A stretch of 64,000 nt of DNA from assembly GCF_046119375.1 (NCBI RefSeq), contig NW_027362767.1:262260001-262324000 (forward strand), given 5' to 3'. The DNA comes from Phyllobates terribilis (Eukaryota). The position numbers were made by a program, and so were the translations under genes. Below are positions 1-64,000 of the stretch, one piece after another. Numbering within the stretch: the stretch's first letter is position 1; each line of letters opens with the position of its first letter. A model generated the notes under the pieces. It was given only the letters and a program-made list of their open reading frames with translations, was not told the DNA's origin and made no database searches.

Positions 1-3000
1 GGACTGCATATAGCTATGTGATAGGACTGCATATACCTATGTGATAGGACTGCATATAGCTATGTGATAGGACTGCATATACCTATGTGATAGGACTGCA
101 TATAGCTATGTGATAGGACTGCATATAGCTATGTGATAGGACTGCATATACCTATGTGATAGGACTGCATATACCTATGTGATAGGACTGCACATACCTA
201 TGTGATAGGACAGCATATAGCTATGTGATAGGACTGCATATGCCTATGTGATAGGACTGCACATACCTATGTGATAGGACAGCATATAGCTATGTGATAG
301 GACTGCATATAGCTATGTGATAGGACTGCATATAGCTATGTGATAGGACTGCATATACCTATGTGATAGGACTGCATATACCTATGTGATAGGACTGCAT
401 ATACCTATGTGATAGGACTGCATATACCTATGTGATAGGACTGCATATAGCTATGTGATAGGACTGCATATACCTATGTGATAGGACTGCATATAGCTAT
501 GTGATAGGACTGCATATAGCTATGTGATAGGACTGCATATAGCTATGTGATAGGACTGCATATACCTATGTGATAGGACTGCATATAGCTATGTGATAGG
601 ACTGCATATACCTATGTGATAGGACTGCATATAGCTATGTGATAGGACTGCATATACCTATGTGATAGGACTGCATATACCTATGTGATAGGACTGCATA
701 TACCTATGTGATAGGACAGCATATACCTATGTGATAGGACTGCATGTACCTATGTGATAGGACTGCATGTACCTATGTGATAGGACTGCATATACCTATG
801 TGATAGGACTGCATATAGCTATGTGATAGGACTGCATATACCTATGTGATAGGACTGCATATAGCTATGTGATAGGACTGCATATGCCTATGTGATAGGA
901 CTGCATATACCTATGTGATAGGACTGCATATACCTATGTGATAGGACTGCATATAGCTACGTGATAGGACTGCATATAGCTATGTGATAGGACTGCATAT
1001 ACCTATGTGATAGGACTGCATATGCCTATGTGATAGGACTGCACATACCTATGTGATAGGACTGCACATACCTATGTGATAGGACTGCATATACCTATGT
1101 GATAGGACTGCATATAGCTATGTGATAGGACTGCATATACCTATGTGATAGGACTGCATATAGCTATGTGATAGGACTGCATATGCCTATGTGATAGGAC
1201 TGCATATACCTATGTGATAGGACTGCATATACCTATGTGATAGGACTGCATATAGCTATGTGATAGGACTGCATATAGCTATGTGATAGGACTGCATATA
1301 GCTATGTGATAGGACTGCATATACCTATGTGATAGGACTGCATATAGCTATGTGATAGGACTGCATATAGCTATGTGATAGGACTGCATATACCTATGTG
1401 ATAGGACTGCATATACCTATGTGATAGGACTGCATATACCTATGTGATAGGACTGCATATAGCTATGTGATAGGACTGCATATACCTATGTGATAGGACT
1501 GCATATAGCTATGTGATAGGACTGCATATGCCTATGTGATAGGACTGCATATACCTATGTGATAGGACGGCATATACCTATGTGATAGGACTGCATATAG
1601 CTATGTGATAGGACTGCACATACCTATGTGATAGGACGGCATATACCTATGTGATAGGACTGCATATACCTATGTGATAGAACTGCACATACCTATGTGA
1701 TAGGACTGCATATACCTATGTGATAGGACTGCATGTACCTATGTGATAGGACTGCATATACCTATGTGATAGGACTGCATATACCTATGTGATAGGACTG
1801 CATATACCTATGTGATAGGACTGCATATAGCTATGTGATAGGACTGCATATACCTATGTGATAGGACTGCATATACCTATGTGATAGGACTGCATATACC
1901 TATGTGATAGGACTGCATATACCTATGTGATAGGACTGCATATACCTATGTGATAGGACTGCATATACCTATGTGATAGGACTGCATATAGCTATGTGAT
2001 AGGACTGCATATAGCTATGTGATAGGACTGCATATACCTATGTGATAGGACTGCATATAGCTATGTGATAGGACTGCATATAGCTATGTGATAGGACTGC
2101 ATATACCTATGTGATAGGACTGCATATAGCTATGTGATAGGACTGCATATGCCTATGTGATAGGACTGCATATACCTATGTGATAGGACTGCATATAGCT
2201 ACGTGATAGGACTGCATATAGCTATGTGATAGGACTGCATATGCCTATGTGATAGGACTGCATATACCTATGTGATAGGACTGCATATAGCTACGTGATA
2301 GGACTGCATATAGCTACGTGATAGGACTGCATATACCTATGTGATAGGACTGCATATAGCTATGTGATAGGACTGCATATGCCTATGTGATAGGACTGCA
2401 CATACCTATGTGATAGGACAGCATATAGCTATGTGATAGGACTGCATATACCTATGTGATAGGACTGCATATACCTATGTGATAGGACTGCATATACCTA
2501 TGTGATAGGACTGCATATACCTATGTAATAGGACTGCATATACCTATGTGATAGGACTGCATATAGCTATGTGATAGGACTGCATATACCTATGTGATAG
2601 GACTGCATATAGCTATGTGATAGGACTGCATATACCTATGTGATAGGACTGCATATACCTATGTGATAGGACTGCATATACCTATGTGATAGGACTGCAT
2701 ATAGCTATGTGATAGGACTGCATATGCCTATGTGATAGGACTGCATATACCTATGTGATAGGACTGCATATACCTATGTGATAGGACTGCATATACCTAT
2801 GTGATAGGACAGCATATACCTATGTGATAGGACTGCATGTACCTATGTGATAGGACAGCATATACCTATGTGATAGGACTGCATATACCTATGTGATAGG
2901 ACTGCATATACCTATGTGATAGGACTGCATATACCTATGTGATAGGACTGCATATAGCTATGTGATAGGACTGCATATACCTATGTGATAGGACTGCATA

Positions 3001-6000
3001 TAGCTATGTGATAGGACTGCATGTACCTATGTGATAGGACTGCATGTACCTATGTGATAGGACTGCATGTACCTATGTGATAGGACTGCATGTACCTATG
3101 TGATAGGACTGCATATACCTATGTGATAGGACTGCATATACCTATGTGATAGGACTGCATATAGCTATGTGATAGGACTGCATATACCTATGTGATAGGA
3201 CTGCATATACCTATGTGATAGGACTGCATGTACCTATGTGATAGGACTGCATATAGCTATGTGATAGGACTGCATATAGCTATGTGATAGGACTGCATAT
3301 AGCTATGTGATAGGACTGCATATAGCTATGTGATAGGACTGCATATAGCTATGTGATAGGACTGTATATAGCGATGTGATAGGACTGCATATACCTATGT
3401 GATAGGACTGCATATACCTATGTGATAGGACTGCATATACCTATGTGATAGGACTGCATGTACCTATGTGATAGGACTGCATATAGCTATGTGATAGGAC
3501 TGCATATAGCTATGTGATAGGACTGCATATAGCTATGTGATAGGACTGCATATAGCTATGTGATAGGACTGTATATAGCGATGTGATAGGACTGCATATA
3601 CCTATGTGATAGGACTGCATATACCTATGTGATAGGACTGCATATACCTATGTGATAGGACTGCATGTACCTATGTGATAGGACTGCATATAGCTATGTG
3701 ATAGGACTGCATATAGCTATGTGATAGGACTGCATGTACCTATGTGATAGGACTGCATGTACCTATGTGATAGGACTGCATGTACCTATGTGATAGGACT
3801 GCATGTACCTATGTGATAGGACTGCATGTACCTATGTGATAGGACTGCATATAGCTATGTGATAGGACTGCATATAGCTATGTGATAGGACTGCATATAG
3901 CTATGTGATAGGACTGCATATAGCTATGTGATAGGACTGTATATAGCGATGTGATAGGACTGCATATACCTATGTGATAGGACTGCATATACCTATGTGA
4001 TAGGACTGCATATACCTATGTGATAGGACTGCATGTACCTATGTGATAGGACTGCATATAGCTATGTGATAGGACTGCATATAGCTATGTGATAGGACTG
4101 CATATAGCTATGTGATAGGACTGCATATACCTATGTGATAGGACTGCATATAGCTATGTGATAGGACTGCATATAGCTATGTGATAGGACTGCATGTACC
4201 TATGTGATAGGACTGCATGTACCTATGTGATAGGACTGCATATACCTATGTGATAGGACTGCATGTACCTATGTGATAGGACTGCATATACCTATGTGAT
4301 AGGACTGCATATAGCTATGTGATAGGACTGCATATACCTATGTGATAGGACTGCATATAGCTATGTGATAGGACTGCATGTACCTATGTGATAGGACTGC
4401 ATATACCTATGTGATAGGACTGCATATAGCTATGTGATAGGACTGCATATACCTATGTGATAGGACTGCATATAGCTATGTGATAGGACTGCATATAGCT
4501 ATGTGATAGGACTGCATATAGCTATGTGATAGGACTGCATATAGCTATGTGATAGGACTGCATATACCTATGTGATAGGACTGCATATAGCTATGTGATA
4601 GGACTGCATATAGCTATGTGATAGGACTGCATATACCTATGTGATAGGACTGCATATAGCTATGTGATAGGACTGCATATAGCTATGTGATAGGACCGCA
4701 TATGCCTATGTGATAGGACTGCATATAGCTATGTGATAGGACTGCATATAGCTATGTGATAGGACTGCATGTACCTATGTGATAGGACTGCATATACCTA
4801 TGTGATAGGACTGCATATAGCTATGTGATAGGACTGCATATACCTATGTGATAGGACTGCATATAGCTATGTGATAGGACTGCATGTACCTATGTGATAG
4901 GACTGCATATACCTATGTGATAGGACTGCATATACCTATGTGATAGGACTGCATATACCTATGTGATAGGACTGCATATACCTATGTGATAGGACTGCAT
5001 ATACCTATGTGATAGGACTGCATATAGCTATGTGATAGGACTGCATATACCTATGTGATAGGACTGCATATACCTATGTGATAGGACTGTATATAGCTAT
5101 GTGATAGGACTGCATATGCCTATGTGATAGGACTGCACATACCTATGTGATAGGACAGCATATAGCTATGTGATAGGACTGCATATACCTATGTGATAGG
5201 ACTGCATATACCTATGTGATAGGACTGCATATACCTATGTGATAGGACTGCATATACCTATGTAATAGGACTGCATATACCTATGTGATAGGACTGCATA
5301 TAGCTATGTGATAGGACTGCATATACCTATGTGATAGGACTGCATATAGCTATGTGATAGGACTGCATATACCTATGTGATAGGACTGCATATACCTATG
5401 TGATAGGACTGCATATACCTATGTGATAGGACTGCATATAGCTATGTGATAGGACTGCATATGCCTATGTGATAGGACTGCATATACCTATGTGATAGGA
5501 CTGCATATACCTATGTGATAGGACAGCATATACCTATGTGATAGGACTGCATGTACCTATGTGATAGGACAGCATATACCTATGTGATAGGAGTGCATAT
5601 ACCTATGTGATAGGACCGCATATAGCTATGTGATAGGACTGCATATACCTATGTGATAGGACTGCATATAGCTATGTGATAGGACTGCATATAGCTATGT
5701 GATAGGACTGCATGTACCTATGTGATAGGACTGCATGTACCTATGTGATAGGACTGCATATAGCTATGTGATAGGACTGCATATACCTATGTGATAGGAC
5801 TGCATATAGCTATGTGATAGGACTGCATGTACCTATGTGATAGGACTGCATATACCTATGTGATAGGACTGCATATACCTATGTGATAGGACTGCATATA
5901 CCTATGTGATAGGACTGCATATACCTATGTGATAGGACTGCATATAGCTATGTGATAGGACTGCATATAGCTATGTGATAGGACTGCATATACCTATGTG

Positions 6001-9000
6001 ATAGGACTGCATATAGCTATGTGATAGGACTGCATGTACCTATGTGATAGGACTGCATGTATGTGATAGGACTGCAGTATACCTATGTGATAGGACTGCC
6101 TATAGCTATGTGATAGGACTGCAATATACCTATGTGATAGGACTGCATATACCTATGTGATAGGACTGCATGTACCTATGTGATAGGACTGCATATAGCT
6201 ATGTGATAGGACTGCATATAGCTATGTGATAGGACTGCATATAGCTATGTGATAGGACTGCATATAGCTATGTGATAGGACTGTATATAGCGATGTGATA
6301 GGACTGCATATACCTATGTGATAGGACTGCATATACCTATGTGATAGGACTGCATATACCTATGTGATAGGACTGCATATACCTATGTGATAGGACTGCA
6401 TGTACCTATGTGATAGGACTGCATATAGCTATGTGATAGGACTGCATATAGCTATGTGATAGGACTGCATATAGCTATGTGATAGGACTGCATATAGCTA
6501 TGTGATAGGACTGTATATAGCGATGTGATAGGACTGCATATACCTATGTGATAGGACTGCATATACCTATGTGATAGGACTGCATAATAGCTATGTGATA
6601 GGACTGCATGTACCTATGTGATAGGACTGCATATACCTATGTGATAGGACTGCATATAGCTATGTGATAGGACTGCATATACCTATGTGATAGGACTGCA
6701 TATACCTATGTGATAGGACTGCATATACCTATGTGATAGGACTGCATGTACCTATGTGATAGGACTGCATATACCTATGTGATAGGACTGCATATAGCTA
6801 TGTGATAGGACTGCATGTACCTATGTGATAGGACTGCATATAGCTATGTGATAGGACTGCATGTACCTATGTGATAGGACTGCATATAGCTATGTGATAG
6901 GACTGCATGTACCTATGTGATAGGACTGCATATACCTATGTGATAGGACTGCATGTACCTATGTGATAGGACTGCATATACCTATGTGATAGGACTGCAT
7001 ATAGCTATGTGATAGGACTGCATATAGCCTATGTGATAGGACTGCATATACCTATGTGATAGGACTGCATGTACCTATGTGATAGGACTGCATATACCTA
7101 TGTGATAGGACTGCATGTACCTATGTGATAGGACTGCATATACCTATGTGATAGGACTGCATATAGCTATGTGATAGGACTGCATATACCTATGTGATAG
7201 GACTGCATATAGCTATGTGATAGGACTGCATGTACCTATGTGATAGGACTGCATATACCTATGTGATAGGACTGCATATACCTATGTGATAGGACTGCAT
7301 ATACCTATGTGATAGGACTGCATATAGCTATGTGATAGGACTGCATATACCTATGTGATAGGACTGCATATAGCTATGTGATAGGACTGCATATAGCTAT
7401 GTGATAGGACTGCATATAGCTATGTGATAGGACTGCATATAGCTATGTGATAGGACTGCATATACCTATGTGATAGGACTGCATATACCTATGTGATAGG
7501 ACTGCATATACTTATGTGATAGGACTGCATATACCTATGTGATAGGACTGCATATGCCTATGTGATAGGACTGCATATGCCTATGTGATAGGACTGCATA
7601 TAGCTATGTGATAGGACTGCATATACCTATGTGATAGGACTGCATATAGCTATGTGATAGGACTGCATATGCCTATGTGATAGGACTGCATATGCCTATG
7701 TGATAGGACTGCATATAGCTATGTGATAGGACTGCATATAGCTATGTGATAGGACTGCATGTACCTATGTGATAGGACTGCATATACCTATGTGATAGGA
7801 CTGCATATACCTATGTGATAGGACTGCATATACCTATGTGATAGGACTGCATATACCTATGTGATAGGACTGCATGTACCTATGTGATAGGACTGCATAT
7901 AGCTATGTGATAGGACTGCATATAGCTATGTGATAGGACTGCATATAGCTATGTGATAGGACTGCATATAGCTATGTGATAGGACTGTATATAGCGATGT
8001 GATAGGACTGCATATACCTATGTGATAGGACTGCATATACCTATGTGATAGGACTGCATGTACCTATGTGATAGGACTGCATATACCTATGTGATAGGAC
8101 TGCATATAGCTATGTGATAGGACTGCATATACCTATGTGATAGGACTGCATATAGCTATGTGATAGGACTGCATATACCTATGTGATAGGACTGCATATA
8201 CCTATGTGATAGGACTGCATGTACCTATGTGATAGGACTGCATATACCTATGTGATAGGACTGCATATAGCTATGTGATAGGACTGCATGTACCTATGTG
8301 ATAGGACTGCATATACCTATGTGATAGGACTGCATGTACCTATGTGATAGGACTGCATATAGCTATGTGATAGGACTGCATATACCTATGTGATAGGACT
8401 GCATATACCTATGTGATAGGACTGCATATAGCTATGTGATAGGACTGCATATGCCTATGTGATAGGACTGCATATGCCTATGTGATAGGACTGCATATAG
8501 CTATGTGATAGGACTGCATATAGCTATGTGATAGGACTGCATGTACCTATGTGATAGGACTGCATATACCTATGTGATAGGACTGCATATACCTATGTGA
8601 TAGGACTGCATATACCTATGTGATAGGACTGCATATACCTATGTGATAGGACTGCATGTACCTATGTGATAGGACTGCATATAGCTATGTGATAGGACTG
8701 CATATAGCTATGTGATAGGACTGCATATAGCTATGTGATAGGACTGCATATAGCTATGTGATAGGACTGTATATAGCGATGTGATAGGACTGCATATACC
8801 TATGTGATAGGACTGCATATACCTATGTGATAGGACTGCATGTACCTATGTGATAGGACTGCATATACCTATGTGATAGGACTGCATATAGCTATGTGAT
8901 AGGACTGCATATACCTATGTGATAGGACTGCATATACCTATGTGATAGGACTGCATGTACCTATGTGATAGGACTGCATATACCTATGTGATAGGACTGC

Positions 9001-10699
9001 ATATAGCTATGTGATAGGACTGCATGTACCTATGTGATAGGACTGCATATACCTATGTGATAGGACTGCATGTACCTATGTGATAGGACTGCATATAGCT
9101 ATGTGATAGGACTGCATGTACCTATGTGATAGGACTGCATATACCTATGTGATAGGACTGCATGTACCTATGTGATAGGACTGCATATACCTATGTGATA
9201 GGACTGCATATAGCTATGTGATAGGACTGCATATAGCTATGTGATAGGACTGCATGTACCTATGTGATAGGACTGCATGTACCTATGTGATAGGACTGCA
9301 TATACCTATGTGATAGGACTGCATGTACCTATGTGATAGGACTGCATATACCTATGTGATAGGACTGCATATACCTATGTGATAGGACTGCATATAGCTA
9401 TGTGATAGGACTGCATATACCTATGTGATAGGACTGCATATAGCTATGTGATAGGACTGCATGTACCTATGTGATAGGACTGCATATACCTATGTGATAG
9501 GACTGCATATAGCTATGTGATAGGACTGCATGTACCTATGTGATAGGACTGCATATACCTATGTGATAGGACTGCATATACCTATGTGATAGGACTGCAT
9601 ATACCTATGTGATAGGACTGCATATAGCTATGTGATAGGACTGCATATAGCTATGTGATAGGACTGCATATAGCTATGTGATAGGACTGCATATAGCTAT
9701 GTGATAGGACTGCATGTACCTATGTGATAGGACTGCATATACCTATGTGATAGGACTGCATATACCTATGTGATAGGACTGCATATACCTATGTGATAGG
9801 ACTGCATGTACCTATGTGATAGGACTGCATATACCTATGTGATAGGACTGCATATACCTATGTGATAGGACTGCATATACCTATGTGATAGGACTGCATA
9901 TAGCTATGTGATAGGACTGCATATAGCTATGTGATAGGACTGCATATATCTATGTGATAGGACTGCATATACCTATGTGATAGGACTGCATGTACCTATG
10001 TGATAGGACTGCATATACCTATGTGATAGGACTGCATATAGCTATGTGATAGGACTGCATATACCTATGTGATAGGACTGCATATAGCTATGTGATAGGA
10101 CTGCATATAGCTATGTGATAGGACTGCATATAGCTATGTGATAGGACTGCATATACCTATGTGATAGGACTGCATATAGCTATGTGATAGGACTGCATAT
10201 AGCTATGTGATAGGACCGCATATGCCTATGTGATAGGACTGCATATAGCTATGTGATAGGACTGCATATAGCTATGTGATAGGACTGCATGTACCTATGT
10301 GATAGGACTGCATATACCTATGTGATAGGACTGCATATACCTATGTGATAGGACTGCATATACCTATGTGATAGGACTGCATATAGCTATGTGATAGGAC
10401 TGCATATACCTATGTGATAGGACTGCATATAGCTATGTGATAGGACTGCATATAGCTATGTGATAGGACTGCATATACCTATGTGATAGGACTGCATGTA
10501 CCTATGTGATAGGACTGCATATAGCTATGTGATAGGACTGCATGTACCTATGTGATAGGACTGCATGTACCTATGTGATAGGACTGCATATACCTATGTG
10601 ATAGGACTGCATGTACCTATGTGATAGGACTGCATATACCTATGTGATAGGACTGCATATACCTATGTGATAGGACTGCATATACCTATGTGATAGGAC
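1..10699. repeat. 23-bp tandem satellite (GGACTGCATATA[G/C]CTATGTGATA), ~465 copies; runs off the left edge of the window
   Basis: GGACTGC recurs at 1, 24, 47 and so on up to ~10699. Variation is concentrated in the ATATAG/ATATAC/ATGTAC/ATATGC segment. Confidence 0.98.
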
Positions 10700-10760
10700 G
10701 TGGCCTGCAGGACCAAGAAGAAAGTCGGCCATACTGTCCAGCACTGGCGGAATCACTCAT

Positions 10761-10854
10761 TTTATTTCATTCATTTAATATGACAGTCGGGGTAATAGAC
10801 GGGTGTAATAATTACAGAAAGATGATGTGGAGTTCAGGAAAATCAGGATTTATT
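10761..10854 (-). terminator. candidate polyadenylation signals of C9orf43-like gene
   Basis: AATAAA on the minus strand at 10849-10854 and 10761-10766, 0.6-0.7 kb past the predicted stop at 11469. Confidence 0.45.
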
Positions 10855-11468
10855 TCCGGTCTCCTAGACAAGAGTAATGTGACCAGTATGGCGGACGGTG
10901 CCCACATATAATGCCACCCAGCTTCCCTCTAGTCCTCATGGACAGGCGGCTATCTCCATTGCACGGCAGGGCCCCCAGGTCTTAGGATCGGTGGGGGCCC
11001 CCTTCCTTCCCACATATCAGCATGTTACTGACTTTCGTGTGGATAGGTGCTAACTTGGCACAGCCCCTTTAAGGGTGTATGCCTATCTGAGAGACATGTT
11101 GGCACCAAGGATGGCTTTGGGTTACTGGGGAAGTTATAATGGGCGGACCGCCTCTTCTGAATGGCACATGCTGTAATCTCATGCTGTGCTGCTCCCTGGT
11201 GTTCAACATGAGAAATGTCTATAAACCTAGCGTGTCATGGAACAGTGATCTGCAGCAGTGGCTTTTTAGCTGGTGCATAACTACAACTCCTAGCATGCTG
11301 GGGGTAATAGTTTCTGCAGCAGCAGACGACTGATATAGAGACTGCACATCAGTAATATCTGCTGTATATGTCGGCACTATATTCAGCGTTGTTGGGTATT
11401 GCGCCCTGCTGCGATGGCGGTATTACGCTGAGCCGGCACATGGCGTATGAGGGCGCTCCAGCAGCTTC

Positions 11469-11632
11469 TTAATACACTGGGGTGGGGGGAGGCGGATGGG
11501 GTTGTGGGGAGGACGCTCTCTGCCCTGGACCTTCATGCATATCAGTCCTTTCCGCTGTAGATTCGGCAGCGTCAGGGGATGTTTTGGCTCTTGTGGATTC
11601 ATCGTTTCCGGGGACGTCTTTCTTTTCTTGAT
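11469..11632 (-). CDS. c9orf43: C9orf43-like, predicted last coding exon 13 (DQEKKDVPG...PPPTPVY*)
   Basis: Strong acceptor tttctttgtttttctgtacacag. Phase 1 matches exon 12. Open to TAA at 11471-11469. Supported by splice and phase logic only. Confidence 0.5.
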
Positions 11633-11827
11633 CTGTGTACAGAAAAACAAAGAAATTGTCCTATGGACCTAAGGACCCAGGGTATATGGAGAGAAATCAC
11701 AGAGGACCAGCCGGGGTCACAGACAGTGGGGCCCCGGAGAGAGCCGAGCGCTGCTGCTCCTGGAGCCCCACCAGCTGATACTTCCATCTCAGTCATGAAC
11801 AACTGAGATTGGACTAACCAAGGCACC

Positions 11828-12228
11828 GTATGGAAGTATTATGTGAGCACTGTATGGCAGTATTATGTGAGCACTATACGGCAGTAATATGTGAGCACTG
11901 TATGGCAGTATTATGTGAGAACTATGTGGCAGTATTATGTGAGCACTGTATGGCAGTATTATGTGAGCACTATGTGGCAGTATTATGTGAGCACTGTATG
12001 GCAGTATTATGTGAGCACTATGTGGCAGTATTATGTGAGCACTGTATGGCAGTATTATGTGAGAACTATGTGGCAGTATTATGTGAGCACTGTATGGCAG
12101 TATTATGTGAGCACTATACGGCAGTAATATGTGAGCACTGTATGGCAGTATTATGTGAGAACTATACGGCAGTAATATATGAGCAGTGTACTGCAGAATT
12201 ATGTGATTTCAGTATGGCAGTATTATGA
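11828..12228. repeat. 24-bp tandem array (ATGGCAGTATTATGTGAGCACTGT), ~16 copies
   Basis: 8-aa periodicity (MAVLCEHC/Y) in the ORF track, confirmed by direct reading. Confidence 0.95.
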
Positions 12229-12281
12229 GGGTGATATTACTATTATAAATGTGGACTGAGCCGGGCATTCTGGAGCCATAC

Positions 12282-12375
12282 CCGCGGCCTGTTGCTGCTC
12301 TGCTGACTGCGTCTCTTCCTTTCTCTCCCCCAGGATTTCCTGCTGGGCTCGCTTTCTGGCATTCATATCTACTGA
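12282..12375 (-). CDS. c9orf43: C9orf43-like predicted coding exon 12 (SVDMNARKRAQQEILGERKEETQSAEQQQAA)
   Basis: Boundaries ttcttctag / G|GTATGG, phase 0 to 1, stop-free, consistent with neighbouring exons. Confidence 0.5.
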
Positions 12376-12552
12376 CTAGAAGAATGACAAGGTCAATGAC
12401 AAATACAGAAGAATTCGAAAGCCCTTCAGAGATTCGCCACCTTTTAGAGAAGCCATGAACATCAGATAATCAGCAGATGCAAAGTAAATTTCCTGAATCT
12501 ACCGCCGAATGCCTAAAGTCTATGGCCTACATCATCATGTCCGGCCACTCAC

Positions 12553-12662
12553 GGCTTTAGAAGATTCTTCATCTGTCCAGGACCTCTGTGAAAATCCGGC
12601 TAGATAAGGAGAATTTCTGCTCTCGGAGTCCCGTGACCTTGTTGTGGCGCAAACCACAGACC
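12553..12662 (-). CDS. c9orf43: C9orf43-like predicted coding exon 11 (GSVVCATTRSRDSE...EESSKA)
   Basis: Acceptor tcttctgcag, donor GTGAGT, phase 1 to 0. Confidence 0.55.
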
Positions 12663-12874
12663 CTGCAGAAGACATAACAGAAATGATCGCAACGTCTGGC
12701 TCATACACAGAGAACATGACAGCTAGTCAATGTGGTCATGGTGAAGGCCATTTGCATGGCAGTGTCATGTGACCACTGTATGGAGTTATTATTCAGACAC
12801 CGAATGGCGGTATTATGAGGCCACCGGATAGAAGTATTGTGCTTGCACTAGATGGCACCGAATGATAGTGTGTT

Positions 12875-14666
12875 ATGTGGACGCTGGATGGCAGTGGTAT
12901 ATGGTCACTAGATGGTAGTCTTATGTGGGCACTGGTCAGCAGTGGTATGTGGGCGCTGGATAGCAGTGGTATATGGTCACTAGATGGTAGTCTTATGTGG
13001 GCACTGGTCAGCAGTGGTATGTGGGCGCTGGATAGCAGTGGTATATGGTCACTAGATGGTAGTCTTATGTGGGCACTGGTCAGCAGTGGTATGTGGGCGC
13101 TGGATAGCAGTGGTATATGGTCACTAGATGGTAGTCTTATGTGGGCACTGGTCAGCAGTGGTATGTGGGCGCTGGATAGCAGTGGTATATGGTCACTAGA
13201 TGGTAGTCTTATGTGGGCACTGGTCAGCAGTGGTATGTGGGCGCTGGATAGCACTGGTATATGGTCACTAGATGGTAGTCTTATGTGGGCCCTGGTCAGC
13301 AGTGGTATGTGGGCGCTGGATAGCAGTGGTATATGGTCACTAGATGGTAGTCTTATGTGGGCCCTGGTCAGCAGTGGTATGCGGGCGCTGGATAGCAGTG
13401 GTATATGGTCACTAGATGGTAGTCTTATGTGGGCCCTGGTCAGCAGTGGTATGCGGGCGCTGGATAGCAGTGGTATATGGTCACTAGATGGTAGTCTTAT
13501 GTGGGCCCTGGTCAGCAGTGGTATGTGGGCGCTGGATAGCAGTGGTATATGGTCACTAGATGGTAGTCTTATGTGGGCACTGGTCAGCAGTGGTATGTGG
13601 GCGCTGGATAGCAGTGGTATATGGTCACTAGATGGTAGTCTTATGTGGGCACTGGTCAGCAGTGGTATGTGGGCGCTGGATAGCAGTGGTATATAGTCAC
13701 TAGATGGTAGTCTTATGTGGGCACTGGTCAGCAGTGGTATGTGGGCGCTGGATAGCAGTGGTATATGGTCACTAGATGGTAGTCTTATGTGGGCACTGGT
13801 CAGCAGTGGTATGTGGGCGCTGGATAGCAGTGGTATATGGTCACTAGATGGTAGTCTTATGTGGGCACTGGTCAGCAGTGGTATGTGGGCGCTGGATAGC
13901 AGTGGTATATGGTCACTAGATGGTAGTCTTATGTGGGCCCTGGTCAGCAGTGGTATGCGGGCGCTGGATAGCAGTGGTATATGGTCACTAGATGGTAGTC
14001 TTATGTGGGCCCTGGTCAGCAGTGGTATGTGGGCGCTGGATAGCAGTGGTATATGGTCACTAGATGGTAGTCTTATGTGGGCACTGGTCAGCAGTGGTAT
14101 GTGGGCGCTGGATAGCAGTGGTATATGGTCACTAGATGGTAGTCTTATGTGGGCACTGGTCAGCAGTGGTATGTGGGCGCTGGATAGCAGTGGTATATGG
14201 TCACTAGATGGTAGTCTTATGTGGGCAGCAGTGGTATGAGGGCGCTGGATAGCAGTGGTATATGGTCACTAGATGGTAGTCTTATGTGGGCACTGGTCAG
14301 CAGTGGTATGTGGGCGCTGGATAGCAGTGGTATATGGTCACTAGATGGTAGTCTTATGTGGGCACTGGTCAGCAGTGGTATGTGGGCGCTGGATAGCAGT
14401 GGTATATGGTCACTAGATGGTAGTCTTATGTGGGCAGCAGTGGTATGAGGGCGCTGGATAGCAGTGGTATATGGTCACTAGATGGTAGTCTTATGTGGGC
14501 ACTGGTCAGCAGTGGTATGTGGGCGCTGGATAGCAGTGGTATATGGTCACTAGATGGTAGTGTTATGTGGGCACTAGTCAGCAGTGGTATGAAAGAGCTG
14601 GATAGCAGTGGTATATGGTCACTAGATGGTAGTCTTATGTGGGCACTGGTCAGCAGTGGTATGTGA
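12875..14666. repeat. 72-bp higher-order tandem array (3 x 24-bp subunits), ~25 copies
   Basis: 24-aa period MWALVSSGMWALDSSGIWSLDGSL in the ORF track. Subunits align to the 24-bp monomer. Confidence 0.95.
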
Positions 14667-14718
14667 GCATTGAATGACAATCTTATGTAGGCACTGGATG
14701 GCAATGTTATGTAATCAC

Positions 14719-14853
14719 CTGTGGGGGTCTCTAAGGCTTGAGACTTGTAGTAACTGAGGGCAGAATCCGGGTCGTAGGGGAACAGTCCTATGTGGCTGAG
14801 CTGATCGGGAGCCACTGATTTGTACGATCTTCGTGTTTTGCTCATTCTGTGAT
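14719..14853 (-). CDS. c9orf43: C9orf43-like predicted coding exon 10 (DHRMSKTRRSYKS...LETPT)
   Basis: Unique island between two arrays. Acceptor ttttttcattgtcag, donor GTGATT, phase 1 to 1. Confidence 0.55.
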
Positions 14854-15049
14854 CTGACAATGAAAAAATTACATAAATAATAAGTATCTGCTCTCCACAA
14901 CTAATTAAAGTATCACAGCATATGGGGTGGTATAAAGGTCGTCTAACATTTGTATCTATGGGATCATTAATATGGAGTCACTAAGCAATAATAGCAGTTA
15001 CCTTGGCACCCTACGGCAGTAATATGAGTGCTGGATTGAAGCAAGCTGG

Positions 15050-18000
15050 AAGACAGTAGTATGTAAGCACAGTATGGCAGTATTATGTGAGTTCTGGGTG
15101 ACTGTACTTTGCGGATATTGGATGACAGCAGTATGTAAGCAATGTATAGATCTATTATGTAAGCACAGTATGGCAGTATTATGTGAGTTCTGGGTGACTG
15201 TACTTTGGGGATATTGTGTGACAGCAGTATGTAAGCAATGTATAGATCTATTATGTAAGCACAGTATGGCAGTATTATGTGAGCTCTGGGTGACTGTACT
15301 TTGTGGATATTGTGTGACAGCAGTATGTAAGCAATGTATAGATCTATTATGTAAGCACAGTATGGCAGTATTATGTGAGTTCTGGGTGACTGTACTTTGC
15401 GGATATTGGATGACAGCAGTATGTAAGCAATGTATAGATCTATTATGTAAGCACAGTATGGCAGTATTATGTGAGTTCTGGGTGACTGTACTTTGGGGAT
15501 ATTGTGTGACAGCAGTATGTAAGCAATGTATAGATCTATTATGTAAGCACAGTATGGCAGTATTATGTGAGCTCTGGGTGACTGTACTTTGTGGATATTG
15601 TGTGACAGCAGTATGTAAGCAATGTATAGATCTATTATGTAAGCACAGTATGGCAGTATTATGTGAGCTCTGGGTGACTGTACTTTGCGGATATTGTGTG
15701 ACAGCAGTATGTAAGCGATGTATAGATCTATTATGTAAGCACAGTATGGCAGTATTATGTGAGCTCTGGGTGACTGTACTTTGTGGATATTGTGTGACAG
15801 CAGTATGTAAGCAATGTATAGATCTATTATGTAAGCACAGTATGGCAGTATTATGTGAGCTCTGGGTGACTGTACTTTGTGGATATTGTGTGACAGCAGT
15901 ATGTAAGCAATGTATAGATCTATTATGTAAGCACAGTATGGCAGTATTATGTGAGTTCTGGGTGACTGTACTTTGCGGATATTGTATGACAGCAGTATGT
16001 AAGCAATGTATAGATCTATTATGTAAGCACAGCATGGCAGTATTATGTGAGCTCTGGGTGACTGTACTTTGTGGATATTGTGTGACAGCAGTATGTAAGC
16101 AATGTATAGATCTATTATGTAAGCACAGTATGGCAGTATTATGTGAGCTCTGGGTGACTGTACTTTGTGGATATTGTGTGACAGCAGTATGTAAGCAATG
16201 TATAGATCTATTATGTAAGCACAGTATGGCAGTATTATGTGAGCTCTGGGTGACTGTACTTTGTGGATATTGTGTGACAGCAGTATGTAAGCAATGTATA
16301 GATCTATTATGTAAGCACAGTATGGCAGTATTATGTGAGTTCTGGGTGACTGTACTTTGCGGATATTGTGTGACAGCAGTATGTAAGCGATGTATAGATC
16401 TATTATGTAAGCACAGTATGGCAGTATTATGTGAGCTCTGGGTGACTGTACTTTGTGGATATTGTGTGACAGCAGTATGTAAGCAATGTATAGATCTATT
16501 ATGTAAGCACAGTATGGCAGTATTATGTGAGCTCTGGGTGACTGTACTTTGTGGATATTGTGTGACAGCAGTATGTAAGCAATGTATAGATCTATTATGT
16601 AAGCACAGTATGGCAGTATTATGTGAGTTCTGGGTGACTGTACTTTGCGGATATTGTGTGACAGCAGTATGTAAGCGATGTATAGATCTATTATGTAAGC
16701 ACAGTATGGCAGTATTATGTGAGCTCTGGGTGACTGTACTTTGTGGATATTGTGTGACAGCAGTATGTAAGCAATGTATAGATCTATTATGTAAGCACAG
16801 CATGGCAGTATTGTGTGAGTTCTGGGTGACTGTACTTTGGGGATATTGTGTGACAGCAGTATGTAAGCAATGTATAGATCTATTATGTAAGCACAGTATG
16901 GCAGTATTATGTGAGCTCTGGGTGACTGTACTTTGTGGATATTGTGTGACAGCAGTATGTAAGCAATGTATAGATTTATTATGTAAGCACAGTATGGCAG
17001 TATTATGTGAGTTCTGGGTGACTGTACTTTGCGGATATTGTATGACAGCAGTATGTAAGCAATGTATAGATCTATTATGTAAGCACAGTATGGCAGTATT
17101 ATGTGAGTTCTGGGTGACTGTACTTTGGGGATATTGGATGACAGCAGTATGTAAGCAATGTATAGATCTATTATGTAAGCACAGTATGGCAGTATTATCT
17201 GAGTTCTGGGTGACTGTACTTTGGGGATATTGGATGACAGCAGTATGTAAGCAATGTATAGATCTATTATGTAAGCACAGCATGGCAGTATTATGTGAGT
17301 TCTGGGTGACTGTACTTTGTGGATATTGTATGACAGCAGTATGTAAGCAATGTATAGATCTATTATGTAAGCACAGTATGGCAGTATTATGTGAGCTCTG
17401 GGTGACTGTACTTTGTGGATATTGTATGACAGCAGTATGTAAGCAATGTATAGATCTATTATGTAAGCACAGTATGGCAGTATTATGTGAGTTCTGGGTG
17501 ACTGTACTTTGCGGATATTGGATGACAGCAGTATGTAAGCAATGTATAGATCTATTATGTAAGCACAGTATGGCAGTATTATGTGAGTTCTGGGTGACTG
17601 TACTTTGGGGATATTGGATGACAGCAGTATGTAAGCAATGTATAGATCTATTATGTAAGCACAGCATGGCAGTATTATGTGAGCTCTGGGTGACTGTACT
17701 TTGTGGATATTGTATGACAGCAGTATGTAAGCAATGTATAGATCTATTATGTAAGCACAGTATGGCAGTATTATGTGAGTTCTGGGTGACTGTACTTTGG
17801 GGATATTGGATGACAGCAGTATGTAAGCAATGTATAGATCTATTATGTAAGCACAGTATGGCAGTATTATGTGAGTTCTGGGTGACTGTACTTTGCGGAT
17901 ATTGTATGACAGCAGTATGTAAGCAATGTATAGATCTATTATGTAAGCACAGTATGGCAGTATTATGTGAGTTCTGGGTGACTGTACTTTGGGGATATTG

Positions 18001-18625
18001 GATGACAGCAGTATGTAAGCAATGTATAGATCTATTATGTAAGCACAGTATGGCAGTATTATGTGAGTTCTGGGTGACTGTACTTTGGGGATATTGGATG
18101 ACAGCAGTATGTAAGCAATGTATAGATCTATTATGTAAGCACAGTATGGCAGTATTATGTGAGCTCTGGGTGACTGTACTTTGTGGATATTGTATGACAG
18201 CAGTATGTAAGCAATGTATAGATCTATTATGTAAGAACAGTATGGCAGTATTATGTGAGTTCTGGGTGACTGTACTTTGGGGATATTGGATGACAGCAGT
18301 ATGTAAGCAATGTATAGATCTATTATGTAAGCACAGCATGGCAGTATTATGTGAGCTCTGGGTGACTGTACTTTGTGGATATTGTATGACAGCAGTATGT
18401 AAGCAATGTATAGATCTATTATGTAAGCACAGTATGGCAGTATTATGTGAGCTCTGGGTGACTGTACTTTGCGGATATTGTATGACAGCAGTATGTAAGC
18501 AATGTATAGATCTATTATGTAAGCACAGTATGGCAGTATTATGTGAGTTCTGGGTGACTGTACTTTGGGGATATTGGATGACAGCAGTATGTAAGCAATG
18601 TATAGATCTATTATGTAAGCACACT
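15050..18625. repeat. 96-bp higher-order tandem array (4 x 24-bp subunits), ~37 copies
   Basis: 32-aa period in both the 1211-aa and 1238-aa pseudo-ORFs. The first subunit closely matches the 24-bp monomer. Confidence 0.96.
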
Positions 18626-18669
18626 ATGGCATTATCATATGGGCAAGCAGAAAAATCCAGCTCACAGAT

Positions 18670-18800
18670 AGAATCCAAAAAAGTGCATTTTATTTTCCAT
18701 GGTACATGAAGCAAACATTAAAATTGTGTATTCACAAAAAAGAGAATGCAGGCATCTTTCGACGCGTTTCGAGCGGCAAGCGCTCTTTGTCATGAGTCTA
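18670..18800 (-). mobile_element. Penelope-like/retrozyme terminal remnant with degenerate hammerhead-like motif
   Basis: Minus strand reads ATGACAAA-GAGCG-cttgc-CGCTC-GAAA-CGCGTC, followed by AATAAA (18689-18694). Confidence 0.35.
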
Positions 18801-19518
18801 TTGGATGTTGCGCCCTGCCCAGGTGCTATCCGTGCTCCAGAAGTGTGGAACTGCAGGTGGTGAGCTGGATTCACTTCTGTGACATTATCATATGGGCACC
18901 CTACGATGGTATTAAATGAGCGCTTGATAGCAGTGTTAAGTAGGCATCTTATAGGAGTATTATGCGGGTGCTAAATTGAAGCAAGTTGTTAGACAGTATT
19001 TTGTTGGTACTGGATGGCAATATTAAATGAGTTCTGGATAACTGCTTTGTATGGATATTGGATGACAGTATTATGTAAGTACAGTATGGCATTATTATAT
19101 GGTCATTGAGTGACAGTACTGAATAAGCACTTGAAGGAATGTTACATAGGCACCATATGGTAGTAATATTTGGGAACTACATGGCAGTATTATGTAGACA
19201 GTATTATGTGGACTGTTTTAGGACAGTAATATTTGTGGAGTAAGTTTTGGATGTCTGTGTTATGTGTGATAGACGGGGGGTCTAACAGCTGTGCTTTCTG
19301 ACTGGGAGGTGAGGAAACGTTCCATATCTCCCATTAATATAAATGAGTGACTGCAAACAAGAAGCCTGCTCTCCACCCCGAACGGCGACTGGCGTGCCCT
19401 AGTTCTCTGGGGTCCGACACCTCATTCATCACACATTTATTAGGTGTCACAATCACATATCAGACCGGTACCCTAGCAAATATTAGCCTCATAAACTAGG
19501 GAATAAATATCAATTTAC

Positions 19519-19639
19519 CTGGAGGTTTGATCCGGCGGTTGGGACCAGCAAGGTGAATATACTTCTTCCACAGGTAGTACTGGTTCCTGATACGGTCTAA
19601 GTCTACCTCCATGTTACTCATGTTATTCAGTGCTGCCGA
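19519..19639 (-). CDS. c9orf43: C9orf43-like predicted coding exon 9 (SAALNNMSNMEVDLDRIRNQYYLWKKYIHLAGPNRRIKPP)
   Basis: Donor CAG|GTAAAT. The acceptor ctctttcggcag was chosen to keep phase 0, so its position is uncertain. Confidence 0.5.
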
Positions 19640-19738
19640 CTGCCGAAAGAGTTCACATCAATGTGAAATGGCTGATAACAGGGAGCAAAGGATACAACTA
19701 CAAAACCGAGGGTAGATTTATATAAATGTAAAACGTAC

Positions 19739-19934
19739 CTGCTGGCCCATTCTGTACACTGGGCCCGTGTGGGTCATAACTTGGCATTTCTCTCTGGCAT
19801 CATGCAGGACGACCCGCCGATTCTCCACTATCATCCCAGTAAGCGGTGGAGAAGGTGGAGAGTCCATGTCCAGCCATTGCTCGCGAGGTCTTCTCCAGCA
19901 CTTTACAGCTTCCTCAGTCTGTTCTTGTGCATCC
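19739..19934 (-). CDS. c9orf43: C9orf43-like predicted coding exon 8 (DAQEQTEE...PPSPPLTGMIV...RMGQQ)
   Basis: Acceptor gccttttcag, donor GTACGT, phase 2 to 0. Confidence 0.6.
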
Positions 19935-20058
19935 CTGAAAAGGCAACTATTAGATATTAAGGTAGAAAGGTAAAAAACAAGCAAATAATGACTCGGCAGC
20001 TCCTTCATCAGGAGAAAGGACTTGTCAATCAAAGAAGAAAGTAATGAAATACTCCTAC

Positions 20059-20165
20059 TGTGCCGCCGTTAAGTTCTTTGTATGAGGCAAAGGTGAAGAT
20101 CCAACCAGTGTGAGTTTGAGAGGACAACCACCAGTAGGGGACTTCTTCTTTTTTTTATTTATGGT
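20059..20165 (-). CDS. c9orf43: C9orf43-like predicted coding exon 7 (TINKKKKKSPTGG...LTAAQ)
   Basis: Acceptor tatttattttttcag, donor GTAGGA. The poly-Lys tract recalls the KKKRK segment of human C9orf43 (from memory). Confidence 0.6.
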
Positions 20166-20187
20166 CTGAAAAAATAAATATAAGTGT

Positions 20188-23100
20188 TATAATACTGTCC
20201 CTATGTACAAGAATATAACTACTATAATACTGCCGCCTATGTACAAGAATATAACTACTATAATACTGCTCCAATGTACAAGAAATATAACTACTATTAT
20301 ACTGCTCCCTATATATAAGAATATAACAACTATAATTCTGCCCCCTATGTACAAGAATATAACTACTATAATACTGCCCCTATGTACAAGAATATAACTA
20401 CTATAATACTGCCCCTATGTACAAGAATAAAACTGCTATAATACTGCCTTATATATACAAGAATATAACTACAATACTGCCCCCTATGTAGAAGAATATA
20501 ACTACTATAATACTGCCCCCTATGTAGAAGAATATAACTACTATAATTCTGCTCCTATGTACAAGAATATAACTACTATAATACTGCCCCTATGTACAAG
20601 AATATAACTAATATAATACTGCCCCCCTATGTACAAGAATATAACTACTATAATACTGCCCCTTATATACAAGAATATAACTACTATAATACTGCTCCCT
20701 ATGTACAAGAATCTAACTACTATAATACTGCCCACTATGTACAAGAATATAACTACTATAATACTGCCCCCTATGTGCAAGAATATCGCTACTATAATTC
20801 TGCTCCTATGTACAAGAATATAACTACTATAATACTGCCCCCTACGTAGAAGAATATAACTACTATAATACTACCCCTATGTACAAGAATATAACTACTA
20901 TAATTCTGCTCCTATGTACAAGAATATAACTACTATAATACTGCCCCTATGTACAAGAATATAACTAATATAATACTGCCCCCCTATGTACAAGAATATA
21001 ACTACTATAATACTGCCCCTTATATACAAGAATATAACTACTATAATACTGCTCCCTATGTACAAGAATCTAACTACTATAATACTGCTCCCTATGTACA
21101 AGAATATAACTACTATAATACTGCCGCCTATGTACAAGAATATAACTACTATAATACTGCTCCAATGTACAAGAAATATAACTACTATTATACTGCTCCC
21201 TATATATAAGAATATAACAACTATAATTCTGCCCCCTATGTACAAGAATATAACTACTATAATACTGCCCCTATGTACAAGAATATAACTACTATAATAC
21301 TGCCCCTATGTACAAGAATAAAACTGCTATAATACTGCCTTATATATACAAGAATATAACTACAATACTGCCCCCTATGTAGAAGAATATAACTACTATA
21401 ATACTGCCCCCTATGTAGAAGAATATAACTACTATAATACTGCCCCCTACGTAGAAGAATATAACTACTATAATACTACCCCTATGTACAAGAATATAAC
21501 TACTATAATTCTGCTCCTATGTACAAGAATATAACTACTATAATACTGCCCCTATGTACAAGAATATAACTAATATAATACTGCCCCCCTATGTACAAGA
21601 ATATAACTACTATAATACTGCCCCTTATATACAAGAATATAACTACTATAATACTGCTCCCTATGTACAAGAATCTAACTACTATAATACTGCCCACTAT
21701 GTACAAGAATATAACTACTATAATACTGCCCCCTATGTGCAAGAATATCGCTACTATAATACTGCCCCTATGTACAAGAATATAACTACTATAATTCTGC
21801 TCCTATGTACAAGAATATAACTACTATAATACTGCCCCTATGTACAAGAATATAATTACTATAATACTGCCCCCTATGTACAAGAATATAACTACTATGA
21901 TACTACTCCTATGTACAATATAACTACTATAATACTGTCCCTATGTACAAGAAAATAAATACTATAATACTGCTCCTATGTACAATATAACTACTATAAT
22001 ACTGCCCCTATGTACAAGAAAATAAATACTATGATACTACTCCTATGTACAAGACTATAACTACTATAATACTGCCCCCTATGTACAAAAATATAACTAC
22101 TATAATACTGCCCCTATGTACAAGAATATAACTGCTATAATACTGCCCTCTATGTACAAGAATATAACTACTATAATACTGCCCCTATGTACAAGATTAT
22201 AACTACTATAATACTGCTCCTATGTACAAGAATATAACTACTATAATACTGCCCCTATGTACAAGAATATAACTACTATATTACTACCCTTACGTACAAG
22301 ATTATAACTACTATAATACTGCTCCTATGTACAAGAATATAACTACTATAATTCTGCTCCTATGTACAAGAATATAACTACTATAATACTGCCCCTATGT
22401 ACAAGAATATAACTACTATAATACTGCCCCTATGTACAAGAATATAACTACTATATTACTACCCTTATGTACAAGATTATAACTACTATAATACTGATCC
22501 TATGTACAAGAATATAACTACTATAATACTGCCCCTATGTACAAGAATATAACTACTATATTACTACCCTTATGTACAAAATTATAACTACTATAATACT
22601 GCTCCTATGTACAAGAATATAACTACTATAATACTGTCCCCAATGTTCAAGAATATAACTACTATAATTCTGCTCCTATGTACAAGAATATAACTACTAT
22701 AATACTGCCCCTATGTACAAGAATATAACTACTATAATACTGCCCCCTATGTACAAGAATATAACTACCATAATTCTGCTCCTATGTACAAGAATGTAAC
22801 TACTATAATACTGCTCCGATGTACAATATAACTACTATAATACTGCCCCTATGTACAAGAAAATAAATACTATGATACTACTCCTATGTACAAGACTATA
22901 ACTACTATAATACTGTCCCCTATGTACAAGAATATAACTACTATAATACTGCCCTCTATGTACAAGAATATAACTACTATAATACTGCCCCCTATGTACA
23001 AGAATATAACTACCATAATTCTGCTCCTATGTACAAGAATGTAACTACTATAATACTGCTTCTATGTACAATATAACTGCTATAATACTGACCCTATGTA

Positions 23101-24304
23101 GAAGAATATAACTCCTATAATACTGCTCCTATATACAAGAATATAACTACTATAATACTGCCCCTTATGTACAAGAATATAACTACTATAATACTGCTCC
23201 TATGTACAATATAACTACTATAATACTGCCCCCTATGTACAAGAATATAACTACTATAATTCTGCTCCTATGTACAAGAATGTAACTACTATAATACTGC
23301 TCCTATGTACAAGAATATAACTAATATAATACTGCCCCATATGTACAAGAATATAACTACTATAATACTGCTCCTATGTACAATATAACTACTATAATAC
23401 TGTCCCTATGTGCAAGAATATAACTACTATAATACTGCCCTCCATGTACAAGAATATAACTACTATAATACTGCCCCTTATGTACAAGAATATAACTACT
23501 ATAATACTGCTCCTATGTACAATATAACTATCTATAATACTGCCCCCTATGTACAAGAATGTAACTACTATAATACTGCCCCCTATGTACAAGAATATAA
23601 CTACTATAATACTGCTCCTATGTACAAGAATATAACTACTATAATACTGCCCCTATGTACAAGAGTATAACTACTATAATACTGCCCCTATGTACAAGAA
23701 TATTAACTAATATAATACTGCCCCCCTATGTACAAGAATATAACTACTATAATACTGCCCCCTATGTGCAAAAATATAACTACTATAATACTGCCCCTAT
23801 GTACAAGAATATAACAGCTATAATACCGCCTTATATATACAAGAATATAACTACTATAATACTGCCCCCTATGTACAAGAATATAACTACTATAATACTG
23901 CCCCCTATGTACAAGAATATAACTACTATAATACTGCCCCTATGTACAAGAATATAACAGCTATAATACTGCCTTATATATACAAGAATATAACTACTAT
24001 AATACTGCCCCCTATGTACAAGAATATAACTACTATAATACTGCCCCCTATGTACAAGAATATAACTACCATAATTCTGCTCCTATGTACAAGAATGTAA
24101 CTACTATAATACTGCTTCTATGTACAATATAACTGCTATAATACTGCCCCTATGTACAAGAATATAACTACTATAATACTGCCCCTTATGTACAAGAATA
24201 TAACTACTATAATACTGCTCCTATGTCCAAGAATATAACTTCTATAATACTGCCCCCTATGTACAAGAATATAACTACTATAATACTGCCCCTTATGTAC
24301 AAGA
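20188..24304. repeat. 35-36-bp dispersed minisatellite (TACTGCCCCCTATGTACAAGAATATAACTACTATAA), left arm
   Basis: Direct reading. Internal duplications of 357 and 962 bp appear as identical ORF-track peptides (20592/20949, 20541/21503). Confidence 0.97.
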
Positions 24305-24384
24305 ATCATAGAATCATAGAATGGTAGAGTTGGAAGGGACCTCCTGGGTCATCTGGTCCAACCCCCTGCTCAAAGCAGGATTCA

Positions 24385-27174
24385 CTAGATCATCTCAGAC
24401 AGATGTCTGTCCAGCCTCTGTTTGAAGACGTCCATTGAAGGGGAACTCACCACCTCTCGTGGCAGCCTGTTCCACTCATTAATCACCCTAACTGTCAAAA
24501 AGTTTTTTCTAATATCTAATCTGTGTCTCCTCCCATTTAGTTTCATCCCGTTGCTTCTAGTCTTTCCCTGTGCAAATGAGAATAAAGATGATCCTTCTAC
24601 AATGTGACAGCCCTTGACATATTTGTAGACAGCTATTAAGTCTCCTCTCAGTCTTCTTTTTTGCAAGCTAAACATTCCCAAATCCTGCAACCGTTCCTCA
24701 TAGGACATGGTTTGCAGACTAGTCACCATTCTGGTCGCTCTTCTCTGAACTTGTTCCAGTTTGTCTATGTCTTTTTTAAAATGTGGTGCCCAAAACTGTA
24801 CACAGTATTCCAGATGAGGTCTGACCAAAGAGGAGTAAAGACCGATAATGACTTCACGTGATCTAGACTGTATGCTTCTGTTAATACATCCCAGAATTGT
24901 ATTTGCCTTTTTTGCTGCTGCATCACACTGTTGACTCATGTTCAGTCTATGATCTATTAGTATACCCAAGTCTTTTTCACATGTACTGTTGCTTAGCTCT
25001 ATTCCTCCCATTCTGTATATGCTTTTTTCATTTTTATTGCCCAGATGTAGTACTTTGCATTTTTCCCTGTTAAAAACCATTCTGTTGGTTGCTGCCCACT
25101 GCTCCAGTTTATTTAGGTCTTTTTGAATCCTCTCTCTCTCTTCTCTAGTATTAGCTATCCCTCCTAGCTTTGTGTCATCAGCAAATTTAATCAGTTTACC
25201 CTCAATTCCTTCATCTAAATCATTGATGAAGATGTTGAACAATACAGGTCCCAGGACAGAGCCCTGTGGTATCCCACTTGAGACATTCATCCAGCTGGAT
25301 GTGAAGCCATTTACAACCACCCTTTGAGTCCGATCACTAAGCCAGTTATGAATCCACCTAACAGTTGCCTGGTCCATTGCATACTTGGTCATTTTTTCAA
25401 TAAGGATGGTGTGAGATACTTTGTCAAATGCTTTGCTGAAGTCAAGATATACTATATCTACAGCATTTCCCTGATCCACCCAGTCAGTGATTCTGTCATA
25501 GAAGGAAATTAAGTTAGTCTGACATGACTTGTTAGTTACAAACCCATGCTGACTCTGGTTAATCACTTCATTCTTATCCAGGTACTTACATACATGATGT
25601 TTAATAATTTGTTCAAAGATCTTTCCTGGTATAGAAGTCAGACTCACCGGCCTATAGTTCCCTGGGTCCACCTTCTTCCCCTTTTTGAAGATAGGAACAA
25701 CATTTGCTCTTCTCCAGTCTTCTGGGACTTCTCCTGTTCTCCAAGAATTTTCAAAGATTATGGAGAGTGGTTCTAAAATTTCTTCTACGATCTCCTTCAG
25801 TACTCTGGGGTGTAATTCATCTGGACCTGGAGACTTGAACTCATTTATGTTAGCTAAATATTCCCTCACAATCTTTCTGTTTACAGATAACTTGGATTCT
25901 TCTATTCCTTTAAAAGGACAGTGAAAATCAGTTGATGTTACATTTTCTTTCTGAGAGAAAACAGATGCAAAATAGGAATTAAAAAGTTCGGCCTTCTCAA
26001 CATCCTCTCTTACCATTTCTCCATTTTCATCCTGTAAAAATCCTATAGCATCTTTGACTTTTCTTTTACTTTTGACATACCCCCAAAATCCTTTTTTATT
26101 GCTTTTGACATCTCTTGCAAGCCTTAATTCATTGTCAGCTTTAGCTAACCTGATACGTGCCCTACAGGATCTGCAGACTGCATTATAATCTTCTTTAGAT
26201 ATGCCTCCCTCTTTCCATTTAATAAACATTTCTTTCTTTCTTTTTAGCATGTGTTTAAGTTCTGTGTTCATCCATCCTGGTTTCCTTAAATGCTTCCCAT
26301 TCTTCCTACTTTTCGGGATTGTTAACGATTGTGCTTTGAGAATCTCATTTTTAAAAATTTCCCATCCTTCCTGGACATTTTTGTCCTTAAGGACATCCAG
26401 CCATTGGATCCCTCCTATTCTCTTTCTGAGTCTCTTAAAATCTGCCTTTCTAAAATCTAACCTTGAAGTTTGAGTCTTCACATGTCTTCCTCCTCTAGTT
26501 ATCCAAAATTCTATAATAGCATGATCGCTGCCTCCTAGGGTCCCAGCCACCTTTACCTCCTCAACCATTTCCTCCCTGTTTATAAGGATTAGATCCAAAG
26601 TAGCAGATCCCCTTGTTTTCTCCCCTACCTTTTGGAAGATAAAGTTGTCAGCAAGAGAGGATAAGAATTTGCTTGACCTGTTAGTTTTACTTGAGAGAGA
26701 TTCCCAACAAATGTCTGGATAGTTGAAATCTCCCATGACCACTACATCATATTTTTTGGAGAACTTGGTCATTTGATACATAAAGAGTTCATCCATATCT
26801 TCAGCTTGCCCAGGTGGCCTGTAGTAAATGCCTACAATGGTGTCCTTTCCGTTGTTCTCTCCTTGTATTCTTACCCAAACAGTTTCCACAGAACTCCCAG
26901 TCTCTGAAGCTTCAATCTCTGTGCAGATATACGCTTTTCTAACATACAATGCGACACCTCCTCCTCGTTTATCAATTCTGTTTCTTGCAAATAAGTTGTA
27001 TCCTTTTAGCCTTTTATTCCAATCATGTGTATCGTCCCACCAAGTCTCAGTGATTCCAATGACATCATATTCCTTTTCCTGCATTAGTAGTTCCAATTCT
27101 CCTTGTTTGTTGCCCATGCTTTGTGCATTTGTATAAAAACATTTTAGTTTGTGATTGGTTTCTCTTCCTCCCAT
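24385..27174 (-). CDS. CR1 ORF2: APE endonuclease + reverse transcriptase, 929 aa
   Basis: Endonuclease motifs YTNAQS, GITETWW, GDFNYP, SDH. RT motifs PGPDELHP, YLDFSKAFD, GIPQGSVLGP, FADD. Confidence 0.95.
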   Translation of the reverse strand: MGGRETNHKLKCFYTNAQSMGNKQGELELLMQEKEYDVIGITETWWDDTHDWNKRLKGYNLFARNRIDKRGGGVALYVRKAYICTEIEASETGSSVETVWVRIQGENNGKDTIVGIYYRPPGQAEDMDELFMYQMTKFSKKYDVVVMGDFNYPDICWESLSSKTNRSSKFLSSLADNFIFQKVGEKTRGSATLDLILINREEMVEEVKVAGTLGGSDHAIIEFWITRGGRHVKTQTSRLDFRKADFKRLRKRIGGIQWLDVLKDKNVQEGWEIFKNEILKAQSLTIPKSRKNGKHLRKPGWMNTELKHMLKRKKEMFIKWKEGGISKEDYNAVCRSCRARIRLAKADNELRLARDVKSNKKGFWGYVKSKRKVKDAIGFLQDENGEMVREDVEKAELFNSYFASVFSQKENVTSTDFHCPFKGIEESKLSVNRKIVREYLANINEFKSPGPDELHPRVLKEIVEEILEPLSIIFENSWRTGEVPEDWRRANVVPIFKKGKKVDPGNYRPVSLTSIPGKIFEQIIKHHVCKYLDKNEVINQSQHGFVTNKSCQTNLISFYDRITDWVDQGNAVDIVYLDFSKAFDKVSHTILIEKMTKYAMDQATVRWIHNWLSDRTQRVVVNGFTSSWMNVSSGIPQGSVLGPVLFNIFINDLDEGIEGKLIKFADDTKLGGIANTREERERIQKDLNKLEQWAATNRMVFNREKCKVLHLGNKNEKSIYRMGGIELSNSTCEKDLGILIDHRLNMSQQCDAAAKKANTILGCINRSIQSRSREVIIGLYSSLVRPHLEYCVQFWAPHFKKDIDKLEQVQRRATRMVTSLQTMSYEERLQDLGMFSLQKRRLRGDLIAVYKYVKGCHIVEGSSLFSFAQGKTRSNGMKLNGRRHRLDIRKNFLTVRVINEWNRLPREVVSSPSMDVFKQRLDRHLSEMI

Positions 27175-27296
27175 ATTTTTATTATTTAGATTTTTTTGTC
27201 TTTGTTCTTCCTTTCCACTTCCAGTAGCAGAGATCTCAATAGTATTTGTCAGCTGTATGGCTTTTTCTGGCCTTTTGCTTCCCTTCCCACATTGTT

Positions 27297-28259
27297 CTAG
27301 TTTAAAGCTCTCCTGATGAGTGTAGCAAGGCGACTTCCAAATACATGTTTTCCAGTCTTCGTAAGGTGCACCCCATCTCTAGCAAGTAGTCCATCGTATA
27401 GGTAATTCATCCCGTGATCCAGAAATCCAAATCCTTGTTGACGGCACCATCGACGTAGCCAGTTGTTCACCTGTAGAATCTTATTCCACCTCATTGTTCC
27501 ATGGTCATCCACTGGGAGGATGGATGAGAAGACCACCTGCGCTCCCAATTCTTTCACTTTCTTGCCTAAGTCTTCAAAGTCACTGCAGATGGTTTCCAGG
27601 TCCTTTCTTGTGGTGTCATTTGTCCCCACATGTATTAGCAGGAATGGGTAGTGATCTGTAGGTCTGAAGAGTCTTGATATCCTGTCAGACACATCATTAA
27701 TTTTTGCTCCTGGAAGACAGCACATTTCTCTTGAGGTTATGTCTGGTCTGCAGATAGCGGCCTCTGTTCCTCTTAACAGGGAATCCCCCATGACCACCAC
27801 TCTTCGTTTTTTCTTCACAACATTCTTCTTTCTCCATCCAGGAGGATTCTGAGGGCTTACAAGGTTATTCATTGCTGGCAAAGTCTTATCTTGCTGTATT
27901 TCTTCAAGGTTCTCCTGCGTGAGAGCCTGGTACTGGTTCCTGAGCAGTATGGGTGCTGACTGCCTCTCGATCCTCCTGCTTCTGTGGGTCACATGCTTCC
28001 ATTCCTCTGTTTCGTCAGGTGCAGTTCGAATTTCTTCTCTTTCTGAATCATGAAGAGATAATTCTGCTCTGTCTAAGAACTCTTCACCTTCCTTAATGAT
28101 TTTCAAGGTAGTTAACCTCTCTTCTAGATTTCGCAACTTTTCCTCCAACAGGGACACAAGCTTGCATTTCTGGCATGTGAAGTTTGGCTTTTCCACTGGC
28201 AAGTCTGTGAACATGTAGCAGGATATGCAGCTCACCAAATGGCTCCTGGACTCTTCCAT
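27297..28259 (-). CDS. CR1 ORF1: N-terminal CxxC...CxxC zinc finger, coiled coil, SGNH esterase (likely start at MEESRSH, 28259)
   Basis: CISC...CQKC; GDS, GTND and DGVH esterase blocks; ends RALN*. Confidence 0.92.
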   Translation of the reverse strand: MEESRSHLVSCISCYMFTDLPVEKPNFTCQKCKLVSLLEEKLRNLEERLTTLKIIKEGEEFLDRAELSLHDSEREEIRTAPDETEEWKHVTHRSRRIERQSAPILLRNQYQALTQENLEEIQQDKTLPAMNNLVSPQNPPGWRKKNVVKKKRRVVVMGDSLLRGTEAAICRPDITSREMCCLPGAKINDVSDRISRLFRPTDHYPFLLIHVGTNDTTRKDLETICSDFEDLGKKVKELGAQVVFSSILPVDDHGTMRWNKILQVNNWLRRWCRQQGFGFLDHGMNYLYDGLLARDGVHLTKTGKHVFGSRLATLIRRALN

Positions 28260-28325
28260 GTTCTTACTGTTAATGTTCTGAAAACAGTGAAAAAAGCTTA
28301 AAAAAAAAAGCTTCAACCGGCGCGC

Positions 28326-28580
28326 GGTTTACCAATGTCCTCTTTTCAGCTCCAACAGCCAAAATCCAGTGTTCTTTGAGCTCGCGGAGACTCTTCACTT
28401 ACCCCAAAATGCAGTGGAAATATGCAAATTATCTCCTCAGGACTCCTCCCCTGGTTTACCGATGTCCTCTTTTCAGCTCCAACAGCCAAAATCCAGTGTT
28501 CTTTGAGCTCGCGGAGACTCTTCACTTACCCCAAAATGCAGTGGAAATATGCAAATTATCTCCTCAGGACTCCTCCCCTG
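28326..28580. repeat. two tandem 127-bp monomers forming the CR1-A 5' end
   Basis: 28326-28452 and 28453-28579 are identical except one base (caatg/cgatg). Confidence 0.95.
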
Positions 28581-31402
28581 CTCCTATGTACAAGAATATA
28601 ACTACTAGAATACTGCCCCTTATACACAAGAATAAAACTACTATAATACTGCTCCCTATGTACAAGAATATAACTACTATAATACTGCCTCCTATGTACA
28701 AGAATATAACTACTATAATACTGCCCTCTATGTACAAGAATATAACTAATACTGCCCCCTATGTACAAGAATATAACTGCTATAATACTGCCCTCTGTGT
28801 ACAAGAATATAACTACTATAATACTGCCCCCTATGTACAAGAATATAACTACTATAATACTGCCCTCTATGTACAAGAATATAACTAATACTGCCCCCTA
28901 TGTACAAGAATATAACTACTATAATACTGCCCTCTATGTACAAGAATATAACTACTATAATACTGCCCATGTACAAGAATATAACGACTATAATTATGCT
29001 CCTATGTACAAGAATATAACTACTATAACACTGCCCCAATGTACAAGAATATAACTACTATAATACTGCCCCTATGTACATGAATATAACTACTATAATA
29101 CTGCCCCCTGTGTACAAGAATATAACTACTATAATACTACACCTAAGTACAAGAATATAACTACTAGAATACTGCCCCTTATACACAAGAATAAAACTAC
29201 TATAATACTGCCCCCTATGTACAAGAATATAACTACTATAATACTGCCTCCTATGTACAAGAATATAACTACTATAATACTGCCCTCTATGTACAAGAAT
29301 ATAACTAATACTGCCCCCTATGTACAAGAATATAACTGCTATAATACTGCCCTCTGTGTACAAGAATATAACTACTATAATACTGCCCCCTATGTACAAG
29401 AATATAACTACTATAATACTGCCCTCTATGTACAAGAATATAACTAATACTGCCCCCTATGTACAAGAATATAACTACTATAATACTGCCCTCTATGTAC
29501 AAGAATATAACTACTATAATACTGCCCATGTACAAGAATATAACGACTATAATTATGCTCCTATGTACAAGAATATAACTACTATAACACTGCCCCAATG
29601 TACAAGAATATAACTACTATAATACTGCCCCTATGTACATGAATATAACTACTATAATACTGCCCCCTGTGTACAAGAATATAACTACTATGATACTACA
29701 CCTAAGTACAAGAATATAACTACTATAATACTGCCCCCTATGTACAAGAATATAACTACTATAATACTGCCCCTATGTACAAGAATATAACGACTATAAT
29801 TATGCTCCTATGTACAAGAATATAACTACTATAACACTGCCCCAATGTACAAGAATATAACTACTATAATACTGCCCCTATGTACATGAATATAACTACT
29901 ATAATACTGCCCCCTATGTACAAGAATATAACTACTATGATACTACGCCTAAGTACAAGAATATAACTAGTATAATACTGCCCCCTATGTACAAGAATAT
30001 AACTACTATAATACTGACCCTATGTACAAGAATATAACTACTATAATACTGCTCCTATGTACAATATAACTGCTATAATACTGCCCCGTATGTACAAGAA
30101 TATAACTACTATAATACTGCCCCTATGTACAAGAATATAACTACTATAATACTGCTCCCTATGTACAAGAATATAACTACTATAATACTGCCCCCTATGT
30201 ACAAGAATATAACTACTATAATACTGCCCCTATGTACAAGAATATAACTACTATAATACTGCCCCTATGTACAAGAATATAACTACTATAATACTGCCCC
30301 TATGTACAAGAATATAACTACTATAATACTGCTCCCTATGTACAAGAATATAACTACTATAATACTGCCCCTATGTACAAGAATATAACTACTATAATAC
30401 TGCTCCCTATGTACAAGAATATAACTGCTATAATACTGCCCTCTATGTACAAGAATATAACTACTATAATACTGTCCCCTATGTACAAGAATATAACTAC
30501 TATAATACTGCCCTCTATGTACAAGAATATAACTAATACTGCCCCCTATGTACAAGAATATAACTACTATAATACTGCCCTCTATGTACAAGAATATAAC
30601 TACTATAATACTGCCCATGTACAAGAATATAACGACTATAATTATGCTCCTATGTACAAGAATATAACTACTATAACAATGCCCCAATGTACAAGAATAT
30701 AACTACTATAATACTGCCCCTATGTACATGAATATAACTACTATAATACTGCCCCCTATGTACAAGAATATAACTACTATGATACTACGCCTAAGTACAA
30801 GAATATAACTAGTATAATACTGCCCCCTATGTACAAGAATATAACTACTATAATACTGCCCCTATGTACAAGAATATAACGACTATAATTATGCTCCTAT
30901 GTACAAGAATATAACTACTATAACACTGCCCCAATGTACAAGAATATAACTACTATAATACTGCCCCTATGTACATGAATATAACTACTATAATACTGCC
31001 CCCTATGTACAAGAATATAACTACTATGATACTACGCCTAAGTACAAGAATATAACTAGTATAATACTGCCCCCTATGTACAAGAATATAACTACTATAA
31101 TACTGACCCTATGTACAAGAATATAACTACTATAATACTGCTCCTATGTACAAGAAAATAACTACTATAATACTGCCCCTATGTACAAGAATATAACTAC
31201 TATAATACTGCCCCCCTATGTACAAGAATATAACTACTATAATACTGCCCCCCTATGTACAAGAATATAACTACTATAATACTGCCCCTATGTACAAGAA
31301 TATAACTACTATAATACTGCCCCCTATGTACAAGAATATAACTACTATAATACTGCCCCCTATGTACAAGAATATAACTACTATAATACTGCCCCTATGT
31401 AC
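28581..31402. repeat. 35-36-bp dispersed minisatellite, right arm
   Basis: Same unit as 20188-24304. A 559-bp internal duplication is visible (28746/29305, 28761/29320). Confidence 0.97.
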
Positions 31403-31478
31403 ACTGTTCTCTCGCTGTTTTGCAGGATGCATGCTGTTGCAGTGTATGTATACCGCTTTATCACATGTGGTCACTCAC

Positions 31479-31566
31479 CAGTGCTGGATTTCGCTTTTCT
31501 CTTTTCATCCCTCCCAGGTGGTCGGTAAGTGACAGGTCTTTGATCCAAACTTTAAGAGGTTTTTCT
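31479..31566 (-). CDS. c9orf43: C9orf43-like coding exon 6 (EKPLKVWIKDLSL...NPAL)
   Basis: Acceptor cattttgtttttag, donor GTGAGT, phase 2 to 0. Confidence 0.65.
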
Positions 31567-31687
31567 CTAAAAACAAAATGGACAAACACCTGATTCCATC
31601 GACCTGTATGCTGCTCAGATCCTGTTGATCTGGGGGTGACTGCGGGAAATTCCCATAGTGCTCTATAGCAGGGCACTGCATACTCAC

Positions 31688-31761
31688 CTGTCTTCTGTTT
31701 TCGGGTGGTTATTCTGGGGATTCGGCACCCACACCATGGTCACGTCTCGGCTCCTTGTATC
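31688..31761 (-). CDS. c9orf43: C9orf43-like coding exon 5 (DTRSRDVTMVWVPNPQNNHPKTED)
   Basis: Acceptor ccctgctttcag, donor GTGAGT. RDVTMVWVP resembles human RNMVVLWIP (from memory). Confidence 0.72.
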
Positions 31762-31999
31762 CTGAAAGCAGGGATGGAGGATATCCACCTAAGAAAACAC
31801 AATACACTGTTGGTAGGGTTCACCACTTACTAGTAATTCCGGGAGAGCAGCAACCCCAGAATATGAACAGTTGGACGTAATATCCTGGTGCCCATGTTGT
31901 AGCTTGTAGTAGTAATCACTACCTAGATCCTGAATAACTACCAGATGGAAAGTCACAGCGTGGGGATGGTCAGAAGCAGAAGTGCCACCATCTTTTTAC

Positions 32000-32099
32000 C
32001 TTCTGTAGCTTCCGGGAGGAGAGGGAGGATCCAGACCCCCGAGGAGGTGCTATGATCTCCTTGAAGGAGTTTACACCCGGAAAGAAGATCTTCTCCATA
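32000..32099 (-). CDS. c9orf43: C9orf43-like coding exon 4 (MEKIFFPGVNSFKE...RKLQK)
   Basis: Acceptor ctttgtgttctcag, donor AAG|GTAAAA, phase 2 to 0. Confidence 0.62.
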
Positions 32100-32529
32100 C
32101 TGAGAACACAAAGATGGAAAACATAAAGTGACGCATACACTATGTGGAGAAAAGTCCTGGCCCGCACGTCATAATCACTGAATTCAAGTTCCTCTTTCAG
32201 CCTCGTTGTCCTCCCCAGGAGTTTCTTGGCCGAGCAGCTTCATGCAGCCGTACATCACCAAGCACAATGCTAAGCATCACATGGAGTGGTGTAAAGCCGC
32301 CAACACTGGACTCTGGAGGAGACGTTTTCTGTGCAGTGACTGATCTCACTTCTCTATCTGGTGTCTGATGGCCCTTTTCTGTTCCCCATGACTGTTCCCA
32401 GTGCACTAGCTCCATACAGACATGGAGGGGGAGTTTGGTGGAAGAACATGAGCCGGACCTCAACTTCACCCAACATGTACATTGGTGATTGTGAGCCTGA
32501 CCTCCTACAACATCAGGGTCTGACCTCAC

Positions 32530-32607
32530 AAATGCTCTTCTGGACGAAGAGGCAAAAATTCCCATAATCTTGTAGAAATCCTTCCCAGAAGAGCGGAGCC
32601 ATTATAT
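32530..32607 (-). CDS. c9orf43: C9orf43-like coding exon 3 (YNGSALLGRISTRLWEFLPLRPEEH)
   Basis: Acceptor cccctctgcag, donor GTGAGG, phase 2 to 2. Confidence 0.6.
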
Positions 32608-32746
32608 CTGCAGAGGGGACGACTCCTTATTATGTCTATGGATGTAGATGGTGGATAGAGAAGCCCCCGGAGGGGCAATGTGGAGGGGGCACATACTTTA
32701 CTCCATATAGTGTAGACGGATGGAGGAGTACTGTTCTTGGACTCAC

Positions 32747-32876
32747 CTGCAGGAGGCGGCGCTGGCATACAGGCTCAGTGTAATGGGGGCACCTCCTCTG
32801 TACCCCTCAATCACTCCCCCATCTTGCAGGGTCCGGCTGCTCGGCAGGGTGGTCACACTCAGAGTGGGGAGTCCGC
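32747..32876 (-). CDS. c9orf43: C9orf43-like coding exon 2 ([10 protein letters not shown]...ASC)
   Basis: Acceptor tttatttcacag, donor CAG|GTGAGT. GLPTLSV resembles human KLPVLTV. Confidence 0.78.
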
Positions 32877-32954
32877 CTGTGAAATAAACATTAGGAAGGA
32901 AAGACCACAGACAAATACAAAGAATGTAACTCCGGGTGTCAGTATGTACTGTAC

Positions 32955-33093
32955 CGTCATCTCGGGGGTGATGTCTGGAGACAGACGGGGGCGGCCGGAG
33001 TCGTGGATTGCCCTGTTCTATCCTGCGCAGGGTCACCCAGCACTGTGGGTGCTGACACACCGCTCTGTTACACACAGTCTCATCCAGCTCCAT
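32955..33093 (-). CDS. c9orf43: C9orf43-like (DUF4647-type) first coding exon
   Basis: [28 protein letters not shown] matches the remembered human N-terminus [28 protein letters not shown]. Head-to-head with POLE3, as in mammals. Confidence 0.88.
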
Positions 33094-33132
33094 GTGCAGC
33101 GCTCATTCTATCGCCTCCAGCCTGAAACACAC

Positions 33133-33860
33133 ACAGCGCCATCATCAGCACAGTGCCATCATCAGCATAGCGCCATCATCAGCACAGTGCCATCATCAGC
33201 ATAGCACCATCATCAGCACAGTGCCATCATCAGCACAGCGCCATCATCAGCATAGCGCCATCATCAGCACAGAGTCATCATCAGCACAGCGCCATCATCA
33301 GCACAGCGTCATCATCAGCATAGCGCCATCATCAGCACAGCGCCATCATCAGCATAGCGCCATCATCAGCATAGCGCCATCATCTTCACAGCGCCATCAT
33401 CAGCATAGCTCCATCATAAGCACAGTGGCATCATCAGCATAGCGCCATCATCAGCACAGTGCCAACATCAGCACAGCGCCATCATCAGCACAGTGCCATC
33501 ATCAGCAGAGCGCCATCATCAGCACAGTGCCATCATCAGCATAGCGCCATCATCAGCACAGCGCCATCATCAGCATAGCGCCATCATCAGCATAGCGCCA
33601 TCATCTTCACAGCGCGATCATCAGCATAGCTCCATCATAAGCACAGTGGCATCATCAGCATAGCGCCATCATCAGCACAGTGCCAACATCAGCACAGCGC
33701 CATCATCAGCACAGTGCCATCATCAGCAGAGCGCCATCATCAGCACAGTGCCATCATCAGCATAGCGCCATCATCAGCGCAGCGCCATCATCAGCATAGC
33801 GCCATCATCAGCATAGCGCCATCATCAGCACAGTGCCCTCATCAGCTCAGTGCCCTCATC
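33133..33860. repeat. 17-bp tandem array (GCCATCATCAGCA[C/T]AG[C/T]), ~43 copies, with a 221-bp (13-unit) internal duplication
   Basis: Direct reading. The variant CATCTTCAC recurs at 33381 and 33602. Confidence 0.95.
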
Positions 33861-33949
33861 AGTGCAGTGCAACGAACTGCGCCCACACCGCACCTGCAGT
33901 GTCCCCTGTGCCATGTAGAGAATGGCAGATTATGGAAAAAAATATAGCT

Positions 33950-34480
33950 GCTTGTTGTCCAACCAATGAGAAAGCAGCTTTCATTTTGCCAGAGCAGGTA
34001 ACATGAAAGCTGAATGTTGATTGGTTACTTTGGTAACATAAGGTTTCTCCTTTCTGAAAGCAGCTTTATTGATATATAACACACGCGATTTAATGTATGT
34101 TATTAGGACTACAAACCCCAGCAAGCTCTGGACAGATGATGCCCCCTCACTCTCCTGAGGATCCCACCAGAATCTCGATAATCATTAACAACTTACCGAG
34201 CCCTGAGCACCATGGCAACACAAGACGCCACCACGCCTTCTTTTCTCTGTAAACTCATGTTGATTGGCTGTTCTTTCCCGAGGCGTGAAATGCACAACGT
34301 GACCAAGGAGACGCAGAGGTGGAACGCATTTTTCGACCTCAAGGAGGCGTGGCCTGCAGAGCACGTGGCGTACGGAAGCTGCTTTGCATCTCTTGGCGGG
34401 AACCGAATTATAACGCCACTGTGGTGATTGCTCGTCAGGAACTACAACTCCCAGCATATCTTCTTCTGTGCATGGTGAGA
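33950..34480. promoter_or_regulatory. bidirectional C9orf43/POLE3 promoter with the first non-coding exons of both genes
   Basis: CCAAT boxes (33963, 34020, 34263); ACTACAnnnCCCAGCA ZNF143/THAP11-type motifs (34108, 34441); E-box CACGTG (34362); E2F-like TTGGCGGGA (34393); RFX half-site CCATGGCAAC (34210). Outward-facing donors: GTAAGT (minus, 34196) and GTGAGA (plus, 34475). Confidence 0.75.
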
Positions 34481-34749
34481 CTTGTAGCAGCATTGCGTAA
34501 TCTGAGTAAGTGTGGAGATAATAATGACAATATGTCGGTCATTGTATGGATGTTTACAGTATAAGGGTGAAAATGGAAGGTTGTGCGGTGAATAAACATT
34601 GTACAAGACAATCACAAGAAAACGTGTAAGATAAGTCCAGTGCTGTGCAAATTAATTGGGACAAAGCATTTTTTAAGTAAAATCGTAAGTTGGTTACCAG
34701 TCAGTGATTCAAGCCGGTTTTGCTTTGGACAGCTGTGAGTGTACAACCT

Positions 34750-35632
34750 TCAGGCTATGTGCGCACCATGCAGAAATGCTGCAGATTTTTTCCACATCTC
34801 CCTGGCAGGAAAAACACATGCGGATTTTACATGCGTTTTTCCTGCCAGGTAGAAGCGTTTGTCAAGCGTTCTTCACTTGCATTCCTGCATGCGGGTTATC
34901 AAGAGCTGTTCCAAGAGATTTTAGCATCACTTGGAAAGTGCTTGACAACTTGGTCACACTATATAAATCCATGCAACCGACATATATAGTGTGACCAAGT
35001 AATAGTTGAAAAAGAAGAATGAGAATGGTAAAAAATAAAGATTATACTTACCTTCCGACGTCCTCCCGGTGTTTTCTCCGCTGCGTCCGGTGTCTTGGGC
35101 GGCTCGCGGTGGTGTGAAGGACCTGTGGTGATGTCATTGAGTCATGTGACAGGTCACATGACTCAGTGACGTCATGGCAGGTCCTTCACAACACCGCGAC
35201 CCATACAGCAGACCAGATGGAGGGGAGAAAACACCGGGAGGACATCAGAAGGTAAGTATAATCTTTATTTTAAATTCTTTTTTTAACAGGTTCTATGGTT
35301 CCCAGGTCTGGAAGAGAGTCTCCTCTTCTCCAAACCTGGGTACCATCCGCACATTGAACCGTGTGATATCCGCATGTGCAGATGCAGTGATGCAGATATT
35401 AAGCGATTCAATGCAAGTCAATGGCGGCGATTACGCTGCGTGTCTGCAAAATTAATGGACATTGCTGAGTATTTTTTCGCAATCATAATCCGCAGTGGAA
35501 ATTTCTGCAGCATGTGCACAGCACATGCAGATTATCATTGGGGACCATGGGGCATGCGTTTTTTAAGCGCTTTTGCTGCAGAAATTCCGCGGCAAAAATG
35601 CTTGGAAAAACGCATAGTGGCCACGCAGCCTG
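34750..35632. mobile_element. composite non-autonomous DNA transposon/MITE with an internal fold-back (35043-35260)
   Basis: Partial terminal inverted repeats (caggctatgtgcgcac / gtggccacgcagcctg) and long internal inverted arms. Confidence 0.55.
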
Positions 35633-35639
35633 AGTAACA

Positions 35640-36378
35640 AAATGTGGTTTGACTGGTTTTAGTCAGAAAATAACAGCTAGCTGTCCCCTCAGCTTCAGTT
35701 GAGAGCTTGTTTCTGTGAGGAGTGGTTTTGTGTACTTTTTCTCTGTGTGATTCGTGCCTGTAAAAATGGATGTTACTCCACGGAAGAGGTCTGAAATTAT
35801 TACTCTTAATGAACATACAAGTGTGACTGTAAGAGAAATCGCTTCCACCGTTGGTATTGGAAAATCTACCGGTTCAAGACTAATTCACAGACACAATGAA
35901 ACTGGATCGTTTTCTCCAAAACGAAAAGGCAAATGTGGAAGAAAAAGGAAAACGACACCAAGAACTGATAAAACACTTATCAGAAATAGTAAAATTAATG
36001 CAAGAAAAACAAGTAAAGACCTCCAAAGAGACTTGTTCGCTGCAGGTATTGATATTAGCGATTCGACTGTACGGCGTAGGCTTCTGGAAGTTGGTCAGAG
36101 GGCAACAAAGCCACTAAAGAAACAACTTCTGATATCTCCAGTGAAGGCAAAACGACTCGCATGGGCAAAAAAATATAAATCTTGGACAACTAGCCAGTGG
36201 AAAAAGGTAATTTTCAGTGATGAAACCCATCTTTTTGTTCAAGGGTACAGAGCAAGTGTTGTTAGAAGAAGCAAAAATGAACCATTGCGAGCTGATCATA
36301 TTCAACAAACTGTAAAATACCCTCAAAAACAGATGTTTTGGGGCTTTTTTTACAGCTGATGGTACAGGGAGCTTACTG
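35640..36378 (+). mobile_element. truncated Tc1/mariner transposon (N-terminal ~205 aa of transposase; ATG 35766)
   Basis: Paired-like HTH, GRKRK motif and IFSDE (first catalytic D). After a T7 frameshift it reads [13 protein letters not shown]. No TIRs and no second D/E. Confidence 0.88.
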
Positions 36379-36413
36379 TAACTTGTGTGTGCCTGCAGAT
36401 AGCTTCGGACAAG

Positions 36414-36479
36414 ATGGCGGAGAGACCGGAGGACCTGAACCTGCCCAACGCCGTCATCACGCGGATCATTAAAGAAGCC
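36414..36479 (+). CDS. pole3: DNA polymerase epsilon subunit 3 (CHRAC17), coding exon 1
   Basis: [22 protein letters not shown], followed by donor GTAAGT. Acceptor at 36398. Confidence 0.97.
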
Positions 36480-36606
36480 GTAAGTCTTACCGCCATCTCC
36501 TTGCACAACTCTTCCCCTCCCTGCGCCCCGCGTCTCCCTTCCCTGCCCCTCACTGCGCCATGTGTTCCCCATCACTTATATATATTTTTTCTTTTTCTCT
36601 CTTCAG

Positions 36607-36692
36607 CTTCCAGAAGGAGTGAATGTGTCTAAGGAAGCACGCAGTGCGATCTCCCGGGCCGCCAGTGTCTTTGTGTTGTACGCCACGTCCTG
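36607..36692 (+). CDS. pole3: POLE3 coding exon 2
   Basis: [29 protein letters not shown] (histone fold); AG/GT boundaries. Confidence 0.97.
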
Positions 36693-37158
36693 GTGAGTGC
36701 GGCCTGTGTGATGATCATTAGGCTATGTGCAGACGATCCGCAGCGTTTCCTGACTGTGTGCTCATACCCTCATAGTTCGTTAATTCCGCCAGCACAATGT
36801 ACATCCATGAAGCTGCTGCAGGTGATATCAGCGGCTGCCTCCTGTGGAACTGCAGCGGTTGGGATTAGAGATCACTCTGATCACGATTGTTTAACCGCTG
36901 AGATGCTGTAGTCTATGGCGACCATGGCATCTACATAGATGCTTGCTGTGCAAGTATAGGTGCTACACAGCAGACGTCTGAAAGTTACCGCAGGTTAACC
37001 TCCTAAATGCTGCACTGAAACACGACAGCAGCATTTAATAGGTACCAAACTGGGCAGTCATTCATTGTCAGCTATTGACCCTTTGGGCAGAGCAGTCGCG
37101 AGGTGCCAATGTGTTGCCATGGCTGCTGGAAGCCCCTGTGTCTGCCATGTTAGTACAT

Positions 37159-37310
37159 GAGATAGATGCTGGGAAAGGAAGTTGTTTCTGCGCTCTATGG
37201 AGTCACGACAAACCGTTAGTATGGATAAAAATGTAGCTTTTTATCCATATTAATTGTTTGTTGTGACTCCATAGAGCGCAGAAACAACTTCCTTTCCCAG
37301 CTTCTATCTC
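37159..37310. repeat. near-perfect 73-bp inverted repeat with 6-nt loop
   Basis: Arms 37159-37231 and 37238-37310 differ at 5 positions. Confidence 0.95.
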
Positions 37311-37920
37311 TGACATATCCATAGGAGGCTGCAGCATCTGGATTCCAAGCTTTATAGGTGTTGTGTCCCACACAACCCTACTAGGTGAGCAGTTTTAATA
37401 CTCCTGTACCAATTATTTACATTGGATAAGACCCTATTGCTCTTGCATCTTTTCATGTTAGTTACATGAAGCTGACACACATTGGATCTTGGCAGGTTCA
37501 AGTCCCATAAAGAAACTAATTGCAAAAATATTTAAACTAAAAAAAGTAAATGTTTGACGTCTCGCTTCCACACTGCATAAACACTACTTTTTTCCTGCTT
37601 TTTAATAGTTCAAGCAAAGTGGATGCGATTTTGTGAAATCTCATGACCATGAAATAATCATGAAAGTGCAGAATTGCAACGCAAATACACTAAAGTAAAT
37701 GCATCGTTATATCTGCGCCATAAACGCAATAGTCAGATCAGATTGCTAATATGTATCTTGGTGTGGACACTTGAAGAAAAAAAAAAAACGCAGTATTTTC
37801 CCCAGTAAGAACATAAACTAAATCTTCCCCTTTTTCCCAAACCTAAATAGTACAATGAACAATAGTGTACTTGGTATCAGCACATGCTCAATTTTCGAAA
37901 CTTTTTTTTTTTTTCTACAG

Positions 37921-38039
37921 CGCCAATAATTTTGCAATGAAGGGGAAGAGAAAGACCCTGAACGTCACTGACGTGATGGCCGCCGTGGAGGAGATGGAAT
38001 TTCAGCGTTTCCTCGCACCATTAAAAGAGTCTCTGGAAG
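37921..38039 (+). CDS. pole3: POLE3 coding exon 3
   Basis: [39 protein letters not shown]; AG/GT boundaries. Confidence 0.97.
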
Positions 38040-38195
38040 GTGAGAGTCACTGATTCCATCAATCTCCTTTACTTACCAATCCCTCACTGTTTCTTGTGAC
38101 CGATGTTTTTATGCCCCTCCCCCCACCACCAATCTGTCTATTGAGCTGCAGGTATCATTTGTGACCGCTGCCGCTGATCACTGGTTCCAGAGATA

Positions 38196-39824
38196 CAGTG
38201 GGTACGGAAAGTATTCAGACCCCTTTAAATGTTTCACTCTTTGTTTCATTGCAGCCATTTGGAAAATTCTAAAAAGTTCATTTGTTTTTCTCATTAATGT
38301 ACACTGTGCACCCCATCTTGACTGAAAAAAAACAGAACTGTAGAAATTTTTGCAAAATTTATTAAAAAAGAAAAACTGAAACATCACATGGTCATAAGTA
38401 TTCAGACCCTTTGCTCAGACACTCATATTTAAGTCACATGCTGTCCATTTCCTTGTGATCCTCCTTGAGATGGTTCTACTCCTTCTTTGGAGTCCAGCTG
38501 TGTTTAATTAAACTGATAGGACTTGATTTGGAAAGGCACACACCTGTCTATATAAGACCTCACAGCTCACAGCGCATGTCAGACCAAATGAGAATCATGA
38601 GCTCAAAGGAACTGCCCAAGGAGCTCAGAGACAGAATTGTGGCAAGGCACAGATCTGGCCAAGGTTATAAGAGAATTTCTGCATTACTCAAGGTTCCTAA
38701 GAGCACAGTGGCCTCCATAATCCTTAAATGGAAAAAGTTTGGGACCACCAGAAGTCTTCCTACACCTGGCCGTCCAGCCAAACTGAGGAATCGTGGGAGA
38801 AGAGCCTTAGTGAGAGAGGTAAAGAAGAAACCCAAGATCACTGTGGCTGAGCTCCAGAGATGCAGTAGGGAGATGGGAGAAAGTTCCACAAAGTCAACTA
38901 TCACTGTAGCCCTCCACCAGTCAAGCCTTTATGGCAGAGTGGCCCAACGGAAGTCTCTCCTCATTGCAAGACATATGAAAGCCTGCATAGAGTTTGCTCA
39001 AAAACACATGAAGGACTCCCAGACTATGAGAAATAAGATTCTCTGGTCTGATGAGACGAAGATAGAATTATTACCAAAAAGTTCTAAGTGGTATGTGTGG
39101 AGAAAACCAGGCACAGCTCATCACCTGCTCAATACAATCCCAACAGTGAAACATGGTGGTGGCAGCATCATGCTATGGGGGTGTTTTTCTGCTGCAGGGA
39201 CAGGACGACTGGTTGCACTTGAAGGAAACATGAATGTGGCCAAGTACAGAGATATCCTGGATGAAAACCTCTTCCAGAGTGCTCTGGACCTCATGCTTGG
39301 CCAAAGGTTCACCTTCCAACAAGACAATGACCCTAAGCACACAGCTAAAATAACAAAGGAGTGGCTTGAAAACAACTGTGACCATTCTTGACTGGCCCAG
39401 TCAGAGCCCTGACCTAAACCCAATTGAGCATCTCTGGAGAGACCTGAAAATGGCTGTCCACCAACGTTCCAACCTGATGGAACTGGAGAGGATCTGCAAG
39501 GAAGAATGGCAGAGGATCCCCAAATCCAGGTGTGATAAACTTTTTGCATCATTCCCAAGAAGGCTCATGGCTGTACTAGCTCAAAAGGGGCTTCTACTCA
39601 ATACTGAGCAAAGGGTCTGAATACTTATGACCATGTGATATTTCAGGTGGTTTTTATTAATAAATTTGCAAAAATGTCTACATTTCTGTTTTTTTTCAGT
39701 TAAGATGGGGTGCAGAGTGTACATCAATGAGAAAAGAAATGAACTTTTTAGAATTTACCAAATGGCTGCAATGAAACAAAGAGTGAAAAATTTAAAGGGG
39801 TCTGAATACTTTCTGTACCCACTG
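38196..39824 (+). mobile_element. full-length Tc1-like IR/DR transposon, decayed transposase
   Basis: TA target duplications at 38194-95 and 39825-26. TIR CAGTGGGTACGGAAAGTATTCAGACCC, with inner direct repeats at ~38397 and ~39610. DD34E motifs [17 protein letters not shown]. Frameshifts at ~39378 and ~39590. Confidence 0.96.
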
Positions 39825-40835
39825 TATCTACAGGTAAGTTCTACAACTTATGATTGGCTGCAGCGGTCACATGTTATGTTGCCAAGTCATTGTTGGAGTC
39901 AGTGAACAGAGACTAGTCGGACTAGGAAAGCTCCTTCACAGGAGCAGCGAGGGCCTGCTGAGGTGAGTATCACTATCTATGGCAATGTCAGGCCAGTAAT
40001 GAGCGCCGTTCAAATATATTAAAGTAGTTCTTTGCTCATTTACATGGGCCGACAAGCAGTGATGGGGTCAGAACGATGGCTAATATGGTGTTCTGCCCCC
40101 ATACAGCATCATGTTAGCAGCACATGTCCTGTCTACACCAGGCGCTGCGCCGCTGATGACCATGTTTATTATGCATGTCTAAGAATCAAATCCCCTGATG
40201 AGTGCTGCGATCCTTTGTTCGGAAATTGCAGGCATGTTTACTCCGGCGGATGTAGGAGTCTGGATCAGGGTCACACAACCGATTTCTCTCCACTGGAGAA
40301 AAACGTTCATAATAATTCGATGAGAGTGTAATCTGATTTTCTTGGAGGTGGGGAGAAAAAAAAAATTCTCCGCCTTTTCCATTATGTCAGTCCATGAAAA
40401 TCGGACCGCACTCAGATGTCATCCGAGTTCAGTCTGTTTTTTTTTTTTTTTTTCCACTGACCCATAGACATGAATGGGTGAATGCCACCCAATTCTTGTT
40501 AAATTATGCATACTGCTATTTTTTTTTTTTTTTACCTTTGACATGTGCACCGCCCCACAGAATAACATGGGTCAGAACCACATATAGCACTTGTTCGATG
40601 TAACTGGCCGTGTGCATGAGCCCTTACAGTCAGAAATGTGATCAGCTGATTGTTGGCCTCAGGGGGACGACCCCATGTCTATGGTCACATGCAGTTTTGC
40701 AACATCATTTGAAGACTCTTTCTATTTTTTTCTTGTGGGAAATCCTATATGCAGTTCACATGAGGACTTTTTTTGTTTTGGAAGGGTTTCTTTGGGGATG
40801 GTGTTTTATCAAGTTTTTTTTTGAGGGGGGGGGAT

Positions 40836-40866
<31 letters not shown>

Positions 40867-41399
40867 AGTTTTGAAATACTTTTTGGGTGGAAAAAGCACA
40901 TGTCACTTCTCGGAAGCATTTCCTGATGGAATCCTTACTAGGCACTGTTCAATGAAAAGGCTTCAAGAAATAAAAAAGTCTTCTAAAATGGGAGAATTTT
41001 CTGTTTGAAAAAACTTTTTTTTCTTTTTTGAAATGCTTTAAACAACTCTTATTTTATTTAGAGCTCGCTCACACTGGTGAATAAATCTGACAAGTGCAAT
41101 ACGAGAAAAATCGGACTGCACTCGGACCAATGTTATTCAATGAGACCGTGCAGATCTGCGGATTTTTTTTCTCAGATGTAATCGGTGTGCTGTGATTTCA
41201 CTCCGAAATCTGATGGGTGTGAGAGAAAAATCCATATTGACCATGAGAGTGGCGTCCGATATTTACGGATACATTACAGTTCTTTAACATAGGAAACTGT
41301 AACTGGTCCTGTAAAAGATTCATAGCTGCTGAGTAAAAAAATGGATTGCACACGGATGACAAATGAGGAAAAATCGTTCCACTTTTCTGGATGAGAATG

Positions 41400-41430
<31 letters not shown>

Positions 41431-41504
41431 GCTAGCTTGAGAGAACCCTTATGGAGAGTCGGGCACCGTTCAATCTGTTATTGTCCCGGAATAGTGAAAC
41501 GGTC

Positions 41505-41662
41505 ACACATTCAGTATTCGATCAGTATTTGTAAGCCAAAATCAGGAGAGGAACAATCAGAGGAAAAGTATAATAGAAACACGTCACCACTTCTGTATTT
41601 ATCATCCACTCCTGGTTTTGGCTTACAAATACTGATGTAAAATACTGACCGGATACTGAACG
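41505..41662. mobile_element. MITE with inverted arms (TCAGTATTTGTAAGCCAAAA / TTTTGGCTTACAAATACTGA)
   Basis: Direct reading of the inverted repeat; no coding capacity. Confidence 0.6.
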
Positions 41663-42049
41663 TGGCCTAAAGGGTTTGTCTAAGATTTTCTGATTAATAT
41701 CAAATTGGTGGTCCGGCACCCCTACTGATCATTTGTCTGCAGCTCCATACATAGTGTTGTTGCCATTCTGCGCTCCTATTGAAGTGAATGGGAGCGGCAA
41801 TACCTAAGAATGACCACTAGAGGGTGTCACACAGCTGATATGTGCGGAGGCGAAGATTACAAAAAAGGATCGATTTCTGCTAAGCCCTCCTCTTACTGTG
41901 TCTGTTCATAGATGTGGCTGATCTGCACCACCAGGCACTGCCCATAGATAAGTGGCGCTGCTTCTGGGGGCAGTCTCTCCCCTTTAATACTATACTGTTG
42001 CTGTCTTGTTGAGATGGGGTATTTTACAGTCTCTTGTTTTTCCCCTCAG

Positions 42050-42219
42050 CTTACAGACGGGAGCAGAAAGGAAAGAAAGAAGCCACCGAGATGAAAAAGA
42101 AAGACAATAAAGACAAGAAGCTGGATGGAGATGAGCAGGACAAGAGCCGAGAAGAGGAGGACGAGGAGGAGAAAATGGAGGAGGATGAGGTGGTAGAGGA
42201 CGAAGAGGTGGAGAACTGA
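42050..42219 (+). CDS. pole3: POLE3 coding exon 4 (acidic C-terminal tail)
   Basis: [11 protein letters not shown]...EEVEN*. Total CDS is 66+86+119+170=441 nt = 146 aa. AATAAA at 42391. Confidence 0.97.
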
Positions 42220-43944
42220 GATGAGGCTTCTCCTGTTTGTAGAGGACATTTCGGGTACTGGCTCTGTGCCCGCTGAAGCCCCCTCACCCGTCAGACCCAT
42301 CTTCACAGGTCGCTCTGGTCGGAGCCACAAAGGACAAGAGACTGAGTGGTGAGAGCGGCTGAGGACCAGATGGGACATGAGCTTGTTAATAATAAACCTG
42401 GAGTTTGTTTTCTATATTGTCTCCTCCGATCCCATTCTATTACATCTGCAACCTGTGGCGGCTCCTGCTGGGAGGAGTTGTTCTACAAGAGGTGGAGGTG
42501 CTGCTGTTTGCAGACCTGCAATGAATACCGCTGTGACGACCCTCGTGTAAACACTCAATTCCCTTATGTTCTCACTGAAACACAATTGATACCACGGCCG
42601 TGTGCCATGAGCAGGGTCGTAGTAGTAGGATATCCACAGTATTAATGTGTAGTTGGGTTAATGGTGTCTTGTCAGCATGGCGTGACAATCCAGGCACTTT
42701 ATTCAATTTATAAACCTCAACGTGATTCTTTCTATTCACTGTCAGGAAGCAGAGATCTTGGAAAGTGTCATAACTTTACATCAGGTGGTCTTCCAGTGTG
42801 TGCCGCTGCTCGTGTATAATGTGATCACGCGCTCGCCCTGATCCCGTGTGACAGCACCGCCGGGGGCCGCGCCCAACTCCCATCATTCACATCCAGTCAT
42901 CTGAGCCAACTCCGGCCTGATTAGTGTCAGAATCCCAGACCTGTCAGCAAATTCCTCATGTTCTCCATTAAGTCTGAGGCCGTCAAGAGGGAAGAAGCAT
43001 TTAATGAGCGGAGAACGCCGGCGAGTGATGATGAGCGTGGTTGTTGCAGTCACTTGGCTTTCCCAGACTCCTGAGAGGCAAATCTGCTGACTTGTGCCAT
43101 GTCGTATCCTGTATTGTGTATGAGCCTTGCAGGACGCTAGGAAAGTTGGGTGACCACCAATATGGTGGCCGATGGGAGTCACATCAATCACCGTCATGTG
43201 TTTATCCGTGTATGGTTGGATTTGCCATGATAACTACCACTCCCATCATTCTCTCCAGCAATAAATCGCAGATTATACCATAGAATGGAAAAACTGGTTC
43301 TTGTTTTCTGGCAGCTCGGTAGATTTGTCACCACACCCGAGCGATTAGCTTTTGGGGCTGGTTAACCCTTCCTGACGCAGACCATTTCTGATTTATTTAT
43401 TTTTCCACACAGCCATAATGTTTTTATTTTTCTGCTTAATAACCATAGGAGATCTTGTTATTTGCGGGACAAGTTGTTGCTTTGAGTGACGCCATTCATT
43501 TTAACACTGACAAATGGGGAGAAAAGTGCTGTACAAAAATAAACTCCGGCAGTTTTTTGGGTTTTGTTTTTGCAGCGTTCATTTTGCAGGAAACAGGATG
43601 ATGAACTTTTATAGTTTTTTTTTTCGCTATGCAATTTTTATGATGGTATTTTCACTGTATTAACCCAAACCATAGGACTACAGGAGCCAGGAAGAGGTCT
43701 CCACGCTGCCGCCCATTCAGAACGGTGATGCCAGAAATGATGATGCCCAGCAATAGGGACACATCACATGTAGGAATAACCCATGAAGCACATTATAGAT
43801 ATGTCAGACAGCCACAAATAACACAATAACCCCATAGCTGCTGCTGCTGCTCTTTAATTACAGCATTTTCCTTCCATTGATTATTTTTTTTTCTGCATAA
43901 TTATTACTGAGCTGTAGTACCTACATTTGGTCACTGGGTGTCAT

Positions 43945-44060
43945 CAGCGGTAGAGGGGCGTGGTAATGAGGGGGCGGGCTATAGGCCGGTTTCAGTATAC
44001 ATGTGCGGGGTGACACGTGAGTGAGGTCACAGGACGGAGCTGCGCTGCGGGGATCGGTCG
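43945..44060 (+). promoter_or_regulatory. alad: ALAD housekeeping promoter and non-coding first exon
   Basis: GC boxes GGGGCGTGG and GGGGGCGGG (~43955-43980), E-box CACGTG (44014), first donor TCG|GTGAGT at 44061. Confidence 0.6.
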
Positions 44061-45410
44061 GTGAGTGGCCGGCGCTGCGCTGCGGGGATCGGTCGGTGAG
44101 TGGCCGGTTCTGCGGGGATCGGTCGGTGAGTGGCCGGCGCTGCGCTGCGGGGATCGGTCGGTGAGTGGCCGGCGCTGCGGGGATCGGTCGGTGAGTGTCT
44201 GGCGCTGCGCTGCGGGGATCGGTCGGTGAGTGGCCGGCGCTGCGGGGATCGGTCGGTGAGTGGCCGGCGCTGCGGGGATCGGTCGGTGAGTGTCTGGCGC
44301 TGCGCTGCGGGGATCGGTCGGTGAGTGGCCGGCGCTGCGCTGCGGTGATCGGTCGGTGAGTGGCCGGCGCTGCGGGGATCGGTCGGTGAGTGGCCGGTGC
44401 TGCGCTGCGGGGATCGGTCGGTGAGTGGCCGGCGCTGCGGGGATCGGTCGGTGAGTGGCCGGCGCTGTGCTGCGGGGATCGGTCGGTGAGTGGCCGGCGC
44501 TGTGCTGCGGGGATCGGTCGGTGAGTGGCCGGCGCTGTGCTGCGGGGATCGGTCGGTGAGTGGCCGGCGCTGTGCTGCGGGGATCGGTCGGTGAGTGGCC
44601 GGCGCTGCGGGGATCGGTCGGTGAGTGGCCGGCGCTGTGCTGCGGGGATCGGTCGGTGAGTGGCCGGCGCTGTGCTGCGGGGATCGGTCGGTGAGTGGCC
44701 GGCGCTGCGGGGATCGGTCGGTGAGTGGCCGGCGCTGCGGGGATCAGTCGGTGAGTGGCCGGTGCTGTGCTGCGGGGATCGGTCGGTGAGTGGCCGGCGC
44801 TGCGGGGATCAGTCGGTGAGTGGCCGGCGCTGTGCTGCGGGGATCGGTCGGTGAGTGGCCGGCGCTGCGCTGCGGGGATCGGTCGGTGAGTGTCTGGCGC
44901 TGCGCTGCGGGGATCGGTCGGTGAGTGGCCGGCGCTGCGGGGATCGGTCGGTGAGTGGCCGGCGCTGCGGGGATCGGTCGGTGAGTGGCCGGCGCTGTGC
45001 TGCGGGGATCGGTCGGTGAGTGGCCGGCGCTGTGCTGCGGGGATCGGTCGGTGAGTGGCCGGCGCTGTGCTGCGGGGATCGGTCGGTGAGTGGCCGGCGC
45101 TGTGCTGCGGGGATCGGTCGGTGAGTGGCCGGCGCTGTGCTGCGGGGATCGGTCGGTGAGTGGCCGGCGCTGTGCTGCGGGGATCGGTCGGTGAGTGGCC
45201 GGCGCTGTGCTGCGGGGATCGGTCGGTGAGTGTCTGGCGCTGCGCTGCGGGGATCGGTCGGTGAGTGTCTGGCTCTGCGCTGCGGGGATCGGTCGGTGAG
45301 TGGCCGGCGCTGCGGGGATCGGTCGGTGAGTGGCCGGCGTTGCGCTGCGGGGATCGGTCGGTGAGTGGCCGGCGCTGCGGGGATCGGTCGGTGAGTGGCC
45401 GGCGCTGCGG
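44041..45410. repeat. GC/CpG-rich 30/35-bp tandem array, 41 units, each containing GTGAGT (mostly TCG|GTGAGT)
   Basis: Counted 41 GTGAGT occurrences from 44061 to 45391. Confidence 0.96.
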
Positions 45411-46629
45411 GCCGGTGTGTCCGTGCTCTCTGCTTGTGTCACCCTGTATAATGAGTGCAGGACACTGCGGGGCCGCTGCTGGGGCTGTGACTTTATCTGC
45501 AGGGTCATTACCCGGACGCCCCATAATCCCCCCCCACACACTTCTTATACTGGGACCCTCGTACATTACGGCCACTTATTAAAACCAGTTCTCTACAATG
45601 GACACCCCCTTTAAGTCCTGTTCCCATGGCAGCGACTTTTCGCTATCAGTCTATATAATTCCTGCCTCCGCTCCCATCAGATGGCGCAGAAGCCTTGTGT
45701 GATTCCTGTAATCCGGCATGCTCCTGTGCAGAATATTCTGGATTACCGGACGTGGAGATGCACAGAACGCCGGAATCGTCCAATTCTACTTTTGCAGAAA
45801 TACCCTCTTTTTTCTTTCAGCTTTATCAGATGAGTTATGCCGTTACTTTATTATGAGTAGTTTTTCCAATTTAAACAGGGGCGTGTAAACTTTTAAACTA
45901 AAGCCCCCGATGTCAGCGCCATTGTCATCTATCTTCCCCATGTTTCCCCCCTCCCCCGGCCATTACCGCAGTTCTCCACGGTCAGCGTTTCTCTTATCTG
46001 AGCCCTCCAGATCCTAACCTCTGTTGGCAAAACTATTGATGAGCCCACCACACCCGGCCCACCCCACCATCTCTCAGAATCTGCAGGTTTTGAGGAGTGG
46101 GTGGTGTCTGCCCAGTATCGAGGGGTGGGGGGCTCCTATCCATCACACTGCAGCGGATTAACCAGTGCAGCCGGGTTTATAACCATTACCCTTGTTCTGT
46201 AATTGGGACGCTGCAGCCAACTTGCTGGTGATGGAGATGGGAGTATAGTGTCCTTATGTGACAAATGGGAGGAGCCAAGTATACATGAGGGAGTCTCCAA
46301 TAACAGCTCCATCACTGCTTTTCTCCCCTCCGCTTCTTCCAGAAGCCATGACTGATATCGTTCATTTCACCACCCTGGCTGGGCACAAGTTCTGACTGTT
46401 GGCTGCCACTGTAACCTATCGGCGCCCCACGATCATGTCTCACAGGGGTATCAATAAAGTTTATTGAAGAAAGGATAGGTTGCACTGGCGCCTTGTAATC
46501 TCCTCAGGGAGAAACTTTGAAGCAGTTGCCTAGAGCGGCAAATGTGGCTTAAATTTTCTGAACTTTATTTGTACAGCTCTGGTGAACAATGAACAATGTT
46601 TTTTGTTTGATTTTTCCTTCACAGACAGA

Positions 46630-46742
46630 ATGCAGGCAGAAGCCATACTGCACAGCGGCTACTTTCACCCCGTCCTCCGCTCCTGGCAGTCCACAGCGAC
46701 CAGCCTCCATGCCTCCAATCTCATGTACCCCATCTTCATCAC
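46630..46742 (+). CDS. alad: delta-aminolevulinic acid dehydratase (porphobilinogen synthase), coding exon 1
   Basis: [20 protein letters not shown]...YPIFIT; acceptor at 46624, donor GTGAGT. Confidence 0.97.
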
Positions 46743-46817
46743 GTGAGTGACGCTGCAGATCTGTAACTTGTGTTATGTTCTACTGTACATTTTATTATAT
46801 ATGTTTATATGTTGCAG

Positions 46818-46868
46818 AGATAATCACGATGGAATAGAACCGATCAACAGTCTGCCGGGGCAAGCCAG
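46818..46868 (+). CDS. alad: ALAD coding exon 2
   Basis: DNHDGIEPINSLPGQAR; 51 nt. Confidence 0.96.
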
Positions 46869-46879
46869 GTGAGGAATGT

Positions 46880-47811
46880 GATGTGTACACAGCGAGCGCA
46901 GCTCTGGAGGATAATACAGAGTGTATGTACACAGTGAGAGTAGGGAGCGCTGGAGGATAATACAGTAGGTAACTCAGGATCAGTACAGGATAAGTAATGT
47001 AATGTATGTACAAAGTGACTGCACCAGCAGAATAGTGAGTGCAGCTCTGGAGTATAATCCAGGATGTAACTCAGGATCAGCACAGGATAAGTAATGTAAT
47101 GTATGTACACAGTGACTGCACCAGCAGCATAGAGAGTGCAGCTCTGGAGTATAATACAGGATGTAACTCAGGATCAGCACAGGATAAGTAATGTAATGTA
47201 TGTACACAGTGACTGCACCAGCAGAATAGTGACTGCAGCTCTGGAGTATAATACAGGATGTAACTCAGGATCAGTACAGGATAAGTAATGTAATGTATGT
47301 ACACAGTGACTGTACCAGCAGAATAGTGAGTGCAGCTCTGGAGTATAATACAGGATGTAACTCAGGATCAGTAATGTAATGTATGTACACAGTGACTGCA
47401 CCAGCAGAATAGTGACTGCAGCTCTGGAGTATAATACAGGATGTAACTCAGGATCAGTAATGTAATGTATGTACACAGTGAGTGCAGCTCTGGAGTATAA
47501 TACAGGATGTAACTCAGGATCAGTACAGGATAAGTAATGTAATGTATGTACACAGTGACTGCACCAGCAGAATAGTGAGTGCAGCTCTGGAGTATAATAC
47601 AGGATGTAACTCAGGATCAGTACAGGATAAGTAATGTAATGTGTGTACACAGTGACTGCACCAGCAGAATAGTGAGTGCAGCTCTGGAGTATAATACAGG
47701 ATGTAACTCAGGATCAGTACAGGATAAGTAATGTAATGTGTGTACACAGTGACTGCACCAGCAGAATAGTGAGTGCAGCTCTGGAGTATAATACAGGATG
47801 TAACGCAGGAT
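46880..47811. repeat. 97-bp dispersed minisatellite, left arm
   Basis: 97-bp offsets in the ORF track (46980/47077/47174). Confidence 0.96.
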
Positions 47812-54140
<6,329 letters not shown>

Positions 54141-56125
54141 ATCAGTACATAAGTAATGTAATGTATGTACACAGTGACTGCACCAGCAGAATAGTGAGTG
54201 CAGCTCTGGAGTATAATGCAGGATGTAACTCAGGATCAGTACAGGATAAGTAATGTAATGTATGTACACAGTGACTGCACCAGCAGAATAGTGAGTACAG
54301 CTCTGGAGTATAATACAGGATGTAACTCAGGGTCAGTACAGGATCAGTAATGTAATGTATGTACACAGTGACTGCACCAGCAGAATAGTGAGTGCAGCTG
54401 TGGAGTATAATACAGGAGGTAACTCAGGATCAGTAATGTAATGTATGTACACAGTGACTGCACCAGCAGAATAGTGAGTGCAGCTCTGGAGTATAATACA
54501 GGATGTAACTCAGGATCAGTACAGGATAAGTAATGTAATGTATGTACACAGTGACTGCACCAGCAGAATAGTGAGTGCAGCTGTGGAGTATAATACAGGA
54601 TGTAACTCAGTATTAGTACAGGATAAGTAATGTAATGTATGTACACAGTGACTGCACCAGCAGAATAGTGAGTGCTGCTCTGGAGTATAATACAGGATGT
54701 AACTCAGTATTAGTACAGGATAAGTAATGTAATGTATGTACACAGTGACTCCACCAGCAGAATAGTGAGTGCAGCTCTGGAGTATAATACAGGATGTAAC
54801 TCAGTATTAGTATAGGATAAGTAATGTAATGTATGTACACAGTGACTGCACCAGCAGAATAGTGAGTGCAGCTCTGGAGTATAATACAGGATGTAACTCA
54901 GGATCAGTACAGGATAAGTAATGTAATGTATGTACACAGTGACTGCACCAGCAGAATAGTGAGTACAGCTGTGGAGTATAATACAGGAGGTAACTCAGGA
55001 TCAGTAATGTAATGTATGTACACAGTGACTGCACCAGCAGAATAGTGAGTGCAGCTCTGGAGTATAATACAGGATGTAACTCAGGATCAGTACAGGATAA
55101 GTAATGTAATGTATGTACACAGTGACTGCACCAGCAGAATAGTGAGTGCAGCTCTGGAGTATAATACAGGATGTAACTCAGGATCAGTACAGGATAAGTA
55201 ATGTAATGTATGTACACAGTGACTGCACCAGCAGAATAGTGAGTACAGCTGTGGAGTATAATACAGGAGGTAACTCAGGATCAGTAATGTAATGTATGTA
55301 CACAGTGACTGCACCAGCAGAATAGGGAGTGCAGCTCTGGAGTATAATCCAGGATGTAACTCAGGATCAGTACAGGATCAGTAATGTATGTACACAGTGA
55401 CTGCACCAGCAGAATAGTGAGTGCAGCTGTGGAGTATAATACAGGATGTAACTCAGGATCGGTACAGGATAAGGAATGTAATGTATGTACACAGTGACTG
55501 CACCAGCAGAATAGTGAGTGCAGCTCTGGAGGATAACACAGGATGTACCTCAGGATCAGTACAGGATAAGTAATGTAATGTATGTACACAGTGGCTGCAG
55601 CAGCAGAATAGTGAGTGCAGCTCTGGAGTATAATACAGGATGTAACTCAGGATCAGTACAGGATAAGTAATGTAATGTATGTACACAGTGACTGCACCAG
55701 CAGAATAGTGAGTGCTGCTCTGGAGTATAATACAGGATGTAACTCAGTATTAGTACAGGATAAGTAATGTAATGTATGTACACAGTGACTCCACCAGCAG
55801 ACTAGTGAATGCAGCTCTGGAGTATAATACAGGATGTAACTCAGGATCAGTACAGGATAAGTAATGTAATGTATGTACACAGTGACTGCACCAGCAGAAT
55901 AGTGAGTGCTGCTCTGGAGTATAATACAGGATGTAACTCAGTATTAGTACAGGATAAGTAATGTAATGTATGTACACAGTGACTCCACCAGCAGAATAGT
56001 AGAATAGTGAGTGCAGCTCTGGGGTATAATAAAGGATGTAACTCAGGATCAGTAATGTAATCTACGTACACAGTGACTGCACCAGCAGAATAACGAGTTC
56101 AGCTCTGGAGTGTAATATAGAATGT
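54141..56125. repeat. 97-bp dispersed minisatellite, right arm
   Basis: Same unit as 46880-47811. Confidence 0.96.
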
Positions 56126-56447
56126 AACTTGGGATTATTCGAACAGTGAATATTGTCATTGTATTGGACTATAAACTCTGATCGGAATCCGAGACATTAT
56201 AAATCTTGCTCCAGTTGACAACTGGGTCAATTTTGGCATTGCCATGATGTCTGCTGCGCGTGCCGGCTTCTCTACTCCCTCTTCCATATGAGACGTCTGG
56301 AGCCAGGAGTTGGTCTGTTTGGCTGTGATATCCTGGCTTTGCTCAGTACCATGCAGTAAAGCTAATGCCCTCCCTTGTGTATACAGTGGGACGTGTTGCG
56401 GTATACAGCTTGTATGAATATACTGTTCTTTATTTTCGCCTTTGCAG

Positions 56448-56544
56448 ATATGGAGTGAACAAGCTGGAGGAGATGCTACGCCCCCTGGTGGAAGATGGAC
56501 TGAAGTGCGTGCTGATCTTTGGCGTCCCGAGCAAAGTCATAAAG
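56448..56544 (+). CDS. alad: ALAD coding exon 3
   Basis: [32 protein letters not shown]. Confidence 0.97.
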
Positions 56545-56786
56545 GTAATGGAGATCATAGTCCTTGTTAGGCAGTTATTCAACAATCTCGCTGACAACTG
56601 CTTTTGTTATGATGCGCATATTGTTTGTTAGGTTTCCATGAACACCTATTATAGAAGCTGGACCCTATTCAGTGTTTTGGGGAGGGTGGTACCATGTTTT
56701 GCTGCGACCATTGTACCCATAATGAAAAGGCCCCTTTGTTATTGTCAGGCCTCCATCAATCACAGATTATTCTTCTCCATACTCAG

Positions 56787-56922
56787 GATGAACGGGGATC
56801 GGCGGCTGATGCAGAGGACACGCCAGCAATCTTGGCCATCAGGAAGATCCGCAGTCTCTTTCCCCAGCTTCTTATTGCGTGTGATGTGTGCCTGTGTCCC
56901 TACACATCACATGGGCACTGCG
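56787..56922 (+). CDS. alad: ALAD coding exon 4 (catalytic Zn ligands C122/C124/C132)
   Basis: DERGSAAD...[15 protein letters not shown]. Confidence 0.98.
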
Positions 56923-57159
56923 GTGAGTCTGCGCCTTCCAGGGTTTTACTAACTTAGGAAAATATGGCTGCTTTCTTCTCAAAACAGGTTGCGAGTGGTA
57001 TTGCAGCTGTGCCTCAGCAAACACAATACACAGGAGCTGTACTACCAACCACAACCTGCACTACCAGACACAACCTGTGGTGACTTGTGGCGCTGTTTAA
57101 TGCAGCCTTGCTTTTCTGTATTGGTGGGATTACATCGGTTACCCTGTTCTGTGTTCTAG

Positions 57160-57243
57160 GAATCCTACGAGAAGATGGCAGCATCCAGAATGAGAGCAGC
57201 TGTCAGCGACTAGCAGAGGTGGCTGTGGCGTATGCCCGTGCAG
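57160..57243 (+). CDS. alad: ALAD coding exon 5
   Basis: [27 protein letters not shown]. Confidence 0.96.
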
Positions 57244-57325
57244 GTAGAATATAGCATATTCTTTTTCTGGCCCAACCTCCAGCCATGCGACATTTCCACA
57301 CACAGTGCATTGATCTGTACCATAG

Positions 57326-57414
57326 GGTGTCACGTGATCGCGCCCTCCGACATGATGGACGGGAGAATCGGGGCTATTAAGAAAGCTTTAATATCACATG
57401 ACTTCGGGAACAGA
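57326..57414 (+). CDS. alad: ALAD coding exon 6
   Basis: [29 protein letters not shown]. Confidence 0.97.
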
Positions 57415-57688
57415 GTAAGTAAAGTTTCATCAGCTTCTATGGGACCTTACTGGGGTCTTACAAGATAAGAAGGAAGGCGCTGCGGTGGGTTTTTTCTATT
57501 TTATAGAAACCACGCCACTCTTGTCTACAGGTTGTGACTGGTAATGCAATTCAGAGCCAGCCTGAAATGATATAATGTGACACTGCCTGGTGCTGTATTG
57601 CAGAGAGCAGTCTTCTGTCTTATCTTGTGCTTAATTTTATATATCTATCGCATATTATATGGGTTTAAATAATATTTTTTATACCTAG

Positions 57689-57744
57689 GTTTCAGTTTTG
57701 AGTTACAGTGCAAAGTTTGCCTCCTGCTTCTATGGTCCATTCAG
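57689..57744 (+). CDS. alad: ALAD coding exon 7 (Schiff-base K199)
   Basis: VSVLSYSAKFASCFYGPF. Confidence 0.97.
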
Positions 57745-58303
57745 GTAAGTGTTAAACGGTCAGCTCTGGAGATGGGGTCACGTGCCATTGGCTCTGCGAC
57801 TCTTTGTGGGATCATCTTTAGGGTTGTCCTTGAAGCTGGATTCATTTTGCATTGTGTGATTTGGCCACTCCGTTGACTATAGGGTTAATGGTGTGGATGG
57901 CGTCCTAGCCGTGCCCCCTGCACTTTGTACCAGAGTAGTTGAGCTGTTGGAAACAGTCAGTGACACTGGTGAATGGTGATCACACTACATATAGGTGCTG
58001 CAATCATCCCAAGATTCCCGATAACATGCCGATCTAATTAGAGAAAGGCGCAGTCTACGGCAGCGGGCCTGCCAGAGAGGGCACCGATGTGCGCCACAGA
58101 AAAGTGCTCCCATGTAGAGATGAGCAAAAATGCTTGCACTGAAATCCGTATACTTCAGAGAATACATGTAGGGCAACCATGATGAAGACACAAAGGCTCC
58201 ACTTCCGTGCCCCTACCCCCTGCAGAGTAACTCTAAGGGCAGAGATGACCAGAGTTGTTATGGGGTCGGGTATTCGTACTCATCTGTTTCCTCTCTATTA
58301 CAG

Positions 58304-58391
58304 AGACGCTGCTCAGTCCAAACCTGCATTCGGTGACCGGAAGTGTTATCAGTTACCTCCCGGGGCCAGAGGACTAGCCAGCAGAGCGGTG
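58304..58391 (+). CDS. alad: ALAD coding exon 8
   Basis: [29 protein letters not shown]. Confidence 0.97.
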
Positions 58392-58501
58392 GTAAGGAGG
58401 CTGACATTACACCTTACAGGTCTCCTTTAAGAGCTAGTCACATGATCCAGAGTGATATCCATCTGGTTACATTGCAATTCATTATACATGATTTGTTTTA
58501 A

Positions 58502-58848
58502 AGGGATTTTCTACTACTTGGATACTGTTGGCCTCTCCCTTGATATAAATCATCAATATCAGATCATGGGAGTCCAGACCCGGCCCCCCGCCAATCAGCT
58601 GTTTGCAATTTTTGGAAGTAATCAGTGTATGGAATCGATGTAGCACCTGTCTGTACACCGCATTGTGGCCACTATTGGGTACTGCAGCTCACATTCACTT
58701 AAATAGGATCTGAGCTGCAGTGCAAAGAACACCATACATTGCTTAGAATGAGGAGCTGCAGACAGCTGATTGATTGGGGGTGTCAAGTCCAAAATCCCAC
58801 TGATCTAGTATTGATGACTGATCAGCATCTAAATACTGGGCAACCACT
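58502..58848. mobile_element. TTAA-flanked MITE (T2/Kolobok-like)
   Basis: TTAA at 58498-58501 and 58849-58852; degenerate AGGGAT.../...CAACCACT ends. Confidence 0.5.
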
Positions 58849-58894
58849 TTAAGACACCTACTACTCCTCTCATCGTGTTTTCTTATTTTGATAG

Positions 58895-59002
<108 letters not shown>

Positions 59003-59104
59003 TAATGATAAAGTCTGTAAATAGGAATAGTATGACCCTATATAAATGAGTAAAATGAATAAAGAAGGGGTGGGCTCACTGAGTGCACATTGCATTTTAT
59101 ATTA

Positions 59105-59345
59105 ACAGTATGCAGGGAGCTGCAGACCGAATCTTACCCTAGTGGTGGCTGCAGGCAGGGTCTTGTGTATCTCTGTATACAGGGAGCTCCCCCTAGTGGT
59201 GGCTGCAGGCGGAATCTTATCATGTATCTCTGTATACAGGGAGATTCTCCTAGTAATGTCTGCAGACCGAATCTTATCCTGCATCTCTATATACAGGGAG
59301 CTTCCCCCTAGTAGTGGCTGGAGACAGACAGTATTTTATCTCTAT
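59105..59345. repeat. short degenerate ~55-60-bp tandem repeat (CTGTATACAGGGAGCTCCCCCTAGTGGTGGCTGCAG) x4
   Basis: Direct reading. Confidence 0.7.
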
Positions 59346-59524
59346 GCAGAGGTTTTGGAGCTCTGTATCAGCATAGGATGCTGGACATAACAATTAAAAA
59401 CTCCTGATATAAGGCGGAGAATTGCATAGATGACAGATATTTGTCTTCCCTTCCTGCTTCCTTATTTTCAGTTATGACCGCAGCGGCAGCTTTCATGTAA
59501 CTAATGTTCCCCTCCATATTTCAG

Positions 59525-59654
59525 CACCCTGACCTTCCACTAGCCGTGTACCATGTGTCGGGGGAGTATGCAATGCTGTGGCATGGAGCAAAGGCCGGAG
59601 CTTTTGACTTGAAGGTAGCGGTATTAGAAGCCATGACTGGATTCAGGAGAGCGG
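59525..59654 (+). CDS. alad: ALAD coding exon 10
   Basis: [43 protein letters not shown]. Confidence 0.97.
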
Positions 59655-60040
59655 GTGAGTGTAATATTTAAGGTAAAGCTGGGTGATGGCCAGAAATGGT
59701 CGCTGTACTATCAGGGTTGTCACCCATCTTACCTAGACTCCTGATTATTGTGTGATATTAGCGCAGGGAAATGAACTATAACATTTGTAAGCAGATTTTC
59801 TCTGAGAGTTATCATGGCAGCACTGCTGGTGTTGGCCCAGAAACAGCGCCACACCTGTCTAAGGGTCATGTCTGGTATTGCAGCTCAGCTACATTGGAGT
59901 GAATGTGGTTGGGCTGCAGTACCACACACAACCTGCAGGCAAATGTGGCGCTGTTTTTTATTTTGTGTTAGAAGAAAGCGGCCATGTACTTCTCCTTTTA
60001 AGGACTTTTGCTCGGTTCCATAATTCTTTTTCTCTTGCAG

Positions 60041-60102
60041 GCGCTGACATCATCATCACTTACTATGTCCCACAACTCCTCAAATGGGTGAAGGAAGTGT
60101 AA
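60041..60102 (+). CDS. alad: ALAD coding exon 11
   Basis: ADIIITYYVPQLLKWVKEV*. The summed CDS is 993 nt = 330 aa. Confidence 0.97.
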
Positions 60103-60616
60103 GGCGACCCTGGAGTCAGCACCAACGTCTCCAGAGCCATGTGCAGCGCTAATATCAGCGCAGACTTCCCGATTATAACTCCGATCGGTTCATTATAATA
60201 GTCTTGTGCTGGGAGTATTAGTAACCCCTTCAGGCTGGGGGCAAATCGCCTAAAAATAATCAATATGAATAGATTTTAGCTCCTGCCATCAAGGGGAGCA
60301 GTGTATGTGCCACTAGATGGAACTGGGTCTCAAGTAGAACATTGGTATAATGCACAGCCTTACATTTTCCTTTTCTCCCGCATTAACCTTCCCTCTTCCT
60401 TCACCTCAACCAGAAAATAGGGGGCAATCCAAAGTTAAAGGGGCCCTTGGATATGTGACAACTGTTAAATCTGTAGAGGGACCTATTCAGTTCCTTCTGG
60501 ATAGGGGACTATGGGAAAAATGCGAGCCCCCTCCCCTGTTCTGGTGATCATTAGACGTCCCACTACGTGTTTAGGGTGGAATACCCCTTAAAAGTCTTTT
60601 GTTGTAATTTTGTTTT

Positions 60617-60939
60617 AATAAAGTTTTAATTTTAAATGGGTTGTCAAGCGCAGCTCTCTTCTAATGAAAAGGAGACGCTCATGATGTCTGCCCAGTGGTG
60701 CTCGTATCATAGGAGGTAGGTGGGAAGACGACAATGGCACCCGATGCGGAAGTGAATGGTGCTGGACAACCCCTTTAAGATTTGTTTTATACCTGCTTTT
60801 AGAGTATTCATACATTGTATTGTGCAGTCATTTCACAGCATTACGTTTTAGTCTTCTGTTTTCGGCTAATGTGTGAGGAGGACATTGTACGTGATACAAA
60901 TATTTTAACGACAAAGTGTTATTCCTTCTATAAAATAAA
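60617..60939 (+). terminator. candidate ALAD polyadenylation signals
   Basis: AATAAA at 60617-60622 and 60934-60939. Confidence 0.55.
60636..60774. mobile_element. TTAA-flanked MITE (T2/Kolobok-like)
   Basis: TTAA-ATGGGTTGTCA...TGGACAACCCCT-TTAA. Confidence 0.7.
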
Positions 60940-63099
60940 AAAAAAGTATTATTAAAATTGTGATACCTTCTTATTTTTTATTATTAAACCTGTTTTTAAA
61001 TGTCACCTGAACCTGCCCGGGTCCTGACTCTTTCCCGTCAGATGATTGGTGAGAAAGTAGGGTTGGGCTTGTTGAATTTCAATATGCCCGATCCCTTTCG
61101 TTCTCTGTGGAAATAAGCAGCTGCCTGAGGGGTGTGTGTGTGGCAGCAGCTTATTCTTTTCTCCCCTCTGAGAACACATGTACCGAAGCTGATCTGAGCG
61201 AACATGTGTATTGGGGAGATTAGAAGTGTAGAGCGATCTGTAGCCCCAGCCTTATAGACTATGGTGCTGTTCACAGCCATCACTTTTTTTATTATTACTG
61301 GATAGAATTTCTACAATAAAATGGAGGAATGTTTGATTTTGATCTGCAGATCGCACCTTTCTTTGTCACAATCCCTCCCTCATTCCTACTTCTGCATCCA
61401 AGCCTGATGTTGCAGGATCCCTGTACCACACTCAGAAAACATTCAGGGAGTGCAGGTCACTCTGGTGGTCTGCGCCAGGACTGCAAGTGATGATATCCCA
61501 TCCTTCAGTCCCGACGGGTTTGATTGGCTGCAGCGGACTGGACCAGGACATCAGAGGCAGATCACATGACTGTCTCAGCCACTCAGCCCTCACGGGACGT
61601 CATCGCTTCCTGTCCTGCTGCTGTTCACCCAGGAGAACAATACTCGATCCATGTTTTAAAACTATCTGTGTGCAATTTCCAACATCCTTTTAAATGTCGT
61701 ACAACCTCCAGGGGAGAATGGTAAATTAGAGAGATCTGTCACTTGCCATAAATAAGTAATTTTTGACTTTGATTATTTGCCGCTGTTCTAAATCTGTTTT
61801 TCTTTTCTTCCTGCCCTCTTCGTTCCGGAGATATGGCCTCATCTTCCTTGTACGTATATCAAGCCTAATTAGCCAAGTGGGCTTGACCATCAACTATTCT
61901 GTGGCTGTGTTCTTCAGGATCACTCCCACTGAGCTAATAAGACTACATGTATGTACAGAGAAGATGGAGCCATATCTCAGGAATGGAGAGGAATAAAAGA
62001 AAAACATTGGCAGATTCAGGAGAACAGCGACATTTACACCAGGTAAGGTATTTCAAATTTCTAGCAACAGACATTGCTGTTTTCCTGCAGATAAAAGGTC
62101 AATGCTGCCTCACTGAAACTAAATCTGCAGGGAAAAAATGAACTTGTTTCTTCCCAGGAGCTGCTGACTTTCAGTCATGGTGGTGTGGCTGAGCGGCTAG
62201 TCATCGTTCATGTAAGCACGCCCTTTGAGTGACAGCCACTGCTGCACCGTGAGCTGCCAGAGTAACGGCGTGCTGACATCTACCACTCCCACTATAGTGA
62301 GCTTTGACGGTAGCCGCTCAGTGCACACACCATGACTGAAAGCCGGCGGCTCCTGGGAGGAAATCGCTTCATTATCTCCCTGTAGCTGCGCTGTCAGTAA
62401 AGTGCCAGGCTGCATTGACCTGAAGATTGCCGGCACATCTGCAGGTACAGAGCATCAGCCGAGGTGACAGATTCCCCTAAGGTGACTTTCCGGTCTGAGA
62501 AGGTGATGTTATGTCACTATCTGATCAGGGGAGATAAACACAGGCTCCAGTCTCGGCTTCGGATAATGGAGGGCCCCGTTTCCCTGCGCAGCTCCACGGT
62601 TCCTCATTTATTAGAAGAGGTCAGACCCCGAGTCCAGCTCACAGGGGATTGTCTAGGCTAGATGCAGTTGGAACAAACCCTCAGCTGTGAGAGGCATTAC
62701 TACAGGACTGGATATAGTGATGTCATTGAGTGACAGCAGCAGAGATGTTAGTACATGGACATAAACTGATCGGAAACCACTATGTGACTATGGAGGGAAT
62801 TAAACAAGTCCTCCCTAGAGCCACTGTGTAGGTGAACGGCTCCCTGACATGCTGCAATCCGTAGTCTGCCGGGGTTATCTCTGCTCGTTATGTTATGGAG
62901 TTTCTATTTAAGCATTTCTCTAATAAATGCTGCTACTTTTCTCCACATCAAGGTCAATTTAAGAGCCAAATATAATTAAAGTGATGAGAGCAGAAGCAGA
63001 GAGCCGAGATAAGTGACGGACTGAACCGACGGTTTCCCTCCGTGTGTGTGAAAACGGGAACCATAATTACCTGCTCTTGTTTCCCCTGAGCGGGTGGGG

Positions 63100-63290
63100 A
63101 GAGATTTTACTGCCGGACCGTAGTCTTCTCATCAAGGTTCCAAGCGCAGCTTCCGGTAAGTGAGGTCGGGGAACAGGGAGATCATGTGACCGGGCTTACA
63201 CTCCTAGGAGGGGGGCGTCTTTACCAATCAGAACGCGGCTTGTATGAGCTGCACCACCTGAAAAAGAGCAGTGATTTGATTGGTTCCTAT
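63100..63290 (+). promoter_or_regulatory. candidate promoter/first non-coding exon of the next gene (HDHD3 expected by synteny)
   Basis: ETS-like CTTCCGG overlapping donor CG|GTAAGT at 63156; CCAAT motifs at ~63223 and ~63279. No coding exon is present in the window. Confidence 0.35.
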
Positions 63291-63579
63291 TAGTAAGAAG
63301 GACTTTATTATTTCCTGTGTTTCAGTGGCTGAATCCCAGTTGGTAGATACCTAGCAGTGATGAGTGAGGAGGGACAGCGCTGTGCACTCAGTGTGATACA
63401 CAGCCATGACACCAAGAAGGCACCAAGCATGGTGGGATGAGGCTGGACAAAAGCCTCGCTGTGAAGGGCTTGTCCACTACTCTAATACTGGCCTATGTTT
63501 AGGATAATAGTATAGAAAATTGGGTGCTCAGCGATATGGTGATGCTCTGGAGTACAATGGCCAAAATCCGTAATAGATA

Positions 63580-63715
63580 GAAACTCCAGCACTCCAAATC
63601 ATAGAATGCCAATTGTTTATTAACAACGAAGTAGCAGAAGCTAGATAATCAGACCCAAAATGAAGTCAGGTAGAGGACTGAACGTTTCGGCCTGGCATGG
63701 CCTTTGTGTCAAGGT
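63580..63715 (-). mobile_element. Penelope-like terminal remnant
   Basis: Minus strand GGCC-atgcca-GGCC-GAAACGTT stem/GAAA motif, followed by AATAAA. Confidence 0.3.
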
Positions 63716-64000
63716 ATATGGTGTCTGAAGGGTCCCAATGTGCAGAAGCACGGTCTCTGTGGAATCACGGCATTCACAGATGCCATGGGTTATTTAAAAA
63801 GAAATTAAGTTATCTCATACCCAAAGAACAGGTGATCGCTGGGGGTCCGACCAATGGGACCACCAGCGATCCTGAGAATGGGGCTCTGGAATGCCATCCT
63901 GAATGGAGTTGCATTGCTCTCACTCGACCTCCGCTCTATTCACTATCTATGGGGATGCCAGAGAAAGAGGTGTTCACCGCTCCGTTATTTTCCCAGTCCC

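Follow-up and report, generated by a model that had tools for sequence, protein, structure and literature searches.

Introduction

How does a LINE produce its reverse transcriptase when the frame encoding this enzyme continues, shifted by one base, past the stop codon of the preceding ORF? The question is raised by a full-length, intact CR1 LINE of family A (24302..28575, minus strand), which sits within a 35/36-bp satellite in the window, i.e., the whole 64-kb stretch of DNA analysed here. CR1 LINEs of the esterase type are the dominant retrotransposons in many vertebrates. At the end of ORF1 of this element, a slippery heptamer, U_UUA_AAC, is directly followed by the stop codon. Comparison of sequences suggests that this arrangement, which is conserved in vertebrate CR1s ranging from those of sharks to those of birds, is probably a programmed −1 frameshift site, giving a Gag-Pol-like fusion of ORF1 esterase, endonuclease and reverse transcriptase.

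According to the consulted part of ref (PMC3894237), it is still an open question how ORF2 of LINEs is translated. No report of frameshifting in CR1 was found in the literature within reach, which did not include key older papers, and no CR1 case is named in the sections consulted of a 2016 review of frameshifting. If the proposal is correct, CR1-class elements would have a new way of making reverse transcriptase, akin to that of retroviruses, where ORF2p arrives covalently linked to ORF1p at a ratio set by the ribosome. The annotation of CR1 ORF2 and the counts of "intact" copies would also change.

The family-A element and CR1-B

The 5′ UTR of the family-A element (28326..28580, minus strand) holds a 127-bp tandem duplication. 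ORF1 (27297..28259, minus strand) encodes 320 amino acids with a Cys-pair N-terminus, an SGNH/GDSL esterase and the C-terminus RRALN*. Its match to Pfam Lipase_GDSL_2 (E 1.8e-7) is slightly below the curated cut-off, and its homologs in reptiles and birds bear the name SGNH hydrolase. At least 150 near-identical ORF1 matches are found elsewhere in the genome. Viral and prokaryotic collections yielded no ORF1 relatives. The ORF2 frame (24385..27300, minus strand, frame −1) encodes an APE endonuclease and a reverse transcriptase, of 971 residues counted from the shift site or 929 from the ATG; Exo_endo_phos and RVT_1 both exceed the Pfam cut-off. ORF2 also gives a weak profile match to L1 endonuclease structures (E 0.006), and Pfam reveals no protease domain in the predicted fusion. 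CR1 LINEs are recognized by a 3′ hairpin and a short tandem tail in place of poly(A), and the 3′ UTR (24302..24384, minus strand) contains both, i.e., a terminal hairpin (24326-24366) and 8-bp tail repeats. Based on the ORF1 esterase, the ORF2 domains and this 3′ end, the element is classified as an esterase-type CR1 LINE, where the reverse transcriptase was compared by pairwise identities.

A second copy, CR1-B (47812..53524 from ORF1 start to tail, minus strand), is non-intact: ORF1 is broken by a one-base loss near 52885 and a Tc1 transposon interrupts ORF2. The initial annotation described CR1-B as unrelated to family A, with the same arrangement. The arrangement was confirmed (T_TTA_AAC followed by TAG at 52598..52607, minus strand, with the −1 frame open into the endonuclease), but the two are homologous CR1 families, displaying 37% identity in the ORF1 esterase and 47% in ORF2. 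The shared heptamer therefore reflects conservation rather than convergence.

Conservation of the slippery site

The reported in-phase heptamer at the end of family-A ORF1 was verified on the minus strand, where GCT TTA AAC TAG places T_TTA_AAC (27300..27306) immediately before the TAG stop (27297..27299). TTTAAAC occurs eight times in the window, and only in family A and CR1-B is it followed by TAG. Conservation was evaluated in 21 CR1 ORF1 tails, between the lineages of which synonymous sites are near saturation. Here, the last Leu codon is TTA and the last Asn codon AAC in 20 of 20 cases each, the preceding base is T in 20/21, and the stop varies between TAG, TAA and TGA. The X_XXY_YYZ heptamer is in zero-frame phase in family A and in other CR1 lineages. 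From the codon background (TTA in 25 of 280 Leu, AAC in 42 of 99 Asn, third-position T 0.28), the heptamer is expected by chance at ~0.011 per independent lineage, whereas it is almost completely conserved.

The residue preceding the terminal LN, found in 87 of 120 ORF1 homologs, varies (A, T, Y, L, F, S, G or E), and a codon ending in T is almost always possible. Together with the codon invariance and the background frequencies, this variation shows nucleotide-level conservation beyond the need of the protein. Among published CR1 consensus sequences, the site is found in those of 12 vertebrates ranging from chimaera to crocodile. Pattern searches for more frog families returned the four known ones, non-CR1 esterase elements and noise. 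The sole successful deviation found is G_UUA_AAC, present in 98 of the first 100 of 1902 family-D matches. According to the consulted parts of ref (PMC5009743), U_UUA_AAC is among the most shift-prone heptamers and G_UU(A) is the equine arteritis virus variant, and that the only successful deviation is of this type was counted in favor of frameshifting, as was codon invariance amid near-saturated synonymous sites.

It is most improbable that these codons merely remained unchanged by chance inheritance or because the esterase requires L-N-stop. It is plausible for the last helix to end in Leu, and one further ORF1 column, a Phe, is also codon-invariant (TTT in 17/17). However, between-lineage identity at four-fold sites is mostly 10-45% and the other eight conserved Leu columns use 4-6 codons apiece. 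Furthermore, in the divergent L073 the motif is shifted together with the stop, five residues farther out. Among non-CR1 SGNH-esterase elements of this genome the length at which the protein ends varies, and one of those examined ends in LN far past the CR1 position. This explanation is largely refuted.

A signal that does not involve the ribosome is also very unlikely. The run TTTAAA resembles a site of polymerase slippage, which would add a base, or an internal TATA-like promoter, and CTAG would fit a YAG splice acceptor. Splicing is not consistent with the TAA and TGA lineages, which lack the AG, and a lock to codon phase is unexpected for a promoter. With cis preference, an RNA carrying an added base would be the one recopied into the genome, so that slippage should leave fused copies; among 152 distinct junctions there was no frame-fusing one-base insertion, which argues against slippage. 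A naturally fused 1299-aa copy (L171/L316) was found to go back to one duplicated insertion that lost 5 nt by deletion, and is consequently not evidence.

The −1 frame and the start of ORF2

In the proposed frameshift, most ribosomes would terminate and release the 320-aa ORF1 protein, while in a minority tRNA-Leu and tRNA-Asn would re-pair one base back, with UUU and AAA. The shifted ribosomes would read L-E-Q-C-G-K and then a flexible linker to yield a 1291-aa fusion.

The −1 frame was found to be open as initially annotated, with 42 stop-free codons separating the heptamer from the ATG at 27174, beyond which it continues to the stop at 24385; it is also open for 26 codons upstream of the heptamer. 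The stop-free linker to the TNA motif of the endonuclease comprises 56 codons (27133..27300, minus strand), and the linker is free of stops in 27 of 29 young family-A copies, i.e., stops in the inter-ORF frame are not frequent. An in-frame indel of 3 nt, located before the ATG, distinguishes the two family-A subfamilies. In shuffled sequences, a stop-free linker before the ATG has a probability of 0.04 (family A), 0.06 (family B) or 0.01 (family C). Across CR1 lineages the heptamer, its phase and the −1 frame all hold: the endonuclease is in the −1 frame at 17 of 19 loci, with 11 different linker lengths. Family D, which is an ORF1/ORF2 chimera, has also retained the cassette together with its frame. 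Stops in the linker at 4 of these 17 loci, and another frame at the remaining 2 of 19, are read here as decay. Stops common to L199 and L201 represent one duplicated dead insertion, and a family-C 6-nt linker variant consists of duplicates of a single insertion. In individual copies, 10 of 37 junctions in family B and 25 of 69 in family C are out of frame, mostly due to changes in G-run length, where the counts may include duplicates; two family-B copies with compared flanks are duplicates of a single insertion, and the same may be true of further B copies from unplaced contigs. If ORF2 is reached by frameshifting, such length changes in the G-run would kill copies that still hold both ORFs, which would affect the counting of "intact" elements.

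Termination followed by reinitiation, at a nearby AUG or without one, would yield a separate ORF2p, and the conserved bases would then tune termination and 40S retention. This model is accepted for SART1 and L1, and an in-frame AUG is found upstream of the endonuclease in many families. In family A this ATG (27172..27174, minus strand) has a good context, with A at −3 and G at +4. In L032, L033, L034, L041, L042, L051 and L063 an AUG is found at −1 codon 2-3, several bird-like families have one in frame 2 nt past the stop, stop and start overlap (UAAUG) in L051 and three shark consensus rows, and most ORF2 gene models include a Met farther upstream. However, no AUG is conserved: its position ranges from codon 2 to 50, or it is missing before the endonuclease. 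A conserved overlapping or adjacent stop-start of the SART1 type is absent in frog families A, B and C and in L039, L043 and L064, and present in some others. The ATG at 27174 corresponds to an Ile codon in older sister copies, so that sole dependence of ORF2 on this ATG gains no support. In family A, the first AUG after the ORF1 stop (27290..27292, minus strand) precedes the ORF2 ATG, lies out of frame (+1) and opens an 18-codon frame. In family C, the first Met falls midway along predicted strand 1 of the endonuclease and the linker is predicted to be disordered, as seen in an alignment-based fold, which was usable, in contrast to a single-sequence fold (pLDDT 29). A PDB search with a single sequence returned no match. 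Reinitiation also leaves unexplained the exact X_XXY_YYZ motif with its known tolerated variant, and the open −1 linker upstream of the AUG. Reinitiation as the explanation is therefore considered unlikely, but it could coexist with frameshifting.

Observations counted against frameshifting are the frequent in-frame AUGs, the out-of-frame junctions in families B and C, the four −1 loci with stops in the linker and the two loci in another frame, the lack of RNA structure beyond that of shuffles and the cognate pairing in only three of six families (see below), as well as the fact that human L1 ORF2 requires neither an AUG nor a frameshift.

The downstream G-tract

In the proposed frameshifting at this site, the least certain part of the explanation is what pauses the ribosome. 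A G-rich tract (27281..27288, minus strand), which includes GGG at positions +12 to +14 past the heptamer, is a candidate stimulator: the GGG is separated from the heptamer by 11 nt, and its three positions hold a G in 18, 19 and 19, respectively, of 19 loci. In CR1-B, the G-run downstream of the stop (52578..52593, minus strand) has 16 G in the window and 9 in most copies compared. A local hairpin was rejected as stimulator, with folding z-scores near zero: 21 of 22 local folds are no better than shuffles (best z −2.3). The G-tract is unpaired in these pseudoknot-free folds, and no C-rich partner is found nearby. Long-range pairing of the tract with the 3′ UTR, at first attractive in frog families A-C, gave a mixed picture: the cognate partner is favored in 3 of 6 families, the partners are non-homologous between families and already paired within the UTR folds, and no covariation supports the pairing. 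A quadruplex is predicted in 2 of 18 cases, with G4Hunter-type scores of 0.3-1.8. As a best guess, termination would be slow at the adjacent stop and the unpaired G-tract would act via a bound protein or a G-quadruplex, with no hairpin or pseudoknot. The tract would then be a candidate for a new type of stimulator.

Relation to known systems

The viral systems discussed here are taken from the consulted sections of ref (PMC5009743). Retroviral gag-pol and coronavirus/arterivirus ORF1a/1b, like CR1, combine X_XXY_YYZ with a structural or RNA-binding first ORF fused to a −1-frame polymerase. In contrast to these cassettes, CR1 is a LINE, neither a virus nor an LTR element, its stop abuts the heptamer, and it has neither a predicted hairpin or pseudoknot 5-9 nt downstream nor a protease in the predicted fusion. 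Among the plant virus sites, that of PEMV is stop-dependent, with a nearby stop of variable identity, as in CR1, and BYDV/RCNMV use long-range pairing over 4 kb (PMC5009743). The initial annotation compared the adjacent stop with BYDV/RCNMV, whereas in the review sections consulted it is PEMV for which a stop near the site is documented. The variable stop in CR1, as tolerated in PEMV, was counted for frameshifting. Unlike these sites, CR1 has no adjacent stem-loop, and its candidate 3′ UTR pairing is without covariation support.

In the protein-stimulated shift of PRRSV nsp2TF, nsp1beta and PCBP bind CCCANCUCC, which is located 11 nt 3′ of the site (PMC5009743). A short unstructured motif at 11-nt spacing is also found in CR1, but there the motif is G-rich rather than C-rich, the shift would be −1 only and the candidate binding protein is hypothetical. 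If a trans-acting factor reads the G-tract, the arterivirus poly(C)-binding system would have its G-rich mirror in CR1, where transposition could then be switched under host or element control.

In SART1 the two ORFs are coupled through UAAUG, and in human L1 the initiation of ORF2 is independent of an AUG (consulted parts of refs PMC3894237, PMC2881922, PMC5009743). Both are bicistronic APE-type LINEs in which ORF2 depends on ORF1 translation, and UAAUG is also found in some CR1 families. They differ from the CR1 reading in yielding separate ORF2 proteins, and a slippery heptamer is not mentioned in these parts. The consulted literature on TRE5-A contained no frameshift statement for TRE elements. 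The vertebrate canonical CR1 with an esterase ORF1 (PMC13343379) is of the same element class and domain layout, and the words frameshift, overlap, translation and stop codon do not appear in the portion consulted.

The suggestion that this CR1 lineage may make a fusion gained support as to the fusion, but not as to its restriction to one lineage, i.e., the feature is general to esterase-type CR1s. A far-reaching and rather doubtful extension would be that all esterase-type CR1 LINEs, over >400 million years, have produced their reverse transcriptase exclusively in fusion with ORF1p, in the manner of Gag-Pol, by a structure-free signal composed of the heptamer, the adjacent stop and the G-tract 11 nt downstream, which a trans-acting protein would read.

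The CR1-A element and its ORF1-ORF2 junction

The window, part of a 10.6-Gb genome, harbors a full-length CR1 LINE of family A on the minus strand (28575-24302), which is located inside a satellite array with a 35/36-bp unit (20177-24306 and 28578-31403). Its ORF1 encodes a 320-aa protein with an SGNH esterase, for which a poison frog protein is the closest named match (90% identity), while ORF2 encodes an APE endonuclease and a reverse transcriptase. The best 150 genome matches to the family A ORF1 are 98-100% identical, i.e., the family is young. As described in the initial annotation, ORF1 ends in GCT TTA AAC TAG, which places the heptamer T_TTA_AAC (27306-27300) directly before the stop codon. 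The -1 frame is free of stops for 26 codons before the heptamer, for 42 codons to the ORF2 ATG at 27174 and on to the ORF2 stop. Slippage at this heptamer would yield a product of 320 + 971 = 1291 aa.

The sequence ATTCT is common to the satellite unit and the CR1 tail, which suggests that the insertion may have been primed by microhomology. The 5' UTR carries a 127-bp tandem duplication (28326-28580).

Conservation of the ORF1 end

An LN end is shared by 87 of 120 ORF1 homologs, which were drawn from frogs, lizards, snakes, turtles, crocodilians, birds and one electric ray. Two of the other 33 are complete to the end and carry SN or LD; the remainder look like gene models that are truncated, spliced or fused. 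LN is preceded by A in 66 sequences, T in 9, Y in 4, E, L and F in 2 each, and S and G in 1 each. Of these residues only E lacks a T-ending codon; at the DNA level, E could correspond to G_UUA_AAC. In the same frog genome, other SGNH-esterase elements, presumably DIRS/Ngaro, served as a control, and their ORFs end at varied lengths. These non-CR1 elements (loci L258-L294) are abundant, with >12,000 pattern matches when family D is counted in. One CR1 ORF1 with an RRALN end (P0044) carries a Klebsiella annotation, for which host contamination is the probable reason.

A metagenome search blind to the heptamer identified 62 DNA loci, 19 of which reach the ORF1 end, mostly as projected by tblastn (L041, L049, L055, L067 and L073, with nearby indels, were placed via the motif). 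TTTAAAC is found in 17 of the 19, directly followed by a stop in 15; the exceptions are L042 (TTTACGA) and L073 (TTAAAAC). The latter is a divergent CR1 (290-800, 28% identity) with an ORF1 that is five residues longer; it retains the one-change heptamer, the TAG and a G-tract at unchanged spacing.

Codon usage was analyzed in 16 of these 19 loci and five frog loci, leaving out L041, L055 and L067, in which the frames are broken just upstream. Identity at four-fold sites is mostly 10-45% between lineages and higher within groups. The last Leu is encoded by TTA (20/20) and Asn by AAC (20/20), and T is the last base of the codon before them in 20 of 21 cases, over Ala, Cys, Ser, Thr and Phe. The background frequencies are 25/280 for TTA, 42/99 for AAC and 0.28 for a third-position T (joint, 0.011); a rough estimate of the probability of a perfect site in about five roughly independent lineages by chance, conditioned on one, is ~1e-8. 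The CR1 heptamer is a real and ancient feature under nucleotide-level selection. One further column is invariant, the first Phe of the ORF1 G-F-G-F motif (about 27447-27445 in the window; TTT in 17/17), reflecting either chance or a second signal.

Among 152 distinct junctions compared within the frog genome, 127 have TTTAAAC TAG and 15 have GTTAAAC TAG. Family D has 1902 matches, and 98 of the first 100 carry G_TTA_AAC. The G_UU(A) form is that of equine arteritis virus, and U_UUA_AAC is among the most shift-prone heptamers (part of PMC5009743). Family D ORF1 is 82% identical to that of A and its ORF2 73-75% identical to that of B, consistent with a module swap in which the cassette and frame were retained. 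This chimera (e.g., L142, L259 and L317; about 1900 junction matches) also has a 3' UTR of the B/C type.

Published consensus rows (PMC13343379, supplement), of which the opening 400 characters were searched for the motif and inspected visually, also contain TTTAAAC with a TAG, TAA or TGA stop where ORF1 ends; a G-tract comes next in most. These motif matches, a count without a denominator, are from alligator, saltwater crocodile, bearded dragon and bullfrog, and from coelacanth, bowfin, halosaur (labelled Crack), elephant shark, stingray, sawfish, catshark and dogfish. An endonuclease-anchored search of the same row starts returned nine rows, five of which reach the ORF1 end: two are perfect, one starts within the motif, one has the heptamer followed by GAA and one is noisy. 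The dogfish rows SquAca_CR1-3 and -18 have TTTAAAC with TAG/TAA also in the apparent 5' UTR. In the searched supplement files of PMC4316615 no junctions were found.

Frame and start of ORF2

Of 25 loci, 19 contain a recognizable endonuclease motif, which is in the -1 frame in 17, over 11 linker lengths (36 to 94 codons). The linker is free of stops in 13 of these 17, and the others look decayed. The open -1 linker noted initially extends to young copies, being intact in 27 of 29 family A junctions (one stop, one indel), and two family A subfamilies are set apart by a 3-nt indel upstream of the ATG that keeps the frame. Shuffling gave no-stop probabilities for the pre-ATG linkers of 0.04 (A), 0.06 (B) and 0.01 (C), for representatives picked for an intact frame. 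Junctions are out of frame in 10/37 family B and 25/69 family C copies, mostly from G-run length, which was counted against frameshifting; these counts include duplicate copies of one insertion. A candidate natural fusion (L171/L316, G000:C271), in which a 5-nt junction deletion creates one 1299-aa frame, was rejected; the two are duplicates of one insertion.

Alternatively, ribosomes could terminate at the ORF1 stop and reinitiate at an ORF2 AUG. The 27174 ATG is in a good context, with an out-of-frame AUG upstream. In most ORF2 gene models a Met lies upstream, its position varying, and in several bird-like families an AUG comes directly after the stop; however, no ORF2 start is conserved across the families compared. 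Sole reliance on the ATG at 27174 is not supported by two independent older sister insertions, in which this position is an Ile codon and the endonuclease is not preceded by any Met. Family C has its first Met at residue 48, inside a predicted strand (44-51) past a disordered linker (predicted fold, mean pLDDT 68). Gene-model starts, which are weak evidence, lie within the endonuclease at MGNK in Anolis, Pelodiscus and Alligator, and at the strand-1 Met in Xenopus.

Judged from these sequence comparisons, programmed -1 frameshifting is probably the best explanation of the junction. The site resembles known -1 frameshift sites in heptamer and frame, but departs from them in its host class and in the absence of a predicted local stimulator: no fold stands out in local RNA folding around the heptamer. 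In tests of other stimulators, the cognate 3' UTR was the best pairing partner for the G-tract in three of six families, and quadruplexes were predicted in 2 of 18 cases. Positions +12, +13 and +14 after the heptamer are G in 18, 19 and 19 of 19 loci, respectively, while +4 to +10 are variable. The codon at the fixed G position is always GGG, which points to an RNA rather than a protein constraint, and its distance from the heptamer is the same as for the protein-bound CCCANCUCC motif in PRRSV. LINEs need little ORF2p, so slippage at a modest rate could be enough. The PEMV site needs a nearby stop of any kind (part of PMC5009743).

Searches of the open literature returned no paper on CR1 frameshifting, though the 1990s CR1 descriptions may contain an earlier remark, and CR1 is unmentioned in the first 300,000 of the 449,034 characters of PMC5009743. 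For Paramecium LINEs, a +1 frameshift or reinitiation was suggested (part of PMC5405496). Parts of PMC3894237, PMC2881922, PMC5006619 and PMC11835228 were also consulted, and a term search of PMC13343379 found none of the words frameshift, overlap, translation or stop codon.

CR1-B and other repeats in the window

An identical site is present in CR1-B at 52607, in a broken copy. The shared arrangement reported initially was confirmed, but not the description of CR1-B as unrelated, as identity comparison identifies a homologous family. Tc1/Sleeping Beauty-like transposons are found at 49410-50900, where the element splits the CR1-B ORF2, and at 38459-39391. Outside the window, unplaced contigs carry duplicates (L308, L309) of a CR1-B copy that lies within a Tc1. 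Tandem arrays with units of 23, 72, 96, 35 and 97 bp occupy 1-10699, 12870-14665, 15060-18635, 44035-45409 and 54149-56129, respectively, and their long ORFs result from repeat units without stops.
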